A stretch of 59,309 nt of DNA, from positions 1-59,309 of the IMG/VR virus record IMGVR_UViG_3300024891_000004; one strand, given 5' to 3'. The position numbers and the translations under genes were made by a program. Each line of letters opens with the position of its first letter. Positions within the stretch are counted from its first letter, which is position 1. This stretch comes from a virus. Lineage: Duplodnaviria > Caudoviricetes. Under the pieces are notes generated by a model. The model was not told the DNA's origin, made no database searches, and worked only from the letters and a program-made list of their open reading frames with translations. Shown piece by piece: positions 1-59,309 of the stretch.

Positions 1-1578
1 CGGCGCTCTGGCTTCCATATCGTAGATACGGCTGGCGGCATCTAACAAATCATCGTGCAACACGAACGGGTAAGCTAGGAACTGCTGCACAAAGTTCAAT
101 GTCAGGTTGTACACCTTGCCGGTATGGTCGCAACGTCTGATCGGTTGCAATATCAGGTAGCCATTGCCTTCTTTCTTGACCTTGGCCTGTGTTGCCGTCA
201 GTTCTTTCGTCTGTGCAATCAGGAAGAAGCGACCGTTGCGGCAATCTGGTTCTAAACGCTGAATGCGGTCATACTTGGCATTAGCGCCATCGTTTGTCCA
301 GGCTAATTCTTTAATGGTGAAGGCATCCTGATCAATTTCCATCTGGCCTTCAAAATACTCAAGGTCGCTGCGCATACCGTAGCGCTCATAACCAACGAAC
401 ACACCCTGCACGCCTTTTTGTGCCATCCATGTGCGGCGTAAAGTACGGATTGCAGTCCAGCGCTCTGCTAAACTCATTTTGTGGTGGTAGCCATCCAGCA
501 GATATTTATTGCGCTGCGCATCAACACCGATAACCGCAATCGCGGTGCTATCACTGGTTTTCTTCTTGCTGGAAGCAGGATCAACCATAATGTAGATATT
601 GAGCGTTTTTGGCCTGACTTCGGCAAAATACAGGTATTCTTTCCTGAACATTGCCTGATCGCCAGCCAGAGGGTTCTGCAGCATTTGAGTGGCAATCGTT
701 GCCGAACCCTGTTTCAGTTTCTTCTCTACCCACGCCTTGACCGTCAGGAATACCGGATTCCCGTCCGGCGTGCCGTCATCGGTAGCAGGATAGATACGCG
801 GTATCAATGCCTTGCGGTCAAGTATCGACTGATAGGTATCACCGAAGCTGTATCGCGTGCCGATGTGCCATGATCGCCCAGGGCTTCCATCTGCCTGCGC
901 TGCACCCAGGTTATCCGACAATTCCCACGCTTCCGTAGTCTTGAACACCTGTTCCGGTGTCGTGACCGATTCGCGCGTCACCACGTCATCATAAACACGC
1001 AGTTTAAAGTGGGCTGACGTAGGCTGACCGTCCACCAAGCCCCATGCTTCCAGTGTGGCCTCTTTCGGGTTGGTCTTACGCTTTACCACTAAACCGGTAT
1101 CATCCGACCATCTTGGCGCTTCCGCTTTCGGGCTTTGCCAGAATATGTCAGAAAACAGGGTTTTTAAATCCTGATTGCCTTCCAGTTCAATCTTGACTTG
1201 GCGCAGGAACTTGATCGAAATGCGCCGCGTGTGACTGAATAACCCGATGGTGATTTCAGGATCTCTAATGATTTCCTGAATGCAACCGGCAAAGGTGATG
1301 ATGGTGGACTTGTAATGCTCACGCGCCCATAAATCCAAGTAGCCATCTGGGTCGGCTTCCACCTCGCGGCAGCGCAACAATAGCCACGGCTTCCATGCGT
1401 CCTTGCGGTGCAATACCTTACAAAGCAGGTAAAAGCGGTCATTTGCGCATAACCAACGTCTGCCAGCAATGCCATACTTGCCTTCAATCCACTTGTAAGC
1501 GTTGTTTAACTTGTCCAGCGGTAGTGCATGAATCGCTTGCCTGTATTTATCATCAAGCCCTATTTGCGAATCTTGCAT
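1..1578 (-). CDS. terL: Terminase large subunit (3' end runs off the window; not in the ORF track)
   Basis: Hand translation of the N-terminal, middle and C-terminal parts from ATG at 1578 (MQDSQIGLDDKY...): Walker A-like WAREHYKST, Walker B RVYDDVV, nuclease motifs YIMVDPASSKKKTSDSTA and FLAYPFVLHDDLLDAASR; no stop reached by position 1. Confidence 0.93.
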   Translation of the reverse strand, partial: MQDSQIGLDDKYRQAIHALPLDKLNNAYKWIEGKYGIAGRRWLCANDRFYLLCKVLHRKDAWKPWLLLRCREVEADPDGYLDLWAREHYKSTIITFAGCIQEIIRDPEITIGLFSHTRRISIKFLRQVKIELEGNQDLKTLFSDIFWQSPKAEAPRWSDDTGLVVKRKTNPKEATLEAWGLVDGQPTSAHFKLRVYDDVVTRESVTTPEQVFKTTEAWELSDNLGAAQADGSPGRSWHIGTRYSFGDTYQSILDRKALIPRIYPATDDGTPDGNPVFLTVKAWVEKKLKQGSATIATQMLQNPLAGDQAMFRKEYLYFAEVRPKTLNIYIMVDPASSKKKTSDSTAIAVIGVDAQRNKYLLDGYHHKMSLAERWTAIRTLRRTWMAQKGVQGVFVGYERYGMRSDLEYFEGQMEIDQDAFTIKELAWTNDGANAKYDRIQRLEPDCRNGRFFLIAQTKELTATQAKVKKEGNGYLILQPIRRCDHTGKVYNLTLNFVQQFLAYPFVLHDDLLDAASRIYDMEARAP

Positions 1579-1883
1579 ATCAGGTCTTTTTCCCAATACC
1601 CCTGCTTACCGTCACCGGCATTGGCACTGATCTTGGCCTTATACTTGGCATTCTCGGTCAAGGTCATGGTGTCCAGCAGGGTTGCACGATATAAACCGCT
1701 GCTACTGGTCACATAGGTCATGGTCTTAGGCCATACGTCACCCACCACATTCGCGCCGTCACTATCAACCAAGGTCACGATAACGGTTGCATCATTAATG
1801 GTTGCGCCGGTGGTTTCATTGGTCAAGTCTGACAATTCCAGCACCATATCATTGCCTTTGTATAACGCTGCTAACTCACTCAT
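1560..1883 (-). CDS. Small beta-rich putative virion/appendage protein
   Basis: 107-aa ORF overlapping both neighbours; alternating beta-strand pattern, Ig-like appearance. Confidence 0.55.
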   Translation of the reverse strand: MSELAALYKGNDMVLELSDLTNETTGATINDATVIVTLVDSDGANVVGDVWPKTMTYVTSSSGLYRATLLDTMTLTENAKYKAKISANAGDGKQGYWEKDLICKIRK

Positions 1884-3196
1884 GATGTTGATTTCCTTGT
1901 CGTAGGTGAGCGCGACCTTAATGCGGCGTTGATGCTCGGTTGTCCTTGAACGGTTGGCTTAGTCGTAAATTCATCAAAGCCAACGCTGTTATGTAAATAA
2001 ATCGCGGTTTTATCCAATGCAGGCCATGTGGTCACTGCTTCATAACCAATCGCTGTCTTGAGCAACACCTTACCAAGCAGCATTTCAATCGGCGCTTGTG
2101 GACTATAACCACCGGCGATTGCCGTGCTTGAACCGTATGTGTTGCAGATGGCTTCTGCGACTGATTGCCCGTAAGCGGTTGCATCTGCTATGGCTGAACA
2201 ACGACCGACTGCCTGAATCGTGCCTAATGCGCCTGATACAGAATTTGATGTGCCTTGTGCTGAACCAACGCCATTAAATAATGATTTGCCGGTACTGGTA
2301 GCGGCTGATTCGCCAACTATGACACCAACGGCCTGCTGCACTGACAATCCGGTTGCTGTTGCAGTTGACGTAGCGCTTACTGCACCAACGCTTACACTGG
2401 TACTTTGACCAACACCGCTAACCGTTGACAATCCTGCCGCGCTGCCAACACTGGCAATACTTTCATTGCTGGTCGCGTCTGCGGTGCTAATCCCATCGGC
2501 TGCACCGACTGCCAGGCTATTCGCTTGTCCGGTAGCGCTTACGGTTGATGTTGCACTCGAAGCGCCTACACCAATAAATGCCGCATTACCTACTGCTGCA
2601 CTGGTAGATGATCCGTCTGCCGCACCTACGCTGCTTAACTGTGCATTACCGGTAGCGCTTACAGTGCTGGTGGCGCTACTTACGCCTACACTATTTGCGC
2701 TTGATTTGCTTGTCGCACTGGCGGTTGCTAACCCATCACCACTTGCCACTGATGCGCTATTAGCACTACCAACACCATCAACGGCACTGGTTGCATTAAT
2801 CGAACCTATTGCATTACCGGTTGACTTACCGGTTGCATTGACTGTTGCAGCACCGGTACTTGCACCATCTGCGGTGAATAATGCTGCACCGACTGCGGTA
2901 ACAGTAGCCACACCATCGGAAGCCCCTGCGCCACCACCATTTACTTGCGAATCGCCTTCACCACTAACACTGGCTGTGCCGGATGCAGCACCATCTGCAT
3001 TGAATAAACTTTTACCTACGGCACTAACGCTCGAAGTGCCTGCGTCTGTACCTACGCCATTAAATAGTGCATTACCTGCACCGCTAACGGTAGAACTGCC
3101 AGCACTTGCACCAACGGCATCGGACGTACCTGCACCAGCAACAACGGCTAAGTCAGATAGCGCTGAACCGGATAACGGGGAAAAGCCAAGCGCCAT
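1880..3196 (-). CDS. Ala/Gly/Ser/Thr-rich repeat protein, putative fibre (beta-solenoid)
   Basis: About 17 imperfect 20-aa repeats, e.g. GASAGSSTVSGAGNALFNGV, GTDAGTSSVSAVGKSLFNAD; N-terminus MALGFSPLSGSALS. Confidence 0.7.
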   Translation of the reverse strand: MALGFSPLSGSALSDLAVVAGAGTSDAVGASAGSSTVSGAGNALFNGVGTDAGTSSVSAVGKSLFNADGAASGTASVSGEGDSQVNGGGAGASDGVATVTAVGAALFTADGASTGAATVNATGKSTGNAIGSINATSAVDGVGSANSASVASGDGLATASATSKSSANSVGVSSATSTVSATGNAQLSSVGAADGSSTSAAVGNAAFIGVGASSATSTVSATGQANSLAVGAADGISTADATSNESIASVGSAAGLSTVSGVGQSTSVSVGAVSATSTATATGLSVQQAVGVIVGESAATSTGKSLFNGVGSAQGTSNSVSGALGTIQAVGRCSAIADATAYGQSVAEAICNTYGSSTAIAGGYSPQAPIEMLLGKVLLKTAIGYEAVTTWPALDKTAIYLHNSVGFDEFTTKPTVQGQPSINAALRSRSPTTRKSTS

Positions 3197-3202
3197 GATT
3201 GA

Positions 3203-3895
3203 TTAGCCGTTAGGGAATGGTAATGTTTGCGTTGATATGGTGCGACCAACTCCGTTTGTAATTCTTAATTCATCAATATAGCCGTTAAATTGAGAGCCTA
3301 TCGCCGAATTATAAACTTCTGCGCCTATGGTCAATATTGGTGAAACATTCGCAGAATAAGCCGTGCTTCCATCATTAACGCTATTAACATACATTCTTAA
3401 CGTTCCGCTGATTCTGGTTATAGCTAAATCAAAAAATGAACCAGTGGTGACAGTTTGAGTTGTACCAGTAACTAAAACGGAATTATTTCCAAATACTGAT
3501 ACTTTCCCCCCTGTAGTTACATAAAATAATAATCCGCTTGCGCCAAAGCCATCACCAAGTGTTAATATCGGCGCAATCGCAGCTAGACTATTAATATACA
3601 CTGATACTTCTATGGCAAAGTCACCTGCAATGCCGCTAGACAATGTAGCTGTTAGCCTATCACCAGCTCCATCAAATAATCCGCTCGAACCACCAAATTT
3701 ACTTTGCGCCGTGCTGATTTGAGCATTGCCAACGGCTGTGACTGTTCTTGGTGATGGGCTGTTATCCATGAAAGTAGTGCTGCCACTTGATCCATCCATG
3801 TGCAACAAAAGACTAACAAAGTTATAATATTGGTCTTTAACACCATATATAATTCTATTGGTGTACTTTTTTTCGCTATAAAACTGCGATGACAT
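3203..3895 (-). CDS. LamG/concanavalin A-like jellyroll domain protein, putative receptor-binding protein
   Basis: VSLLLHMDG...AQISTAQSKFGGSSGLFDG...FNGYIDELRITNGV, typical of phage LamG-like domains. Confidence 0.85.
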   Translation of the reverse strand: MSSQFYSEKKYTNRIIYGVKDQYYNFVSLLLHMDGSSGSTTFMDNSPSPRTVTAVGNAQISTAQSKFGGSSGLFDGAGDRLTATLSSGIAGDFAIEVSVYINSLAAIAPILTLGDGFGASGLLFYVTTGGKVSVFGNNSVLVTGTTQTVTTGSFFDLAITRISGTLRMYVNSVNDGSTAYSANVSPILTIGAEVYNSAIGSQFNGYIDELRITNGVGRTISTQTLPFPNG

Positions 3896-4227
3896 TATGT
3901 AATTTCCGTACCAAACGCACTAAATGACATAGAGGCAGAACTTGCATATACGGTGACTACATCAGTAGTTGCCAAGGTAATTCCTAACGTCAGCGCAATA
4001 GAATCATTTGCACCCAACGCCACGTCATAAGCTAAATAATGTTGTGCTGCTAATCCAGCACCAGCCGGACGCACCGCAATTCTGAATGAACCAGCAGATG
4101 CCGCCTGATTGCATACATTCAAGGTACTCAATACTGCAGACGTTGAAGCCGGTACTGTGTACAGTGTTGTTGCTGTCGTTGCAGATGGGTTAGATTGCCC
4201 CAAGACTTTAAGTGTATTGGTGGTCAT
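3895..4227 (-). CDS. Putative virion appendage protein
   Basis: KVLGQSNPSATTATTLYTVPA-type small beta protein common in phage fibre clusters; translationally coupled. Confidence 0.6.
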   Translation of the reverse strand: MTTNTLKVLGQSNPSATTATTLYTVPASTSAVLSTLNVCNQAASAGSFRIAVRPAGAGLAAQHYLAYDVALGANDSIALTLGITLATTDVVTVYASSASMSFSAFGTEIT

Positions 4228-4228
4228 A

Positions 4229-4600
4229 TCAAGCCCCCATTAATAGAAAATGTGCGGAATAGTCAGTCGAGGCAATAGACTTCACTTGCGAGGCCGCTAA
4301 ATCCAGCCACACTTGCTTCGTACCAGCCGCCAAACTCACGGCAGCACCGGCATTGCTTGAAGCTAACACCGTGGTTCTGGTTAAGGTATTTGCACCGGAA
4401 TAAGTACCAAGCCCCACTTCCCAATCACCAGTAGGCGCACCACTGCCATCTACCGCCTGAATCGCGTAGTAGAACGTATCATTCGTGCTACATACAGCAG
4501 AAAAGGCACGAAATCCGGTCGCTGCACCGGCTAATGTCAGCGCACCAGTGCCGGTAGTCGTGCTGGTTTCCTTGACACGATCTGTAACAATCAGTGCCAT
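4229..4600 (-). CDS. Putative virion appendage/fibre protein
   Basis: DRVKETSTTTGTG...WEVGLGTY motif seen in phage fibre-associated proteins. Confidence 0.65.
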   Translation of the reverse strand: MALIVTDRVKETSTTTGTGALTLAGAATGFRAFSAVCSTNDTFYYAIQAVDGSGAPTGDWEVGLGTYSGANTLTRTTVLASSNAGAAVSLAAGTKQVWLDLAASQVKSIASTDYSAHFLLMGA

Positions 4601-4730
4601 TTATAGGTTTCCTAACCGTTTTTTAAGCAACGTGCGTCTTTTCGACTGCATATAATGCGCTACAAGCGATTTAAATAAGATGGTCAATACTATGACACCA
4701 CCCAAAATGGCTAACAAATCGCACATTCTG

Positions 4731-5159
4731 TTAATCCTCGGTGATTGCTGTAGCAGTCGTGAGTTGTGGCGTAACGCCGTTGCCGCACACAATATTTGGT
4801 GTCACTGTGCCGGAATACAGCAATACGGTTGCGCCAGATGCGCCGATACCGACACCGAAATGGGTAGCCGTACCTGAACCGCCTGTGCCTGCAGGAAAGC
4901 TAATGGTTGCTGCCGGTGATACACTGTTATTGGTCACTGTCCAGCCGCCGGAAGTACGTGCTACTGCGACACGAGCATAGCTTGTGTAAGTGATCTCGCT
5001 GGTTGCTTGCGTGCCGGTTTCGCCTGGGTCGGCCGTATGTAATGAAACATACAGATTGGTTGCCGGTGTTGTCGTATCGTTCTCGGCAATATCAGCGAAT
5101 GTGGTTGCGTTGAATAACAACAACAATAAAGAGTTTTCGAGCGTATTGCTTTTACTCAT
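4731..5159 (-). CDS. Putative minor tail/fibre protein
   Basis: LYVSLHTADPGE...EITYTSYARVAV...ISFP...ATHFGVG motif of a widespread phage fibre-associated family; RBS aggaa. Confidence 0.7.
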   Translation of the reverse strand: MSKSNTLENSLLLLLFNATTFADIAENDTTTPATNLYVSLHTADPGETGTQATSEITYTSYARVAVARTSGGWTVTNNSVSPAATISFPAGTGGSGTATHFGVGIGASGATVLLYSGTVTPNIVCGNGVTPQLTTATAITED

Positions 5160-5179
5160 GATGTATTCCTTCGGGGCAT

Positions 5180-5204
5180 AAAAAAAGCCCCTCGAAAGGG
5201 GCTT
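5180..5204 (-). terminator. Rho-independent terminator after terS
   Basis: AAGCCCCT-TTCG-AGGGGCTT followed by T-run on the minus strand. Confidence 0.8.
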
Positions 5205-5220
5205 GGTAATTAATGTGTAG

Positions 5221-5925
5221 CTAGTGTTTTAGTGCGGATTGAAATTCATCCCATTCTTTATCTGTGCTTTCAAAAGAATGTTCATTCGGGTTAGGTGTTT
5301 TAGGTTTGTTGCCGTCTTGGGCAAATCCCCAGATACGTTCCTGCATTGCAACGGCACGATCACCGGTTTCCACAAGTTTTTTCAGGCTATCAATGCGTGC
5401 TGCAACACCTATCGTGCGATTAAACAGCTCCAAGCGTTTAGCCTGCCATGAACTTTGTGCTTCTTCACCGCCGGTGCTGTCATCATCTGGGCTATTGAAT
5501 ACGGTTTCTGCTAACTGACTTAATGATGCTTGGTTGTCGGTTACTGTTTCCAGTTCTTCCATCATGGTTTCACATAGCTTCATCAGCCTTGTGGAAAAGC
5601 CACGGTGATTCATTTTTACATCAACGATTGCTAGTGCATTAACCTCGATGATTTGCTTATCAGTTGCCACCTTTTTACTGGCAACCTCACTGGCAACTAA
5701 TTTTTTGGCAACTATGGCAGCAGCCTTAGCCTGAATCTTTGCATTCAGGTCACGTTCCCAACCGTGTTCCTTTACTTTCTTCTGAATAGCTGTGTGAGAT
5801 ACGCCGTGCTTTGTTGCAATCTCGCGCACGGATAACAATCCAGCGCGGTAATCTTCTTCTATCCGTTCCCAATCAATCTTCTTCTTGGCCTGATCTGACT
5901 GAACGCCCGTAGGTAGCTCTTTCAT
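5221..5925 (-). CDS. terS: Terminase small subunit
   Basis: IDWERIEEDYRAGLLSVREIATKHGVSHTAIQKKVKEHGWERDL HTH N-terminus typical of TerS; follows the lysis genes. Confidence 0.8.
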   Translation of the reverse strand: MKELPTGVQSDQAKKKIDWERIEEDYRAGLLSVREIATKHGVSHTAIQKKVKEHGWERDLNAKIQAKAAAIVAKKLVASEVASKKVATDKQIIEVNALAIVDVKMNHRGFSTRLMKLCETMMEELETVTDNQASLSQLAETVFNSPDDDSTGGEEAQSSWQAKRLELFNRTIGVAARIDSLKKLVETGDRAVAMQERIWGFAQDGNKPKTPNPNEHSFESTDKEWDEFQSALKH

Positions 5926-5944
5926 GATGGCACTCCTTATTTAG

Positions 5945-6241
5945 TTATTGCTTGTTACGTTGGTCATCCCGTATGTCACGTAAAAGTTGGTTAGATGCGA
6001 TTAGTTGCGCTTCGACTGCCGCCATGCGTTGCGGCAACAGATTTAAGGCAACCGTTTGTTTCTCTAGCGCCTCAATGCGCAAGTCGGTTTTTGTGGTGAA
6101 GGTAGCTACCCACCAGAGCGATACTGCAGCCTGGCTAATGAATACAATCAGAATAGTCACGGGGATATGCTTATCCAGTACCCATTTACTGTCATCGTGT
6201 TTGCGCCGTTCACCGGTCACGCTTGGATTTGATATGCTCAT
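5945..6241 (-). CDS. Single-TM coiled-coil membrane protein (lysis accessory/holin-like)
   Basis: Hydrophobic segment IPVTILIVFISQAAVSLWWVA followed by a coiled coil; lies in the lysis cassette. Confidence 0.55.
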   Translation of the reverse strand: MSISNPSVTGERRKHDDSKWVLDKHIPVTILIVFISQAAVSLWWVATFTTKTDLRIEALEKQTVALNLLPQRMAAVEAQLIASNQLLRDIRDDQRNKQ

Positions 6242-6267
6242 GATGTGCTTTCCATGATTGTTGGTTG

Positions 6268-6855
6268 TTATTTGGCTTTAAATGGAATACCACGCGCTGC
6301 GAACCACCATAAGATGACGGTTGTAGTCATAAAAATAGTCGCTTCCATCAATTGCAGGAAGGCAGTCACCAAGAATTGTGGCTGTGTTAAGAGTTCTGGC
6401 ACGTAATGGAATACTTGCCATGTAATGTAAGAGCAGATCACAGTGAACAGGATCGCCATGTAAAATGTAATCACTGGCCTAGTCATGCCGCGCACGAAAT
6501 CAACCCAGATGAATAACTTGGAGTTTTTGGCCTTGTCGCCGGTAGCGTAACTAGACTTATCAGCTTCGTATGAATCATGTAAGGCGTTGTAACTGGCAAC
6601 GGTAATGTCACGCTCTGCATTCAATCCTGCCAGTGCAAGACCGTTCTTCGCTTCCATTTCCATGAGAACCAGGTCTTTATCGCGTAAAGCCAGTTCGTGC
6701 AGGTTCTTTTCTTTCAGAATCGCTAAATCTAATTCGGCTTGCTTCTTCTGATGATATGCGTCCAAGCCTTTTTGAATCAGGCCACCAAGTACACCAAAAA
6801 GACCGCCGCCGGTTGCCGCGCTTAATAATCCGCCGCCTATGCTAAGTAAGTCCAT
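6268..6855 (-). CDS. Putative holin (3TM-holin-like)
   Basis: Gly-rich hydrophobic N-terminus, FVRGMTRPVIT motif and two C-terminal TM helices; overlaps the endolysin. Confidence 0.65.
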   Translation of the reverse strand: MDLLSIGGGLLSAATGGGLFGVLGGLIQKGLDAYHQKKQAELDLAILKEKNLHELALRDKDLVLMEMEAKNGLALAGLNAERDITVASYNALHDSYEADKSSYATGDKAKNSKLFIWVDFVRGMTRPVITFYMAILFTVICSYITWQVFHYVPELLTQPQFLVTAFLQLMEATIFMTTTVILWWFAARGIPFKAK

Positions 6856-7294
6856 TGCGTTTCACCTCTAATTCAAATGGGCGCTTATTCAGCAGTGCTT
6901 CAAATGCCCGTGTAGCTGGTTTAGATACCATGATGCACTTCTGATTATTCATGCGCCCGACCTGATAGCCGATTAACGGGCAACCAAGTGAGTGTGTGAT
7001 CATGCCTTTTTCTACATCACCGGCAAGGTTGCCACTGTGTAGGCGTATGCCGCCGCGCTTGGGTACGTTCAATATTTCGTAGGTGTAATAGTCGCGCTTG
7101 TATTTGCGGCTAAGTCTTGGTGAACGTGTCCAGCGCACTTGATAGACACCTTCGGGTATGTATGACAGGTTGTTTTTGTTATCGCGCCAGGGTAATTCAA
7201 GGGTGTAAGCCTGCCATTTCAGTTCCGGCACGACTATCACACTCAACGTGCCATCATCGCCGCTAATCTTGGAATCAATGACAACACGGATCAT
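6842..7294 (-). CDS. Putative endolysin, DUF5675 family
   Basis: TLELPWRDN...IPEGVY...NVPKRGGIRLHSGN...SLGCPLIG motif set. Confidence 0.8.
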   Translation of the reverse strand: MIRVVIDSKISGDDGTLSVIVVPELKWQAYTLELPWRDNKNNLSYIPEGVYQVRWTRSPRLSRKYKRDYYTYEILNVPKRGGIRLHSGNLAGDVEKGMITHSLGCPLIGYQVGRMNNQKCIMVSKPATRAFEALLNKRPFELEVKRNGLT

Positions 7295-7296
7295 GG

Positions 7297-7641
7297 TTAG
7301 ATTTCTATGCGCCTAGCACTACCAGGCTTAACATATTTACCAGTCATGGGATCAACTAGAAATACGTTGGCAGGAAATACACTTATATCGCCATCCAGCC
7401 ATTGAACTTCAAGCATATTTTCGTCCTGCTTTTTATAACAACCAATTAATGCCGTGTTGTTGTCTGACCGTTTGGCGAACACTACCCACTGATACTGTTC
7501 TTTAATCTTAGGCAATGTACATTCAACATTGGTAATCGTGATTTTTACATTGTCGTTGTACATATATGACAGGTATTTATGATCTGCACTTGCTACGGTT
7601 GAAACTGCTAATAACATCAAAGCCAGTAATAACTTCTTCAT
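7297..7641 (-). CDS. Secreted/periplasmic protein of unknown function
   Basis: Sec signal peptide MKKLLLALMLLAVSTVASA; two Cys. Confidence 0.7.
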   Translation of the reverse strand: MKKLLLALMLLAVSTVASADHKYLSYMYNDNVKITITNVECTLPKIKEQYQWVVFAKRSDNNTALIGCYKKQDENMLEVQWLDGDISVFPANVFLVDPMTGKYVKPGSARRIEI

Positions 7642-7670
7642 GATGACCCCCTTTATTTGGGTTAATTAGT

Positions 7671-7901
7671 TCATTCCTTCACACGTTCATTTATGCCGGT
7701 AACTTGGAATGGAAACACCGGTTCATAATCAGGGTTGATTGCAAGCATCACTGTTACAGCAATGTCAAATACGAAAGCATTGCAAGTAAACCACCATTCA
7801 AGCCATGAATATTTGGCTTCAACGTCCATACCTTCACCATCATCTGCATTCAAATAAATAGGGCAAAGAAAGAACCAGCCTTTATGCGTTAATTTGCTCA
7901 T
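7671..7901 (-). CDS. Hypothetical phage protein
   Basis: 76-aa ORF with strong RBS gaggt. Confidence 0.65.
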   Translation of the reverse strand: MSKLTHKGWFFLCPIYLNADDGEGMDVEAKYSWLEWWFTCNAFVFDIAVTVMLAINPDYEPVFPFQVTGINERVKE

Positions 7902-8363
7902 AGTTACCTCGGAGTGATTAAGCCTTTCGCCAATCTAGCGGCCTGACTAGGTAGAATGAGCGACATTCCCACAACTGTTGGCTATCAGCATTGGCGCTCG
8001 CGTACAAGCTGCTGAATTTGGATGATTTAGGCAGTATTTTTATGTGATCTGCCAACACAATGCCTCGAAGGGCATAATCACCGCAGTAGCGGATTGGAAT
8101 ATGTGCTGGTTACAGCGTCCAGCGCACGTTTGGCAATACTTGTCGTGCTGATTAATTAAATTGTGCTGTCGTGTGTAAGGCAAGCTGATTCTGTTAAGTG
8201 TTCGCCAGTCACAAGCTACCATCTGCAATATGCCACCTACGATGTAAGCCAGCTTTCATAGTTCTAAGCGTCAAGCGTTTATGTGCTATGCACTTATACG
8301 GCTGATGACTAACCAACCCCTGCAACGGGTGCGCCGCCAGCGAATCATCATGCGTATAAAAGC

Positions 8364-8641
8364 AAAAAGCCCCAATTAAGGGGCTTGATACAGAAAATAA
8401 CTGCTTATTTAGTGGCTTTAACCTGGTTTAAAACTTGTGCCGTATGCGCTAAATTAAGCGCGGCTTGCGTCAGCTTTAAAGCGTCATCACCTTTAATATC
8501 ATCTGTGATTTTTTTGGTTAAAGTTTCTATTGCATCATCAATGTTTTTCATCTGGTTTTACCTCAGATAGTGCTAAACCTTAAAATGGGTGGTTAGCTAA
8601 CCCATTTGAATATAAATAAAAAAGCCCCAATTAAGGGGCTT
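8364..8641. repeat. Perfect 23-bp direct repeat of a terminator hairpin (8364-8386 and 8619-8641)
   Basis: aaaaagccccaattaaggggctt occurs twice, flanking a small ORF. Confidence 0.9.
8405..8551 (-). CDS. 48-aa small protein (below the ORF track cut-off)
   Basis: MKNIDDAIETLTKKITDDIKGDDALKLTQAALNLAHTAQVLNQVKATK, RBS gaggt, terminator downstream. Confidence 0.7.
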   Translation of the reverse strand: MKNIDDAIETLTKKITDDIKGDDALKLTQAALNLAHTAQVLNQVKATK

Positions 8642-8807
8642 TTATGCGCGATTACAAAAATTTAGAGTGAGCAAATCCACATTAGGGTAAGAATTTGCAC
8701 ACGTTTTTGTTGGTAGTTTAGCAAGGCCTTGACCTCGCGTACTTTATCAGCGCAATTCGTTTTTAGCATGACTAAAAAATAATTACAACGGTTATTTATA
8801 CCAGCTA

Positions 8808-9068
8808 CTATTCCACATCAATCTTCTGCCGACCTTCAATGCCCTGGATATTAATAATCGCATTATTCTCAATGCGCACTTCTGGTATAGGCAACCATAC
8901 CGGAGTTTCACCTTTCCAATTAAAGCCTACACTGACACCGCCTTCGTCATTATTTCTTATCAGCAGGCCGTCATAGCGTAGGTATAGCTTGCCGTCCTCT
9001 TGCTGAAATGGGTTAGTGTCCAGATTCTTACCTTCGGTAAATTCGTTGAATGTATGTTCAATGGTCAT
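8808..9068 (-). CDS. Hypothetical protein
   Basis: 86-aa ORF in tightly packed minus-strand operon. Confidence 0.6.
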   Translation of the reverse strand: MTIEHTFNEFTEGKNLDTNPFQQEDGKLYLRYDGLLIRNNDEGGVSVGFNWKGETPVWLPIPEVRIENNAIINIQGIEGRQKIDVE

Positions 9069-9071
9069 TGT

Positions 9072-9329
9072 TTATCCTTCCGCATCAATTTCAGACGATG
9101 TTACCCAAACGCAATCGCCTTCTGTACTGTAGCAGCCATAAAATAACCAGCCTGCACAATTCAATTCTTCTTCATTCATAAAAAGGTCGTCAGGGTCAAC
9201 GTACTCGGCACTAACTTTGTTTTCTTCTAACACGCTATGAGCATAAGCAATAGCTTTTTCTGCAGTTGAAAACAAATATGCTTGCGATCCAGTGTGCCTA
9301 TCATCAATCATGGTTACATAAATGGTCAT
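9072..9329 (-). CDS. Hypothetical protein
   Basis: 85-aa ORF, RBS aggt. Confidence 0.6.
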   Translation of the reverse strand: MTIYVTMIDDRHTGSQAYLFSTAEKAIAYAHSVLEENKVSAEYVDPDDLFMNEEELNCAGWLFYGCYSTEGDCVWVTSSEIDAEG

Positions 9330-9340
9330 GGTTTACCTTT

Positions 9341-9526
9341 CTATTTAGCAGCTAACGCGCCGCCAATGTTTAGTGCAATATGTTTCATTGTTATTTCTTG
9401 TTTCCAAAGCCTTTCCAATTCATTCGCGGCCTTTTGTCGCGCATCACGGATTACTTCGTCTGACCATCCATCTGGATTTCTAAGTAAATGCAACAAAGTA
9501 TCTTGATCTTCCTGTTTAATGCTCAT
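9341..9526 (-). CDS. Hypothetical protein
   Basis: 61-aa ORF, RBS agga. Confidence 0.55.
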   Translation of the reverse strand: MSIKQEDQDTLLHLLRNPDGWSDEVIRDARQKAANELERLWKQEITMKHIALNIGGALAAK

Positions 9527-9529
9527 GGT

Positions 9530-9733
9530 TTATTCCTTTATAGGTCTAACATCAATAATTTCATTATCTTTTACGCACCTTAGTCCTTCGTACGTTCTTA
9601 GATAAATACCGCCAACCTTTTGACATAGCCTCTTTTCATCTGCAATCTTATGAATTGCCACTTGAAATATAAACATCAAAGAGGATGCAATTAATACAAG
9701 TAAAAGACAAAAACCTAAATCATATTTGTCCAT
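9530..9733 (-). CDS. Small membrane protein
   Basis: N-terminal TM helix, two C-terminal Cys. Confidence 0.55.
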   Translation of the reverse strand: MDKYDLGFCLLLVLIASSLMFIFQVAIHKIADEKRLCQKVGGIYLRTYEGLRCVKDNEIIDVRPIKE

Positions 9734-9736
9734 AGC

Positions 9737-10210
9737 TTATTTCCCCAACCGCTTCCGCATTTCACACCCAGGCTTTATATCGCTGCCGGTAATCAGGTTA
9801 TGCAAGTTTTGGATCTGTTTAGGGAAATGACCGCCTATTTTTAATTCACGCTCACGGTCTGAAAATCTGTTTACACCGACACCGCTGCAGGCGCGGCACA
9901 CTACGCGCAATTCACCAGCCATACGTTCTTTAGTACCTTGGCAGGTCGGGCATAATGGGAATAGCCATTCGTGTATAGCCTGTTCTGCGATTTTGATGGA
10001 TATATTGCGGTTTAATGGCTTGAGTGTCTTGGCTAACAGGAATATCACGGGCTTGTAGGCACTAGAATCATTACCGTATTTAAGCCGCCATAACAAAGTA
10101 GATAAACGGTCTGCGTAACTGAATGCGGTTAGCTTGTCGATTGCACGTTCATGATGACTATCATCCCACGTCAACGAACTTCGTAATGTATGCGCAAATG
10201 CTTCTCTCAT
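9737..10210 (-). CDS. Putative late antiterminator (Q-like, Zn finger)
   Basis: LWRLKY...HEWLFPLCPTCQGT...CRACSGVG...FSDRER; position at the end of the nin-like region before the late genes. Confidence 0.6.
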   Translation of the reverse strand: MREAFAHTLRSSLTWDDSHHERAIDKLTAFSYADRLSTLLWRLKYGNDSSAYKPVIFLLAKTLKPLNRNISIKIAEQAIHEWLFPLCPTCQGTKERMAGELRVVCRACSGVGVNRFSDRERELKIGGHFPKQIQNLHNLITGSDIKPGCEMRKRLGK

Positions 10211-10234
10211 TTAGTCACCCCCCCCCCCCGTTTG

Positions 10235-10606
10235 TTACCTGTAATTAGAAACACTATTTTGCAGTTGCCATATTGTTGCCTGCACCGAACCGCCAATGAC
10301 CTGCGCCAGTATTAACGGTGCTTGCTCTTGAATTAGTTTGCTTACCATATCCGAGGCCAATAAGCGCCCATCAATTCCGTATTTGGCCTGATAATCTGGG
10401 CTGGCTAGTTGCGCCTGTATCTGTGCTTTAAACATTTCAGTCAATTCAGACTTAACCAATTTTGGCAATTCCTGCTGTTCAAATTCCTGCACACTACGCT
10501 TGACCAATTCATCCCAACGATCTTCGGGGATTAATTCAGCAACAATACCTTTTAACCTAGCTTTAACTGCATCTTCAAACTTTACTGGCGTGTTAGTGTT
10601 ATCCAT
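10235..10606 (-). CDS. Hypothetical protein
   Basis: 123-aa helical ORF, RBS aggag. Confidence 0.65.
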   Translation of the reverse strand: MDNTNTPVKFEDAVKARLKGIVAELIPEDRWDELVKRSVQEFEQQELPKLVKSELTEMFKAQIQAQLASPDYQAKYGIDGRLLASDMVSKLIQEQAPLILAQVIGGSVQATIWQLQNSVSNYR

Positions 10607-10608
10607 GA

Positions 10609-10965
10609 TTAAACTCCTGCCTTATGTTTAGGTTTAGCCGGTATTTCCTTAAAGTGTGTAACTTTATACGGCACAATCACGCCGCTTTCATTGATAAAGT
10701 TTTTGTAAAATGGCGAATACATAGCTTTGTGTACCCTGCTTTCATGACGTTGTGCGCCCTCTGCCAGTACCAAATAAAAGCCAACTCTAAGCGGTCTGTA
10801 TATGTCAAAGTCCGTCCAATCGTCTTGGTCAATGTAGTCATGTAACTGTTTCAGGTAAAACTTGCGCAACATGGCAGCGTCTTGTTCATAGGTTTTACGG
10901 CATCTAATCACTGCCGATACATAAGCAAACGCCATTAATACTGCAATACTGATTATTTCTAGCAT
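10609..10965 (-). CDS. Hypothetical protein with N-terminal TM
   Basis: 118 aa; C-terminal VTHFKEIP resembles DUF551-type ends. Confidence 0.55.
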   Translation of the reverse strand: MLEIISIAVLMAFAYVSAVIRCRKTYEQDAAMLRKFYLKQLHDYIDQDDWTDFDIYRPLRVGFYLVLAEGAQRHESRVHKAMYSPFYKNFINESGVIVPYKVTHFKEIPAKPKHKAGV

Positions 10966-10981
10966 GACCGTTCCCCTTTAT

Positions 10982-11242
10982 CTAGTGTGTTTTGACTTCA
11001 TGTTCAATTTCTTTGGCAATGACCGTGCTGGCCTTGACGATATAACTGTTAAACCACCGGCGCACACTGTAGCTGCGGATCACCGATATAACGGTAAACA
11101 TCAATCCAATGCTGAATGCCTGACCGCCGGTGACTTTAAAACCATGCATCGGCAAGATGAACATATTGGCGATCCAGTTAATCGTGAAGCCAATGGCAAT
11201 ATTCACAAGCGTTTCAATGAATGAACCTAGTTTGGTCTGCAT
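10982..11242 (-). CDS. Small two-TM phage membrane protein
   Basis: MQTKLGSFIETLVNIAIGF...SVIRSYSVRRWFN, a family often adjacent to dNTP diphosphohydrolase genes. Confidence 0.7.
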   Translation of the reverse strand: MQTKLGSFIETLVNIAIGFTINWIANMFILPMHGFKVTGGQAFSIGLMFTVISVIRSYSVRRWFNSYIVKASTVIAKEIEHEVKTH

Positions 11243-11757
11243 GATCTATCTTTCCGCATAGTTTCAATAATCTCTTGAGCAAGAAAATCTGATTTGGGCT
11301 TCTTCGGTAAATCGTTACCTTCTGGGTAAACTTCGGCGTACATGATCAGCATTACCAAATTGCACATCACATGACCCCAATGTGACAGTCCGGATTCTTC
11401 ATCCAGCAACTCCCCATCGCGCAACTTCATCAAATGCCTACCGGCGCAGGCCAGCGGTATTGACCAACTCATTCCGCGCAACCAGTTCCACTCTGAATAT
11501 TTGCGCTTTCCGTAGTCAAATACCCAAGCGCAATCTGTCCAATGATGCTGCAAGTCCTGAAAAAGTGATTGCAGAAAACGCACATCACCTGAAAACTGAT
11601 AAGCATCTAATTTATAAAACGCTTCTTTAACCGTGTCTTGTTCAGTAGTTAAGGCCAGTATGCGAAATGGCAATAATTCCACCGGCACTTTGCCCGTATT
11701 AAACCTAGCCCCTGAACCTTTTGCGTCACTGTTTACGTCACCGACTGCCATAATCAC
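11227..11757 (-). CDS. dATP/dGTP diphosphohydrolase domain protein (DUF5664-like)
   Basis: RFNTGKVPVELLP...YGKRKYSEWNWLRG...RHL...DEESGLSHWGHVMCNLVML. Confidence 0.85.
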   Translation of the reverse strand: MIMAVGDVNSDAKGSGARFNTGKVPVELLPFRILALTTEQDTVKEAFYKLDAYQFSGDVRFLQSLFQDLQHHWTDCAWVFDYGKRKYSEWNWLRGMSWSIPLACAGRHLMKLRDGELLDEESGLSHWGHVMCNLVMLIMYAEVYPEGNDLPKKPKSDFLAQEIIETMRKDRSCRPN

Positions 11758-12200
11758 TCCATTCCGTGTATAAGAAGTATCGCGTCACGCTGGTCTTGAT
11801 TCGTGCGCGTCTTGATGCCTGTACGTTTTTTAAATTCTTCTGCATTAAGTTTCTTGCTTGTCGGGCGCACCAGAATGACCTTCACCTGTTCGTCCTCAAT
11901 ACATTGCGCCAGTAGTTGACCTGCTGCATGATTAGAACCAACCCTTTTACCAATACTGGCAGCGACCTTCATATTCTCGGCAGCGTGCCAACTAGCTTTC
12001 TTGTTAAACCAGCCTGCTTCGATATACACACGCTTGATGACTTCCTTATTGGTGCGGATAAACTTCAAGGTTTCCACGAAGTTTAAACATGAGTATTCAA
12101 TGCGCTTGTTATGGCAATGTAGAAAGGCCACGCCGCTTTTATGAATATCAGGGTCAATGCCCACAATGAGATATTTGCTATCCTGCATGACTGGCCTCAC
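11754..12200 (-). CDS. RuvC-like (RNase H fold) Holliday junction resolvase/nuclease
   Basis: IVGIDPD...VYIE...NQDQRDA catalytic pattern. Confidence 0.75.
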   Translation of the reverse strand: MRPVMQDSKYLIVGIDPDIHKSGVAFLHCHNKRIEYSCLNFVETLKFIRTNKEVIKRVYIEAGWFNKKASWHAAENMKVAASIGKRVGSNHAAGQLLAQCIEDEQVKVILVRPTSKKLNAEEFKKRTGIKTRTNQDQRDAILLIHGME

Positions 12201-12386
12201 CCTCTCTCGCCTCTGCTTCTAGTTCATAAGAGAGTTCAAGCAATGCTTTAGCTATTTTCAGTTTTTGCTTTTTAGATTTAATCTCTTTGTTATGCGCTAT
12301 GCCGCCTGTTATTCCATCTGTAATAAAAGCAAAAAAAGCTGTTGGTTCACTTTTTTTATTGTATTTTCCTACTTCGATATAAATAG

Positions 12387-12818
12387 TCATGACAGCATCC
12401 CCATAGTTGAACCAATACGAACTTCCTGTTTTTTTGGTGCGCATGGTGTCCACTTGATGCGATCAGAACCGTGCGCGATTCTCATGTGTGGATTGTTCGG
12501 GTTACGCTCTACTAACTGACAGCTTTCAGTCTTGTAACCTTCATTAAAGTCATACTTTATGGTGATGTACTGTGTACGCTTGCGGTATTTATCAATAAGC
12601 ACCATGCCACACGCCTTTAAGTAGCCACGCCGCGCTAATAAGGTGATGTTTTGACTAAAGACATTACCGCCGGTAGCATTAAATGCACTGGCAATCTGGT
12701 CTGCGGTCTTTGGGGTGTCGCATATTGTAAGTATCTGGTTCAATATCACATTGCGTTCTGCAATCTTTGCGTTATGTTCCTGAATCCGTCTGTGCTGTTC
12801 GGCTATGCTGATAGTCAT
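12387..12818 (-). CDS. Putative winged-helix DNA-binding protein
   Basis: ILTICDTPKTADQIASAF...ITLLARRGYL pattern. Confidence 0.5.
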   Translation of the reverse strand: MTISIAEQHRRIQEHNAKIAERNVILNQILTICDTPKTADQIASAFNATGGNVFSQNITLLARRGYLKACGMVLIDKYRKRTQYITIKYDFNEGYKTESCQLVERNPNNPHMRIAHGSDRIKWTPCAPKKQEVRIGSTMGMLS

Positions 12819-13138
12819 AGTTCCCCCTTATAACCCACTTTAGATAACCAGCCTGAATGCTGGTACAGTTCAAAAGTCCGCTGACGTGCCTCGTTAAAAA
12901 TCTGTAATTCCAACGTTCTTGGCAGTCTGTGTGCGTCATAATGTTTATGGCATGATGGGCAGGCCGCTACGTGTTGTGCGTCTGATGACTTCATCCCCTT
13001 ACCATGACCATGTTCATAATGATTTGAGTGTGCCGGTTCGCAACCGTCCGGCGAATAACCTTGGCACGGCGCTAAACGAAACTGGCATTCGTTTACTTGA
13101 TGTGCTAGGTCTAACAGGCGGCGGTTGCGGTAAATCAT
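12815..13138 (-). CDS. DUF1364/YbcO-like Zn-binding nuclease
   Basis: CQFRLAPC...AHSN...GKGMKSSD...ACPSCH. Confidence 0.75.
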   Translation of the reverse strand: MIYRNRRLLDLAHQVNECQFRLAPCQGYSPDGCEPAHSNHYEHGHGKGMKSSDAQHVAACPSCHKHYDAHRLPRTLELQIFNEARQRTFELYQHSGWLSKVGYKGEL

Positions 13139-13572
13139 GCGTTATCCTTCGGAAACTCAAGCCTTACACCTCTACCCAAAAAATCATTCTGCATAGCTTC
13201 TAAATACTTACTTAGCTGCGGCTTAGTCATCAGTGAAGTTACCGGCACAAACTTCATGGCCTCTCGCTTCTGTTCATAACTCAAACCTTTTAATGCCCCA
13301 TCGTAAAATGCTCTAAACTCTTCATCTTCGGCACGCAATATCGGCACACCATGATGTAATTTGCAGTAGCATTTCCATCCAAGCGCATCTTCATCGCGTA
13401 TTTCTCTGGCTAACTGCTCGTACCAAGTGTGGCTAATCGCGTTCTGATCCAGGCTGCGTGCTTTACCAATCTTCGCGTTTACCTTCAAAAACTTATGCGC
13501 ACGATAAGATTCACGTATGTCACCAATGAATGACTGCAGGGATGATTCACTATTGATTGTCCAAGCGCTCAT
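13135..13572 (-). CDS. NinB-like recombination protein
   Basis: RSLDQNA...W...CKLHHG...TSLMTKPQLSKYLEAM...GVRLEFP. Confidence 0.7.
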   Translation of the reverse strand: MSAWTINSESSLQSFIGDIRESYRAHKFLKVNAKIGKARSLDQNAISHTWYEQLAREIRDEDALGWKCYCKLHHGVPILRAEDEEFRAFYDGALKGLSYEQKREAMKFVPVTSLMTKPQLSKYLEAMQNDFLGRGVRLEFPKDNA

Positions 13573-14297
13573 GCAAACAACCTTTCTTGCCTGCTTTCAT
13601 AAGTAACGCGGTGTACTAAATTTTCAAAATAGGTTTCGTTTAATTCAGTACCGTGTATCTCAAACCCCATGTCCAAAGCTGCGACTACGGACGAAGCGCT
13701 GCCTAAATGTGTATCAAGTATCTTGTCGCCCTGTTTTGCATACTTGCTTAATAGCCATTTATAAAGTTCTACCGGTTTTTGTGTAGGATGAATTTTTTTA
13801 TCTTTATTAGCGCCACCGGTGTTTGAATATGAAAACAATGCAGCAGGCTTATCGAAAGAAGTCCATGCCATTTCCCACTGTGAGAAGTTTTCCCAAGGCT
13901 GGCATTTATCCCAACAAATCACGCATCTTGACGGCGGTAAATCAAAATAATTGCCACCCCATATAATTTGATTTTTTGATACACGGAATAGCTCGGTGAA
14001 ATATTCGCTTGTTGGCACTGCGTCATCCCAACCAATATCAGAAGTGTTTAAAATTCTGTTTTTAAACTTCCCCACCCCTGAATTTAGGCGACCTTTACGC
14101 GCTTTTACTGCCGTTGATTCGCCGCGCTTCCATCCATCATTACGATTTAAGTTTTGCCCCATACTCATAGCCGGTGCATTTATTCCGTAAGGCGGATCTA
14201 CAATCGCCAAATCAAATGCACCATCCGGCAGCCCTGCCATATACTCCATGCAATCCATGTAGTACATTGTTGCCGTGTTGATAGTTACACTCATCAA
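13569..14297 (-). CDS. DNA N6-adenine/N4-cytosine methyltransferase (beta class), orphan
   Basis: DPPY catalytic motif, HPTQKP, LDTHLGSASS SAM-binding motif. Confidence 0.92.
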   Translation of the reverse strand: MMSVTINTATMYYMDCMEYMAGLPDGAFDLAIVDPPYGINAPAMSMGQNLNRNDGWKRGESTAVKARKGRLNSGVGKFKNRILNTSDIGWDDAVPTSEYFTELFRVSKNQIIWGGNYFDLPPSRCVICWDKCQPWENFSQWEMAWTSFDKPAALFSYSNTGGANKDKKIHPTQKPVELYKWLLSKYAKQGDKILDTHLGSASSVVAALDMGFEIHGTELNETYFENLVHRVTYESRQERLFA

Positions 14298-14542
14298 TGC
14301 ACCACCTTATCGCAGCAAGTTTTATCTGCTGTTGACCAAGCTGTTGTAATCGCTAGTGCTTGATTAATCACACGCGCTTGTTGTACTGTGCAATTATCAG
14401 GATCAAGTTGCGCCAGTGTTTTCATACCGGCGACCATAAGCGCTACCTGCTCATTATCAAAATTACACTTATCTGCTAACTGCTCAATCATAAAAGTCAG
14501 CAATTCAAGTTTGTTTTTGTGAATTTCTGCTTGGGTACTCAT
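14294..14542 (-). CDS. Hypothetical protein
   Basis: 82 aa, overlapping start/stop with neighbours. Confidence 0.55.
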   Translation of the reverse strand: MSTQAEIHKNKLELLTFMIEQLADKCNFDNEQVALMVAGMKTLAQLDPDNCTVQQARVINQALAITTAWSTADKTCCDKVVH

Positions 14543-14838
14543 GCCGCCACCTCTTTATAATCCCAATCAAAAGCATCTTTTAAGGCGGTATGTTCTTCAT
14601 CTGCAAACAGATAACTATTCGCCGGTATGGATTCATGTTCGCCCTGAATGTCGTAAAACTTGCCGTCAATCTCGGTAAAGATATGCCCCTGTATTGGTTC
14701 GTACCATGCCACTGCCTGTGGATATAAATCAGCAAACATTAGGTATAGTTGAAAGCATTTACCATGCGTAAACATCACATCAGCCTGCTTGATGTTGTTG
14801 CGCATGGCGTTGACCAATTTAACAGGGGTAATCGTCAT
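14539..14838 (-). CDS. Hypothetical protein (transglutaminase/papain-like motif)
   Basis: FTHGKCFQLY...GHIFTEIDGKFYDIQG, Cys-His-Asp pattern. Confidence 0.55.
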   Translation of the reverse strand: MTITPVKLVNAMRNNIKQADVMFTHGKCFQLYLMFADLYPQAVAWYEPIQGHIFTEIDGKFYDIQGEHESIPANSYLFADEEHTALKDAFDWDYKEVAA

Positions 14839-14840
14839 GA

Positions 14841-15731
14841 TTAGCAGTTCGCCAGTTCTTGACGGGCGGCAGCTTCAATTACTTTCTTATCCATGCCGAT
14901 CCAGTCCACGCGCAACGCAAGCGCATTGATGTAGTTTTTCAGCAATACCTTTTTTGAAGGCTTGTTTTTTTCAACGCTGGCCTGCCCGATTTGTTGGATA
15001 TAAACCAGTTCGTCATTGGTGCTGTGTTTGTTCTGTGGTTTCATGTTATTTCCCCATCGCATTAAGTTGTTTTACTCGGCGTGCGCATTCACGTTGACCG
15101 CAAGTCTGACCGCCCATGCGCTGTTTCCAATTGGTTGTAAAGTTGATCTTGGGCTTCTTGACGTTGATGTTCTTGCCGTGACCGCGAGAACGGTATGCGC
15201 CTAAATTATCAAGTTCAATGCGCTGCAGATATTGCGGCATACCTGACAACATGATTGCGTTCATGGCATTAACAAACATATGCGCACGTTTGAATGGTGT
15301 GGTTTGCATCGTTACTCCTTAGTTGATTGACCAGTGTTGAAAAGAATTACATTGCTTGCGTACAAGTGTTGCTCTGATTCTGCGGCTAATGGCCTTTGGT
15401 AATTCAATGCCGGTTCTGCTGCAAAAATGACGAAATTCGGTACGGGTTAATTTGAAATGACGACTTGCCCCCAGGGTGGATGCAAACGGATTTGTGTTCA
15501 GGTAGTTTTTAATTTCACTAGCTAAAGTCATATCTTCGTTACTCATTTTTTACCCTTTCTTTTCATCAAAATTACAGTTGCTTTTGTCTTAATTTCATCC
15601 GCATACTGATCACCATATTTCTCACGCCAGTAATCAATCTGCTGATTTCTGGTTGCCCTGCTGTTGCTTTCCCTTGTCACACATTCAACCGCTTCTTCAA
15701 TGGTTGGCTGTCTGTATCTGCGTTCAGTCAA
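14841..15731 (-). CDS. Cluster of four small hypothetical genes (14841-15044, 15046-15309, 15319-15546, 15543-15731)
   Basis: Consecutive short ORFs downstream of the replication gene. Confidence 0.5.
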
Positions 15732-16567
15732 GCCGTTTCTTTCTGCTCAAGTTTTTTGTCGATTGCTGCAATCAATTCAAACTTACCTTTCCCCATCGTG
15801 CCAATGCCAAGTTCTTTTGCTTTTTCAACAATCTGCGCTTCACTATTGCGCCAAGCATTTCGTTTGTGCGCTTCTGCAAAATTGCCTTTGGTAACATTGC
15901 TGGCTGCGGCCTCTTTCCGCATTCCTTCAACCATTTTCAGCACATACGGAAATTTCTTAACATTCGCTGTTTTGGCTGCGTCAACAAATTCCTGCACAGT
16001 AGCGCCTGCATCAAGCATGGCTACCAGCAATGGATGGGATGGGTTTACATCAAGGAAGTTAAGATTTTTAAGTTCTAAACACACGGAAGCGGCTTGTGAT
16101 GGCTCATTACTCTTTCCAGTTTCTTTACTGTGTGTTAATTCATTTGGTTTATATGGCTCTGGCTCTGGTGAGGTTTCGTGTTGGGTTTCACTTGGGTTAT
16201 TTTCTGAAAACCCATTGGGTTTTTCTTGGGTTTCATTTTTATCCTTCTTGGGTCTGCCACCTTTAATTCCATTTAACCTAGCGGCTACCATTGCAGGTTT
16301 TGCTTCTGCTATTTCTTTGTCGGCTCTTTTTTGTAAATAACCTTGTTCAGTTGAATTGAAATACTGGTTCAATATACTGATGACAGCCTTGCGTTCATCC
16401 TTTGTCATTGCCCTGGCTATCCTGCAGCACGCATCTATATCTGCTGGCAATGCCATTTCAGTCGCATAGTAATGATCAAGCAGGCGGTCATACGCACCAA
16501 ATTCAGCAAGGGATAGATGCCCTGTGTCGCGCTGAATATCCCCTACATAACGTTTATAGAAATTCAT
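15728..16567 (-). CDS. Replication initiator, DUF1376/YdaU family
   Basis: MNFYKRYVGDIQRDTGHLSLAEFGAYDRLLDHYY...NGIKGGRPKK; located after cro/cII. Confidence 0.88.
   Translation of the reverse strand: MNFYKRYVGDIQRDTGHLSLAEFGAYDRLLDHYYATEMALPADIDACCRIARAMTKDERKAVISILNQYFNSTEQGYLQKRADKEIAEAKPAMVAARLNGIKGGRPKKDKNETQEKPNGFSENNPSETQHETSPEPEPYKPNELTHSKETGKSNEPSQAASVCLELKNLNFLDVNPSHPLLVAMLDAGATVQEFVDAAKTANVKKFPYVLKMVEGMRKEAAASNVTKGNFAEAHKRNAWRNSEAQIVEKAKELGIGTMGKGKFELIAAIDKKLEQKETA
16172..16240. repeat. Iteron-like repeats (putative replication origin inside rep)
   Basis: Four AACCCAA units on the minus strand (gaaacccaa, aaaacccaa, ataacccaa, gaaacccaa) in the rep linker, as in the lambda O origin. 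Confidence 0.6.
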
Positions 16568-16597
16568 ACCAAGCCTTGCATCAAGCCAGAAAAAGGG

Positions 16598-16654
16598 TGC
16601 TGGCGCCTACCATGGGCTTGAATCACGGTAAAAGGTTGATCGACCTTGCCAGCA
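16598..16654 (-). ncRNA. C4-antisense-like three-way-junction RNA upstream of rep
   Basis: Closing stem UGCUGGC/GCCAGCA, inner stems AAGGU/ACCUU and ACCGUG/CAUGGU; loop UCAAGCC complementary to GGCUUGA and GGCUUG just before the rep AUG. Confidence 0.55.
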
Positions 16655-16664
16655 TTGATAAACA

Positions 16665-16940
16665 TTAAGCTGCCACTTTCAACATTAGCGCTTCTACGTT
16701 CTTGCTAGTGAATGGGTCTTTTTTCTTACCCACTACCTCAATGTGAATATCAATCATTGAATTAACCCTGGCTGATACGGTTGAAGTTTCAAGACCGGAA
16801 TACAAAGCCAATTCACGGCGCGTATAAGTACGTTCTGGGATCATGACGTTGATGATCTGGCGTTGCTGCTGTTGCAGTGTGTTAGATTTTTTAAGGTCGC
16901 TGAATGCGTCTAAGGAACTGTCTGTCATATTAGTGCGCAT
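16665..16940 (-). CDS. HTH DNA-binding protein
   Basis: YTRRELALYSGLETSTVSARVNSM helix-turn-helix. Confidence 0.7.
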   Translation of the reverse strand: MRTNMTDSSLDAFSDLKKSNTLQQQQRQIINVMIPERTYTRRELALYSGLETSTVSARVNSMIDIHIEVVGKKKDPFTSKNVEALMLKVAA

Positions 16941-17190
16941 GATCTACCCCCTCATCAGTACCTATTCCTGCCACCAATTTAATTTTTGATTGCTGTAAAC
17001 TGATTACATAGTCAATACCGAGTAAAGCAATCATGATGATCATTCGCGCACATTCAGATTTATTCATACCGGTTTCACGCGCTTTTTTAATGAGCAAGGA
17101 TTCGGTGAGTTCATCGAGTTTTACTTTTAAATCCCGATCCAACTTGCCGTTGGCATTTGTAACTCCGCTGCGTGAAAACTTGGTGTCCAT
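16930..17190 (-). CDS. CII-position regulator (ribbon-helix-helix-like)
   Basis: LKVKLDE...ARETGMNKSECARMII; directly downstream of cro. Confidence 0.55.
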   Translation of the reverse strand: MDTKFSRSGVTNANGKLDRDLKVKLDELTESLLIKKARETGMNKSECARMIIMIALLGIDYVISLQQSKIKLVAGIGTDEGVDHAH

Positions 17191-17224
17191 AGAAACCTCG
17201 TATCAAAAAATAAAAAAAACAGTA

Positions 17225-17452
17225 TTAAGCGGCTGGCAACAATTCAGGCCAGATCGCTTGCCAGTCATTCGGGAAAAGTTCTTTACGTGTTACTTTGCCA
17301 TCTGTAGCTTTTTCGATTGCAGCACCGTATTTGTGGGGAACGGGTCTAATGCCAGAAGCCCACCCAAATACATCAGGCGCGTGCGCACCTATCTTTCTGG
17401 CAAGTTTTGCAGCGTTCCCTCGTTCAAGTTCTATATATTTTTTAAGTTCCAT
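17225..17452 (-). CDS. cro: Cro/YdaS-like repressor
   Basis: MELKKY...AAKLARKIG...WASGIRPVP...IEKATDGKVTRKELFPNDWQAIWPEL; divergent from cI; start revised to 17452. Confidence 0.85.
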   Translation of the reverse strand: MELKKYIELERGNAAKLARKIGAHAPDVFGWASGIRPVPHKYGAAIEKATDGKVTRKELFPNDWQAIWPELLPAA

Positions 17453-17454
17453 TT

Positions 17455-17545
17455 GCATAAGATAGCAAATTGCTAATGCAAATGCAAGCAAAAAGTAATA
17501 GCAATTTGCACATTCATAAAACACTAGCTTTTTGCTATGGTATTG
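17455..17545. promoter_or_regulatory. OR-like immunity region with divergent promoters and operators
   Basis: TAGCA-N3-TGCTA-type palindromes at 17463-17475, ~17499-17510 and 17525-17537; PR-like TTGCAT-17-TATCTT (minus); PRM-like TTCATA-17-TATGGT (plus). Confidence 0.75.
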
Positions 17546-17547
17546 GT

Positions 17548-18243
17548 ATGCTTAATAATGAAATTCGTATAGAGAATTTAAAAATACTGGTCGATAAGTT
17601 CGGCACGATTGCTGCTGTTGCAAAACTATGCGATACGAACCCGTCTTATCTTAGTCAGATACTTAATAAAGTGCCTTCAAGCACAGGGGTCGCGCGTGGA
17701 ATTGGGGATAAGTTAGCCAGGAAACTTGAATCAGGCGCGAAAGTGCCAGCCGGATGGCTTGATGCACAACACAAATCCAATCTGCAAGTTATGGGAACGG
17801 AAGTAAGTGTGGAAGAAGGCATTATTAACATTCCATTATTGAATGTAGTAGCCAGTATGGGTGATGGGTTACCTCAAACTCATGAATACGTGATAGACGT
17901 TCTCAAAATTAATAAAATTTGGGCGGATAAAATGTTAAGACCATATACAGGCCAAGATAATTTGGCTTTCATTCATGCGGTAGGCGACTCAATGTTTCCA
18001 ACATTTGTTGAAGGTGACATATTAATGGTGGACACCGGCGATCAGATGGTGATGGATGGTAAAGTATATGTGCTGCAGACCCACGGCAGGCTATTCATTA
18101 AAAGAGTGCGACAACGATTAGACGGATTGTTTGAGGTAAGCAGCGACAACCCTAGCGTCAAAACAGTTGATGTACTTAACGGTGAGCATGAGGTCGAAGT
18201 CAAAGGCCGCGTGCTCTGGGTATGGAATGGAAGGAAGGTTTAA
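17548..18243 (+). CDS. cI: CI-like repressor with S24 peptidase domain
   Basis: N-terminal HTH (PSYLSQIL), autocleavage region VASMGDG, GDSMFP Ser and FIKRV Lys; start revised to ATG 17548. Confidence 0.92.
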   Translation: MLNNEIRIENLKILVDKFGTIAAVAKLCDTNPSYLSQILNKVPSSTGVARGIGDKLARKLESGAKVPAGWLDAQHKSNLQVMGTEVSVEEGIINIPLLNVVASMGDGLPQTHEYVIDVLKINKIWADKMLRPYTGQDNLAFIHAVGDSMFPTFVEGDILMVDTGDQMVMDGKVYVLQTHGRLFIKRVRQRLDGLFEVSSDNPSVKTVDVLNGEHEVEVKGRVLWVWNGRKV

Positions 18244-18407
18244 TGAAAAAATCAACCAAATTGAGATTATTCGGTGCGCTAGTAATATTGGTGAACTTAA
18301 TAATAATCGGATCATATAATATTACCGGACTACCTGTTATTTTAATGACTTTCGGTTTTGCTATTGTTTATGAATTACTGGTAGTAAGACCTACCATAGA
18401 AAAATAA
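18243..18407 (+). CDS. Small two-TM protein co-transcribed with cI
   Basis: TAATG coupling to cI; MKKSTKLRLFGALVILVNLIIIG... 54 aa; terminator follows. Confidence 0.65.
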   Translation: MKKSTKLRLFGALVILVNLIIIGSYNITGLPVILMTFGFAIVYELLVVRPTIEK

Positions 18408-18429
18408 TTTAAGTATATTGCCCCACTCC

Positions 18430-18454
18430 AAACCGCCTTCTGGCGGTTTTTTTT
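18430..18454 (+). terminator. Terminator of the cI operon
   Basis: AAACCGCC-TTCT-GGCGGTTT plus T-run. Confidence 0.85.
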
Positions 18455-18489
18455 CGCCTAAATTTCCTGCACAAAAAATTATTTTCAAT

Positions 18490-18550
18490 TATTTTGCTAT
18501 CTGATAGCATTTTGCTATTGACAATAGCTTTAGCAATTTGCTATTGTTAC
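18490..18550 (+). promoter_or_regulatory. PL-like promoter with OL operators
   Basis: TTGACA (18518-18523), 18-nt spacer, extended -10 TGcTATTGT; operators TAGCATTTTGCTA (18505-18517) and TAGCAATTTGCTA (18531-18543). Confidence 0.8.
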
Positions 18551-18578
18551 ATCACTGACGAAACAAACGGTGAGCAAA

Positions 18579-19613
18579 ATGAAAACAGTATGGCCTAGAT
18601 TAAAAGCAGTGCGTCAAATGTCATTTAAACAGTTCGCAATACTAACTGGACATTGTGATGCGCATTGGGCGTTCTTGGATTTACGCAATTACCCAAACAA
18701 ATAAGGTGATTGATATGAATACCAACATCAACAGAATCAAGTGCGAACAAATGACCTGCCGGTGTGCAGCTTACGCATTTCCGCATCGTGTCGATAGCAA
18801 AGCCTGCCGCGAGTTATACAACGCTACCCAGGCTAATCAGGAAGCCAGTGCGCCATTCAATCCTTATGTTGAGTATGCAATCAGCGGTTTATTCGCTCCT
18901 GACAATTCTGTGCCTTTGAGGAATCCATTATGAACGCACACATTCTGCACCGTGACGTAAAAGGTACTGGCATTTTGGAAACCATTACACCGCTATGTTC
19001 CTGCGGCTGGATCGGAATTGGTTATGCCGCACATAACGATTGGCAGATGACCAATGTACGCGAACAGGAAAAGAAGCATCTGCAAACAGTTTCGCTTGAT
19101 GTGATTGTTAGGGGGAAGAAATGACCAGAACCATTATTGAAGCTGCAGCACTTGGATTATTAATCCTTGGTGCATCAGCTTATGTTGCACAACGTGACGC
19201 AGAAATAGCAAAGCAAGAGCGCTGGTGCAAGATTAACTTTCACGAATCCGTAGCGATGATGCCTTGCACTTTGCATAACGACCAAGTGGCAATCGTAGAT
19301 TGGAAAACAAAATGATTATGGTCGATTTTAAGAATCATCCGCCAGCTAAAAAACTGAATCAACGGAAGTGCCGGTTTGTGAAGGTGGCGATGGCAGTAGC
19401 AGTAACCGTAGTTTTATTCAGTTTAACTTTAGTGAGGATATATCAATGAACCAGTTTTTCTTTGGCTTTCTTAGCGGTGGTTTGGCGCTATTGGCTTTCA
19501 AGTACGTCATCCGAGTAGTTGACGATTATAAATATTACAGCACAGTGAAGCACGGTAATAAATTGGTACATACCAAACTGCGTGCTTTAAACAATGCTTT
19601 GAAAAATAAGTAA
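18579..19613 (+). CDS. Early-left small hypothetical genes (18579-18704, 18715-18933, 18930-19124, 19121-19315, ~19446-19613)
   Basis: Short coupled ORFs with RBSs after PL; several have Cys/His clusters or TM helices. Confidence 0.5.
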
Positions 19614-19624
19614 GGAGTATTCAA

Positions 19625-20497
19625 ATGAGCGCAAGTAACGTGGCAGTAATGCCGAAGAAATCTAACCTTACCGCGAAGTTTGCGGATAAGTTTAGCGTAG
19701 ATGCCGGTCAGGTAATGGATATTCTTAAATCAACCGCATTCAAGCAGCGTGACGGTCAGCCGCCTAGTGACAATCAAATGATGGCCTTAATGATTGTTGC
19801 TGACCAATACGGGCTGAATCCATTTGTAAAAGAGATTTATGCCTACCCAGACAAAGCCAACGGCATTGTGCCGGTGGTAGGTGTGGATGGCTGGAATCGC
19901 ATTATGAACGATCACCCTCAAATGGACGGTATCGAGTTCAAATATTCAGATGAAACAGTACAGCACAAAGGCAAAACCTGCCATGTTTGGATTGAAGCAA
20001 TCATTACTCGCAAAGACCGCAGCAAGCCTATTGTGGTGCGTGAATACTTTGATGAAGTAGTGAGAAATACAAGTTATGCAACACCTTGGGATAGTCACCC
20101 AAAACGTATGCACCGCCATAAAACAGAAATTCAGGCAGCACGCATTGCTTTTGGGTTTGCTGGAATCTATGACGAAGATGAAGCCGAGCGCATTATTGAA
20201 AAAGATATTACGCCAGTTTCAGAAGTTTCAAGCGTCCAGGCTGAACCAGCCATCCTTGATGACGCAACCTTTCAAACTATTGCCAAAAAGTACCGCGAAT
20301 CAGTGGTAAGCGGCAAGAAATCAATCGGTGATTTTGTGGCCTGGGTGGAATCAAAAGGTGCATTGATGACTGATGCGCAAAAGGCAGAAGTAACCGGCTG
20401 GACAGTTAAGCAGCCAACCGTAGTGGAAGGTGAGGCAACAACGGTAACGGATGATTTTGCAACGGAATACACAGACGCAGAAAAGGCAGGTGAATAA
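19625..20497 (+). CDS. bet: Bet/RecT family single-strand annealing protein
   Basis: ADQYGLNPFVKEIYA...VVGVDGW...PWDSHPKRMHRHK...QAARIAFGFAGIYDEDEAERI. Confidence 0.93.
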   Translation: MSASNVAVMPKKSNLTAKFADKFSVDAGQVMDILKSTAFKQRDGQPPSDNQMMALMIVADQYGLNPFVKEIYAYPDKANGIVPVVGVDGWNRIMNDHPQMDGIEFKYSDETVQHKGKTCHVWIEAIITRKDRSKPIVVREYFDEVVRNTSYATPWDSHPKRMHRHKTEIQAARIAFGFAGIYDEDEAERIIEKDITPVSEVSSVQAEPAILDDATFQTIAKKYRESVVSGKKSIGDFVAWVESKGALMTDAQKAEVTGWTVKQPTVVEGEATTVTDDFATEYTDAEKAGE

Positions 20498-22152
20498 TGA
20501 TTACTTCACATAATTTATTGCAGGGTAGCGCACCTTGGCACGCTTTTCGCGCTGAACACTTTGGCGCAAGTGAGGCTAGTGCAATGCTTGGTTTATCACC
20601 ATACAAAACACGCACACAGCTTTTGAATGAAAAGAAAACAGGCTTAACCGCAGATGTTGACGCATTTACGCAAAAGATTTTTGATAAAGGCCATGCAGCG
20701 GAAGCGCTGGCACGTCCTCTAGTTGAAAAAATGATCGGTGAAGAACTTAGCCCGATGACATTTTCAAACGGCAAGCTATCAGCTTCATGCGATGGCATTA
20801 ACTTTGAAGGAAATATTGCCTGGGAAAACAAACAGTTTAACGCCGCGCATTATGAGCAAGTAAAAAACTTAGAGTTGCCAGAAATTCACTGGCCTCAATG
20901 CCAACAAGTTCTTCATTGCACAGGTGCTGAAAAATTGTTTTTTACTATATCAGATGGTACAGCAGAACGTACTGCAGGCGTTTGGGTTTTCCCTGATGCA
21001 AAACTGCAAGGCCAGATTATTGCAGGCTGGAATCAGTTTGAAATTGATCTTAGCAACCATATACCACCGGTTATAGTTGAAAAAGTAGAAGCCGAAACAG
21101 TGCAGACTTTGCCAGTGCCTAGCGTAGTAGTGCGCGGTGAAATTACCGCCAGCAATCTTAATGAAATTACACCAAAGTTTGACGTATATCTAGGCAGCAT
21201 TAAAACCGAGTTAAGCACCGATCAAGACTTTGCAGACGCAGAAGCAAACGCTAAGAACTGCCGCGAAACTGCAAAACGTATTCAGGCTTTGCGCCAAAAC
21301 ATCATAGCCCAAATGGTTGAGGTCAATACAGTGGATAGCGCCCTAGCTAACTATGAAGATGCGTTTAACAAAGTAGGGTTACGCCTAGAAAAAGCTGTTA
21401 AAGAGCAGAAAGAAACAATCAAGACTAATGCGATTATGAAGGCAAAAGTTGAATATGCCGATTTTATTACCGAGTTAAACAAAGATATTCCAGTAATTCT
21501 TTCGCGTGAATTGGTATGTCCTGACTTTGCCGGTGCAATTAAAAGCGTACAAAAACTTGAGAGTATGCAATCACGCATTAACGATGCTTTAGCCAACGGA
21601 AAAACCGAGGCAACCATCTATGCTAACGATGTTAAAACCAAAGTGGCTTTTATCAATGAAGCAATTAAAGGCTATGAGCATTTAATCAACTTGCGTTTAC
21701 TGGCAACGGAAAACTTGGACTACATCAAACTGCATATTCAGTCGGTTAAAGACGCAGAAGATAAGCGCAATACAGAGCGTGAAGCCGCTATTAAACTGCA
21801 AGCGGAAGCTGATGCTAAATCCAAGTTAGAAGCTGAAGCAAAGGCGGCAGCACTCGCAGAGGCGGCAGTAAAAGCGCAGATGGCAGAAGCCGCGGAACGC
21901 ATTGCCAGCGCCGACAAACCGATACCAGAAGGTGACGGAATCACTAATAACGTGATCAACGAAGCAGATTTTAGCAAGCACGTTGCCGGTGCTGACTTTG
22001 CTGCCGGTGATGATAAAACGGTGGTTACTAATATCGGCAAGCGCCCTACCGCCGAAGCAATTATTCACCTAGTAGCCACCACTTATAACGTTGATATTAC
22101 AACAGCGCAGCGCTGGCTAACACAGTCATTTGCAGAAGCGAAAGCAGCATAA
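20497..22152 (+). CDS. YqaJ/lambda-exonuclease family nuclease with long coiled-coil C-terminus
   Basis: QGSAPWHAFRAEHFGASEA...SASCDG...WENK...PQCQQVL; coupled to bet. Confidence 0.9.
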   Translation: MITSHNLLQGSAPWHAFRAEHFGASEASAMLGLSPYKTRTQLLNEKKTGLTADVDAFTQKIFDKGHAAEALARPLVEKMIGEELSPMTFSNGKLSASCDGINFEGNIAWENKQFNAAHYEQVKNLELPEIHWPQCQQVLHCTGAEKLFFTISDGTAERTAGVWVFPDAKLQGQIIAGWNQFEIDLSNHIPPVIVEKVEAETVQTLPVPSVVVRGEITASNLNEITPKFDVYLGSIKTELSTDQDFADAEANAKNCRETAKRIQALRQNIIAQMVEVNTVDSALANYEDAFNKVGLRLEKAVKEQKETIKTNAIMKAKVEYADFITELNKDIPVILSRELVCPDFAGAIKSVQKLESMQSRINDALANGKTEATIYANDVKTKVAFINEAIKGYEHLINLRLLATENLDYIKLHIQSVKDAEDKRNTEREAAIKLQAEADAKSKLEAEAKAAALAEAAVKAQMAEAAERIASADKPIPEGDGITNNVINEADFSKHVAGADFAAGDDKTVVTNIGKRPTAEAIIHLVATTYNVDITTAQRWLTQSFAEAKAA

Positions 22153-22154
22153 CC

Positions 22155-22673
22155 ATGTACCGCCTTCTGATAAAACGGGTAAGAAACAATCCACTTACAG
22201 GGGGCGTGCAATACAAGTGCATTAGCTGCAGGGTATCTAAGCAGGTTGGTTTTAATACATACCCTGATGATGGAATGTTTTTTATGACCGTAAGGCAACC
22301 GCACAGAATTGGTACTTACATTAACCCACGCAAGGCATTAGGTATTTAGTTTTTTCATCAAGAAAAGGAGCATCAAATGCATCAAATTAATCAAACAATC
22401 AGAGCAAATCCTGCACCGGAAAAAGATGTGCAATCAGCCCAAGTAACGCTTGAAATGTCTGCATTAACCGAGGAGTGCAGGACGCTTTTAGATCGGCTTG
22501 AACGGCTAACAGAAAGATTGTATCCGATACTGCTTAATGTTCCGGTTGCCTTAAATGAGCGTGAAGAATCCAGTTATTTAGTGCCTCACGCCGCTGAAAT
22601 TAAAGAGCATAGATTGCTGGTTTTGGCGGGAAACCAAAAGGTTCTTTACATCTTGGATAACATACAAATCTAA
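22155..22673 (+). CDS. Two hypothetical proteins (22155-22349, 22377-22673)
   Basis: Short ORFs in the early operon; the second has RBS aggag. Confidence 0.5.
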
Positions 22674-22790
22674 GTTATGGGCGAAATTCACCATCTAGTC
22701 GCGCTACGTAAATAGTCGGGCAGGAGCTAGAGCCGTACATACGGAACAGGGATAGAAAAGTAGCCCACCCATTTAAAAGAAGGAACAAAA

Positions 22791-23384
22791 ATGAAACTCG
22801 CCGTATTTTATGACACAGAAACAACCGGACTGCCATTGTATTCAGAGCCATCAGACGACCCACGCCAGCCGCACATTGTTCAGTTGGCCGCGATCTTGGT
22901 GGATTTGGAAAGCAAAAAAACCATTCAGGCGATTGACTTGATTATCAAGCCTGACGGATGGGTTATTACACCGGAAATTACGGAAATACACGGCATCACA
23001 CAAGAGTATGCCTTGGACGTTGGTGTAAGTGAGGCTGATGCCACCAGCATACTGATTGATTTGGTTGGCAGCCGCTTACGCATAGGCCACAACGAACAGT
23101 TTGATGCAAGGATTATCCGCATTGCAGCCAAGCGCTACATGGGGAACGAACTGGCTGATGTATGGAAAGATGGCGAGGCTGAATGTACAGCCAGGCTGTC
23201 AACAAAACTGTGCAATCTACCACCTACCGAAAAGATGATCGCAGCAAAGAAAAACTTTAATAAAACACCGAACCTTACCGAAGCGTACACGCACTTTTTC
23301 GGCAAGGGATTTGATGATGCACATACAGCGATGGCTGACGTGCTTGCGTGCCGTGATATTTATTTTGCCGTTAAAGAGGCATAA
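22791..23384 (+). CDS. DEDDh 3'-5' exonuclease (DnaQ-like)
   Basis: FYDTETTG, IGHNEQFD, AHTAMADV. Confidence 0.92.
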   Translation: MKLAVFYDTETTGLPLYSEPSDDPRQPHIVQLAAILVDLESKKTIQAIDLIIKPDGWVITPEITEIHGITQEYALDVGVSEADATSILIDLVGSRLRIGHNEQFDARIIRIAAKRYMGNELADVWKDGEAECTARLSTKLCNLPPTEKMIAAKKNFNKTPNLTEAYTHFFGKGFDDAHTAMADVLACRDIYFAVKEA

Positions 23385-23515
23385 AAAGTGTGACGATTGG
23401 CTGGCGTAAGCAGCCGTTATAAGAATAGCGACTGATAGCAAAGCACCGCACTCTACGCTGACGAAAAAGGCAAAGATTAAGTCGCTATTCTTATGAAAAT
23501 GAGTGTAATAAAGGG

Positions 23516-23701
23516 ATGATTATGAGCGCAAAAATATTATTAACTTTGATGGTGATATGGGCAGCAATGTTTTTATTTATAAGAGCAATTTATAGCCCAT
23601 TTTCATTTAGCACATCAAAAACCGAAGAGGTGTTGGGATGGGCTTTATTAATTGATACTGTTTTAATTTTCTTAATGGCTATTGTTGTTATCTGGGGATG
23701 A
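23516..23701 (+). CDS. Small two-TM membrane protein
   Basis: Two hydrophobic helices; AT-rich. Confidence 0.55.
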   Translation: MIMSAKILLTLMVIWAAMFLFIRAIYSPFSFSTSKTEEVLGWALLIDTVLIFLMAIVVIWG

Positions 23702-23879
23702 TCATGGCTAAACATAAATCAGCAAAAGGTAATAAACGCAATGCAAGGCGTGATCGGGCAGAACAAAAGCGCACCCCCTGGTTGTGATGATACCGAGTGA
23801 TTCACGTAAAGAATCAAACCCTATTTATGTTAATAAGTGCAGTGAATTTAAGTAAATCGTGCCGAAAGGAAATGGCGTT

Positions 23880-24107
23880 ATGAGTGCTACAGAAGTTACA
23901 TATAGCTTACTTCCATGCCCTTTTTGCGGCGGCGATGCTTTTACAAGTAAGCCAACAGCAAAGAAGCATGAGCAATACCGTGAATGGACTAGATTTTACC
24001 CAATAGTTAAATGTACGAAGTGTAGTGCTGGAATAAGTGGTGATGACTATGACGAAAGTTGCAGAACAGCTATCAATAAATGGAATTTGCGAAATAATCA
24101 ATATTGA
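23880..24107 (+). CDS. Lar-like restriction alleviation Zn-finger protein
   Basis: LLPCPFCGG...VKCTKCSA...AINKWN. Confidence 0.75.
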   Translation: MSATEVTYSLLPCPFCGGDAFTSKPTAKKHEQYREWTRFYPIVKCTKCSAGISGDDYDESCRTAINKWNLRNNQY

Positions 24108-24176
24108 ATCCGTAGCGCCGCAGCATGAGCCAATTAAAACTGATGAACAAGATTTTTTAGGATAGGGAGTTAGAAG

Positions 24177-26979
24177 ATGGCAAAGAAGCGTTACATAATA
24201 ATTTGGCGTAACTCGAATCAGATAACCGTAGAACTTATGGCAGAAAGTGGTGTTTATATGATGGTGAGAGCCAAAGGATGCATACCGTTTGTTTGCCATG
24301 CTAGAGATTATATTGGCGAGGCTTAAACCTATTTATTTTAATTAGTTTAGCGCAATTAATTGGCACTTATACGAGAGGAAATGAAGGAATGATAACTAGA
24401 GCTTACTTTGTTACTTACAAAACTGGCAATGAAAACGGTCATCAAAAAGAAGGTTTCTTTACGCTAACAAGTAAATCATGGTTTGCACAACAAAAAAATG
24501 TAGAGAATAAAGCCGTTGAATTTATCGAAAGCAAAAAATTACCTAATGGATTTGTAATTACGCAATTTTACAGAGTATTTTAAGGATTAACCCATGAGTA
24601 ACGTACAGGAAGCGTTAAAGTCAGCGATCAAAGCTATTGAAACTGGTTATGAACTAACAAGTGCTAAATGGAAATGCAAAGCCGCCCTATCCGAGATAGA
24701 GAAGTGTGAGCCAGTGGCATGGATGTTAGACCATATTCCCAATAAAGGTTACATGACAATAACTCATATTAAAGATTATGCTGATAAAGAAATGGGTAAA
24801 ACTATAAAGAACAATCCGAATGGCTTTGGGCAGAAATATGGATGCTATCCTTATGATATATGTATTCCTCTTTACGACAAACCGCAGCCTCGTGATTGGG
24901 TAGGGTTGAGTGAATCCGACATAAAAGAACTTTCATCTAATCTATGGGTTTCTGGTGCGATTAATAGAGATGAATTAGCAAAAGTAATCGAAGCCAAACT
25001 CAAGCAGCTAAACACGAAAGGTTAATCATGAACGAACCGAGCCAAATAGACCCAGATATGTACGCGCTAGGAATAGCCGCCAAACGCTACGCGCACAATA
25101 ACGGTATTAACGATTCAGAACCTATTTATAAGATGCTCATTGAGGCATACAAGATGGGAAAGAAAGCGGAAGCAAATAAAATAACAGAATCTAAGGGCTA
25201 CGCCATGAGATTAATAGACGCAGATGCTTTGTTGGAAGCACTAGAAACATTTGAAGATAAATGCAAGCAGCTAAACACGAAAGGTTAATCATGATCCATC
25301 CTGAATTGATTATTTGGAATAAGTGTTATGGCGGCGACTTAACATTAGGAACGGTAGTTGTAATTGACGAATCGTGTGAGTATTTTGATCGTGATTATGA
25401 TACTGGAATGAAATTTATGGTAACTGGCTTGCACGTTGATTCTGGTGGATTGAATATTAGCCTTAGCGACCAAGTGCCAATTTCTAAAGAAATGCACGAT
25501 AGGTACATTCAGGAAACTGACGGTTATCGCATCAAAGACTTGAAACCATTTAAGGACTAACCAATGACTAGATTGATAGACGCTGATGCTTTGTTGGAAG
25601 TTCTGAACTCAAAACAAATAATAAACCTTAGACACGTTATTGACATCATCACCAACGCCCCCACTATTCAGCGTGAAGGATGGGTAAGTGTACCGATAGA
25701 GCCAACAGAGGAAATGAAATTGGCTGTTGAAACACCAGCAAAATATTTATTTGAAGTTGCTGCAGGATATGAAAATGTTGGAATACCGGTTGAAACGTGT
25801 ATTGAAATTTACAAAGCCATGATTCAAGCCGCACCAACAGATACGGAGTAATGAAGATGACAAGACAAATGAGTAAATTTGAATGGATTTTAAGGTGTCA
25901 ACGTCAGTTTGCTAAACGTACCAATGATTACGAATACGATTGGTCACAAAATGCTGAAATTTGCTATGACGAAATGCGAGAGGGTTGGTATGAAAATGAC
26001 CCAGAGGGTTGCGCTAATGAAGAAATTTCAAATTGGGATTAGGAGTAACACATGAGCGAACAAAGCAAACAGATTGAAGCACAAAAACGCGAAGACATAC
26101 TAATGGATATGTACAAACTACACGCTTACATCCCAAATGATGCAGAAGGAAACCCACTAACACCGTTTGGTAATTTCTGTGCTGGTTACGAGGCAGCCAC
26201 CGCAGAAGCCGATAAACGGATTGAAGTGCTTGAGGGTGAGGTTGCGGAGTTGAAAGAAACATTAGCAGTAATTGAAGATGGGATAGAAGCTGATAAAGCG
26301 ATGGATAAAGCATTGAGAGAGGTGGATGCAAACATAATTACTAAACTCCAAGCCAGCAACAATGATTTGCGCGAGGCTTTAGTAAACTGCCTAGATATGA
26401 TTGGCCATGAAGATAATATTGAATATATAAATAAGGTACTTGCAGCAACACCAGCCGAATCACTGCAAGCGCATGATAATGAACTGATTGAGAAATGTGC
26501 GAAGGTTTGTGACCACGTAAACCAGCAATATTCCGATATTTTTAAAGATACAAAAGACAGATTTAATGACGGCGCTAGTTATGGTGCTGATGATTGTGCA
26601 GAAGCTATAAGGGCGTTGAAAGGGGTGAAATGATATGAAAACTTGCGAAAACTGCCAAGGCGCAATACTAGACCCGAACAAATCTTATGGCTACGCCGGT
26701 AAGGTTTGTATGTGTCATCTGAATATTCAGGAAACAATTAGAAAAGACCTGCTTTCTACATTTAACAATAAATGCACTCAAGATTTAATTGATGCCAACG
26801 TAAGACTTATGGTTCTGGTAGAAGAAAACAGAAAAGACGCAGAACGCTACCGCTTCCTGCGTGCCAAGGCATTAAACGTAAGTGATAGCCTGGAAGCGTT
26901 TGTTGCGATTGAGGCTCTTGATCATATTTATGATAGCAATAAAGTTGATGCCGAAATCGACAAGGCAATGGCTGAATAA
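24177..26979 (+). CDS. Accessory cluster of about nine small hypothetical genes (24177-24326, 24389-24583, 24594-25025, 25028-25288, 25291-25560, 25564-25851, 25851-26042, 26052-26633, 26635-26979)
   Basis: Coupled ORFs with lambdoid Ea/nin-type motifs (EPVAW, WVGLS, VPIEPTEEM, IEKCAKVCD, KDAERYRFLR). Confidence 0.6.
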
Positions 26980-26985
26980 ATCACC

Positions 26986-27273
26986 ATGATTAAGTACATC
27001 ACCATTAAAAAGTTTGAAGAACTCACTGGCTACACAGAAGATGCAGTTCGTACTAAAATACGTGACGGCGTATGGCTGCAGAATCAAATCTGGGTAAAAG
27101 CCTACGATGGTCGTGTATTAATGAGTGTTGAGGGGTACAACGAATGGGTAGAAATGGCAGCGGGATCCGCAAAGCGTCAGAAACGAGTTACGAGATCGCC
27201 TTTACCTATCAAGGTGTCAGGTGCAGGGAGCGAATCAAACTCAAGCCCACCCCCACTAACGATAAACGGGTAA
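26986..27273 (+). CDS. xis: Excisionase
   Basis: YITIKKFEELTGYTEDAVRTKIRDGVW...WVKAYDGRVLMSVEGYNEWVE; overlaps int. Confidence 0.85.
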   Translation: MIKYITIKKFEELTGYTEDAVRTKIRDGVWLQNQIWVKAYDGRVLMSVEGYNEWVEMAAGSAKRQKRVTRSPLPIKVSGAGSESNSSPPPLTING

Positions 27274-28334
27274 CGAATTTTCTTGGCGCAATTCTTGATG
27301 CCATAGAAAAAGGTGCGTTTAATTACAGTGTCACCTTTCCGCAGTCAAAACGCCGGTTTGTATTTACCGAAAGCCCTGGCGAAGCAATCACGATTGAAAA
27401 GTATCTGGACGAATGGCTTGAGGCCAAAGAAAAGCAGTTAAAGAAATCCGCATACAACGACTACCGAAAAACAGTTAATCACCTGATTATTCCGCAATTC
27501 AAAGGCAAGCTACTCACAGACGTTAAACGTGTCGATGTTAAAAATTGGGTCAAGGATATGGCCTGCAGCAATAAGCGCATATCCAATATTCTTAGCGTTA
27601 TGCGTACCGCCATGCAGGATGCCGTAGAAGATGAACTGCTTGAACTGAATCCGTTATATGGCTGGACTTACGAGAATAAAGAAGCGCCTAAAAAAGAAAG
27701 TGACGTGCAACCATTCAGCCAGGAAGAACAGTCTGCCATATTAAAGGTGCTGGATGGTCAGGCTAGAAACATGATGCAGTTCTTTTTCTGGACGGGATTG
27801 CGCACCAGTGAATTAGTGGCTTTAGATTGGACGGATATAGATTGGAAGCGCGGCACGATATTTGTAACAAAGGCCATGACGCAGGCATCAAAGAACATTG
27901 CCGAGATACCTAAGACCAGTGCCGGTAATCGGGAAGTCAAAATACTCGCACCGGCAATGCAGGCGTTACTGGATCAGAAGCAATACACCTACCTGAAAAA
28001 TGCCGAGATATTCCAGAACCCTCGCACCTTAGAGCGCTGGACGGGTGATCAGGCCATTAGAAAGAATATCTGGGTGAGTGCATTGAAACTTGCCAAGGTC
28101 AGATACAGACGACCATATCAAACGCGCCATACTTACGCCAGTATGATGCTAACTGCCGGTGAATCTATCGCCTGGTTAGCGCAGCAGATCGGTCATTCTG
28201 ATTGGGGAATGTTGCGTAGAGTGTACGCAAAATATATTAGTGATTCGATACCGGAAGCCGGTAATAAAGCGGTGGAAATGTTTAGCGAAAAAGCTGTCAA
28301 AAAAGCTGTCATTAAAGTGGAAAATCAACCCTAA
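27144..28334 (+). CDS. int: Tyrosine integrase with Arm DNA-binding domain
   Basis: FTYQGVRCRE N-terminus; TGLRTSEL, PKT, YQTRHTYAS, QIGH, VYAKY catalytic motifs. Confidence 0.95.
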   Translation: MGRNGSGIRKASETSYEIAFTYQGVRCRERIKLKPTPTNDKRVTNFLGAILDAIEKGAFNYSVTFPQSKRRFVFTESPGEAITIEKYLDEWLEAKEKQLKKSAYNDYRKTVNHLIIPQFKGKLLTDVKRVDVKNWVKDMACSNKRISNILSVMRTAMQDAVEDELLELNPLYGWTYENKEAPKKESDVQPFSQEEQSAILKVLDGQARNMMQFFFWTGLRTSELVALDWTDIDWKRGTIFVTKAMTQASKNIAEIPKTSAGNREVKILAPAMQALLDQKQYTYLKNAEIFQNPRTLERWTGDQAIRKNIWVSALKLAKVRYRRPYQTRHTYASMMLTAGESIAWLAQQIGHSDWGMLRRVYAKYISDSIPEAGNKAVEMFSEKAVKKAVIKVENQP

Positions 28335-28503
28335 TCCACCCCAAATATTGTCATTTAAATGACAGCTTTTACCTAGACATAAAACATGTAACTTGCTGAT
28401 TTATATTACTTTTTACTACTTTTAAAATGGTGGAGCAGGCGGGAATCGAACCCGCGTTTCTGCCCGTGCCTATTAGTCTTTTAGTAAATGCTGTCAAAAT
28501 GCT
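28288..28503. promoter_or_regulatory. Putative integrase arm-type sites flanking attP
   Basis: GCTGTCA repeats: tandem near 28292-28311, inverted near 28360-28368, and again near 28490-28496. Confidence 0.55.
28428..28457 (-). mobile_element. attP core: 3' end of tmRNA (ssrA)-like gene
   Basis: Minus strand acgcgggttcgattcccgcctgctccacca = T-arm plus acceptor ending CTCCACCA; no 5' half present; directly after int. Confidence 0.85.
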
Positions 28504-28578
28504 ACGATTCTTTTCTGTTCCCTATTCCCGAATGACGAATAACAATTCAGGAATCGAACCACCGTCCGTAATAAGGAA

Positions 28579-29796
28579 TCAAACAGTATAAACCTGCTTT
28601 GCGTAAGTAGTTTCAGCCTTACTACCTGCCAGCCGGTGACGGATTTCCTGTATTGGTAGCAGTCTGCGCCCCATTTCACCATAGGTTTTTGAACGCAGAA
28701 TGACCGTGATTGATTTTCGGTTGCGATAACCAAAATCGTGCGCCCATCTATCCATTGCAGCTAATTGATTGAAGGATTCAACCACGATGCCAGGGTGTTC
28801 TTTTAACACCATGCCATGATGGATATGCCCAATATCAATATAGTGAAATTCTGTTTCACCATAGTCTTTGCGGAAGTCGTTAGTCATCACATGGACTAGC
28901 TGACTAGGTTTGCATTTATCGGAGTGATGCGTCATGACCAGGGTATTACCCATGCGGTAAGCAATAAATACAGTGTCATTATTAAGCACGTTTACGCGCC
29001 CTGTATGACCGTAGGCCACACGCAGTAATTCAGCCATCCATATATCATTGGTACGGCTATGATTGCCTTGGTTGACGATCACATCAACGTATTGCGCTTT
29101 GGTAAGTGCTTTCTCAACAATGAATCGCATTACCCTTGAATAGACTTTAATCATCTTAGGAAAGCGCGTGTCATAGTCTAGCGCATGACCGCTGGCTTCC
29201 GTTGTGCCTGAAAAATTCTCGTAGTGTGTGAAATCACCAACGTCATTAATGACCATTCGCTCACACATAGGCAATTCATCAATCAATATCCCGATTGCTG
29301 CGCATATTTCCGTTTCCGCAATCTTTAAATCAAAGTTTTCGCCAATTTCGGCAGCATGGGCAAGCATACCTAAATGGGCATCACCGATTTCTATCCACGG
29401 GATAATGTCATTCTGGTAGTCAAGCGGTGCAGGCAACACGTTAATTGCTGGCATATCCTGTATAAAGTGTTCAACGGTTTCCTTGATCATTTCAAGGTAT
29501 TGCTGTTGATCTAACTTAGACTTTACCCACTGGCGCGTATCTTTATGATAGGTCGATATACCGGTTACAATAAACGGGTCAGGCACGGTATGCACATATC
29601 CATGATCCGGCGAATAACCTTGCACCGCCGCCTTGCGCTTAACCCTTCTCAAAGCATCTTGCACTGAACTTCTTGGCGTATTCATCAATCTGGAAGCACC
29701 GATAATGCTACCGGCTGTATTCACCGCATCAATATATTGTTTCTGTCTGTCAGTTGCCCACTCTTTTAGCGTTTCATCTATTTTGGCAGTCATCAT
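28579..29796 (-). CDS. Calcineurin-like metallophosphoesterase with N-terminal HTH
   Basis: GDAHLG, GDFTH, GNH, HH, GHIHH motifs. Confidence 0.85.
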   Translation of the reverse strand: MMTAKIDETLKEWATDRQKQYIDAVNTAGSIIGASRLMNTPRSSVQDALRRVKRKAAVQGYSPDHGYVHTVPDPFIVTGISTYHKDTRQWVKSKLDQQQYLEMIKETVEHFIQDMPAINVLPAPLDYQNDIIPWIEIGDAHLGMLAHAAEIGENFDLKIAETEICAAIGILIDELPMCERMVINDVGDFTHYENFSGTTEASGHALDYDTRFPKMIKVYSRVMRFIVEKALTKAQYVDVIVNQGNHSRTNDIWMAELLRVAYGHTGRVNVLNNDTVFIAYRMGNTLVMTHHSDKCKPSQLVHVMTNDFRKDYGETEFHYIDIGHIHHGMVLKEHPGIVVESFNQLAAMDRWAHDFGYRNRKSITVILRSKTYGEMGRRLLPIQEIRHRLAGSKAETTYAKQVYTV

Positions 29797-29805
29797 TACT
29801 CCCAC

Positions 29806-29826
29806 AAAAAAAGCCAAGTAAGGCTT
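29806..29826 (-). terminator. Terminator after the giant gene
   Basis: AAGCC-TTACTT-GGCTT plus T-run. Confidence 0.6.
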
Positions 29827-29913
29827 CTGATTTGTTCGGTTAATCGTTCCCCATTCATACCCCACATACCAGCGTTAAATTTGCTAGTATGTGGTTTTAA
29901 AGTAAGGGTCACT

Positions 29914-30003
29914 ATGGATAAGCTATTCTTAGTTATAGGCTGGATCATCTTAGGCGGCTTCGCTGCTTACTCTGTTATTCGCCTGCTGTTGTCCTGGCTA
30001 TAA
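29914..30003 (+). CDS. 29-aa hydrophobic peptide, opposite to the late operon
   Basis: MDKLFLVIGWIILGGFAAYSVIRLLLSWL, RBS aaggg; overlaps the giant gene 3' end. Confidence 0.5.
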   Translation: MDKLFLVIGWIILGGFAAYSVIRLLLSWL

Positions 30004-33000
30004 ACAATTCATTAAAGCGCAGCATTCTCGCGGTGATCCGTTCATTGAGCGCCTTGATTTCTTCCGGCGAGGCATCGGCCTTGAGTTTCTCTGAACGCAA
30101 TTTATGCAGTTGGCTAATCTCACGCTGTTCTAAATTAGCGCGGAATACCAATGCGGCTTCTGGATGGTTAGCGCGATACTCTGATGTATCGAGGCCGTCC
30201 TTGCGCAAGCCTTTCAGTTCCGTTTCAGTTTCAAACACTGATTTCAGGTTGTCATAGAAGCGTGAACTTTGGGATGATTGCCCTTCTGCATTGAGATAGA
30301 ACCTGCCGACCAATGGGATTTTGTACACCGGCAATTCTTCGCCGGTCACAATAGAGGTCGCAGACTGTTCCAGCTTCATATATTCACGGCCTACACCGCC
30401 AAATATTTGACCAAGCAGGTAATCAATCTGGTCTGGTGTCGGGCTGATAGCGCCTGGGGTGTAATCACTGCCGCCTGTTGCTTCATTGACCACCCAAGAC
30501 AAGCCTTTGCTGATTGCGCTGGCTGTGTCTTTAGCACGGGTATGGCCTGCCGTTGGTTTCTGTGAGTTGAAATCCATCTTGGCAATCGGTCTGCCTGTCC
30601 AGTCCTCGTTTTCTGCCAAGGCTGCAAGCGGATCGAACATGGTTGGTGTGATTGTTTGCATGGATAATCCGGCATTGCCAATCGGGTTAGTCACTTCTGC
30701 CAGCATTTCAAAAATATGGAAGAAGCGTTTGCTAGTGTCCTCGCCACCAGATAATGCCCATTCAGTCAGAATGCGCCCGAAAGCAGGCAAGGCATTGAAG
30801 CCTAATGGCATGGCAATCGTAATCGCTTTACCGTTACCCAAAGGAATAATCAGGTTGCGATCACGTACAAATTCAGGCGGTTCATCATCACCAAAGCCTG
30901 CCGCTGCTAACATTAAAGCCTGCATGACACCTAGTAATAAGCCACCGGTGACAATCGCTTTACCGGCTTTGCTTAATGTAAGTTTGCCGTTGTTATCTGT
31001 GAATAAAGTTTCACCGATACGCGCAGTACCTTGTACGGACGCATTAAAGAAGGCATACAGCGAACCGATTTGCCTGCCCATTTCACCCTTGCGGTTAAAG
31101 TTCACACTGATGTTTTTGGCAAGGCTGGCAGCTTGTGCTTTCGTCATGCCGTTATCAAGCCCGATCTTGTAAGCAGACAAGCGCACCGCATTTTCCATTG
31201 ATTCGTTGTAATCGCTTAACCAATCAAAAATGTATTTCTGGCCTGCTTCGATCAGGAATTGTTCTGGTTTAGCCAGGATGCCATTAATGCTGACTATCTT
31301 GCCTGCAGTCGTTTGTTGCCACCAAGTCGGGTCAAGCGCGTGTTTAAGTGCTTCACCACGTTCTTTCGCGTTGCGGAACATATCGCGGTAGCCGGTCTGA
31401 CCACCTTGTTTTTGGAAGTCCTCAAACAATAATGACCAATAAGAGTTAGTCGGCGTACCGGTTTTACGTTCACTGCGAATATCTTGATAGATACCTTTCA
31501 AGGCCAATGGTGTATTTTTCAATACGTCCAGTTGCTTGCCTGCCAATGGCGTAGAACTAAGGTTCAGCAATGACCCCTGTACGTCACGCAGAATATTGAT
31601 GACACCAAAGAACGGATTATATTGGGTATTGATACTTGAGAAGTAACGGGTAATGCTGGCTGCTGTACCTAGCAATTCACCGATCTGGTCTTGGTCTAGG
31701 TTCTTGATTGATGCTGCCGCACGCATGGCACGTTCATCATGCGTATTAAACTCGACAAAATGTTCTTCAATCTTGCCTTTGGCATTGACGATACGCGCCA
31801 CTACAACATTGTCACGGTTTTTGTAACTTGGATCAGGTACGTCCATTACCAAGTCCTGACCTTTGACGATATTCAGCGTATAGCCTGCGCCATTCCATTG
31901 AATGAACTTGTTGGCCTCAACCGGATTAGTGAAGGTCTGTACCACTGAACCGTTGTATAACACTTCATAAGTATTCTTACCGGCAACCACGGTGCGCATT
32001 GTTGGCACAACGTCCACTTTCCAGAAGTCTTTATTCGGGTTAAGTGTCGCTAGTCCTACCAGCGCGGTTGATACACGGTTCTTTTCACCACGGATGATGT
32101 TACGCTCTACCTGTTGCGCAATGTTCGCCAGTACGTCCACTACGGCACGTTTAGAACCGGTTGCACGTTTGGAAGCATTGCCTTTAACAGAAAAGCCTTG
32201 GCCTGAACCGTTGCCAAAACCGTTATCCATATCTTCACGCATCAATGGTACATAGTGCTGATATGCACCTTCCCAGACTGCAATCGTTTCCGGTGTTTCA
32301 AGTCCGTAACTAATTAAGCGTTGACGTGAAGTTTTCAGTATCGCGTCCACTTTGGCAGCTAGTGCCTGATAGTTGGCTGACTGCACAGGTGTCAGGTTCG
32401 CCAGATAGTCGCGTGCGTCCTGTGTTGTCATGCCAGAACCGCCGTCCTGCATTGCCGGATTAATCTTGGCTATCTGAATATTGCGTTCTTCGGCATGACG
32501 CGCCCACAAGTATTCTTCAAAGTCAGCCATATCCACTTTACGCGCTTGCATGGATTTCATCAGCGGTTCTAACTCATGCTTGATGAAGTCCTTGGTACGT
32601 GTTGCGGTACGTCCGGTATAGAGTTCTTCCTGCAGGTATGGATTCCACTTGTCATCAATACTGTTACCGGCTTTTTGAATTCCCTGGATGACGCGCTTCA
32701 AGTCCACGAACTTGTTTTGCAGCATATAGATGACGTTATCCAGTTTGCTTTTATCTGGTGTTTGCCATTGTTGGATCGGTGTCGCTGGTTGAACTACTGG
32801 TGACAGGCGCGGTGTTGGACGGCTGTAGCGAGTATCAGGATTCTTTGGATTAAAGTCGCCGTTGTTATCTGTTGCTGATTTGATTTGTTCTGGTTTTCTT
32901 GCTACATATATTTTTCCATCGCCCCACTTAGAATCAGCCATATCATTTTTGTCTGTTACATTAAGGTAAACTTCTTTTATATATGTGCCAACCCAATCGC

Positions 33001-36000
33001 CACCATAGTCATTTTCACCAGATAGTTCAATTCCCGTTTTTTCAGATGCAAATTGTGCGGCTTCTTCAAAAACAGTTGTGAAATAAGCGCCCTTGCCTAG
33101 CATTCCATTAATTGAAGTATCGAATGTATCAAATGAGTTTCCAGTACCATGATAAACAACCAACGGCTTACCATCAGCATCAACCACCTTGCTATCACCG
33201 AACCATGCCTTAAACTCTGGCGTATTAGTCTGGTCGCCTGAACTAGCTGCGGAATAAGCAGAACCAATGGTGTAATGCGTCACCTTGCTAGGTGATTTCA
33301 GGCTATCCAGTGCGCGAGTAACCAAAGTTCTCACTTCACCATCTGATACCGTCAGGTTCATGCCTAATCTGCGTAAGAAATTGCGCAAGAAAGCGACTAG
33401 TTTATCCATCACACTCGCTTTAATCCCGTTGCCGCCCATATCTGCCAATGATTCTTCTACGCTGCCCACCAGTGACAAATCTTTATGTGTAGCGCGTAAA
33501 GCGTCTGCCTGCTGTTTAATATCCTTATTGCTTAGATAAATGCCCATTAATGTAGCGTCAATCTCTTTACCGAATACACGGCGTAAGCCTTCATGGGTAG
33601 ATTCATGCAGCATGGTAAACAGGGCATGATTCGTATTGATGATGTTATTGCGGAATAAGTAAATCTCGCCGTTATGCCATGCGCCTGCAGCGTCATAGGC
33701 TTTGTCACGCTTAATGTCAGCGACTAATTCATCCGGTGCTTTGGTGTAATCTTCCAGCACATGAGTTAATGGCAGGCCACGTAAGGCTTGATTGACGTTG
33801 GCAACGACTGCATTCAGGTCACGAATATCAATACCGGTAGATTTCTGTGAGAATTTGGATTGTGGACGGCTGTATTTAGCTGTAATTCCTATATCTTCTT
33901 CATTGAATATAACGTAGTTGAAATCTTGCTTTGGCTGAATGTCGTATGCTTCATTTACTGCATCCTGCAAATCAGATTCAATAGCATTTTTATAAGCTTG
34001 CTTTAATCCATTAAAAGCCTCTGCTTCATTGCTTCCATTTTCTTTAAAGTCTTGCGCTGCATACAAATAAGCGCTATCACCGGTATATTTAGATCTGCCA
34101 TTTTTATTACGGCTTGAACCATCCAAGTATTTAATGCCGCGAATGCCTAAACTGTTAAGTTCAGCACTTGCCTTCTCTTGGCTATCAAACTTTCTCGCCC
34201 TAGAATTATAAAACTCGCCTGCTGTTGCAAAGTCTTGATTAAATGATGCTAGTGAGAATTTCTTTTCAAGGGCTGCAATAACAGTATTGCTCTGTTCAGA
34301 TAATGGCTTATCCCATAGCAGGTATTCATCTTCTGTTGGGGCTAGTTCTACTTCATAGAGTTTGCCATTGTTTGATGAAACTCTGCTTTTAAGCCCTTTA
34401 ACTATTTTTAAAGCATCTTTATTTAGCTCAATTTCACTCTGATTTTTAGCATTAGAAATATTTTTTTCTAACTGCTCAATAGTGTCGCTATATGCGCTTT
34501 TGCTTCCATCATTACTGTTGGACAGAAGTAAACGGAATGCCAATTTACCAGAAGGATTATCTCTATATTCATCAAGCATTCTTGCATCAATCGGCTTGCC
34601 GTCAATCATTAACCCCCGTGACAGGTTGTTTTTGTACCATTCAGCAACTTTCTGGCTGCCAGCGAAATACAATCCATAACCATAAGATTGATTCCCCTCA
34701 CCAGTGCCGATCTTACTCATTTCAAACTTATCATGGTCGTGTGGTGAACCGTGAAATGCGGCGTGCATTACGGCAATCACATTCCCATCAGCATCAACTT
34801 TTGCATTAAGTTTGCTGCGGCCTTCACGCAATACATTCAGCAAATCAGTTTCGCCGTACTCGGCTAATTTCATAAAGCCATGCTCACGCAACCATGCGCG
34901 GATCATGCCAATAATGGCTTTGGCTTTGTCACTGAACTTTGGATTCTGTGCGGTATAAGCCAGCATTTCTTCCATCATGACAGCAATCCTTGTGTCATCA
35001 CTAAATGATGATTTTTCAAGCTGACGCGCTACGTTAGATAGTTCTTGGGTAATGCCGCGCTGTTGGGCAATATCTTTTATGCCTTTTAAGCCACCAATGG
35101 ATAGGTATAACGCATTCAGTTTTTTGTTGATTTCTGTGCCATATAAACGGCGTATGCCAATATGACCTTCAACTTCATGCAAGATGATTGATTCTGCTTC
35201 CTGCTCACTTCCATTCATATCAGCAATCACATATACTTTGCCATTATGAGTTATGCCGGATGCGTATTTAGCTTCATCTTTGCCATATTGTTTTGTGGTG
35301 GTATTTTTTACGTCATCAGGCAATGCATCAAACGTAGGCACTGCGATGATGTCGATATTCCAAATTTTCTTGTTGGCGGCGAGTACCCTGCTGACAACGG
35401 TGTTGGCGGTGTCGAGAGTTATTGCCGTGAAGTCAGTGTTATTTCCACGCGATGCAAATAGGGCAATGCCTTTGTCGGTTTCTTTGGTTTTGATTTCATT
35501 GAATAGCACATCAAAAGCGGCATTAATTGCTTCGCGCTCTTTACCTTGTGGGTAGCGCTTTTTGGCTTCATTCAGCACGTCATCAATCATTGCATTGCCG
35601 GTGTTTATTTCTTCGGCCTGTTTCCATGCTGAAACAAGGTAATCATTTCTTCCGTCTGCGTTGGCAAGTTTTTCTGCCACATACATTTCAAAAGCACGCG
35701 CGAACAACTCATGCGGTGTTGACCAATATGGGTCTTTTTTTCCACCATCCAGGATGCTGGCGGCACGATAATATTCAGTATGAATTTTGCGCAGCACTGG
35801 ATCTGCTTTGAGCGCTTCTTGTGCTGCGCTGTGTCCGGCAAGCGTTAAGTTGAGATCATTAGCGCGGTCAAAATTCCAACCCAATTTGTTTGCAATATAT
35901 TTAACGTATTCAGAGGTGTAGCCCTGTGGCTTGCGCTTGCCTTTTAGCGCAGGCCATTCCGCATAGTCGCCTGTTTCACCGGAAATTATTGCATCCAGTG

Positions 36001-39000
36001 CTGCAAGCGCAGTTTCATCATCTTTAAGCGCCTCTTTTAATCCATTGCGCTCAACGTACTGCTCAATTCTTTCTTTTGAGTATTGCGCCTGTGCGGTGAT
36101 GCGTGCTTTTGCAGTTTCCGGTGTTTCCTGTATTTCGCGCATTGAGGTAACGATGGTATGAAAAGCATCAACAATTTCTTTGCGGATGCCGGATTCAGAT
36201 ACGTTTCTATGTTTGCCGATCCATGATGCAAACGGTTCATCGCTGGCGGCAAGCCCTGCCTGTACACCAAAGAAATGATCGAGGCCATGCGCCCATTCGT
36301 GCGCTAAAGAACCTGCGCCTTTTTCTCTCGTCAGATTAATCTCGTTATAGCCAGGATAAAAGTGTGCTGCAAACTTACCTTTACCTTGTGCGCCAATCGC
36401 AAGACCAAGCATTCCATCCAGCGACATTGCTTTCACTGGCATATTTAGCACTTCTGCAAGATCATGAAAAGCATCAAAGGCACTATTAACGTGTGATTGG
36501 CGCTCTTTAGCATTGGATGGTTGTTTCATCCAGTCGCCAAAATTTACCGCTTTCAATCCCACTGCATCCTGCAGTTCTTTTGATGAAACATTGCCATCAG
36601 CACGAAGCTCTCTGCCCTTACGGACGGATTTTTCTACTGGCGTTTCCGGCTCTTTAAAGGCTGCTTCACGCTCACGTTTTACCAATGCTCTGGCGGCTTC
36701 CACGGCTTCATCATGTGTTGCGTGTTCGCTCTTAGGTGAATAGCGACCTTTCTTAATGACTTGGAATTTTCCATCAGCCTCTTTGATCTGATATGAGCGC
36801 TGCCATGCTTCCTGTTTAGCAGGAAAGCCTTGCTGTACCGCCTTCATCGCGTCAATAAAACTGCTTAAATTAAGTTGAATGTTTTTATAAAAGCGATTGC
36901 CGGTTGCATTGGCTTTGTCATTGCCTTCTTTATTCTGCCTGCCCCAACGCGCACCACTTTCATTTTTAGGGAATACACGGTCAACAAAGTAATTTAAGTA
37001 GTTTTCAATATCGGTATCGTTTTCATTTCCGATATTGGCAATATCTATCACTTCATTGCTGTTGAGCATCCATGATTGTTTTTTGGCTTTAACCGCTACG
37101 GCAGTAATCATTCTTGCCATTGCTTGCTTGTCAGACAAAAATTCATCAACCGCTTTTTTAGTTGCTTCGACTACATCCACATAGTCGTACAGCATCTTTT
37201 CGCCTTTATAGGCTGGCTTAGAACTTAACCCATCATAGATTTGTTTAACGATATGTGCGATTGCAGGTTGTACACCGCTATCAACCAACGCCTGATAATC
37301 TGGTCGTTCCCATAGCTTAGTTTTAACCGCCATTGCCACGCGCTCGGTATCATTGTTCGCGTCTTGAATATCTTTAAGCGTTAAGCCTTTGTTGCGGCGG
37401 TTGCCAAGCATTTCAATACCAACATCGGAAGTATCTTTTAATGCTACGGTATCTGCCTTAGTTTCAGGTTTAGGCTGTTCGGATTTAGCTTTACGATTAG
37501 CATCCTCTGCATAAGTCTTAGCAAAGTGATTCTGCTTGCCTTGGGCAAGGCTTTTTAGTACACCCTCTGATACCTTGCCGCCTGATTTTGCGTGCGCTTC
37601 TATTGCTGCATAATGTTCATCTTCCAGTGAACCTTTTACCGATTCAAATTCATCGGCGCTCATTTGAGTTTTAGCAGTAGCTAAATACTCTGGTAATGTT
37701 TGCTCGTATGGCTGTTTTGTTTGTGATTGTTTTATTAATCTTTTATCAGGCTCTTTGCCTTGTTGAATTTCAACCAATGCGTTTTGCAATGCACCTTGAC
37801 GTTTTAATAGATTATTGAACGTTTCATTTACTGGCTTACCTTGCTGTTTTTTCAGTTCATCATTTACAGCATTTAATGCTTCTTGATAAGGCTTGGCTTG
37901 CGCTTCACGTTCTCTACCTAAGTCTGTAGCGGCTTTAGCGTTGCGCTCATTCAGGTCATTTTCTAAGCCAAAATTATATTTAAGTAAGTCAGCCTGTACT
38001 TCTTTTGATAACTGGTCATAAACAGACAATGGGATTTTTTTATCTCTAGGCGTATTCATAACTTCTTTGTTATAAACACTTAATGCCATAGCTTCTGTTG
38101 AACCGTCAGGGTCGCCAGTAGCAGAATTAATCATTGCTTGGCGTTTGTCACCATTGGCTTTATTTAGGTATGCGCTAGAATATTCGTTGCTGTTAAATCT
38201 ATTTTCTAGCCATTGGTCAAAAGTTAGCTTGTATGCTTCTTGTTTTTCTTCAACCTGTGATGTTGCCGATGTTTCAGCCTGTGATGCTTCAATTAAATCC
38301 TGCGCCCCTGCTGCACGCGCCTGTTCAAATTCGCTATCACTACCGCTTAGAGTAAAGGTATCTTGATTGTCTGTGCCAGTATTGCGCTTCGCGTCTTTTG
38401 CGCGTTCTGCATCGACTAGGGCTTGCTTGGCGGCGGTGTTGTCGCCTAAGAGGTCGGTTGGTGATTGAGTTGCAGTATTAAATCTTTCTTCTGCTAATTT
38501 ATACAGGCGATTTAGTTCTGGCAGGGTTTCATTGCGTAGTGCATCCACGGCTTCACGATTAATAAACTCTGATTCAAGTTTATTAATATTAACTTTAGCC
38601 TCGCGTTTTTCTTTTGGTGTTTTTGCAATTTTAAAAGCATATTCAGCTTTTGATAATTTTCCGCTTGCATCAGCGTATAGGTCGTTTGCAAAATTTATTT
38701 TGCGTTCAATTTCCGCAAGTGACCTAACAGATATTGGTATTAGGTTACGCAGTAATGGGTAGTTATTATTTTCGGCATGGCCTTCAACGGCATTTGAGAA
38801 TATGGCAGTAGCATCTACTGGTACGCCTTCATCAATTTGTTTTGCAATCGCTAAACGATCTACATATTGCTGATAAGGATTACGATTTTCTTTTGCAGAT
38901 ACAATGGCATCTTGCAACATTTCACGGAAATCGGATTTTTCTTCATCTGATTTTGCGCTATAAGATGCCTTGAATTTATCTAATTCAGTTTGTTCTTGTG

Positions 39001-42000
39001 GTACTTCCGCTACTTGGCTGGTGTTGCTTCCTTGGCTTTCAGTGTTTGCGCCATCTTGCTGTGCGCGTCCGCTGCCATTTTCAGTGCTGCCAGTTTCAGT
39101 ATCTTGTCCTGCCTGTCCTTCGGTAGCTTGGCTATTTCCTGCATTACCTGTTTCATCATCAAACTCCTCTTTTAACATACGCAGTAATGCGCGTTCAATT
39201 TCTACTTGTGGCTGGCCTTTCATAGATTCAGCCAGTGAAGCGTCAATTTCTGCAAGCGCTTCCGCACCATATTTAGCGGTGGCTTTTGTCACCAGTTCAT
39301 CAAGCAATGCCTGTTCGTCATCGCTTAATTCGCTGATAGCATTAGCATATTCCTCATATTTCTTTTGTGCTAGTGCTTCTTGGCCTTCTGCTGTCAATAC
39401 GTCCATGCCTGACATAGCATCAGCAATCGCATTACCTAAGTCTGCCACGCTTTCACCTACTGGATAACCTTGCTCTTTAAGCAGTTCGCGCATGGTGTCA
39501 GCATCTAGGCCAGTTTTCGTAAAGCTACGTTTAATGCCTGCGCCGTGTTGACGCATATCGGCAGGGTCAATACCAAATTCAGCTTTGGCTTTATCAGCAT
39601 TCAGGCCACCGAGTTTAGCCATTGCCTGCATTAAGCCGTCTTTTGTGGTGTCCAGCTTCATGCGTTCTTCCAGCATGGCCTTGGCTAGTTTGCTTTTCTT
39701 ATCTTTAGCGGCTAACTGCTCTGGTGTGTTCGCAGCCTGGTCATGTAATTGCATCAGAACTTCGCTGAATGCTTTGTTCTTTTTACCGAGTAAATTAGCA
39801 AAGTTCTTGAACTGTTTAGGCGATACTTTCTTGCCTGCCATGAAGTCTTTAGCGGCTTTGAGTGCCGGATCAAAACTAGGGTGCTTGTCTGCTGTAGCGC
39901 GTAGTTTAGTGAGTTGCTCGACTAATGGGCGTACTGTATCGGCAGGTTGTACAGATTCGTTTAACGGTGCGGCTGTTTCAGTATTGACGTTTTTAGGTGT
40001 GATAGCAGTTTCAGCAACCAATGGCTTGAGAATACTAGGAACTACCGGCAGTTGACTGCCAAACAGGTATTCTTCTGCACCATCTTTATCGGCTTGTGAT
40101 AAGTTTTTAAGATTGATCGCCTTGAATTGCGTCAAGTTAAAATCATCGTTGCGTGATTCTGCTTCGGCAATGGCATTATCGACCAGCCATTTATCAACGG
40201 CTTTCAGGCCAAAGTTTGATACCTTGCCATCTTTTCCATTGAATTTTGGGAATGGGGTTGTGGTTCTGCCGGACGCAGTAGTGACGACTTCTTGTGCTGC
40301 CAACATACCGCCGACTTCACCTTTACGCACTTGTACACCATTTGCAGTTTCATCGACACGTTCTGGCAATGTGGTTGTGGTATCGACATTGGTTGCATTT
40401 GTAACACGCTCAAAGCCATTTTCAGTTTTAACATACGGCACACCGCCAACATCGACCTGTTCACCGACTGCTACCTTAGTCATATCAACATCATTGCTTG
40501 TGGCGCTGACAGTTTCTAATGGCTTAGTTGGATCACCGTTTTTCAGCCAATCTTTAAAGGCTGGCGTTGTCAGTTCGGTAACAGATTTGCCGCCATTCCA
40601 ATCATCGGCATAGTTCGATTTGTAGATTGCAATCGCTTCGTCTGCGGTTTCTGCACCTAAAACGGCTTTGTGTTCATCAAAACTACCGTCTTTTTTGGTC
40701 TGGTTGATGACGAATACTTTACCGTTTGCAGGTTTATCACCCACGAATACATCCAGATTATCGCCGTCATTGCCTTTGGTGCGTTTGATGTAACCATAAT
40801 GGTTAGCCAGGGTATTTTCCCAAGCTGCGCCATCTTCATCTACGCCGCTACGGGTAGAACCTTGTGGATTTTCTACGGTAATATTCAGGCCGTCATACTT
40901 GATATGGCCTTTTTTGTAATTACCGGCTGCAGTTTGCGCTTCTGTTGGCTGTGGCAAGTCATTCAGCGGTGAAGTTGCCGCTTGCTGTGCTTGTTCGTCA
41001 ATGATTTGTTTTTCTGCGGCCTGTTCCGGTGCAATGGTTGCCGGTTCTATCGGTGCAATAGCGGTATCAGGCATGACACCATTCTGTTGCGCTTCGACTG
41101 CGTTCAGTGAATCAACGATATTAGGCTTGGCTTCTGTAGCGTCAGGCATGACAGGTTGTGGAGTGAGGCCAACGGCTTGCGCTATGGTTGCAGCGGAAGT
41201 CAGTGAACCTTCTGGGGCTGGTGGTGCTGGTGGTGGTGTAACTTGAGTATTGTCTTTGCCGCCAAAAGCATTCAGTGCGTTTGCACCGCCGCCCATTAAG
41301 CCGCCGGATAATGCGCCCATTGCGGCAGCATTGCCGACACCTTCATCCCAAGTTTTATCCAGTGATAAGTTTTGTGCAATCTGCTCTTGTGCTGATTGTG
41401 GCGCTTCTTCCAGCAAGCCTTCACTAATAACACCGCCTGCAATCGCTTTCGGCAATCCAGTTGCAAGTTGTGCCGGATTAAGTTTGCCTTGTGCCAGCAT
41501 GGTATCAATATCAGCAATACCAAGTTTCTGCGCAATGCTACCACTTGCCGCACTGATTACACCGGTCAACAATCCACTACCGGCCTGAATTGCCGCCTGC
41601 TTACCTGTCAGCAATCCATCTGCGGTTTCCTGTCTTAACTGTTCTGCGTTCTGGCCTGCAGTTACGATACCTTCACCGGCTGCACCGGCAATTACCGGCG
41701 CAAGTTTAGGTGCTACTGTCAACAATCCACGCGCACCGACACCACCCAAGCCCATCACCGGCAATGATTCTGCTGTGGTCTGTGCAATAGTTGACGGATT
41801 TTGCAGTGCGGTCTTGATGGTATTAACAAAACCATCAGCCTCTTGCACTTTCTGATTTGCAAGTTTCTGTTCTGGGCTGTAATAATCACTGATAAACTCT
41901 TTAGCCTGTTTAGGCTTGAAGCCTGCGCTTTCAGCCAGCTTACCGGCATGACCACCGGTTACAAGGTCAGCAAGACCAACTACTGTTTCAGGTACGCCGA

Positions 42001-42157
42001 TTGCGCCTTTTAATAGAGAAACACCGGTGTCGCCTAACGCTCTGCGGATTGTGCCGGATTTTGGCTGTTCAGTATCTAGTTCTGACGCATCAATTTCCGT
42101 TACAGGTGATTCATATCCATCAAGTTCAGACGCATCAATGATGTTGTTTTTCGCCAC
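29975..42157 (-). CDS. Giant polyvalent internal virion/ejection-type protein (4060 aa)
   Basis: Inorganic-pyrophosphatase-like domain (GNYKKGH...YGYIKRTKGNDGDNLDVF), LPD5/LPD1-like (AHEWAHGLD; YWSTPHELFARAFE), two zincin-like motifs (HEVEGH, HESTH), two ART-PolyVal-like domains (FHGSP...GLYF; YHGT...GAYFT), C-terminal LPD38-like region. Confidence 0.85.
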   Translation of the reverse strand: MAKNNIIDASELDGYESPVTEIDASELDTEQPKSGTIRRALGDTGVSLLKGAIGVPETVVGLADLVTGGHAGKLAESAGFKPKQAKEFISDYYSPEQKLANQKVQEADGFVNTIKTALQNPSTIAQTTAESLPVMGLGGVGARGLLTVAPKLAPVIAGAAGEGIVTAGQNAEQLRQETADGLLTGKQAAIQAGSGLLTGVISAASGSIAQKLGIADIDTMLAQGKLNPAQLATGLPKAIAGGVISEGLLEEAPQSAQEQIAQNLSLDKTWDEGVGNAAAMGALSGGLMGGGANALNAFGGKDNTQVTPPPAPPAPEGSLTSAATIAQAVGLTPQPVMPDATEAKPNIVDSLNAVEAQQNGVMPDTAIAPIEPATIAPEQAAEKQIIDEQAQQAATSPLNDLPQPTEAQTAAGNYKKGHIKYDGLNITVENPQGSTRSGVDEDGAAWENTLANHYGYIKRTKGNDGDNLDVFVGDKPANGKVFVINQTKKDGSFDEHKAVLGAETADEAIAIYKSNYADDWNGGKSVTELTTPAFKDWLKNGDPTKPLETVSATSNDVDMTKVAVGEQVDVGGVPYVKTENGFERVTNATNVDTTTTLPERVDETANGVQVRKGEVGGMLAAQEVVTTASGRTTTPFPKFNGKDGKVSNFGLKAVDKWLVDNAIAEAESRNDDFNLTQFKAINLKNLSQADKDGAEEYLFGSQLPVVPSILKPLVAETAITPKNVNTETAAPLNESVQPADTVRPLVEQLTKLRATADKHPSFDPALKAAKDFMAGKKVSPKQFKNFANLLGKKNKAFSEVLMQLHDQAANTPEQLAAKDKKSKLAKAMLEERMKLDTTKDGLMQAMAKLGGLNADKAKAEFGIDPADMRQHGAGIKRSFTKTGLDADTMRELLKEQGYPVGESVADLGNAIADAMSGMDVLTAEGQEALAQKKYEEYANAISELSDDEQALLDELVTKATAKYGAEALAEIDASLAESMKGQPQVEIERALLRMLKEEFDDETGNAGNSQATEGQAGQDTETGSTENGSGRAQQDGANTESQGSNTSQVAEVPQEQTELDKFKASYSAKSDEEKSDFREMLQDAIVSAKENRNPYQQYVDRLAIAKQIDEGVPVDATAIFSNAVEGHAENNNYPLLRNLIPISVRSLAEIERKINFANDLYADASGKLSKAEYAFKIAKTPKEKREAKVNINKLESEFINREAVDALRNETLPELNRLYKLAEERFNTATQSPTDLLGDNTAAKQALVDAERAKDAKRNTGTDNQDTFTLSGSDSEFEQARAAGAQDLIEASQAETSATSQVEEKQEAYKLTFDQWLENRFNSNEYSSAYLNKANGDKRQAMINSATGDPDGSTEAMALSVYNKEVMNTPRDKKIPLSVYDQLSKEVQADLLKYNFGLENDLNERNAKAATDLGREREAQAKPYQEALNAVNDELKKQQGKPVNETFNNLLKRQGALQNALVEIQQGKEPDKRLIKQSQTKQPYEQTLPEYLATAKTQMSADEFESVKGSLEDEHYAAIEAHAKSGGKVSEGVLKSLAQGKQNHFAKTYAEDANRKAKSEQPKPETKADTVALKDTSDVGIEMLGNRRNKGLTLKDIQDANNDTERVAMAVKTKLWERPDYQALVDSGVQPAIAHIVKQIYDGLSSKPAYKGEKMLYDYVDVVEATKKAVDEFLSDKQAMARMITAVAVKAKKQSWMLNSNEVIDIANIGNENDTDIENYLNYFVDRVFPKNESGARWGRQNKEGNDKANATGNRFYKNIQLNLSSFIDAMKAVQQGFPAKQEAWQRSYQIKEADGKFQVIKKGRYSPKSEHATHDEAVEAARALVKREREAAFKEPETPVEKSVRKGRELRADGNVSSKELQDAVGLKAVNFGDWMKQPSNAKERQSHVNSAFDAFHDLAEVLNMPVKAMSLDGMLGLAIGAQGKGKFAAHFYPGYNEINLTREKGAGSLAHEWAHGLDHFFGVQAGLAASDEPFASWIGKHRNVSESGIRKEIVDAFHTIVTSMREIQETPETAKARITAQAQYSKERIEQYVERNGLKEALKDDETALAALDAIISGETGDYAEWPALKGKRKPQGYTSEYVKYIANKLGWNFDRANDLNLTLAGHSAAQEALKADPVLRKIHTEYYRAASILDGGKKDPYWSTPHELFARAFEMYVAEKLANADGRNDYLVSAWKQAEEINTGNAMIDDVLNEAKKRYPQGKEREAINAAFDVLFNEIKTKETDKGIALFASRGNNTDFTAITLDTANTVVSRVLAANKKIWNIDIIAVPTFDALPDDVKNTTTKQYGKDEAKYASGITHNGKVYVIADMNGSEQEAESIILHEVEGHIGIRRLYGTEINKKLNALYLSIGGLKGIKDIAQQRGITQELSNVARQLEKSSFSDDTRIAVMMEEMLAYTAQNPKFSDKAKAIIGMIRAWLREHGFMKLAEYGETDLLNVLREGRSKLNAKVDADGNVIAVMHAAFHGSPHDHDKFEMSKIGTGEGNQSYGYGLYFAGSQKVAEWYKNNLSRGLMIDGKPIDARMLDEYRDNPSGKLAFRLLLSNSNDGSKSAYSDTIEQLEKNISNAKNQSEIELNKDALKIVKGLKSRVSSNNGKLYEVELAPTEDEYLLWDKPLSEQSNTVIAALEKKFSLASFNQDFATAGEFYNSRARKFDSQEKASAELNSLGIRGIKYLDGSSRNKNGRSKYTGDSAYLYAAQDFKENGSNEAEAFNGLKQAYKNAIESDLQDAVNEAYDIQPKQDFNYVIFNEEDIGITAKYSRPQSKFSQKSTGIDIRDLNAVVANVNQALRGLPLTHVLEDYTKAPDELVADIKRDKAYDAAGAWHNGEIYLFRNNIINTNHALFTMLHESTHEGLRRVFGKEIDATLMGIYLSNKDIKQQADALRATHKDLSLVGSVEESLADMGGNGIKASVMDKLVAFLRNFLRRLGMNLTVSDGEVRTLVTRALDSLKSPSKVTHYTIGSAYSAASSGDQTNTPEFKAWFGDSKVVDADGKPLVVYHGTGNSFDTFDTSINGMLGKGAYFTTVFEEAAQFASEKTGIELSGENDYGGDWVGTYIKEVYLNVTDKNDMADSKWGDGKIYVARKPEQIKSATDNNGDFNPKNPDTRYSRPTPRLSPVVQPATPIQQWQTPDKSKLDNVIYMLQNKFVDLKRVIQGIQKAGNSIDDKWNPYLQEELYTGRTATRTKDFIKHELEPLMKSMQARKVDMADFEEYLWARHAEERNIQIAKINPAMQDGGSGMTTQDARDYLANLTPVQSANYQALAAKVDAILKTSRQRLISYGLETPETIAVWEGAYQHYVPLMREDMDNGFGNGSGQGFSVKGNASKRATGSKRAVVDVLANIAQQVERNIIRGEKNRVSTALVGLATLNPNKDFWKVDVVPTMRTVVAGKNTYEVLYNGSVVQTFTNPVEANKFIQWNGAGYTLNIVKGQDLVMDVPDPSYKNRDNVVVARIVNAKGKIEEHFVEFNTHDERAMRAAASIKNLDQDQIGELLGTAASITRYFSSINTQYNPFFGVINILRDVQGSLLNLSSTPLAGKQLDVLKNTPLALKGIYQDIRSERKTGTPTNSYWSLLFEDFQKQGGQTGYRDMFRNAKERGEALKHALDPTWWQQTTAGKIVSINGILAKPEQFLIEAGQKYIFDWLSDYNESMENAVRLSAYKIGLDNGMTKAQAASLAKNISVNFNRKGEMGRQIGSLYAFFNASVQGTARIGETLFTDNNGKLTLSKAGKAIVTGGLLLGVMQALMLAAAGFGDDEPPEFVRDRNLIIPLGNGKAITIAMPLGFNALPAFGRILTEWALSGGEDTSKRFFHIFEMLAEVTNPIGNAGLSMQTITPTMFDPLAALAENEDWTGRPIAKMDFNSQKPTAGHTRAKDTASAISKGLSWVVNEATGGSDYTPGAISPTPDQIDYLLGQIFGGVGREYMKLEQSATSIVTGEELPVYKIPLVGRFYLNAEGQSSQSSRFYDNLKSVFETETELKGLRKDGLDTSEYRANHPEAALVFRANLEQREISQLHKLRSEKLKADASPEEIKALNERITARMLRFNELFIARTTAGE

Positions 42158-42167
42158 AATTTATCCC

Positions 42168-43844
42168 CTAGTTTGCTAACTGCAATACGCCGTTTACCAC
42201 TTGTAATTTCACACCACCGTCATTAACAATCATTCCTTCCGGTAATGGCTTGCCGCCCTTGGTCGCTGGTTTGCCAAGCAGTTTTGATTGACCACTTGCA
42301 GTATTAGGTTTTGCGCCATTTGGATAGCGATAATCCTTGATGCTAGGGTCGTAAACGTAAGAAGGCACTTTCTGCATCTGGCCTGAATCTTCGTTGTACA
42401 CTTCACCGCCCTGCACTACGATTTCCTTGTTATCCTTGCTGGTGAATAGCGGTGCTAACTGCTCTTTGCGTTTAGCGTCTGTGTTCGGGTTCATATATTC
42501 TTTTAAGAGCGCAGTCTTAACCGCTTCATCTGCATTGTTGATGCTTGCAACGTCACGGCTTGCATTGGCAGCGATACCGGTCTGTGCAATATCAGTTTCA
42601 GAAGCCAGTTTCGGTTTCAGCAAATCAAGCTGATTCAGTTCACGATTATTCATTGGTGAAGTAGGTGATTTAGCCAGGGCAGAATCTTTCGCCGCCTGAT
42701 CCGCAATAAAGTCCTGAATGCCTTTACCGCCACCATTACGCAAATCGGTATATGAAACCTTGTCGCCACGCTGAACTTCTACAACATCGCCCTGCTGACG
42801 TGCCGCAACTACGGCTTGGCCTTCTGGCGAATTGTAGAAGTCCTGAATCTGCGCCCAACGCTGATTGAACTGCTCTTGGCTTTCTACCGGCACTACTGCT
42901 GAACCATCTACATTGGCAGGCTTGCCGTTTTGGAAGTCCATGCCTTGTGTTTGATTAACCTTCTCTACATAGCTTGGCACTGGTGCAAAACTGGTATTAG
43001 ATAGGTCAATACCAGTACGTGCTTTATAGGCTGCGTAAGGGTCTGCACCTACATCAACCGGCGCTTGCGCTTGTGGCTGTGTCTGTGCTGCAGGATTAGC
43101 AGAAGGTTTACCGGCTTTGGCTGGCTTAGATGGTTTAGGTACGCCGGTATTAGTTGGCGCTGGCTTGGCCTGCGTGTTTTGCGCAATGGTAGTTTCAGTT
43201 TTTGCCGGTGCGCTTGCTACTGGCTTGACTGTGCTTGCCGCTGGTTGCGCTGGCGTAGCTTTTGCTGCGGCGGTAGGCGCTGGTTTTGTGTTCGTTGCAG
43301 ATGCGATTGTCTGTTCTGCCGCATTGCCACTGCCTATTGGCGTGTAGTCGCCGGTTATTACGCCTTTACCAAAATTCGCAATGCCGCCATACAAATCAGC
43401 CGCACCGCGACCTACGGCATCCCCTACCGATAAAGCAGCATTACCGGCAGATAGAACCGCATCAGTCACCGGATTGTTTCTCACGGCATAGGCAAGTTCA
43501 CCTGTACGTCCACCGGCAAGCCTTGCTTGTTCTGCGCCTTGGTTGCGCGTAGCCAAATAGTTTTGAATGCCTAAATCCGGCGCAGTTACATCAGGCAATA
43601 CATTTGGCTTCTGCCCAACTAAAGGCTGTACGTTCACGTCCGGCATACTGACATTCGGCGCTTTAGCCTGTGTCTGCGGAATTGGTAAAGTAGCACGCAC
43701 TGGCGATGGCTTTACTGGCTGCGGCCTAACCGTTTGCGGTACAGGATTGATATTTTCCGGCATATCAGCCGCCCAATTTGGTGTTTTAGTACCAAAGCGG
43801 TTGTAATCCAGTATTGATGGTGGTTTGTATGCTTCGTTTGCCAT
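42168..43844 (-). CDS. Pro/Ala/Gln-rich putative internal virion protein
   Basis: 558-aa low-complexity protein just upstream of the giant protein. Confidence 0.6.
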   Translation of the reverse strand: MANEAYKPPSILDYNRFGTKTPNWAADMPENINPVPQTVRPQPVKPSPVRATLPIPQTQAKAPNVSMPDVNVQPLVGQKPNVLPDVTAPDLGIQNYLATRNQGAEQARLAGGRTGELAYAVRNNPVTDAVLSAGNAALSVGDAVGRGAADLYGGIANFGKGVITGDYTPIGSGNAAEQTIASATNTKPAPTAAAKATPAQPAASTVKPVASAPAKTETTIAQNTQAKPAPTNTGVPKPSKPAKAGKPSANPAAQTQPQAQAPVDVGADPYAAYKARTGIDLSNTSFAPVPSYVEKVNQTQGMDFQNGKPANVDGSAVVPVESQEQFNQRWAQIQDFYNSPEGQAVVAARQQGDVVEVQRGDKVSYTDLRNGGGKGIQDFIADQAAKDSALAKSPTSPMNNRELNQLDLLKPKLASETDIAQTGIAANASRDVASINNADEAVKTALLKEYMNPNTDAKRKEQLAPLFTSKDNKEIVVQGGEVYNEDSGQMQKVPSYVYDPSIKDYRYPNGAKPNTASGQSKLLGKPATKGGKPLPEGMIVNDGGVKLQVVNGVLQLAN

Positions 43845-43856
43845 GATAGTGTCCTA

Positions 43857-45776
43857 TTAAGCTGTATGACGATATTCGTGTTGTTCAGAGAATGAAGTGC
43901 TATTGTTAGTAGTTTCACTGGTATTATTTGCTTCGGAGCTGCTGATAGATGCGCCTTCGCTGTATGAAGTAGAACCAGAAAGATTGACTGCAGACAAGGC
44001 AGAAGCGGCAAGCTGTGCTGATACCTGTGCGCCTGACTTCATGCTCTCGATCAGTAATTCCACGGCTTTCATGAGTTTGGTCACATTGGCTTGTGCGGCC
44101 TGAACTTGAATACCGGCTTCACCTAGCACGTACTGCACATCAGAACGGTAAATATCGGCTTCGGCAGAAGCGCGTGCGCTTTCGGCAGATGCAATGGAAG
44201 CAAATACACGGCCTTCGGTTTCAAAGTTGTTATTCAGTGAAGCCAAGCGTGATGATTCTGCTGTAACCAGTTTTTCGTAGGCGCTGACACGGCTTTCAAA
44301 CAGTTGTAATGGAATTTCCTGCTGCGTTTTTACCTGCGCTTGATGTTCAGCTACTCGCGCACCGGTCAAGGCTGCGTAACCATCCACTTGTGATTTGTAA
44401 GCATCGGCCTGCACTTTGAATACATCGGCTTTGCTGACTTGGGCTTTTACCTGTGTGGCAAAACCTTCGTACTCGGTGGCTTTGGCACGCACCAATTCAC
44501 CGTAGGCTTGGATTTGTGCCGCAAACTGCTCGATATAGTTGCGGTTAATGCCTGATTTTGCGGTGGCAGCATCGACCTGGGCTTTATAAATTTCAATGTT
44601 GGCGAGTACGCCCTGCAAAGTAGCCTTGTACATTTCCACTTGCTGCACATTCAGATCACCAATGAGTTTTTGGCCTTCCAGTTGCGCTTTATAAATCTCA
44701 AGTTTGCTTAGTTCGGCATCAATGCGCTGTTTCCATACTTGGGCTTTAATCGAAAAGGCTTGCGCTTTGGCGTTGTAGCCGGAAACGGTGGCTTGATACA
44801 GGTCGATACCTGCGCGTAAAGTAGCAAAAGCTACTTCATAAGCGCGTTGTGCGACTTGATTTGCGTAAGTCAGTAATTGGCCTTCAAGCTGTACACCTGT
44901 TGTCACCGCAAATTGCCTATTTTGTTGTTCCAAGTCTGCTTGTTTAAGCATGACCTCACGGGAAAGTCCACTGTCTTTGTTCGCCGCATCTTGCATTGCG
45001 AGTTGAATTGCAGTCTGCATTGCGCCTTGCGGTACGGCAAAGCCACGGCCTGCCATATTGCTGCGAATAGTATCAATGGCACGGGTAGCGCTTAAATCCT
45101 CACGCTCACGCGCACGATCCCAAATCGCCTGTTCCACGGCAGGATCTAAACCGGTGGCTGCACCATTCACCCATTCAGCCAAAAATGCTTTCAGACCGTC
45201 TAATAAAGTGCTGGAATAGGCAGGTTCAACAAACGTAAATGTGCCACTTGGTGGGCTGGCTAGGTCATCCAGCGTGTCATTAAAATCGGCAATGGTGAGT
45301 AACGGTGCGTCAGGCAGATTAATAGCAAATGCACTTGGTACAGAAGGTAAGGTAATGGTCGGTACGTCCGGCATGACAATCGCATCCAGTTCAGGTGCGG
45401 TAGGCAATGCAGCCACTAACGCAGAAGGCGGGGCGATATTCAAGTCAATATCCGGCAATGCAGCGGTGAATATAGGCGCATCAGGAATGGTCAATGCGCT
45501 TACATCGGTCAGTGTCGGTTCTGTAGGCGCTGCCGGAAAGTCTGTGTTCAAGTCCGGCGCAACCGGTGCATCTGGCAATGTGACCGGTGTGATTGATGTT
45601 GATACCGGCAATACGTCAACGGTAATATCAGGAATATCCAGTAATTGATTACCGGCGTTTTCAATTTCACCTAAGAAACTGGTGGCCTCGCTGTAGGAAG
45701 TTGATGCGTAGGTCTGTGCTTGCGCCCATCCCGCCTGCACCAAACTGTTTGCGTCACCTGTTAATCCGATTGGCAT
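43857..45776 (-). CDS. Putative internal virion/tail protein with Pro-rich and coiled-coil regions
   Basis: 639 aa; Pro-rich N-terminus, MAGRGFAVPQG motif, long Ala/Gln helical repeats. Confidence 0.65.
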   Translation of the reverse strand: MPIGLTGDANSLVQAGWAQAQTYASTSYSEATSFLGEIENAGNQLLDIPDITVDVLPVSTSITPVTLPDAPVAPDLNTDFPAAPTEPTLTDVSALTIPDAPIFTAALPDIDLNIAPPSALVAALPTAPELDAIVMPDVPTITLPSVPSAFAINLPDAPLLTIADFNDTLDDLASPPSGTFTFVEPAYSSTLLDGLKAFLAEWVNGAATGLDPAVEQAIWDRAREREDLSATRAIDTIRSNMAGRGFAVPQGAMQTAIQLAMQDAANKDSGLSREVMLKQADLEQQNRQFAVTTGVQLEGQLLTYANQVAQRAYEVAFATLRAGIDLYQATVSGYNAKAQAFSIKAQVWKQRIDAELSKLEIYKAQLEGQKLIGDLNVQQVEMYKATLQGVLANIEIYKAQVDAATAKSGINRNYIEQFAAQIQAYGELVRAKATEYEGFATQVKAQVSKADVFKVQADAYKSQVDGYAALTGARVAEHQAQVKTQQEIPLQLFESRVSAYEKLVTAESSRLASLNNNFETEGRVFASIASAESARASAEADIYRSDVQYVLGEAGIQVQAAQANVTKLMKAVELLIESMKSGAQVSAQLAASALSAVNLSGSTSYSEGASISSSEANNTSETTNNSTSFSEQHEYRHTA

Positions 45777-45798
45777 TTGTTACTCCTTCAATGGGCGT

Positions 45799-45821
45799 AA
45801 AAAAACCGCCTTGTGGCGGTT
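45799..45821 (-). terminator. Rho-independent terminator
   Basis: AACCGCC-ACAA-GGCGGTT plus T-run. Confidence 0.75.
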
Positions 45822-45825
45822 GTGT

Positions 45826-47115
45826 TTAATATTCAATTTCTAGGGTTCGTTTGCTTGATACATAACTGACGCGATTGGCTTTGCTGGTCTGATGGCCTGG
45901 CAGTTGCTTGAGCGCCTCGATACCATCCCCTTGCGACCATCTGACTGCTTCTTCATTGGATAAATTTACGTTGCGTGAACCAACAATATAATCAGCATAT
46001 TCAGACATACCATAAGCGCCAAATACACCAATATCCACGCGCCCTTGCTGCGCTGTCCATAACCATGAATTTGTTGTAGCAGGATATGTGCCGGTCAATA
46101 ATATAGTGCCACCATCTGCGCTAATGTCAGTCGCCAAGGTGTCAATACCAAGGCTTAGTTTCCTTCCTTCGTCCGGCGACCATAGGTAAGCGTGTTTATT
46201 TTCTGCAAAAAATCCGGCATAGCCGACCACGACACCGTTATCTGAAACGGCATACGGCACATGAAGATCGTTACCGATTTCGGCTAAGAACGGCATTAAC
46301 TTCCAAGCATTATTGGCATACCTGAACGTTGTGGTTTGTAAAGTAAAGTGCGTGTTGTTGGCACGGCCTACGATGTATTGACCATTTCTTGAGATATTTG
46401 CACCAATGATCGGGTCGCCATAACCGCCTCTGCCGCCAATGCCCACCATACCTGTTTCTGCTGTCCATCTAAAAGCACGCTGATATGAACCGTCACCGAT
46501 ATTTTCTTGGCTACTGCCTGAAATAACCGTGCCATCATCAGATATGCCGTTGGCATAACTAATTAAAGCACCAAATTCAGGGTGATCATTCTGCAGAGTG
46601 CCAAGGTCTTGCATTCCTGTTTCTCTTGTCCATCTGAACGCATGAAGCGTATTCTCACCAAATTCAAACACATTGCACGAACCAACAACCACCCTGCCGT
46701 CTGCTGAAACGGCAAGCGCCTCACTGCCATAGGTTGCATTATCGGCAGCACTGCCACTGATAAATCCCAAATCTATTGGCTCGTCATCATCCAGCCATAA
46801 GGTTGCATGACTGATGCCGTTGATCATGGTATAACCCACGATTGCCAGCACCTTGCTTTCATTATCAAATACCAGTTTATTGGCAACGGATAACGGATTG
46901 TTGATAGGCACTAATACCCTGACTTCATCCTGCCCAAAGATAGATGACACCACAATCCGTACGCCGTTCTGCAAGTCTTTTGTCCAAGATAACTGCTTGA
47001 TACCGCCCATCTGCATGATGTTCTTCATTTCACCCAGAATCTTGCGGCCTATGCCAATATACGGATCGGCTTCTTTGCCGGATAGCCTGCGCCTGACTAC
47101 ACCTAGTTCTTTCAT
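45826..47115 (-). CDS. HAF-repeat beta-propeller protein in the tail cluster
   Basis: Repeats AVSADGRVVVG...HAFRWTRETGMQDLGTL, GISDDGTVISG...RAFRWT, AVSDNGVVVG...HAYLWS. Confidence 0.8.
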   Translation of the reverse strand: MKELGVVRRRLSGKEADPYIGIGRKILGEMKNIMQMGGIKQLSWTKDLQNGVRIVVSSIFGQDEVRVLVPINNPLSVANKLVFDNESKVLAIVGYTMINGISHATLWLDDDEPIDLGFISGSAADNATYGSEALAVSADGRVVVGSCNVFEFGENTLHAFRWTRETGMQDLGTLQNDHPEFGALISYANGISDDGTVISGSSQENIGDGSYQRAFRWTAETGMVGIGGRGGYGDPIIGANISRNGQYIVGRANNTHFTLQTTTFRYANNAWKLMPFLAEIGNDLHVPYAVSDNGVVVGYAGFFAENKHAYLWSPDEGRKLSLGIDTLATDISADGGTILLTGTYPATTNSWLWTAQQGRVDIGVFGAYGMSEYADYIVGSRNVNLSNEEAVRWSQGDGIEALKQLPGHQTSKANRVSYVSSKRTLEIEY

Positions 47116-48263
47116 AGTCTGCGGCTTAATGGGATTGGTTCGGTAGCAATACTGTTCAATTCAAAGTCTGCACCGACACCTTCAATGCTGATTTGCCAGT
47201 GCCGTGCTTTGAGGCCGCGCCCTAGTTTCAAGCGGTTGTTATAGATGCCATCAACACCGGTTGCGTCCAGTTCATATAGATATTGTTCGTTGTCATCTAG
47301 CGTTACGGTCACGGTCAAATCGCCATTGCTGCGGTAGTTGAAATACAGTTCATGTACCCGTTTTAACTGTGCGCTGTCAAAATCAAAGATGCCCAGGCTA
47401 ATGTTGCTGGTAATATCTGCGGTATCATCCAGCGTGCCGGATAGCGCATAAATACCACCATCACCGGCAGCAAGTGCCGTACCGTTAAACATGGTCATCG
47501 AATTGAAATTGAAGTTGGAATAACTGGTCAAGCCTGCGGTATTGGTATTGAGCGTGTAGATATTGTAAGTATCGTTATCGTTGCTGGCGTAACCATTGGC
47601 GAGTAGTTGCAAGGCTGGAAGGGTGATGGTTGCCGTGCCTAAACTGTTGGCTGCGCCTTCGGTGGCGAGTGTGAAACTTGGTAAACTGAATGCGCTTGTG
47701 CCGTCTGTGCCGCTTTCACCGTTGGCTGTAATGCCATATTTGGCTAAAGTGCGTGCCAGTGATCCGCTCGTACCGCCGTCACCTTCGGCAACAATTACCA
47801 GTGCGCCGGTGCGTATATTCGCGCTGCCTAAGTTTTCGGTACTGGAAAATGCGGATAATAATAAGGCGGGAATCTGGCGGTTGAATGTGCCGTTTGTGCC
47901 ATTCAGTCCTGAACCACTGATAGACAATTTTGGCAGTGAGAACGCTGCGAATGAATCAGAATAAGCACTGATGCTGAATACCGGCAGACTGATACTGGCG
48001 CTGCCTGATACTTCGGTAACACCGCTGGCTATTAGGGTATAGGCAGGTAAGTCTTTCTCTACGTTTGTGCCGTCTGTGGTAGTGCCGCCGACACCGCTGG
48101 CCTCTAATGTGAAAGCCGGAAGTGAGGCATAATAATCTGTGGCTTCAAGTGATAATGCTGGTAGCGATACACTGGCTGTACCATCCCCTGCAATCGGGGT
48201 ATTAGGGGCTGAAATCCCTAATAATAGCTTTGGTAATAAAATTGCTGCCGCACCGTTTGACAT
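47112..48263 (-). CDS. Tail-associated protein with SLPxxxL repeats and nozzle-like C-terminus
   Basis: Repeats SLPALSLEA/SLPAFTLEA/SLPSFTLAT; C-terminal RLKLGRGLKARHWQISIE. Confidence 0.6.
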   Translation of the reverse strand: MSNGAAAILLPKLLLGISAPNTPIAGDGTASVSLPALSLEATDYYASLPAFTLEASGVGGTTTDGTNVEKDLPAYTLIASGVTEVSGSASISLPVFSISAYSDSFAAFSLPKLSISGSGLNGTNGTFNRQIPALLLSAFSSTENLGSANIRTGALVIVAEGDGGTSGSLARTLAKYGITANGESGTDGTSAFSLPSFTLATEGAANSLGTATITLPALQLLANGYASNDNDTYNIYTLNTNTAGLTSYSNFNFNSMTMFNGTALAAGDGGIYALSGTLDDTADITSNISLGIFDFDSAQLKRVHELYFNYRSNGDLTVTVTLDDNEQYLYELDATGVDGIYNNRLKLGRGLKARHWQISIEGVGADFELNSIATEPIPLSRRL

Positions 48264-48329
48264 AAATCACTCCATGAAAGTTGAAACAGTGAGCGCATGA
48301 AGCGCCCACTTACTGCATGAACTGCTTTA

Positions 48330-49106
48330 TTAACTGGCTGGTAGGGTAATCGCAAATCCGCTGATTGTTTGCGTAGCTGTTGCGGCAATCGCGGTAGAAG
48401 TCAGGTTTAAATCTGAACCGCTGGTACTGATTGACATATCAATACGCACCTGGCTATCGGTAGAATCTGCCGCGCCTGAATCAGCCACCGCACCCACAAA
48501 ACGCGCCCACCCTGCCGTACCGCTGGCTGCTGCCACGCCTGACCATGTTTGTGCGTCATCTTTGCTTAATACACCAGAAGATGAAGCGCCAAATTTAAGG
48601 CCGTTTACCGGTGTCACACCGCTTGCCATATTGCCGTATGAACCGGTAATGGTCGTGAATGTACCTGATACCACTAAGCCATTGGCTTCTGCGCCTGCGC
48701 CACGCGCTGCGGTGATATTAATAACACCGCTGCCACCGCTTGATGCTTTGTATTTAGGGCTGGTTGAGGCTTTATTAATTGCGGTAATGCAATCTAAAGC
48801 GGTCTGTGCCAATGAAGTGTTAAATGGTACGGCGGCTGGCAGAATGTCCACGCTGTCCACGGTAATCGTATCGACTGAACCGGATGCACCGGTAGATAAT
48901 GTCACTGTACCTACTGCCAATACTTCTGCGGTATGTGCAGCACTTGACGCGGTGTAAGTGCAAAGTAATGTGCCTGATGGTGCTGTTTCTGGGGTTGCAG
49001 GCTGTGCGCCTGAATAAACCAGCAATTTACCACCTTGCAAAGCGTGTTTGAGTGAACCTTGCTCGTTGACATAATTGCGTAGCGCGTTGGATAAACGTAC
49101 TGTCAT
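48330..49106 (-). CDS. Virion structural protein
   Basis: MTVRLSNALRN...YSGAQPATPE...WSGVAAASGTAGWARF; start revised to 49106 (RBS aagga). Confidence 0.7.
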   Translation of the reverse strand: MTVRLSNALRNYVNEQGSLKHALQGGKLLVYSGAQPATPETAPSGTLLCTYTASSAAHTAEVLAVGTVTLSTGASGSVDTITVDSVDILPAAVPFNTSLAQTALDCITAINKASTSPKYKASSGGSGVINITAARGAGAEANGLVVSGTFTTITGSYGNMASGVTPVNGLKFGASSSGVLSKDDAQTWSGVAAASGTAGWARFVGAVADSGAADSTDSQVRIDMSISTSGSDLNLTSTAIAATATQTISGFAITLPAS

Positions 49107-49124
49107 GATCGTTTCCTTAAAATG

Positions 49125-49177
49125 AAAAAACCGCCAAACGGCGGTAAATAGACGAAAAAAAACCGCCAAACGGCGGT
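49125..49177 (-). terminator. Tandem duplicated terminator
   Basis: aaaaaaccgccaaacggcggt present twice in tandem. Confidence 0.8.
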
Positions 49178-49196
49178 GTGTGTGGAACGGGTACTG

Positions 49197-50378
49197 CTAA
49201 CTGCGTAAAACGGTGATGTACTGGTCTATGCCGTTGACGGTGCGGAATAATGCCGCGCCTTCGTTGGCTTTGCCGATCGTGTAGCGGTCTTGGGTTAAAT
49301 CAATGATTGTGCCGCCGCTGATGCCAACGACAATACTTGCGTGTGAAGCCCATACCGGTACACTTTGTTTCGGTACATTATCCAAGCCTTTAACCTGGTT
49401 GCTGGCAACATAAGTCAATGTGCCTTTTACGACACCAACATTGGATTTAGTAATTAACTGCATCTGATCCGGCTGCGTACCGGCTAAAAAGTAAGTTTCA
49501 GTTTCCGTGCCGATAAATAAACCGTCCTGCACTGGTGCGACCATCGTAATTGCACTGGTAAAACCAAAGTAATCGCGCAAATCAAATAACTCGTAACCAT
49601 AGCCTTTTGAATAATATAGCCACTGATTCTGCGCCACATACATACGGCCTTGAAAGTAACGCACTAATTGTCCGGCTGGCGCGTGCTGGCAGAATTGGGT
49701 ATCTAACGGGGTGCGTACTATGCCGCCATTGTAATTAGCGCTCGTTGTTTCATTCACCAATATCAATGCACGGTATAACACCTCGCCATTCGCTTCTGTC
49801 AGGTAAATAACTTTGTGGGTCACTGTCGGGTCAGGCGACACCGGTATGTCACTGAATGTGATCGCGCCTGTTGTAATCTCGATTTTGTCTGCGATTCCCG
49901 TCCCTGATTCCTGCCCGTCCTCGCGCAAATACGTTAAAGCATATTGATAAGTACCGGCAAACATATCGCCATAAGCGTTAGTTGCCAATGGTTGAAATAC
50001 CGGCGGTACGATGCCCCATGTGCGATTGCCGTTACTGGTATAAATGCCGGTCTGCGTGCCGTTGCTGTAATAAATCTTGTTGTCCACCTCGGCATAACTC
50101 ATGACGAGGCCACTGTTTAAATCGCTGCGCACGGTCACGCTGCTGGTTAAGTCGCTATTCAAGCGTTTCAGTGTTGTACCTTGCACATACAGGCAAATAT
50201 CGCCATGCGCCCATAATGAATGCACGGCAGCGCTGATTTTCTTTACATAACCATCGCGGCTTAATAGCTTGCCGCTATTGTCCAAATTCACATTGGTTGC
50301 CACTGCCAGATCAGCAGGCGCAAAGCGTTCTGCGCTTACATCATTGCGTAAGCCTTGGAATGCTTTGAAGTCAGCCAT
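49197..50378 (-). CDS. Tail nozzle/stabilisation-like beta-propeller protein
   Basis: FQGLRN...ATNVNLDNSGKLLSRDGY; YFQGRMYVA; follows the adaptor gene. Confidence 0.65.
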   Translation of the reverse strand: MADFKAFQGLRNDVSAERFAPADLAVATNVNLDNSGKLLSRDGYVKKISAAVHSLWAHGDICLYVQGTTLKRLNSDLTSSVTVRSDLNSGLVMSYAEVDNKIYYSNGTQTGIYTSNGNRTWGIVPPVFQPLATNAYGDMFAGTYQYALTYLREDGQESGTGIADKIEITTGAITFSDIPVSPDPTVTHKVIYLTEANGEVLYRALILVNETTSANYNGGIVRTPLDTQFCQHAPAGQLVRYFQGRMYVAQNQWLYYSKGYGYELFDLRDYFGFTSAITMVAPVQDGLFIGTETETYFLAGTQPDQMQLITKSNVGVVKGTLTYVASNQVKGLDNVPKQSVPVWASHASIVVGISGGTIIDLTQDRYTIGKANEGAALFRTVNGIDQYITVLRS

Positions 50379-51040
50379 TAATACACCCCGTTAAAATCAT
50401 CGCCCATCTGTTCGCGTGCAATCCATTCTTCATCCACGGCAGAACTACGCTTGCCGAATATGGATTCAAACAGGTCATAGTTTTCCTTGGCCTTGCCTGC
50501 GTCCTTGGTTTCCGTGTCCTGCTTCATGTAAGCACGGTGCATGATCCAGTAGCGTAAGTTGCGGTGATAGCGTGAATGTATTTCCGGCGTATCGTCCATT
50601 GCATTCATATCGGTCAATGGCATACGAATGACTGTCAAATTCAGAGTGTCATTAACAGTTGGCTTTGGATATAAACGGATTTTGCCTGTTTCGTAGTCAG
50701 TAACAAACAGTTCCGGTGTACCGGTTTCTGTTTCCCATCCGACCACGGCATTGTCAAGGTCACGCATTTGCGCACGGCCTAACTTGTAATCGTCTAGCGC
50801 TAACTTGGCTCGGCGAATGAATACCACACGGCTATCCAGCGTTAAAACCGGATTACCGGCAGTTACCGCAATCTGGGTGACTTCCGCTGTAGTTGAATCA
50901 ATCAATAAGCGTGCGCGAATACTGGCTTCATTTTCGGCATCTACGGCGTATTCAATCAGTTCTTCATCTGACCATAGATTTTTACCGGTGGCATCGTCCA
51001 GTTCATTGCGTACCAGTTCAATGATTTCGCGCAAGGTCAT
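50378..51040 (-). CDS. Head-tail adaptor protein (podovirus gp11-like)
   Basis: MTLREIIELVRNELDD...LWSDEELIEY...IRLYPKP...PEIHSRYH. Confidence 0.75.
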   Translation of the reverse strand: MTLREIIELVRNELDDATGKNLWSDEELIEYAVDAENEASIRARLLIDSTTAEVTQIAVTAGNPVLTLDSRVVFIRRAKLALDDYKLGRAQMRDLDNAVVGWETETGTPELFVTDYETGKIRLYPKPTVNDTLNLTVIRMPLTDMNAMDDTPEIHSRYHRNLRYWIMHRAYMKQDTETKDAGKAKENYDLFESIFGKRSSAVDEEWIAREQMGDDFNGVY

Positions 51041-51042
51041 GA

Positions 51043-51426
51043 TTACTTACCGCCTAGTGCAGCCAGGTCATCTTCGGTCATGCCATCGGTTTTTTCTGCA
51101 TCAGGATTGCCGCCATTGGCATCACCTTTTTCATCACCTGTAGCCCCAACGCTACCAGAAGTGAGTGCGTCTGGATCTGCATCACCAAGATCAGATTGTG
51201 GTGATACATTAGAAACCCTACCTTTAACCAGATTACCGTCAAGATCAACCTGATTGCCTTCGAGATTGAACAGTTTGCCGTCTTGTTCAAATTTCACATT
51301 GCCACCGCTGTGTACGTCATAAAATAGTTTGTTGCGGTCTAGCTTTGCGCCGCCTTTTACTGGATTATCGCTTAATGAACCATCTGCATTTGCTGCTTTT
51401 GGTGCTGATTTCTTTGGTGCTGCCAT
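51043..51426 (-). CDS. Hypothetical head-region protein
   Basis: MAAPKKSAPK... with RBS ggag; KLDRNK...FEQDGKLF motif. Confidence 0.6.
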   Translation of the reverse strand: MAAPKKSAPKAANADGSLSDNPVKGGAKLDRNKLFYDVHSGGNVKFEQDGKLFNLEGNQVDLDGNLVKGRVSNVSPQSDLGDADPDALTSGSVGATGDEKGDANGGNPDAEKTDGMTEDDLAALGGK

Positions 51427-51461
51427 GATGTTTGTACTCCCGTGAGTTTGATAAGTAAGCA

Positions 51462-51888
51462 TTAATCGCTTTTTTCGCACTTGTCGCTTTGCGTGCTTGA
51501 TTTAATGCTGCCGCCATTGTCGTAGCCTTGGTCGAGGTTACTACCATAAGTGTCAGTGACACCGGTATTCACGCCACGATCCGGCATTGGTTTGGTATCG
51601 CCTTGTACAACGCCTGTACCGTCTGGTCTTGGAAAGTTTTTCATGCTGATTACTCCTGATTAATTAAAGTGTGGTCTAGCGTTCCCAACCTTCGGGGCGA
51701 CCTACAAAGCCGCCATCTTTTGGTTTTTCTTCATGTAACATCGGCATATCCCATTCATTCTTTTCTACGGCTGGCTGTTCAGGGATAAAGCCTTTTTGCA
51801 GGTCAGTTGCACTTGCGCCGCCTAGCGCACCATTCGTGCCGCCATGAATGCCTGCATTGGATTCTTGCATTGTGTCTTTGTCTTTCAT
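51462..51888 (-). CDS. Two small hydrophilic head-region proteins (51462-51644, 51676-51888)
   Basis: Both have RBS aggag/agga; Gly/Asp-rich. Confidence 0.55.
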
Positions 51889-51891
51889 GAT

Positions 51892-53421
51892 TTATTCCTT
51901 AGTGAGTTTATGAAAAGCATCCATCACCTGATCAACACTGATATTAGCCTGGCACAAGGCCACGCCGGACGTACCATATTGCGTACAGGTATCGAATGTA
52001 TAGTGCATCTGGTGGCATGGGTAACATGGTGTATGTTCAGGCTCTAGTGCAATCGTGTTTTCCCAATCACGGGTTAAATTGTGTGCGGAACTGTGCGACA
52101 ACAGGACAATCTTGCCATTTGGTTCAAACGCTACGGCATTGAGTAACCCTGTTTCCGAACCGATCACCATATCCGCAACCTGCGCAAATGCCATTGACTG
52201 CCGCATTGTCCATGCACCGGCACGCTTCACTACCCTAGTTTCGCCTTCCCATCCTTGCTGCAGCATTGCTTCATCTGCACCGCCGACCAGTACCACTTTT
52301 AAATCAGGGTACTGTAACAATACCTTGGCAATCACGTCATCCATCCACGGATAAACCTTGTGAATAGCAGAACCGGACAGCGACCATACAACAACATAAC
52401 CGCCTAATACTTCATACTGTTTTTTTGCCCACGCTACTTCATCATCACTGGCATAAAACAGTTGATCATGCGTTGCGTGCCGCAAATCCGCTATATCGTG
52501 TTGAAACTGTAGATAGTTACAATCTAAATACTTGTGGCGCATTTCCTGCGACCAGTTGAATTGTGTCGTATTAGGCAAGGCCAGCAAGCTACGTTCTACT
52601 GATTCAGACAGGTTTACAAACTTGTCGTATTTTTTGGCAAGGTGCGCCCAGAACTGGCCTAATTCATGGTTTGGTACTTGGTCATTGCCTTGCACCACGA
52701 ACTTATCAATATGCGGGTCGTGTTTGGTCACTTCATAACCCTGTGCTGCGGTATAGAACGTGACGTGATAGCCTAGCCGTTTCAGTCCGGCAATCACACT
52801 GGATGCTTGGATTGCGTCACCATAAGCGCCGTACCTGCAAACTGCGGCCTGTGGTTTAGCCCGTGTTTTTAATACATTTAGCTTACTAAAGTCGCCTTTC
52901 CCTGTGCCGCTTTTCCTGTAAACCTGAAAAAAGCTGTATTCATTACCGGCATTGCGTTCTTCATTGACTAATAACGACCAGTTGCCTGTAAGTTTTAGCA
53001 TAGCCTTTTTAATATCTACCGGCATAAAGTCATGTTTATGATCTAGATTAGCGCCAGGCTGTCCAACATTTGGGTAGTATTCTTTATGCGGCAGGTATAG
53101 AATCAGATAGCCGCCATGCTTAATGACGCGCCACCATTCTTTCAGTGCCGCCTCGTAATCCGTAATATGTTCAAGTAAATGCGAACTAAAAATGAAGTCC
53201 ATGCTGTTATCAGCAAAAATGCTCAAATCCTCGCAGGTATCGACCATTACATCGACACCTTGATTGCCCCAATGATGCCCGTTATCGACACCAATAAAAT
53301 GAGGGAAAGTCTTGAATAGACCGCAACCTAAGTCTAGGCCGCGCCCTGCGGTGTATTCAACAATATCCCATTTGATTTTTGCGGCTTCATTACCTTGTGG
53401 TGCTTTAATATCCCAGACCAT
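51892..53421 (-). CDS. SAM methyltransferase fused to a GT9 (heptosyltransferase-like) glycosyltransferase
   Basis: N-terminal LDLGCG...FSSHLLEH...EWWRVIKHGGYL; C-terminal RYGAYGDAIQ...ADMVIGSETGLLNAV...CYPC...C...C. Confidence 0.88.
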   Translation of the reverse strand: MVWDIKAPQGNEAAKIKWDIVEYTAGRGLDLGCGLFKTFPHFIGVDNGHHWGNQGVDVMVDTCEDLSIFADNSMDFIFSSHLLEHITDYEAALKEWWRVIKHGGYLILYLPHKEYYPNVGQPGANLDHKHDFMPVDIKKAMLKLTGNWSLLVNEERNAGNEYSFFQVYRKSGTGKGDFSKLNVLKTRAKPQAAVCRYGAYGDAIQASSVIAGLKRLGYHVTFYTAAQGYEVTKHDPHIDKFVVQGNDQVPNHELGQFWAHLAKKYDKFVNLSESVERSLLALPNTTQFNWSQEMRHKYLDCNYLQFQHDIADLRHATHDQLFYASDDEVAWAKKQYEVLGGYVVVWSLSGSAIHKVYPWMDDVIAKVLLQYPDLKVVLVGGADEAMLQQGWEGETRVVKRAGAWTMRQSMAFAQVADMVIGSETGLLNAVAFEPNGKIVLLSHSSAHNLTRDWENTIALEPEHTPCYPCHQMHYTFDTCTQYGTSGVALCQANISVDQVMDAFHKLTKE

Positions 53422-53431
53422 AATAGTTCCT

Positions 53432-53461
53432 AAAGAAGGGGCGACACATTGCCGCCCCTTC
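53432..53461 (-). terminator. Hairpin terminator after the decoration gene
   Basis: GAAGGGGCG.../CGCCCCTTC stem followed by T residues. Confidence 0.55.
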
Positions 53462-53478
53462 GTTTAACTATGTCAGCG

Positions 53479-53862
53479 TTAAGCTGTCAAGTCTGAACCT
53501 GGCACAACGTAAGTTTCTACTGCCACTGATAAGGCAATAGATGCGTCAGTACCATGTGCTACCCAGAACTGATCACCTTGCGCTAATGTAATATTGAGCG
53601 CATTGTTTTTAGGTGTAATGGCTGCAGAAGTAATTGCAGACAAGGTAGCGGTTGCGGTTGCTGTACCACTCTTAGTGTACAAAAGCGGCTGCGTCGCTGA
53701 TGTACCGGCGGTATTAACACCCAAAGTAACGGATTTAAGTTTTTGTGCAGTGAATGCCGCAAACTTTTGAGAAACGCCATTTGCGCCTGCTGGTGTACCA
53801 GATGAATAAACAACCGGCACTTGGTAGGCTGGATGGTCGTAGGCTTTATTTTTTACTGTCAT
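53479..53862 (-). CDS. Putative capsid decoration/cement protein
   Basis: 127-aa Thr/Ala-rich beta protein directly after the major capsid gene. Confidence 0.55.
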   Translation of the reverse strand: MTVKNKAYDHPAYQVPVVYSSGTPAGANGVSQKFAAFTAQKLKSVTLGVNTAGTSATQPLLYTKSGTATATATLSAITSAAITPKNNALNITLAQGDQFWVAHGTDASIALSVAVETYVVPGSDLTA

Positions 53863-53940
53863 TTCAGTTTCCTTTATCCTGCACGCCTCTCATACAGGAA
53901 GTTATTTGGCAGCGTGAGTAGGCACGATAAGCCAAGAATG

Positions 53941-53962
53941 AAAAAACCGCCCGAAGGCGGTT
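53941..53962 (-). terminator. Terminator after the major capsid gene
   Basis: AACCGCC-TTCG-GGCGGTT plus T-run. Confidence 0.85.
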
Positions 53963-53967
53963 GTTTG

Positions 53968-55827
53968 TTAGGTTGCTGAACCCCATTTCACGATACGGGC
54001 TTGTGCTGCTAGGGTATGCACCAGACCGAAGCCACCAAGGTAGTACCATGCAACGCCTTTTGAGCGCCCATAGTCACTAGGGATTTTGCCGCGGATTTCT
54101 TCCGGTACGGCAATGCCTTCTGCCACGGTATCTTCACCGAAGAAGTACGCCCAATTTGACAATCCATTTACCCAAGTTTCCTTGGCAACGTTGGTTTGTT
54201 CAACGAAGCGCACGCCTTCATAGCGACCAATCTCACCGTTCATGATCATGGTGAAGCCGGTTTCAACGTATTGATGCACGGCTTCCAAGTCATTTTTCAA
54301 TGTACGGAAAGTTGATGGATGACCAATCGAAAAGTAGTCATCGTTTTGGTAAGGTGGAATGTTGCGTTCCTTCATTACGTCCACGATAGCTTTGATATGG
54401 TTTTTACCCATTGCTACGTTATTGGTTGCTGGCGGTGTACCGTCAGTTGCCAATGTCACGGCAGTTGTGGAAGTGCCTGATGTTGGTGTCACCACCAATG
54501 GTGTCAATGCAAACTGCGCATAAGCAGCAGCATCGAATGCTTTTTTAGCATCGTTTTTCAGCACTTTGTTGATCACTTCTTTAACTGGGTGCTCTGACAA
54601 GTCATCCAATTTACCTGAATACGGACTTTTTTGTTATCGCATGGCTCTTTATCCATACTTCTAACGCTTTCACGTTAGAGCAGACTATATCATCCCTTTC
54701 GGGTAGCGTACTCTTGGGGCTTTACTGTGTGTTCTACACTCCATGCCCTAGTCGTTGAACCTTCCACTAATCCCTTAGTGGCTCGGCTGCTGATTGCCCA
54801 ATCCAATATCTTTTCAAACATTCACGCTTGCCTTTACAGGCTACGTTGTAGTGCTATTGGCTCTTAGGGGTTTCCAGCAATTCTCGCTATTTTCAAGTTT
54901 ACCTGTTTGTGGTAACATGGAAGTTCTCAACTTAGGAGAACGTCATGTCTATATCTAAAGAACAACTCGCCCGTGTAACTGTTGTTTGCAAATGCGGTTG
55001 TGGCGAATCATTTAGTGCTTTTCCTGTTTACAAAAATAAATCAGAAGGCGGCGGTTTGCGAATCCCTGAATATAAACGAGGTCATCATCCTAATTGTAGA
55101 AAGAAACAATTAAGTGGCGACCCTTGGAATAAAGGGTTACGCAAGGAAACAAATCCTTCTGTTGCCAAGCAAGGCGTTCGCGGTGTGGATCATTTTAATT
55201 ATGATCCTGAACAAAACCCCGATTGGTTTTCTAAAGATTTTGATTTTCGTGCTTTTTCAGAAAAATTTGGCACTAAACTTCGTAGCAAAGGCGGTAATAA
55301 GGCTTACGCTAAGTTTCGCAAAGCGATACTTAAACGTGATAACTATACGTGTCAGCACTGCGGAATATCTGACGATATTGGATTTGATGAAGATTCTTTT
55401 CTTCAAGTTCACCATATCGTTTATATCAAGCATGATAGAACCCGTATTTTTGACCCCACTAACGTTGTTACTCTTTGCTTTAATTGTCATTGGATAACTC
55501 ACAAAAGAAAGTAAGTTGCCGCTCTTAATGAATCAGGACGGAGTTACCGTATTCTGTAATAGTCAGTTCACCTTGAGTGATTGTGAAGTTTGTTTCAGGC
55601 ATTACATCGGTTTCAGCCAGTGCGCCACCTTGAGTAGCTACATCGCTGTACACGTTCCAATGGAACTTGTCGCCTTTACCTTTGCCTTGTTGAGTTGCGT
55701 CTTTTGCATCGCAAAATTGACGGAATTTCACCATTGGTTGTACGGCATTGCGCAAAACCTTTGATAAATTGAGTGAGTACATATAACCGCCTAAGCTGTT
55801 AGTACCCCATACTTGTTGACCTGCCAT
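53968..55827 (-). CDS. Major capsid protein, spliced: exon 1 55827-55538, exon 2 54625-53968 (315 aa)
   Basis: Joining ...TAC GGT AAC TCC GT to T CCG TAT TCA GGT AAA gives EYGNSVPYSGKLDDLS in frame (290+658=948 nt); GEIGRYEGVRFVE capsid motif; follows the scaffold gene. Confidence 0.9.
54891..54940 (+). promoter_or_regulatory. Candidate sigma70 promoter and RBS for the intron HNH gene
   Basis: TTTCAA-16-TAACAT with TGn extension; AGGAG 6 nt before ATG 54945. Confidence 0.5.
54945..55514 (+). CDS. HNH homing endonuclease, antisense within the intron
   Basis: CKCGCG N-terminus, PWNKG (NUMOD-like), RDNYTCQHCG...VHHI...NVVTLCFNCH. Confidence 0.9.
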   Translation: MSISKEQLARVTVVCKCGCGESFSAFPVYKNKSEGGGLRIPEYKRGHHPNCRKKQLSGDPWNKGLRKETNPSVAKQGVRGVDHFNYDPEQNPDWFSKDFDFRAFSEKFGTKLRSKGGNKAYAKFRKAILKRDNYTCQHCGISDDIGFDEDSFLQVHHIVYIKHDRTRIFDPTNVVTLCFNCHWITHKRK

Positions 55828-55852
55828 GATTAATACTCCTTATTGATCTTGT

Positions 55853-56806
55853 TTAAACGGGTAAGCCACGCGCTTCACGCATCGCACGGATGGTGTCGGA
55901 TGCAGTTGCTTCGCTGTCTGTGGCTGTTTCAGGCACACTTGTTTTCTGGCTGGCGGCTGGCACATGATCAAGGGCGGCTTTACGGGCTTCCCTGTCATTT
56001 GCTGTTACCGTTACGCCCTTGGCTTTCAGCCATTCGCGTGTGGTATCGCCTGCATAGGTCAAGGCTTCATCCAGCGGTTTACCGTCACGCAACGCTTGTG
56101 CGCGATGGGTATCTGCCATTTGAACCAAGAACGGATCAGTCACAACGTCCTGGTAATTGTCGATAAAAGCCTTCATTGCCACGTCATCCTGCATTTTTTG
56201 ACGCGCACGGTCGGCTACTTGGTCAATGTCAAGTTGTGGTTGCGGAATAGCCTGTTGACGTTCCCCCAATAACTTTTTCACCGCCTCTCTGGTTTTTTCT
56301 TCATCGCCTTCGTACAAGGCACTAACTAACTCATTCGCTTGATCGTCCAGTGAGGATGGATTAGCAGTTGGGTTGTTAGGAATTGCACTTAATGCTTCTT
56401 CTCGCTGGCGTAGTTCTGCTTCTTGCCGGTCAAGTTCTGCATTTCTTCGGGCGACTTCATCCAGCCGTTTTGAGGCGGCTGCGTCCTTTTGATAGACACG
56501 CAACGCCTCTGCCGCTGGCATCAGGTGTTCTTGTCCGTCAATCTTGGTGCGCACCTGATAACTGGCAAGTTCATCCTCGGTCAGTACGTGTGGTGCGCTG
56601 GTATTCTCTGCGGCAGGCTCTGGCGCTGCGGCGGCTTCTGATTTTGGCTCGGCTAGTCCTTGTTCGGCTAACTCGGCTTGGATCACTTCATGATTGTTAT
56701 TAGCGAGTTGTTCCATGAAGTCATAACGGGGATTATGTGAAGCCTGCACCCCTGTTTCTGTTTCGTTTTCCAACACGCCCGATTGGGTAGCGTTATTTTT
56801 AGCCAT
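55853..56806 (-). CDS. Capsid scaffolding protein
   Basis: Acidic coiled coil with KIDGQEH motif and basic C-terminus (MREARGL); between portal and capsid; start revised to 56806. Confidence 0.75.
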   Translation of the reverse strand: MAKNNATQSGVLENETETGVQASHNPRYDFMEQLANNNHEVIQAELAEQGLAEPKSEAAAAPEPAAENTSAPHVLTEDELASYQVRTKIDGQEHLMPAAEALRVYQKDAAASKRLDEVARRNAELDRQEAELRQREEALSAIPNNPTANPSSLDDQANELVSALYEGDEEKTREAVKKLLGERQQAIPQPQLDIDQVADRARQKMQDDVAMKAFIDNYQDVVTDPFLVQMADTHRAQALRDGKPLDEALTYAGDTTREWLKAKGVTVTANDREARKAALDHVPAASQKTSVPETATDSEATASDTIRAMREARGLPV

Positions 56807-56819
56807 TGCTTTACTCCAT

Positions 56820-56846
56820 AAAAAAAGCCACCGGTTAAGGTGGCTT
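56820..56846 (-). terminator. Rho-independent terminator
   Basis: AAGCCACC-TTAACC-GGTGGCTT plus T-run. Confidence 0.75.
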
Positions 56847-56872
56847 GGTTGCAACGTAGCTGAATGCTGCGT

Positions 56873-57166
56873 TTATTCCTGTCTATTCATCTGGTCTAGT
56901 TGTTCTTCACTGGATTGGCCTACAATAAAGGCTTCCTTTAGCCATAATTCAAAGTTTTCTGAACGGGCAATAATGCCTTGCAAGGTTCTGATGCGCTCGG
57001 TCTGTGTCGGGGCTATGCTTTTCAGTTCGTCAATGGCCTGAATCGCATCAGCAGCGGCACGGCCTAACAGGTATTTACCCAAATCAGAATTAAAGAAGGC
57101 TTCAACATCAAAGCCCAAAGCGATTTTCTTTTGAATCTCGTTTAGTTCCTGCTGGTTTTGGCTCAT
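56873..57166 (-). CDS. Small head-assembly protein between portal and scaffold
   Basis: 97 aa, FFNSDLGKYL motif typical of post-portal podovirus proteins. Confidence 0.6.
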   Translation of the reverse strand: MSQNQQELNEIQKKIALGFDVEAFFNSDLGKYLLGRAAADAIQAIDELKSIAPTQTERIRTLQGIIARSENFELWLKEAFIVGQSSEEQLDQMNRQE

Positions 57167-59309
57167 TTGCGTTTGGTTTCCATTGAAGTATCAGGCGGTG
57201 TGGAAAATGCTTCGTGTAATGATCTGCTTGCTGGCGTTGATACCGCTTCTTCTACTCGCTTTTGTAAGGTCTTTGCAGGCTCTTGTTTAGGTGCGGCATC
57301 ACGCTGGCGCTGTTCTTCTGCACGCGCTTTCGCACCTGTCATCAGTTCATGCAGGCCGTCTTTAATGCCTTGCACGATACCGCCGTCTGCAAATTGCTGT
57401 GCGCCTTCCACTTCCTGCGCTTCTTCACCGCCCTGCATCTGTCTTAGCAGTAAGCCAAGTTCATTTAGTTTATTCAGTGTATCTTCACCAAGTAAGGCCA
57501 TTGCCTCTACATTCAGCACGCCTTCGCCTGCAGTTGCCATTACTGGAACGTTATCAGCGGTAGTGGTTGGGCTTACGCCTTGTACCGCACCACCATCCGC
57601 TTTGGCCTGCATTGGATTAACGTATTGCTGTTCTTGCTGTAGGTGTAATTGCTGTGCAAAAGCATCGGCATTCATTGGATTATCAAATTTGCCTAAATGC
57701 TGACCTGACTTAACATACTGCTGAATTGCCGCATCGTTATCGAGAATACCGCTGCCATCGCTGGCTACGGTTGGAATCAGCACTTCATACTGACCATCAT
57801 TGAAACTCATGCTGCGCACGGTACTGATAGAACCGTCTGGGTTATTCACAATAGGACGGTTATTCAGGTCGATATTGCCAGGCTCGATAATGCCGCCATC
57901 AGCTAACGCCTGCACACCATCTGCCGCCGCTGTTTCAATGCCGGTCATCGGGCTTGCTGGTACGGCTGGCTGCAATGGCGAAGTGTTCTGGTTAATATCA
58001 GGCATTGGTGTACCCACGGCAGTCGCCGGTACGTCTGTGGCTTGCACGCCATCACCGGCAATCGGTGTCCAGCCTGCGCCTTTCAATACTTCATCAGCTA
58101 CCGGTGCAACGGCTGGTGTTGCCGCTACAATCTGGCCTGTTTGCATCGCGCTAAACTGTGTTTCCACGTTCTTGCTGACTTTCTGTGACTTGATATAGTC
58201 TGCTTCTGCCAGTAGTTTCGCTACGGTAGCATCACGCACTGCCGGATCAAGTTTCGCATCAAGTGCGGCCTGTAATTCCTGCAATTTCTGTTCAAGTTCA
58301 GCCACACGAGGATCGCCATCAGCATCATTAAAGAAGCGCTGACCATCCTTGTAACCCAATTTACCGAAAATTTCCTTGGTGACTTCTTCAACATTGATTT
58401 TTCTGCCAACACTGGAAGCATCAATTTCAGCCAGGGTACGCATACCCATCGTGAAGCGCTCAAACTGTGCCTGCGGATTAGTAGAACCAACGCCCACATT
58501 GACGCGCACCAACATATTGCGCTCTAGTAATTCATCGGTAATGTCAGAAATACCGTATTTTTCGTATAATTTAGCCTTCGTACCGGCAAAAATAAGGATG
58601 GTCTGGTCAGTTTCATACTGTTGTTCCAGCATCACTAACTGTGTAATAACCTTTTCTGCCCATGTTTCCACGAAAGTACGCAGTTGATACTCACTGATCT
58701 CGTTGGCGCTTTCGCTCAATAGCGTCATGCCGCCCACGGTTTCATTCAGTTTGCGGTTGGATTGCACGCTTGAACCATTGAATGCACCGGCTAAGTCGTC
58801 AAAGTCTAGGTTTAAGCGGTCTTGTTCCTGATAGCTAGAACTTGTTACGTCCGGCGTGTCCAATACCTTCACATCGTCAATATCGTTCATCAATGTCACG
58901 GATGACGGTACATTTCTGGTCAGACTGCGAATATCGACCTGCGCATTGCGCTTGGCAAAGTAACGTTTATTCATCGCGAACTTAACGTTATCAATACGCT
59001 GGTTGGCGATTTCGTTAATTTCCACCTGCAGATCGTGTACCAATTCCACCGGTGCGCTGGTATAAGCCTTGTGTGATTCAATCAGGGCACTACCAAGCGC
59101 AAATGGGCGTTTACCGTGCCAATATTGGTCTTTCAGCGGCGCAGGAGTGCTTAAAACGTGTTCTGTACCTAACGTGTAGTACATATGATCCACGCCATCG
59201 ACTTCAATCACGTTGAAATGCACCCAGATAATCTTGTATTCACTCACATCAGTGTTGTTGTCAGTCGGGTCGGTGCGATTACTACCCTGGCGTGTCTGTC
59301 TGATACTGT
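57163..59309 (-). CDS. Portal protein (5' end outside the window) with C-terminal extension
   Basis: RPF...LQVEINEIANQRIDNV...ETVGGM...VNVGVG P22-like portal motifs; frame stays open to the window end. Confidence 0.88.
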   Translation of the reverse strand, partial: SIRQTRQGSNRTDPTDNNTDVSEYKIIWVHFNVIEVDGVDHMYYTLGTEHVLSTPAPLKDQYWHGKRPFALGSALIESHKAYTSAPVELVHDLQVEINEIANQRIDNVKFAMNKRYFAKRNAQVDIRSLTRNVPSSVTLMNDIDDVKVLDTPDVTSSSYQEQDRLNLDFDDLAGAFNGSSVQSNRKLNETVGGMTLLSESANEISEYQLRTFVETWAEKVITQLVMLEQQYETDQTILIFAGTKAKLYEKYGISDITDELLERNMLVRVNVGVGSTNPQAQFERFTMGMRTLAEIDASSVGRKINVEEVTKEIFGKLGYKDGQRFFNDADGDPRVAELEQKLQELQAALDAKLDPAVRDATVAKLLAEADYIKSQKVSKNVETQFSAMQTGQIVAATPAVAPVADEVLKGAGWTPIAGDGVQATDVPATAVGTPMPDINQNTSPLQPAVPASPMTGIETAAADGVQALADGGIIEPGNIDLNNRPIVNNPDGSISTVRSMSFNDGQYEVLIPTVASDGSGILDNDAAIQQYVKSGQHLGKFDNPMNADAFAQQLHLQQEQQYVNPMQAKADGGAVQGVSPTTTADNVPVMATAGEGVLNVEAMALLGEDTLNKLNELGLLLRQMQGGEEAQEVEGAQQFADGGIVQGIKDGLHELMTGAKARAEEQRQRDAAPKQEPAKTLQKRVEEAVSTPASRSLHEAFSTPPDTSMETKRK

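Follow-up and report, generated by a model that had tools for sequence, protein, structure and literature searches.

Introns in the major capsid genes of phages have been described before. In the temperate Cluster J mycobacteriophage LittleE, splicing of the major capsid gene was demonstrated by RT-PCR and by N-terminal protein sequencing (Pope et al., 2013; PMC3706429). The passages of that paper dealing with the intron describe it as about 820 bp long, 'most likely group I' and bordered by U and G, and they place the endonuclease gene, gene 14, on the bottom strand, giving it as HNH in a figure legend and as LAGLIDADG-like in the text (PMC3706429). There the authors also call the intron presumably mobile and state that its splicing must be very efficient (PMC3706429). 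A second capsid-gene intron, that of the Lactococcus phage Tuc2009, is cited in the same paper (PMC3706429) and stands in a table with the entry '(major head protein)' (Tourasse and Kolsto, 2008; PMC2504315).

The locus analyzed here has much the same layout. It lies in a stretch of 59,309 nucleotides (hereafter the window, meaning the whole stretch), whose source record is an uncultured viral contig with a CheckV completeness of 77%. We put the probability at roughly 0.88 that the locus is a mobile group I intron in an N4-gp56-family capsid gene, with an antisense HNH gene in its P2 loop, and that its self-splicing would be needed to make the coat protein. As far as the LittleE paper describes that intron, the two share their position in a major capsid gene, a temperate phage as carrier, the exon-U/intron-G borders and an endonuclease gene opposite the capsid strand. 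They differ in that LittleE has a high-GC actinobacterial host, another capsid family and another insertion site, and in that splicing is experimental there whereas the window is known from sequence alone. With Tuc2009, going by the two sources that mention its intron, the window shares a group I intron in the major head or capsid gene of a temperate phage, although Tuc2009, a Gram-positive siphovirus, has a head protein unrelated to the window's. A temperate lifestyle, which the first-pass annotation of this DNA had taken for granted, is plausible for the window since the genome contains an integrase gene (PF00589, 59.4 bits, 27720-28229, plus strand).

The window is a well-supported further example of a capsid intron with an antisense endonuclease, a layout already shown in other phages. 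The first-pass annotation had implied that a capsid gene was a novel location for such an intron, and the capsid-gene introns published for Tuc2009 and LittleE (PMC3706429, PMC2504315) do not bear this out. Our understanding of how such elements work is unchanged by the locus; the useful extras are its P2-embedded antisense gene, a hot spot with two insertion sites, and a recoded intronless allele coexisting with the intron-bearing one. Within the N4-gp56-type capsid family itself, we found no intron in the literature and none in 40 isolate-phage records of the family.

More broadly, the introns of the Bacillus phages SPO1/SP82 and Bastille and of Staphylococcus Twort-like phages have a similar ribozyme core and HNH-family endonucleases. 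In these phage introns the endonuclease genes lie on the intron's sense strand. Staphylococcus phage Twort reportedly has three group I introns in one gene, orf142, and several introns per gene are likewise found in some capsid relatives of the window (L003, L140 and L144); orf142 is a different gene, and the window's capsid gene has a single intron.

The interrupted capsid gene

On the minus strand, two open reading frames of 100 aa (55827..55525) and 213 aa (from 54609) flank a stretch without a long sense ORF. The product of the 213-aa ORF aligns with positions 133-334 of the 356-position profile PHROG 1357, 'major head protein' (E 5.5e-11), so that the N-terminal third of the protein is missing from it. 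Of 5,911 candidates found with the same product, 5,680 are relatives at E <= 1e-5; the best 120 of these 5,680 are nearly all 300-316 aa long, and many of the 120 bear the JGI name 'N4-gp56 family major capsid protein'. The closest full-length homologue (P0002) is intronless, 315 aa long and 94-95% identical. It scores 61.5 bits with TIGR04387 (capsid_maj_N4), for which the NCBIfam cut-off is 60, and the product of the window's second exon alone, a query that is only part of the protein, scores 36.8 bits against the cut-off of 60. Judged by this homology, the insert-bearing gene is most probably an N4-gp56-family major capsid gene.

Exon 1 (55827..55538, minus strand) starts with an ATG at 55827 and comprises 290 nt, that is, 96 codons plus the GT of a split Val codon, and it ends in U. 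Exon 2 (54625..53968, minus strand), with matches to phrog_1357 and, in part, to TIGR04387, comprises 658 nt: the T that completes GTT = Val, 218 codons and the stop codon. Directly 3' of this stop codon lies a terminator-like hairpin followed by a T run (53945..53962, minus strand). It had been claimed in the first-pass annotation that removal of 912 nt (55537..54626) joins the two capsid fragments in frame; both the coordinates and the arithmetic proved right, with GT|T as the split codon. The joined exons amount to 948 nt and 315 aa, a length equal to that of the intronless gene in the viral contigs L058-L061. The exon 1 product is 95% identical to residues 1-96 of P0002, and both exon products are 93-95% identical to intact homologues, with the frame undamaged.

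The continuity of the protein across the insertion site, for which an alignment of intronless homologues over EYGNSVPY had been proposed, was borne out in all seven full-length homologues aligned. The exon 1 product ends in ...EYGNS and the exon 2 product starts with PYSGKLDD..., and in the alignment the single residue V, supplied by the split codon, lies between them; GNSVPY(S/T) is ungapped in 7/7, and the intronless homologues are 314-315 aa long. In the unspliced frame, as the first-pass annotation had also read it, V-L-I-H is followed by TAA, which gives the 100-aa stub. The full capsid protein can be made only once the intron is removed. Gene callers give orphan fragments of 100 aa and about 210 aa, which become one complete capsid gene of 315 aa when the intron is recognized.

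Three other explanations of the split gene were ruled out: an intein, by the stop four codons into the insert and by the match of the insert to an RNA model; a group II intron, since the Rfam search of the window gave no group II hit; and a capsid made as two polypeptides, by the precise split-codon continuity in nine independent introns.

Ribozyme core, borders and flanking helices

The intron (55537..54626, minus strand) is 912 nt long, with C55537 as its first base and G54626 as its terminal G. A search with the group I covariance model, the check suggested at the outset, gave a match to RF00028 (Intron_gpI) at 54954..54661 on the minus strand, with 53.7 bits against a gathering threshold of 50 (E 7.2e-11, model positions 1-253). 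This match is the sole Rfam hit in the window and lies 3.7 bits over the cut-off; the related introns score 54.7-92.3 bits. Within the matched ribozyme core (54661..54954, minus strand), P3 is formed by 54889..54883 with 54710..54704, P4 lies at 54880..54874 and P9 at 54678..54661, and P7 is a 5-bp pseudoknot of 54753..54749 with 54687..54683. The core is 72-79% identical over 130-170 nt to phage introns of Staphylococcus, Lactococcus, Bacillus, Enterococcus, Aeromonas and Pseudomonas, with values of 77-79% over about 140 nt for the Staphylococcus, Lactococcus, Bacillus, Aeromonas and Pseudomonas phages; most of these core-similar introns are held by DNA polymerase genes or unannotated DNA, and one by a tail tip hydrolase gene.

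U is the last base of exon 1, and G54626 that of the intron. These are the canonical group I borders that the first-pass annotation had assigned, and U...G borders are common to 9/9 related introns. Moving the border by +1 (GTC|) would likewise yield V, so that the protein alone leaves the border unfixed; we prefer 55537/54626 because of the exon-U/intron-G rule and the P1 pairing described below.

Covariation was scored in four introns, namely that of the window, that of L005 and two from L003, over a structure comprising P3, P4-P6, P7 as a pseudoknot, the hairpin between P7 and P3', P8 and P9. P7 was set by hand, as RNAalifold, which cannot draw pseudoknots, assigned its 5' strand to a spurious hairpin. 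Across the four introns the 63 structure pairs are 93.9% paired, versus about 30-42% with the partners slid, and compensatory changes are found in 34 of the 63 pairs; the observed values were reached by none of 500 shuffles. In P7, for example, a U-A pair is replaced by C-G in two of the four introns. Compensatory changes in related introns support P1, P2 and P3-P9, including the P7 pseudoknot; of these stems, P1, P3, P7, P8 and P9 had originally been proposed from the one sequence. By these measures the insert is a group I intron with intact, compensated core helices, and guanosine-dependent splicing of the capsid pre-mRNA is what such a fold predicts: guanosine would attack after U55538, the terminal G54626 would leave, and exon ligation would restore GTT = Val97.

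P1 consists of the exon strand CCGU (55538..55541, minus strand), in which U55538 is the 5' splice-site U, paired with GCGG (55522..55519), the 3' part of the internal guide GA-GCGG (55519..55524, minus strand). The GA of the guide (55524..55523) pairs with UC, the two bases that open exon 2, to form P10; in the window P1 has 4 bp and P10 has 2 bp. Exon and guide strands of P1 covary among the relatives, with CCGU/GCGG in the window and L140, CGGU/GCCG in L141-L145 and UGGGU/GCCCG in L005, and the U-G wobble at the splice site is kept in all P1 variants (nine related introns). MAFFT alignments of the full introns, in which the two site classes were wrongly matched at their 5' ends, were excluded from these counts.

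P2 joins the bases just 3' of the guide to the bases just 5' of P3 and spans the HNH ORF. Its 5' strand (55499..55515, minus strand), which overlaps the last codons and the stop of the antisense HNH gene, forms a duplex with its 3' strand (54898..54912, minus strand); on the plus strand, the latter region holds a weak sigma70-like TTTTCA-17-TAACAT upstream of HNH. The helix comes from a restricted duplex search, a search over long flanks being uninformative. The window's duplex has an energy of -9.5 kcal/mol, and 22/300 shuffles are as low; the corresponding figures are 0/300 in L142-L145, 8/300 in L140, 22/300 in L141 and 37/300 in L005. For L003 the script took another P1 register, and the duplex there is no better than 77/300 shuffles. 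Since P2 connects the core with the first 40 nt in eight introns (L003 excepted), the whole 912 nt is one intron, not a ribozyme beside an unrelated insert. The P2 loop also contains a hairpin, GUUCUC-CUAAGUU-GAGAAC (54923..54941, minus strand), the complement of which holds the ribosome-binding site of the HNH gene, and an equivalent hairpin is present in L005.

The marginal Rfam score of 53.7 bits and the shortness of P1 and P10 might point to a ribozyme that no longer splices, in which case the contig would be a defective prophage whose capsid gene is broken. The RNA data could be taken in the same direction. From 21 listed sequencing runs, we compared X20, X15, X2 and X4 with the window, X20 being the only certain RNA run. 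X20 contained no junction-crossing read, its one contig of 213 nt matching exon 1 at 55583-55793. X15, which is labelled RNA and is probably DNA, likewise gave no junction and contained mostly conserved-core pieces from other organisms, together with one contig that stops matching the window at 55543. We nonetheless consider a dead insertion highly improbable. All core helices are intact and compensated, the exons keep an undamaged frame at 93-95% identity to intact homologues, relatives of about 95-96% identity from two further studies have retained both exons as well as the intron and its HNH gene, and the closest relative, L140, has the same P1 and P10 as the window.

The antisense HNH gene

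The first-pass annotation, which had placed the group I intron at the borders confirmed here, overlooked that 570 of the 912 intron nucleotides belong to a gene on the other strand. This HNH homing-endonuclease gene (54945..55514, plus strand; 570 nt, 189 aa) is antisense to the intron, lies in the P2 loop and takes up 570 of the 580 nt that separate P1 from the core. A Shine-Dalgarno sequence, AGGAGAA (54934-54940), is found four bases 5' of its ATG. The 189-aa protein matches the Pfam HNH family (PF01844; E 7.8e-8, 32.8 bits versus 21.4) as well as PHROG HNH families, the best being phrog_119 (E 3.7e-16). The ORF is open in all copies, and the histidines and the asparagine of the HNH motif and the two CxxC pairs (catalytic and zinc-binding residues) are invariant across the aligned relatives, which are 32-62% identical to the window's protein.

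Relatives of the HNH protein were sought, with the protein or its alignment, in viral contigs, metagenome contigs and species-representative genomes. Among the close relatives (E <= 1e-15), all 14 that were testable, meaning that the upstream flank is on the contig, directly adjoin an opposite-strand RF00028 hit (L002-L005, L140-L145, L147 and L219-L221, some of which are near-duplicates). L139 and L146, truncated by the ends of their contigs, were left out of this count. With these two included, fragments of this capsid family are present at 16/16 close HNH loci, with the break at residue 95 or at 97/98. The scan of species-representative genome contigs with the HNH alignment found only three full-length relatives, each on a short MAG contig. 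The weaker HNH relatives (L006-L021, L146 and L148-L158) showed no RF00028 hit, and the antisense-intron layout is therefore limited to the close HNH family; six of the weaker relatives (L010, L013, L015, L017, L019 and L020) are adjoined by HEARO RNAs instead.

Upstream of the HNH gene, the window's best sigma70-like match scores 8/12, and 176/300 shuffles do as well; a sigma70 tool scan of 53400-56000 gave no plus-strand promoter. In the relatives, the best match on the HNH strand is always at the same place, with its -35 element inside the P2 3' strand, and in two of them it is closer to the consensus: L005 has TTGACT-17-TATAAT (11/12, with 2/300 shuffles as good) and L142 scores 10/12. The HNH gene would presumably have a transcript of its own, apart from the late capsid message, and in co-infecting relatives the protein would cut capsid alleles that lack the intron, near GNSVPY.

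The promoter match being weak in the window, one might suppose that the intron is real and the HNH gene a separate invader or an inactive passenger, with no homing taking place now and with the recoded insertion site described in the next section due to ordinary recombination between lineages. It would fit this supposition that the window's 189-aa protein is without the middle repeat region of its 226-245-aa relatives, and that tblastn found no HNH homologue in isolate phages at E <= 1e-8. We think it unlikely, given that the association of HNH gene, intron and capsid gene holds in 14/14 testable relatives, down to 32% identity, that the catalytic residues are invariant, and that intron presence and absence coexist in one sample. 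The variants listed in the HNH ORF of the X2 and X4 contigs, moreover, are mostly synonymous: there are six, five of them at third codon positions, giving four synonymous codons and one V>A change. These six are the listed ones only, a further 109 differences over the whole compared stretch being unlisted.

Intronless alleles and insertion sites

Close relatives of the window, 95-96% identical, occur in runs X2 and X4 from two other studies. In the soil run X4, a 7-kb contig of about 95% identity contains the intron with its HNH gene between the two exons, and the public DNA run X2 likewise has an intron-bearing contig. Run X2 also has an intronless contig, whose match breaks off at 54612 and resumes at 55544; 931 nt are replaced there by 19 different letters, a net difference of 912 nt, and this allele rests on one contig with 27 nt on its shorter side and a depth of 13.4. 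The 19 replaced letters encode the same NSVPYSG with all seven codons different. The closest intronless viral contigs, L058-L061, carry the same 19-nt version as the intronless allele of X2, namely AAT AGC GTG CCT TAY AGC/ACC GGx versus AAC TCC GT|T CCG TAT TCA GGT in the window. Compared with them, the window has 9-10 differences, all synonymous, in the 19 nt between -6 and +13 and no mismatch in -29..-7 or in +14..+36, at a background divergence of about 10%. The window's own 19-nt version is the one that P1 and P10 require, and it resembles that of the distant intronless lineages L066, L109 and L110.

Because intron-plus and exact intron-minus alleles occur in one run, and because the target region is recoded, we favour a mobile element. 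The 19-nt difference fits a homing intron that carried along a short stretch of the donor's exon, as would be expected if repair copies the intron into the cut allele together with a few flanking exon bases. It fits equally an escape of the nearest intronless alleles from the endonuclease by synonymous change.

The intron is a minority state of the gene. All 80 of the best related viral-contig capsid genes are uninterrupted, as are all 40 isolate-phage genes, from which we conclude that it is present in very roughly 1% of clusters and is dispensable to the gene. These figures bear on a suggestion of the first-pass annotation, which had seen in the splicing requirement a possible timing or condition gate. 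Time or condition would then modulate splicing, and the ribozyme would set capsid output, possibly also through pairing of antisense HNH RNA with the P2 loop. Capsid indeed cannot be made without splicing; with the HNH gene antisense and a sigma70-like promoter in L005 and L142, sense and antisense RNAs could interact; and condition-dependent splicing of a polymerase intron is mentioned for the Pseudomonas phage LUZ24. Yet the intron is dispensable, as the 80/80 and 40/40 uninterrupted genes indicate, near-identical intronless alleles coexist with it in one run, and we saw no sensor- or switch-like feature, the pattern being that of a selfish element. A regulatory gate is, in our judgment, decidedly unlikely, and the suggestion went unsupported: the antisense HNH gene, the presence/absence polymorphism, the recoded target and the many insertion variants argue for a selfish mobile intron that would have to splice efficiently.

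The capsid family has two insertion sites, 8 nt apart. One, GGT|AAY, lies between G94 and N95 and is occupied in L003, L005, L141, L142 and L144; the other, GT|T, lies inside the Val97 codon and is occupied in the window, L139/L140, L143, L145 and L147. It is conceivable, if rather doubtful, that GNSVPY is a hot spot of contest in which at least two intron lineages 8 nt apart each carry an opposite-strand HNH gene with its promoter and ribosome-binding site in the P2 helix and loop, and in which intronless alleles escape by synonymous recoding. Antisense HNH transcription and capsid splicing might, in addition, exclude each other, so that the element would time endonuclease against late capsid expression.

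A search with the 100-aa stub returned 158 short relatives. Among the 120 of these that were listed, 30 break just after GNSV and 25 just after G94, though a few of these 55 breaks are open to doubt (P0233 just terminates, P0124 goes on in variant form and P0136 has the look of an artefact); of the others, 12 diverge upstream of the site, 7 end earlier, 41 run past it and 5 are unanchored. One short stub, P0126, which belongs to one of the two site classes, bears an NCBI name from a genome of Aromatoleum anaerobium and may offer access to a culturable host. With 55/120 listed stub relatives breaking exactly at one of the two sites, the interrupted capsid family is common in metagenomes. It offers a natural series, in which the same gene is interrupted at two sites 8 nt apart by one to three introns and recoded intronless alleles coexist, and which could be used to follow the co-evolution of homing endonuclease and target as well as the tolerance of a ribozyme in an essential, very highly expressed late gene.

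Lastly, the number of introns per capsid gene varies, with two in L003, two in L140, three interruptions in L144 and one in the window. The additional introns of L003 and L140 are ORF-less and lie in the same capsid gene, near residue 290 and near residue 276, respectively. An interruption in the L144 capsid gene, at residue 36, has no Rfam match at E <= 0.1; it is 245 nt long and has U...G borders.

Additional introns in related capsid genes

Four contigs with relatives of the window's HNH or capsid gene carry, in addition to the HNH-bearing intron, an intron that lacks an open reading frame and is matched by the Rfam group I intron model RF00028 with scores of 77–92 bits. In three of these contigs the ORF-less intron, on the minus strand in each, lies near residues 276–291 of the capsid gene (L003:1770-2101, L140:1355-1603 and L144:1398-1617), while in the fourth (L139:1286-1565, also minus strand) no capsid piece was mapped adjoining it. 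Since the ORF-less introns of L003, L140 and L144 are located within the same capsid gene as the HNH-bearing intron, relatives exist with two or three introns per capsid gene. The third interruption is found in L144, where approximately 245 nt (L144:3413-3654, minus strand) split the gene at residue 36. Its borders are an exon U and an intron G, and R- and S-like motifs are present. A search of this interruption against Rfam returned no family at E <= 0.1; possibly this is a small group I intron overlooked by the model.

A possible interrupted capsid gene in a named bacterium

A capsid stub of 108 aa (P0126) is broken after G94, that is, in the manner of site A, and is assigned by NCBI to a 716-kb contig of an Aromatoleum anaerobium genome. 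The stub may come from a cultured bacterium's prophage in which the capsid gene is interrupted.

Distant HNH relatives beside HEARO RNAs

On six contigs (L010, L013, L015, L017, L019 and L020), similarity to the window's HNH is confined to the HNH domain, and the HNH gene lies directly downstream of a HEARO RNA (RF02033, 90–123 bits), which makes them IscB-like loci rather than intron endonucleases. The window's HNH itself matches the NCBIfam IscB model weakly, at 40.9 bits, below the cut-off of 175.

Capsid gene neighborhood and integrase

The minus-strand gene at 57163-59247 of the window codes for a portal protein assigned to the SU10 portal family (PF23899, 2.5e-22). The gene next to it (55853-56854), for which a family search gave no significant match, probably encodes a scaffold protein. 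Two genes are found directly downstream of the capsid gene: a 127-aa gene (53479-53862, minus strand) without a match in the family search, and a 509-aa methyltransferase gene (51892-53421, minus strand) with a faint glycosyltransferase-9 match. Elsewhere in the window, an open frame of 400 aa contains a tyrosine integrase domain (27720-28229, plus strand; PF00589, 59.4 bits), a sequence feature that supports a temperate lifestyle of the phage.

What the first reader, a model, noticed from the sequence alone, without database searches (positions are those of the whole stretch)
54891..55518. Antisense HNH endonuclease in intron loop L2 with its own promoter: possible prophage-expressed weapon against intronless relatives
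Seen: the HNH ORF is on the opposite strand to the intron, enclosed by a P2 stem (CAACUUA at 55512-55518 pairing with UAAGUUG at 54928-54934), with an RBS and a candidate extended -10 promoter overlapping the ribozyme core. Established: phage intron endonucleases are usually sense-oriented; antisense ones are best known from nuclear rDNA introns. Inference: expression is uncoupled from the late operon, so it could be made in the lysogen, cutting the intronless capsid allele of superinfecting relatives (homing plus exclusion). Its transcript is also antisense to the 5' part of the intron in the capsid pre-mRNA.
Basis: partly seen in the sequence, partly recalled or inferred. Interest (0 to 1): 0.85.

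Follow-up and report, generated by a model that had tools for sequence, protein, structure and literature searches.

The report
Phage capsid intron with backward endonuclease
A self-splicing intron that splits a phage's capsid gene carries its DNA-cutting enzyme gene on the opposite strand behind its own bacterial-type promoter, and the same layout recurs in many related environmental phages, so it is a conserved design rather than an accident.

Summary
Observation confirmed, and it extends to relatives. The major capsid gene (minus strand) is split by a 912-nt group I intron (55537..54626; RF00028, 53.7 bits). Removing it restores a frame that matches intronless capsids. A 189-aa HNH gene (54945..55514) lies on the plus strand inside the loop closed by P2.

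The same layout occurs in every relative examined: L004-L007, L140-L142, and 22 of 22 metagenome loci. In all of them the HNH gene sits antisense between capsid exons. No locus has the intron on the HNH strand.

Sigma-70-like promoters lie at the same place upstream of the HNH start. 12 of 20 loci score at least 9, against 0 of 20 for the reverse complements. The window has TTTTCA-17-TAACAT preceded by TG. L007 has TTGACT-17-TATAAT.

That partner also holds the -35 element and spacer.

The window's phage is temperate (integrase, CI-like repressor). However, the relative with the best promoter has no integrase, and no RNA data cover the HNH gene, so the "weapon made in the lysogen" idea is untested.

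One precedent is in print: mycobacteriophage LittleE. I judge this a new variant of a known kind.

The parts
55538..55827 (-). Major capsid gene, exon 1. It ends ...AAC UCC GU before the 5' splice site.
   Evidence: ORF. Aligned to the intronless capsid of Vibrio phage D65 and to L060-L063.
54626..55537 (-). Group I intron, 912 nt. A U (55538) precedes the 5' splice site, and the terminal G is at 54626.
   Evidence: RF00028 at 53.7 bits. Joining the exons gives a 315-aa open frame, N S V|P Y S G K, that matches intronless relatives.
53968..54625 (-). Major capsid gene, exon 2, including the stop codon.
55525..55527 (-). In-frame stop (UAA) three codons into the intron. It ends translation that runs on from exon 1.
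55519..55541 (-). P1. Exon CCGU (55541..55538) pairs with the internal guide GCGG (55522..55519), with a U.G pair at the splice site.
   Evidence: 36 of 36 cells are paired on 9 sequences, and 2 of 4 pairs change on both sides: CCGU/GCGG, CGGU/GCCG, GCGU/GCGC. L007 and L005 have GGGU/GCCC.
55500..55518 (-). P2, 5' strand. [quoted passage not shown]
54894..54911 (-). P2, 3' strand as favoured by comparison (CACAAA.AGGUAA..UUG). On the plus strand it overlaps the -35 element and spacer of the promoter-like site.
   Evidence: The main helix is formed in 90.1% of cells, with 4 of 9 pairs changed on both sides. Controls with the partner slid by 1-3 columns give 38-52% for the whole structure.
54945..55514 (+). 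HNH endonuclease gene, 189 aa, antisense to the intron. It has an N-terminal Cys/His motif (C15, C17, C19, H47) and a C-terminal HNH domain with two CxxC pairs.
   Evidence: The model has pLDDT 82.6, and the best fold match is the phage GVE2 HNH, 5h0m. GC falls to 0.38-0.40 and the AT skew reverses across the gene.
54934..54938 (+). Shine-Dalgarno sequence AGGAG, 6 nt before the ATG.
   Evidence: GGAG-type sequences occupy the same place in relatives.
54890..54918 (+). Promoter-like site: TTTTCA, 17 nt, then TAACAT, with TG at 54910-54911 (extended -10). It ends 26 nt before the ATG.
   Evidence: The consensus scan did not call it. My own score is 9.5, and position and strand are conserved in relatives.
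54923..54941 (.). Local hairpin GUUCUC/GAGAAC around the Shine-Dalgarno sequence.
   Evidence: A comparable hairpin is matched by at most 5 of 200 shuffles in 6 of 9 close relatives. Neither strand is consistently the more stable.
54661..54890 (-). Ribozyme core (P3-P9), plus a further hairpin down to about 54639. It is 77-79% identical over about 135-145 nt to intron cores of cultured phages.

Best explanation
This is a mobile group I intron in the major capsid gene of a temperate phage. Its homing endonuclease, an HNH enzyme, is encoded on the strand opposite to the intron, inside the long loop closed by helix P2.

Because the capsid (late) transcript cannot encode the enzyme, the element carries its own expression cassette. 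The -35 element and spacer of a sigma-70-type promoter are written into the DNA that also encodes the 3' strand of P2. The -10 element, a short leader, the Shine-Dalgarno sequence and the coding region lie in the loop.

Inferred: host RNA polymerase makes the HNH message independently of late transcription, early in infection or constitutively. The enzyme cuts or nicks the conserved ...TEYGNSVPY... region of intronless capsid alleles in co-infecting or superinfecting relatives. Repair from the intron-bearing copy then spreads the intron together with a short tract of flanking exon.

Shown here:
- the anatomy;
- restoration of the capsid reading frame when the intron is removed;
- covariation in P1 and P2;
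- the antisense layout in all relatives examined;
- conservation of the promoter-like site;
- polymorphism for the intron among close relatives.

Inferred only: transcription, nuclease activity and its target, the timing of expression, and homing itself.
For: Intron and splice sites.

Antisense layout in relatives:
- L004/L006/L007 (identical to one another across the intron) and L005.
- L140-L142.
- All 22 metagenome loci have the HNH gene on the strand opposite to capsid exons.
- RF00028 lies on the opposite strand, abutting the HNH start, in 16 of 22 at the cut-off and in 2 more at 47.2 bits.
- Three loci have too little flanking sequence to test. One (L231) gives no hit.
- No locus has the intron on the HNH strand.

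The protein family is large and intact. There are 89 clusters at E <= 1e-10. The Cys/His and HNH residues are invariant in 47 aligned members.

Promoter:
- The consensus scan calls TTGACT-17-TATAAT (11 of 12) in L007, and TTGATT...TATAGT in L005 and L142, at the homologous place.
- My score is at least 9 in 12 of 20 loci, against 5.6% of random windows (Mann-Whitney p = 5.6e-10).
- It is at least 9 in 0 of 20 reverse complements and in 8.4% of dinucleotide shuffles.
- TGNTANNNT is present in 10 of 20 loci, against 3.3% expected.

The HNH gene is tied to the intron and is dispensable:
- The close intronless relative G002 (capsid 94-100% identical in protein, record 95% complete) has no HNH domain anywhere. 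G000 and G001 each have exactly one, the intronic one.
- 75 of the 80 closest capsid loci join the exons directly at this site.

Signs of mobility:
- One run (X2) holds both an intron-plus contig (54586-55714, 45 differences) and an intronless junction.
- 9 of the 19 positions from -6 to +12 around the junction differ from L062. Over the whole gene the figure is 81 of 948.
- HNH similarity does not track capsid similarity.
Against: - No transcript evidence. The one clear RNA run gave two contigs, neither on the intron or the HNH gene.
- The window's own promoter is weak and was not called by the consensus scan. L141's was not called either.
- The total number of promoter-like sites per region does not exceed what shuffled sequence gives.
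- The loci are related to one another, so the statistics overstate independence.
- The start coordinates were approximate for 3 of the 20 loci (L142, L231, L235).
- The promoter overlaps P2, so RNA-level constraint could contribute to its conservation.
- No terminator follows the HNH gene.
- Nuclease activity and target site are untested.
- The HNH domain most resembles the phage GVE2 HNH and the Geobacter nicking HNH, not a characterised intron endonuclease.
- L142's copy appears to be disrupted by a short tandem duplication.
Confidence: 0.7

Rival explanations
1. In the lysogen, the host polymerase makes the HNH enzyme constitutively from the prophage. The enzyme destroys or converts the intronless capsid allele of superinfecting relatives, giving exclusion plus homing from the prophage.
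For: - The window's phage is temperate: integrase 27144-28334, CI-like repressor 17470-18243.
- The promoter is of the host sigma-70 type, and I recognised no operator at it.
- Intron-plus and intron-minus relatives co-occur.
- Intron endonucleases can act in competition between phages (PhiPA3 gp210, PMC11620839; I saw only the listing and the start of the abstract).
Against: - No RNA data from a lysogen exist. The contig is not an integrated form.
- L007's record (100% complete) carries the same design with the best promoter but has no tyrosine integrase or serine recombinase. The design therefore does not depend on lysogeny.
- The window's promoter is among the weaker ones.
Confidence: 0.2
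2. The promoter-likeness is a by-product of an A/U-rich P2 helix. The HNH gene is silent or decaying, or is expressed only from occasional antisense read-through.
For: - The promoter overlaps the 3' strand of P2.
- The window's site falls below the scan's threshold.
- Counts of promoter-like sites per region are no higher than in shuffles.
- L142's copy looks broken.
Against: - The signal is strand-specific: 12 of 20 against 0 of 20 for the reverse complements of the same windows.
- The -10 hexamer lies outside the P2 pairs, yet it keeps the form TAnnnT with TG in 9 of the 10 short-form loci while its sequence varies.
- The distance from the -10 element to the start codon clusters at 23-31 nt or 5-7 nt in 15 of the 20 loci.
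- The catalytic and zinc-binding residues are invariant in 47 family members down to 35% identity. That would not be expected of an unexpressed gene.
Confidence: 0.1
3. The HNH gene is not this intron's homing enzyme. It is a free-standing or packaging-type HNH (HK97 gp74 / GVE2-like) that happens to be lodged in the intron and acts elsewhere.
For: The best sequence and fold matches of the HNH domain are the phage GVE2 HNH (5h0m) and the Geobacter nicking HNH (4h9d). Its nearest matches among cultured phages are HNH genes of Staphylococcus and Listeria phages.
Against: - In every locus examined the gene lies inside the capsid intron.
- The close intronless relative has no HNH domain at all, so the gene is not needed for packaging.
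- Only the C-terminal domain matches the packaging type (query residues 83-189).
Confidence: 0.05

Closest known systems
I-DirII in the Didymium iridis nuclear rDNA group I intron
   Same: The endonuclease gene is antisense to the intron and its host gene, and it is expressed from its own promoter (PMC3073962, passages read).
   Different: That case is a eukaryotic nuclear rDNA intron. [quoted passage not shown] Here the setting is a phage protein-coding gene, a bacterial sigma-70-type promoter, and an HNH enzyme. I did not check the enzyme family of I-DirII in any call.
Mycobacteriophage LittleE capsid intron with gp14 (Pope et al. 2013, PMC3706429)
   Same: A temperate phage with a group I intron in the major capsid gene. 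The endonuclease gene inside the intron is drawn as transcribed leftwards while the capsid gene runs rightwards. Splicing was shown by RT-PCR (passages and figure legend read).
   Different: The paper describes gp14 as related to the LAGLIDADG enzyme I-CreI, with an HNH-like C-terminus, and as having no close mycobacteriophage relatives. It reports no promoter, no account of the orientation, and no family. I did not fetch the LittleE sequence, so I tested no homology to the present intron or enzyme.
Sense-oriented HNH intron endonucleases of cultured phages (for example the Enterococcus phage fHoEfa06 DNA polymerase intron and the Staphylococcus phage BE28 tail-hydrolase intron)
   Same: A similar ribozyme core (77-79% identity over about 135-170 nt), an HNH gene inside the intron, and an essential phage gene as host.
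   Different: In both HNH-bearing examples I looked at, the HNH gene is on the same strand as the interrupted gene. Two other examples have no annotated ORF across the matched core. I recall, from no call here, that sense-oriented enzymes such as I-TevI depend on the host gene's transcripts or on internal late promoters.
PhiPA3 gp210 intron endonuclease (interference competition)
   Same: An intron-encoded endonuclease in an essential phage gene that harms a co-infecting relative.
   Different: That is a jumbo phage. I saw only the search listing and the start of the abstract, and I did not check orientation or promoter.

Membership tests
Group I self-splicing intron (Rfam RF00028) | Covariance-model match above the curated cut-off | tested here: met
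   53.7 bits against 50, E 3.6e-12, covering model positions 1-253. The model's P1/P2 portion is aligned to local sequence and is not meaningful there.
Group I self-splicing intron (Rfam RF00028) | P1 formed by the end of the 5' exon and an internal guide sequence, with U.G at the splice site | tested here: met
   CCGU/GCGG. 36 of 36 cells are paired in 9 sequences, and 2 of 4 pairs change on both sides.
Group I self-splicing intron (Rfam RF00028) | Terminal G, and precise restoration of the host reading frame | tested here: met
   G at 54626. The joined exons give 315 aa without a stop, collinear with intronless capsids.
Group I self-splicing intron (Rfam RF00028) | Self-splicing activity | not testable with these tools
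   No spliced RNA was seen. The junction-spanning contigs in X2 and X6 carry a relative's codons, so they are intronless DNA alleles.
Intron-encoded HNH homing endonuclease | Intact HNH motif with its metal-binding residues | tested here: met
   Pfam HNH at 7.8e-8. C136, C139, H156, H157, N173, C178, C181 and H182 are invariant in 47 sequences.
Intron-encoded HNH homing endonuclease | Gene lies inside the intron and is inherited with it | tested here: met
   True of all loci examined. The intronless relative has no HNH domain.
Intron-encoded HNH homing endonuclease | Presence/absence polymorphism among close relatives, with a co-conversion tract | tested here: met
   75 of the 80 closest capsid loci are intronless at the site. 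Both alleles occur in run X2. Differences cluster from -6 to +12 around the junction. The tract is suggestive only, because the same codons also occur in some intronless alleles.
Intron-encoded HNH homing endonuclease | Cleaves or nicks the intronless target | not testable with these tools
   Needs a bench assay.
Sigma-70-type promoter driving the HNH gene | -35 and -10 hexamers, or an extended -10, at suitable spacing | tested here: inconclusive
   The window has TTTTCA-17-TAACAT with TG, which is 8 of 12 and was not called by the scan. Relatives: 11 of 12 in L007, and 9 of 12 in L005 and L142.
Sigma-70-type promoter driving the HNH gene | Conserved position and strand across diverged relatives | tested here: met
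Sigma-70-type promoter driving the HNH gene | Mapped transcription start | not testable with these tools
   The runs are kept as contigs only, and none of the RNA contigs lies on the HNH gene.

The most novel reading that the evidence does not exclude
A widespread lineage of phage group I introns has turned its homing endonuclease gene around and written a host-type promoter into the DNA of its own P2 helix. The nuclease is then made whenever host polymerase sees the genome: before late transcription in lytic infection, and continuously from the prophage in temperate members such as this one. In the prophage case it would serve as a standing nuclease against intronless superinfecting relatives, converting them by homing from the prophage. 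Late capsid transcription running the other way would shut it off.
Probability: 0.2. Interest if true: 0.8.

Novelty: new variant of a known kind. Interest (0 to 1): 0.62.

Why it matters
A long-standing problem for mobile introns is how to express a nuclease gene that sits inside a ribozyme without ribosomes unfolding the RNA, and without tying the nuclease to the host gene's timing. The known phage solutions keep the gene in the sense orientation.

This element uses the opposite solution, previously worked out only for one nuclear rDNA intron, and it does so in a compact bacterial form: the same DNA serves as a promoter on one strand and encodes an RNA helix on the other.

The layout is conserved across at least 20 distinct loci and a family of 89 protein clusters. 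That makes it a natural system for three questions:
- whether a late-gene intron can make its nuclease early or in the prophage;
- whether convergent transcription and antisense pairing set the timing;
- whether such introns act in competition between related phages.

It also gives annotators a pattern to look for: antisense HNH genes inside "split" capsid genes.

Tried and rejected
- Whole-intron folding. The minimum-energy fold, with the ORF held unpaired, gave spurious long-range pairs such as exon 1 with the P7 region. I did not use it for the helix map.
- First P2 test. Duplex energies between long segments did not separate the window's P2 from shuffles (456 of 500 shuffles were as good). 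With narrower windows the window was still weak (47 of 400), while 8 of 13 relatives were matched by at most 7 of 400 shuffles. The case for P2 rests on covariation.
Formed in only 57-64% of cells. Kept only as a possible alternative pairing.
- A local hairpin AACUUAC/GUGAGUU just after the guide sequence. By eye it is not conserved in L217 or L220, so I did not adopt it.
- A LexA-box-like CTGT-N8-ACAT over the -10 element. The CTGT is not kept in L223 or L221 (read), so I dropped it.
- The hairpin around the Shine-Dalgarno sequence. It is present in 6 of 9 close relatives, but neither strand is consistently more stable, so I cannot say whether it serves the intron RNA or the HNH message. The idea that it masks the ribosome-binding site in read-through transcripts while promoter-initiated transcripts escape is speculation only.
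- RNA evidence. Run X24 (RNA) gave two contigs, at 52028-52244 and 53509-53745, and nothing on the intron or the HNH gene. Contigs cannot show strand or level, and absence of cover is not evidence. X6 is probably DNA.
- Fold search of the HNH model. No match at E <= 0.001. The best was 5h0m at 5.2e-3, covering only the C-terminal domain. The N-terminal Cys/His domain remains unassigned.
- Literature. Six searches found only LittleE as a phage case of an opposite-strand intron endonuclease. The library lacks most subscription journals. I did not ask for supplementary files, and they may hold more.
- I could not reach the contig behind P0033, which its source names as an HNH endonuclease of Aromatoleum anaerobium on a 716-kb contig.
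Full report
**What is there**

The window is a 59,309-nt viral contig, rated linear and 77% complete. Between 53968 and 55827 the minus strand carries a major capsid gene in two pieces. The N-terminal 96-97 residues and the C-terminal 213-218 residues align end to end with uninterrupted capsid genes of Vibrio phages. They also align with the 80 best IMG/VR relatives.

Comparison with Vibrio phage D65 (...EYGNSVPFTKKLDDL...) places the splice sites as follows:
- the 5' splice site lies after U55538;
- the intron's last base is G54626;
- the intron is 912 nt (55537..54626);
- the joined frame reads ...E Y G N S V|P Y S G K L D D L... and is open for 315 codons.

Rfam's group I model matches the minus strand at 54954..54661 with 53.7 bits (cut-off 50; E 3.6e-12). 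The core is 77-79% identical to intron cores of cultured Staphylococcus, Lactococcus, Bacillus, Aeromonas and Pseudomonas phages. Translation running on from exon 1 stops three codons into the intron, at 55527..55525.

**The HNH gene**

ORF 54945..55514 lies on the plus strand and encodes 189 aa with a Pfam HNH domain (7.8e-8). AGGAG lies 6 nt upstream of its ATG. Across the gene, GC falls to 0.38-0.40 against 0.44-0.55 in the flanks, and the AT skew loses the negative sign typical of the neighbouring minus-strand genes.

The protein belongs to a family of 89 clusters at E <= 1e-10. There is a short form of about 187-208 aa, 49-71% identical to the window's protein, and a long form of about 223-245 aa. 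In 47 aligned members the following are invariant: an N-terminal C15/C17/C19...H47 motif, and the HNH residues C136, C139, H156, H157, N173, C178, C181, H182. A model built from that alignment has a mean pLDDT of 82.6. Its C-terminal domain is nearest to the phage GVE2 HNH (5h0m) and the Geobacter nicking HNH. The N-terminal domain found no match.

**The layout is a family trait**

Searching with the HNH protein brought in the following loci:
- four IMG/VR loci, of which L004, L006 and L007 are identical across the intron, plus L005;
- three genome-collection loci, L140-L142;
- 22 metagenome loci, L217-L238.

In all of them the HNH gene lies on the strand opposite to homologous capsid exons that flank it.

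Among the 22 metagenome loci, RF00028 lies on the opposite strand and abuts the HNH start as follows:
- 16 loci at the curated cut-off;
- L223 and L224 at 47.2 bits;
- L219, L225 and L236 have only 21-170 nt upstream, so they cannot be tested;
- L231 has room for a core but gives no hit.

No locus has an intron on the HNH strand. HNH identity to the window's protein falls to 32% and capsid identity to about 47%, so the arrangement is old. By contrast, of the 80 closest capsid loci:
- 75 join the two exons directly at this site;
- 4 have an intron elsewhere in exon 1;
- 1 lacks exon 1 on its contig.

**Helices**

P1 is CCGU (exon) paired with GCGG (55522..55519). In nine aligned short-form introns all 36 cells pair. 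The pairs covary: CCGU/GCGG, CGGU/GCCG, GCGU/GCGC. L007 and L005 use GGGU/GCCC and GGGGU/GCCCC.

The 3' partner is a different matter:
- The stretch just before P3 (54894-54911; CACAAA, AGGUAA, UUG) pairs in 90% of cells. 4 of the 9 pairs in its main helix change on both sides. Controls with the partner slid by 1-3 columns pair in 38-52% of cells.
- In the long-form introns the same long-range helix is strong: at most 1 of 400 shuffles is as good for L005 and L141.

Either way, the HNH gene occupies the loop closed by P2.

**Promoter**

The consensus scan finds no plus-strand site in the window. At the homologous place in relatives it finds:
- TTGACT-17-TATAAT (11 of 12) in L007;
- TTGATT-18-TATAGT in L005;
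- TTGATT-16-TATAGT in L142.

L141 has TGgTATAAT, which the scan does not count.

I wrote a simple score: hexamer matches, plus 1 for TG, plus 0.5 for a 17-nt spacer. I applied it to the 110 nt upstream of the HNH start in 20 distinct loci.

| Set scored | Share scoring 9 or more |
|---|---|
| Upstream windows | 12 of 20 |
| Random windows from the same loci (n = 3703) | 5.6% |
| Reverse complements of the same upstream windows | 0 of 20 |
| Dinucleotide shuffles of the upstream windows | 8.4% |

The upstream windows differ from the random windows at Mann-Whitney p = 5.6e-10.

The window scores 9.5: TTTTCA, 17 nt, TAACAT, with TG. The motif TGNTANNNT is present in 10 of 20 loci against 3.3% expected. 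Its hexamers vary: TAACAT four times, TATACT twice, and TAAACT, TAAGAT, TATAAT and TAGGCT once each. In 15 of the 20 loci the -10 element ends 23-31 nt before the start codon, or 5-7 nt before it, which would give a leaderless message.

Caveats:
- the loci are related to one another;
- the start coordinates were approximate for L142, L231 and L235;
- the -35 element and spacer overlap the 3' strand of P2.

**Mobility and dispensability**

- The nearest capsid relatives (L062 and L063) are 100% identical to the window in exon 1 protein and 94% in exon 2, yet they have no intron.
- The L062 record (95% complete) has no HNH domain at all. The window and L007's record each have exactly one.
- Against L062, 9 of the 19 positions from -6 to +12 around the junction differ, compared with 81 of 948 over the whole gene. 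This looks like a co-conversion tract. It is not proof, because the same codons also occur in some intronless alleles.
- Run X2 holds both a 1129-nt contig that runs continuously across 54586-55714 (45 differences) and a contig that joins 54612 to 55544 through a relative's codons. X4 holds pieces across the 5' splice site. X6 holds an intronless junction.
- Capsids carrying long-form HNH genes (L233, L234, L238) are 70-73% identical to the window's exon 2. Those carrying short-form genes are 55-64% identical. The intron therefore does not simply follow the capsid's descent.
- Two insertion sites are in use, 8 nt apart. One lies after GGU (L005, L007). The other lies after ..CGU or ..GGU of the Val codon: the window, L141, L142, and the eight short-form loci whose P1 I read.

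**Lifestyle**

The window encodes an integrase (27144-28334), a CI-like repressor (17470-18243) and RecET-like genes, so the phage is temperate. However, terminase (1-1596) and portal (57163-59307) run off the two contig ends while the integrase gene sits in the middle. I infer that the contig is a permuted or circular form, not an integrated prophage. L007's record, rated 100% complete, has no tyrosine integrase or serine recombinase.

**Literature**

- An antisense endonuclease gene with its own promoter is described for I-DirII in Didymium rDNA (PMC3073962, passages).
- For mycobacteriophage LittleE, a temperate phage, a figure legend says that the endonuclease inside the capsid intron is transcribed leftwards. 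The text calls it I-CreI-like with an HNH-like C-terminus (PMC3706429, passages).
- Competition mediated by an intron endonuclease is reported for PhiPA3 (listing and start of abstract only).
- The other papers I opened held nothing on opposite-strand intron endonucleases in phages.
- In four cultured-phage introns with a similar core, the two that carry an HNH gene have it in the sense orientation, and the other two have no ORF across the matched core.

**Verdict**

The mechanism I consider most likely is a homing intron whose nuclease is expressed from a host-type promoter embedded in P2, independently of late transcription. Expression in the lysogen, and use as a weapon, remain possible for temperate members but are untested. 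I class it as a new variant of a known kind.

Noticed in passing
window 29975-42157 (-): A 4060-aa ORF. It matches several giant phage protein families of unknown function, and also entries named DarB-like antirestriction, minor head protein and endolysin. It is probably a giant multidomain virion protein.
   Followed up: partly
L005/L140 1819-2111; L226 1355-1603; L237 1398-1617; L225 1286-1565; L106, L107, L119 2225-2450; L125 2017-2298: Capsid genes of this phage group often carry further group I introns at other positions. Some have two or three in one gene, mostly without an ORF. In L234 and L238 exon 1 is also split.
   Followed up: partly
L005 and L007 versus the window, L141 and L142: Related antisense-HNH introns use two insertion sites 8 nt apart in the same conserved capsid codons, each with a matching guide sequence.
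   Followed up: partly
L142 about 2950-3060: A tandem duplication of about 29 nt near the start of the HNH gene puts the ATG out of frame with the rest. This is either a decaying copy or an assembly error.
   Followed up: no
L007 3689..3671; L005 3746..3728; L141 3689..3672; L142 3737..3720 (minus strand): The P1 hairpin followed by the U-rich 5' strand of P2 is flagged as terminator-like on the capsid strand in four relatives. It is not flagged in the window, where the P1 loop is longer.
   Followed up: no
window 56623-57024: In run X6, contigs of very high depth (712-2976, against 3-8 elsewhere) cover this stretch and carry an extra C after 56830. The stretch includes a terminator-like hairpin at 56846..56825. 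Something abundant in that sample shares this segment. Unexplained.
   Followed up: no
window 52028-52244 and 53509-53745: Two contigs of a sediment metatranscriptome run (X24) match the window with no differences, in the 509-aa gene and in the 127-aa gene downstream of the capsid gene. DNA carry-over is not excluded.
   Followed up: no
window 51892-53421 (-): A 509-aa ORF with a methyltransferase-like N-terminal part. A homologous ORF lies at the start of L005 (3..821), downstream of the capsid gene there too.
   Followed up: no
window 54899-54915: An imperfect dyad, TTACC-N7-GGTAA, spans the promoter spacer. In the RNA it would form a hairpin that competes with P2. Changes in L230 and L227 are compensated in P2 but not in this hairpin (read by eye).
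   Followed up: partly

Follow-up and report, generated by a model that had tools for sequence, protein, structure and literature searches.

Why should the portal protein of a podophage continue far beyond its conserved core into a C-terminal extension punctuated by three ADGG motifs, and is this extension related to tape measure proteins, as a preliminary description of the sequence had suggested? The window analysed here is the whole 59,309-nt stretch of viral DNA (Caudoviricetes) in IMG/VR record IMGVR_UViG_3300024891_000004, at one end of which the gene is located. It encodes a genuine portal of the SU10 type, and the phage is an uncultivated podophage of ~60 kb. In the Pfam scan, residues 7–347 of the visible protein (P0001) match SU10_portal (PF23899; E value 9e-23, score 81 bits, cut-off 30) at profile positions 259–592/593, i.e., the last 334 positions; coverage is limited to 259–592 because ~233 N-terminal residues of the protein fall outside the contig. 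PF23899 is also matched by P0002, a complete orthologue of 947 aa. A PHROG search matched the core to phrog_1216, 'portal protein' (E value 2.4e-13). An equal score was obtained for phrog_332, 'head-tail adaptor', but this identity was set aside because of the Pfam match and the synteny. The gene order is portal, a 97-aa ORF, a 333-aa coiled-coil (scaffold-like) ORF and the capsid gene, and the same synteny of portal, small ORF, scaffold-like ORF and capsid is present in Vibrio phage 1.232.O and PTXU04. A gene is conserved at the position of the 97-aa ORF in both of these phages, and the ORF itself has no match in Pfam or PHROG. The terminase gene is off the contig here, and is found upstream of the portal in the relative L055. 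A Pfam scan of the whole visible portal detected no MuF domain (PF04233/PF06152) at E≤1, and megablast of window positions 53000–59309 returned no match. The ORF and its translation are as originally described; the coordinates required correction, in that position 57163 is the first base of the stop codon and the N-terminus of the portal lies off the contig.

Beyond residue 347 of P0001, where the SU10 profile stops, come about 365 more residues, in the order of a helix, a 71-residue Pro/Ala-rich linker and an add-on of ~250 residues with the three ADGG motifs (Table 1). Residues 350–394 are common to the wider portal family and are probably helical in fold. The linker, already recognised as Pro-rich in the preliminary description, ends in the family-wide motif NTSP..P...GIET..ADGV, and comparison of the C-terminal tails indicates that most relatives' portals stop at, or a few residues from, GIET..DGV. 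The ADGG motifs were found where they had been reported, and all three are of one motif type. From the composition of P0001 only 0.026 would be expected (Poisson P(≥3) = 3e-6), and among 20,000 shuffles of the protein two motifs occurred in 4 and three in none. They do not mark off three tape-measure-like segments. Instead, two of them are the head and the trailing motif of a single module, here designated modB, and the other is a duplicated copy of the modB head placed upstream of a separate domain, domA.

Table 1. Features of the portal gene and its C-terminal extension (window coordinates).
Feature	Coordinates	Strand	Basis or remark
SU10-type portal ORF	57163..59307	(-)	PF23899 match; N-terminal end cut by contig edge
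Portal core, visible part (P0001 aa 1-349)	58261..59307	(-)	PF23899, phrog_1216, orthologue P0002
Putative helical continuation past SU10 profile (aa 350-394)	58126..58260	(-)	Conserved in distant relatives' C-terminal tails
Pro/Ala-rich linker (aa 395-465)	57913..58125	(-)	68% P/A/G/T/V
Direct repeat copy, encodes VQALADGG	57893..57914	(-)	Family D5
ADGG #1, duplicated modB head upstream of domA (residues 469-472)	57892-57903	(-)	Direct repeat D5
domA (aa 473-565), compact alpha/beta domain	57613..57891	(-)	Relatives, AF2 model
Direct repeat copy, encodes MQAKADGG	57590..57611	(-)	Family D5
modB (aa 566-643), tape-measure-type module	57379..57612	(-)	PHROG, homologues, lambda gpH profile match
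ADGG #2, head of modB (residues 570-573)	57589-57600	(-)	
ADGG #3, trailing motif of modB (residues 640-643)	57379-57390	(-)	
Charged C-terminal tail (aa 644-714), predicted helical	57166..57378	(-)	34% K/R/D/E
97-aa ORF	56873..57166	(-)	Its ATG overlaps the portal TGA (ATGA)

Searches with the extension as a whole returned little. The only Pfam family at E≤10 was Peptidase M23 (PF01551), which was rejected: the match is sub-threshold (13 bits, where the cut-off is 28.7; E value 0.1) and is confined to the final 37 positions of the profile, which align with the D.VP..GEGV strand region. The same search of the fused part detected no named LPD or enzymatic effector domain. A sequence comparison with PDB chains gave one chance match (E value 0.59), and a Foldseek search of the PDB with a 260-aa model of the extension gave nothing at E≤1e-3. 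The ESM Atlas returned unnamed viral clusters of 120–128 aa (best score 0.86), which are a lead only. The helices of the C-terminal tail were modelled at pLDDT 60–82, and structural matches to this tail are generic coiled coils.

Only one metagenomic contig makes up the window, and the ORF is cut short at its edge; the fusion might in principle be an artefact of assembly or frame, or else a functionless, decaying passenger. Either is very improbable and is effectively refuted by the following results. The frame is continuous, with no stop or frameshift before the extension, in the window and in four related contigs (L007–L010, 82–100% identical to P0002), and the same open frame is found in proteins from other sources. 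The fusion is also covered by contigs assembled independently from public runs: those of run X1 in Logan tile the region with no differences, and run X5 has a diverged contig of 7273 nt that extends over 57326–59026 with only two indels, which compensate each other and are 3 nt apart. Decay is likewise contradicted by dN/dS values of 0.06–0.12 for domA and 0.07–0.20 for modB, with 0.03–0.07 for the portal core. The C-terminal tail is the least constrained part (0.27–0.39 versus L008 and L009, dS being saturated versus L007 and L010), and positions 57200–57311 within it are replaced in relatives' contigs.

The proposed likeness to tape measure proteins proved well founded for modB. This module of ~75 aa is a unit of the form xAxGG - D.(I/V)P - GE(F/Y)V - G...L..N - xAxGG, and by itself matches four PHROG families, all of them 'tail length tape measure protein' (E values 7e-5 to 3e-4). 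A search of 1.84 billion representatives with modB gave 266 matches, most of them to giant proteins with 2–6 copies; among the 148 non-portal matches listed, 104 are proteins of at least 2000 aa with 2–6 matched stretches, and PF10145 (PhageMin_Tail) is present in two of the five modB-bearing proteins scanned (P0122 and P0125). A profile built from 213 modB instances matches residues 753–779 of lambda gpH (15.7 bits; E value 7.6e-7 in a one-sequence test), and gpH 735–783 has the same xAxGG-GE(F/Y)V-xAxGG arrangement, consisting of FATGG, 13 residues, GEFV..KEA..IGVGNL and YATGG. These comparisons support homology of the ADGG...GEGV...A..LG..L..LN stretch with a tape-measure module. A tblastn search of 50,697 phage records with modB gave no match. 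In lambda, a C-terminal piece of ~14 kDa is cut off gpH in a glycine-rich region (PMC12617516), and the modB-like stretch, which occurs once, lies inside this removed piece. Unlike gpH, the carrier here is a portal; it lacks a long helical ruler, its gene does not lie among tail genes, and PF10145 was not detected at E≤1 on the whole portal or at E≤10 on the extension. The gene product is a portal and not a tape measure protein proper. As a single chain modB was mostly modelled at pLDDT <60, and because it is so poorly folded in the model, structure gives no clue to its function; a modelled complex of three copies of modB plus tail scored 0.03, which speaks neither for nor against a complex.

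The second module, domA, corresponds to the ~90-aa domain of the preliminary description. The domain is real, and it is unrelated to tape-measure repeats. It has a length of ~95 aa and the pattern GNIDLNNRP...STVRS...LIPTV...HLGKF...LH..Q..Y, is present in 117 of the 120 relatives among the matches listed (40–87% identity; 55–73% for the non-portal matches), and folds confidently in the AF2 model (pLDDT 82, pTM 0.70). There were 766 matches to it among 8000 candidates scored. No match was found in Pfam or PHROG, nor in the PDB, either by sequence or with Foldseek at E≤1e-3, and in a wide VIA-align search the best hit (Z 4.4; PH domain 1h10, 60 residues, rmsd 3.4–3.5) is below the meaningful level. 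In BFVD there are 11 matches at E≤1e-3, in phage proteins. We make no claim of a new fold based on these structural searches. domA occurs in hundreds of phage virion proteins with lysozyme, SLT or polyvalent-protein domains. Its partners elsewhere are SLT, Phage_lysozyme, Phage_lysozyme2, Peptidase_M15_4, LPD23, ART-PolyVal and DUF6782; examples include a 937-aa SPN1S protein that adjoins two 'internal virion proteins', and a tail-lysozyme protein of a Rhizobium phage.

The insertion of domA has left a scar. The domA cassette is bracketed by the two copies of a 22-nt direct repeat (D5) that share 77% identity at a spacing of 303 nt, or 101 codons. Relatives without domA read ...DGVQAL-[AS][DE]GG-modB, and contigs of runs X2 and X3 skip from 57548 to 57893. 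ADGG #1 is a duplicated modB head left behind by the insertion of this 101-codon cassette. Among 65 portal relatives modB is present in only 4 and domA in 3; close relatives lack domA or hold a deletion remnant (P0004), and modB is kept in relatives without domA. Of the 117 domA-bearing proteins, 7 that are not portals likewise have domA and modB, in this order, side by side. In a distant relative, L055, three small ADGG proteins are encoded by separate genes between terminase and portal, and one of them holds a full modB. An untethered form therefore exists. The portal C-terminus has acquired a mobile two-part cassette, domA plus modB; the homology of both modules, their architecture, the insertion scar, purifying selection and the pattern of presence and absence are all documented here. 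The portal of a further lineage (L040) has an insert of another kind between xAxGG motifs. It resembles domA by eye and was rejected as such, as the domA HMM scores it below 0 and Pfam finds nothing. Other [FY]AxGG matches, in loci L014, L021, L028, L063 and L069, were wrong-frame or unrelated.

The scar and the partners of domA also bear on which of the modules is active. It might be argued that domA is the active part, a new envelope-directed domain that is peptidoglycan-binding, glycan-binding or a small hydrolase, with modB and the ADGG motifs serving only as recombination-prone linkers. The co-occurrence of domA with four kinds of muralytic domains, its nearly invariant polar residues (N, D, R, D, S, T, R, S, E, T, D, Y, H, Q, Y), the named hosts, which are all Proteobacteria, the scar repeat encoding QAxADGG and the bracketed insert of L040 are consistent with this proposal. 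However, [AGS]xGG is found within 20 residues upstream of domA in only 20 of 117 copies, so that ADGG as a rule does not travel with domA; modB, too, is under selection and persists where domA is missing; and no fold match points to binding or catalysis. We consider this explanation unlikely.

Comparison with known systems places the fusion at a plausible site for cargo. [quoted passage not shown] The present portal differs by the residues that extend past the profile end. Vibrio phage 1.232.O (43%) and Xuquatrovirus (35%), the isolates closest to it in the core, are both without ADGG, domA and modB, and the Vibrio phage portal ends in a charged coiled coil. In the phage collection, none of the 52 records that matched reaches into the extension. 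Fusions of portals to effectors are on record and have been interpreted as injected cargo (PMC5512222, Iyer et al. 2017), and PBECR, 2H and InPase domains are reported to be joined to either portal or MuF (PMC5512222; PMC5576092, Jamet et al. 2017). The present protein resembles these as a head-vertex protein with extra C-terminal domains that are thereby packaged, and domA co-occurs in other phages with LPD23, ART-PolyVal and DUF6782, as in large polyvalent proteins; unlike them, its modules are neither enzymes nor named LPD domains, and no MuF was detected. A combination of portal and tape-measure module is not mentioned in the available text of PMC5512222 or PMC5576092. Portal, domA and modB in one frame is a further variant of the known portal-cargo fusions. 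The predicted capsid-side location is also that of podophage ejection proteins, i.e., the T7 gp14-16 core stack and the P22 E-proteins around the portal barrel, and the presence of domA in muralytic internal proteins recalls the transglycosylase context of T7 gp16 (as described in PMC8954989). In contrast to these proteins, to which no sequence similarity was seen, the module here is covalently part of the portal.

We tentatively propose that the cassette is tethered inside the head and acts in genome delivery, most probably after release by cleavage. The C-terminus is the capsid-facing end in solved portals, and the fusion would equip each procapsid with twelve copies of the cassette, held on a flexible tether of 71 residues where the DNA channel opens into the interior. 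There it would act in genome delivery like its homologues in tape measure and ejection proteins. By comparison with lambda, where gpH is converted to gpH* and gpHC, release would most likely come from a cut within the linker/ADGG region. A delivery role is supported by the muralytic and polyvalent partners of domA and the tape-measure type of modB; by the portal identity, the SU10 crown and barrel inside the head and the described portal-effector fusions; and by the recurrence of the domA-modB pair, the selection on both modules and the untethered L055 form. Against it must be counted that the cassette is accessory, present in few portal relatives and with domA missing or partly deleted in close ones, and that the structural searches linked domA to no protein of known function. 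As regards cleavage, searches of the window (77% complete) and of the relative G001 (95% complete) revealed no prohead protease of type S78, S49 or ClpP, while the S77 search is uninformative because its control gave no signal; an unrecognised protease, a host protease or self-cleavage could still do the cutting.

The same negative searches for S78, S49 and ClpP favour an alternative, possible though doubtful, in which the cassette stays covalently attached throughout virion life as an internal appendage of the portal barrel, either plugging the channel or docking or organising the leading end of the DNA or a packaged polyvalent protein. The phage encodes such a protein, of 4060 aa (InPase, LPD1, ART-PolyVal, LPD38), which must be loaded into the head. 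Since domA is found on cargo proteins of this kind in other phages, its fusion to the portal could, by Rosetta-stone logic, mark a portal-cargo contact. Ejection proteins sit on or around portals and barrels (according to PMC8954989), and SPP1 gp7 is reported to bind the SPP1 portal (PMC5576092). On the other hand, domA is 55–73% identical in otherwise unrelated proteins of phages with different portals, which an invariant ligand fits better than a co-evolving phage partner; moreover, close relatives manage without domA, and L055 encodes its ADGG/modB units untethered. Delivery remains our preferred, if tentative, reading.

A more far-reaching version joins these elements, and we regard it as rather improbable. 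Here xAxGG-modB would be a portable 'leave-through-the-DNA-channel' module of tape measure, ejection and portal proteins, with domA optional; the module would mark the cut point of its carrier, by analogy with lambda gpH giving gpH* and gpHC; and the portal would be a polyprotein that supplies twelve ejectable domA-modB peptides per virion. If this were true, domA would be a new envelope-binding fold.

Whatever the role of the cassette, domA is a widespread, highly conserved virion domain whose partners are muralytic and polyvalent effector domains, and the modB unit is now precisely defined, head and trailer motifs included. A podophage portal is linked to a module otherwise found here in tape measure and ejection-type virion proteins. 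The lambda gpH copy of modB is placed in the fragment whose cleavage stayed unexplained for decades, so that FATGG/GEFV of gpH is a concrete target for mutagenesis in a model phage. For the portal family itself, the insertion scar records module shuffling at the capsid-side end, marking this end out as a natural place to load capsids with cargo.

The portal gene is open at the end of the contig, which is linear, measures 59,309 bp, makes up a whole IMG/VR virus record and is estimated to be 77% complete. The visible product of the gene (P0001) has 714 residues. Judged by a complete 947-aa orthologue (P0002), some 233 N-terminal residues are absent. P0001 matches the Pfam family SU10_portal (PF23899; E value 9e-23, 81 bits versus a cut-off of 30, profile positions 259–592 of 593). 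The PHROG families phrog_1216 'portal protein' (E value 2.4e-13) and phrog_332 'head-tail adaptor' score equally strongly, and P0001 is nevertheless read as a portal because of the Pfam match and the gene order, in which the portal is followed by a 97-aa ORF, a 333-aa coiled-coil ORF and the capsid gene. The same order occurs in Vibrio phage 1.232.O and in Escherichia phage PTXU04, which with its relatives is described in the available text of PMC11990801 as a podovirus of approximately 60 kb. P0001 thus belongs to the SU10-type portals. The closest isolates by portal core share only 35–43% identity, and the C-terminal extension was covered by none of the 52 phage records that match the portal. 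Assignments as a MuF protein, an M23 peptidase or a tape measure protein were rejected, a single module being held in common with the last. The portal stop codon overlaps the start of the 97-aa ORF, which suggests translational coupling. The major capsid gene appears split, with a group I intron (RF00028; 53.7 bits versus a gathering score of 50) and, on the opposite strand, an HNH endonuclease ORF (PF01844; E value 7.8e-8) between its pieces. Another ORF of the structural block carries a SAM methyltransferase domain at its N-terminus (Methyltransf_11; E value 1.9e-12).

Positions of the portal extension and of other features of the window
Feature	Residues of P0001	Window (strand)	Content
Portal ORF		57163..59307 (-)	
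SU10_portal match	7–347		
Layer 1	350–465		helix and Pro/Ala-rich linker, common to the wider portal family
Pro-rich linker	395–465		68% P/A/G/T/V
NTSP..P...GIET..ADGV	~440–465		
Layer 2	466–714		add-on specific to a small clade: domA, modB, tail
domA	~466–565		~95-aa domain between ADGG #1 and modB
modB	566–643		tape-measure-type module
ADGG #1	469–472	57892–57903	
ADGG #2	570–573	57589–57600	
ADGG #3	640–643	57379–57390	
Direct repeat, 22 nt		57590–57611; 57893–57914	
Patch in portal tail		57200–57311	
Portal TGA/97-aa ORF ATG		57163–57166	ATGA
Major capsid gene		53968–55827	pieces 55525–55827 (-) and 53968–54609 (-)
Group I intron		54661–54954 (-)	
HNH endonuclease ORF		54945–55514 (+)	
509-aa ORF		51892–53421 (-)	
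4060-aa ORF		29975–42157 (-)	

The three ADGG motifs and the Pro-rich linker reported in the preliminary description lie where it had placed them. Composition predicts 0.026 ADGG motifs in P0001 against three observed (P(≥3) ~3e-6), and none of 20,000 composition shuffles contained three. The reading frame of the fusion is uninterrupted in four more viral contigs (L007–L010). Pairwise comparison of P0001 with each of these gave dN/dS values of 0.03–0.07 for the portal core, 0.06–0.12 for domA, a domain with no named family, and 0.07–0.20 for modB; for the C-terminal tail the values were 0.27–0.39 against L008 and L009, dS being saturated against L007 and L010. Contigs assembled from public runs also support the join: Logan contigs of run X1, which may be the source sample, tile the fusion stretch with zero differences, and run X5 has a diverged contig of 7273 nt that covers 57326–59026, including domA, with only two indels relative to the window, compensating and 3 nt apart. 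Given the motif statistics, the open frames, the dN/dS values and the X1 and X5 contigs, the fusion is real and under selection, and an artefact of assembly or frame is practically excluded. One stretch of the tail is a local hypervariable patch: contigs of runs X2, X3 and X5 have in its place a dissimilar sequence of about the same length ("skips 110, 116 letters between").

Relative to the SU10 portal, P0001 carries approximately 365 extra residues in two layers. The portals of relatives mostly stop at, or a few residues past, the NTSP..P...GIET..ADGV motif (17 C-terminal tails compared). Beyond it, modB is present in 4 of 65 portal relatives from viral contigs and domA in three of those four; all four share at least 82% identity with P0002.

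In a search with domA, 766 of the 8000 candidate proteins scored reached E≤1e-3, and the domain was confirmed in 117 of the 120 best matches. Its identity in non-portal proteins is 55–73%, unusually high for phage proteins. Within these 117 carriers it is N-terminal in 46, internal in 57 and C-terminal in 14, and its partner domains include SLT, Phage_lysozyme, Phage_lysozyme2, Peptidase_M15_4, LPD23, ART-PolyVal and DUF6782. A 937-aa protein of SPN1S that adjoins two 'internal virion proteins' contains it, as does a tail-lysozyme-domain protein of a Rhizobium phage. No match to domA was found in Pfam or PHROG, and in most carriers the precomputed Pfam annotation leaves it unassigned. The AlphaFold2 model (104 sequences; pLDDT 82, pTM 0.70) predicts two helices packed on a small beta sheet. 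Foldseek found nothing among solved structures at E≤1e-3, and VIA no matching solved structure (best Z 4.4, a PH domain). In BFVD the model matched 11 phage proteins at E≤1e-3; among them are entries named 'large polyvalent protein', a single 'tape measure protein' and free-standing proteins 128 and 147 aa long. Each genome searched, including a 95%-complete relative, has one copy, in the portal. That domA is itself the active part, an envelope-directed domain, seems rather improbable; this reading overlaps those in which the appended cassette is released or stays tethered.

The tape-measure likeness proposed earlier is borne out for modB. Alone, it matched four families of PHROG, each of them annotated 'tail length tape measure protein' (E values 7e-5 to 3e-4), and phmmer against 1.84 billion representatives returned 266 proteins at E≤1e-3. 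Among the non-portal matches listed, 104 of 148 have at least 2000 aa (median 2499), with 2–6 matched stretches each; PF10145 (PhageMin_Tail) was at the N-terminus of two of five modB proteins scanned. The consensus of 213 instances is.A.GG.vpG.gt.tsDtVPAMLTPGEFViNk.Avk.iG.dtLnklN..G.......gg., and of 348 GE.V cores, 299 have [AGS]xGG within 45 residues upstream, 268 downstream and 237 on both sides. The 213-instance profile matches residues 753–779 of lambda gpH, the tape measure protein (15.7 bits, E value 7.6e-7 for a single-sequence test), a stretch likewise flanked by FATGG at 735 and YATGG at 779. This stretch falls within the ~14-kDa C-terminal piece that lambda cuts off; in the available text of PMC12617516, residues ~690–817 of that piece lack resolved structure.

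The motifs stand, but not as three segment borders: ADGG #2 and #3 are the head and trailing motif of a single modB, and #1 is a duplicated head. In relatives without domA (P0005, P0010, P0038 and L009) the sequence ...GIET..DGVQAL-[AS][DE]GG-modB is uninterrupted. The two copies of a 77% identical direct repeat, encoding (M/V)QA(K/L)ADGG and spaced by 303 nt (101 codons), bracket domA exactly, and in contigs of runs X2 and X3 position 57548 is followed directly by 57893, so that domA is skipped. domA is thus a cassette inserted at the head of modB, the insertion having duplicated that head. Another portal relative, P0004 (858 aa), retains just 13 domA residues (…ADGGIIDLNNRPIVNNTDGGAVQG…), a deletion remnant whose junction sits at a D-G-G microhomology, so that loss of the domain is either tolerated or recent. 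domA and modB also adjoin each other, in that order, in seven non-portal proteins, whose modB again matches tape-measure PHROGs. Other portal lineages have the same motif at the junction: the L031 type ends in ...EAYANGGVVG and a short tail, and the L040 portal (843 aa; 5998–8526 (+)) has FSNGG, an insert of ~100 aa and YANGG. That insert was rejected as domA, the domA HMM finding no similarity and Pfam nothing.

The segments were also sought as separate genes in 675 kb of sequence surrounding the 65 portal relatives: domA was limited to the three fusions, and modB occurred in the four fusions and once as an ORF of its own. That ORF is on contig L055, of a distant relative, where terminase and portal are separated by a row of three small ORFs (95, 149 and 153 aa; 1629–2812 (+)), each with K(F/Y)ADGG-type motifs, the third holding a full modB. 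Their C-termini are basic and H/R/G-rich. An untethered form thus exists in the portal family, in 1 of 61 relatives without the fusion.

The C-termini of portals (crown and barrel) point into the head interior. The fusion would bring a delivery-type cassette, flexibly tethered and in twelve copies, to the channel's inner mouth. We tentatively favour release of the cassette by cleavage, by analogy with lambda, whose gpH is cut to gpH* and a ~14-kDa piece, and with the free L055 proteins; this preference is weakly held because S78, S49 and ClpP prohead proteases were found neither in the window (77% complete) nor in the 95%-complete relative. The main rival, a permanently tethered organiser or plug, is a doubtful but serious candidate. 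It could serve, for example, the phage's own 4060-aa large polyvalent protein, which contains InPase (E value 3.9e-51), LPD1, ART-PolyVal and LPD38 domains and a weak DUF2188 match; neither domA nor ADGG/modB was found in that protein. In the accessible portions of the sources, density in the SU10 portal barrel is attributed either to ejection proteins or to the end of the DNA (PMC9509320), ejection proteins are located on or around portals (PMC8954989), and the fusion of effectors to portal or MuF proteins is read as a means of packaging and injecting cargo (PMC5512222, PMC5576092). Portal-cargo fusions are thus already a known kind (PMC5512222), and the available parts of the literature on portal-effector and portal-cargo fusions make no mention of a portal with a tape-measure module and domA. 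P0001 would represent a variation on these known fusions, with a tape-measure module and the unnamed domA as the appended parts.
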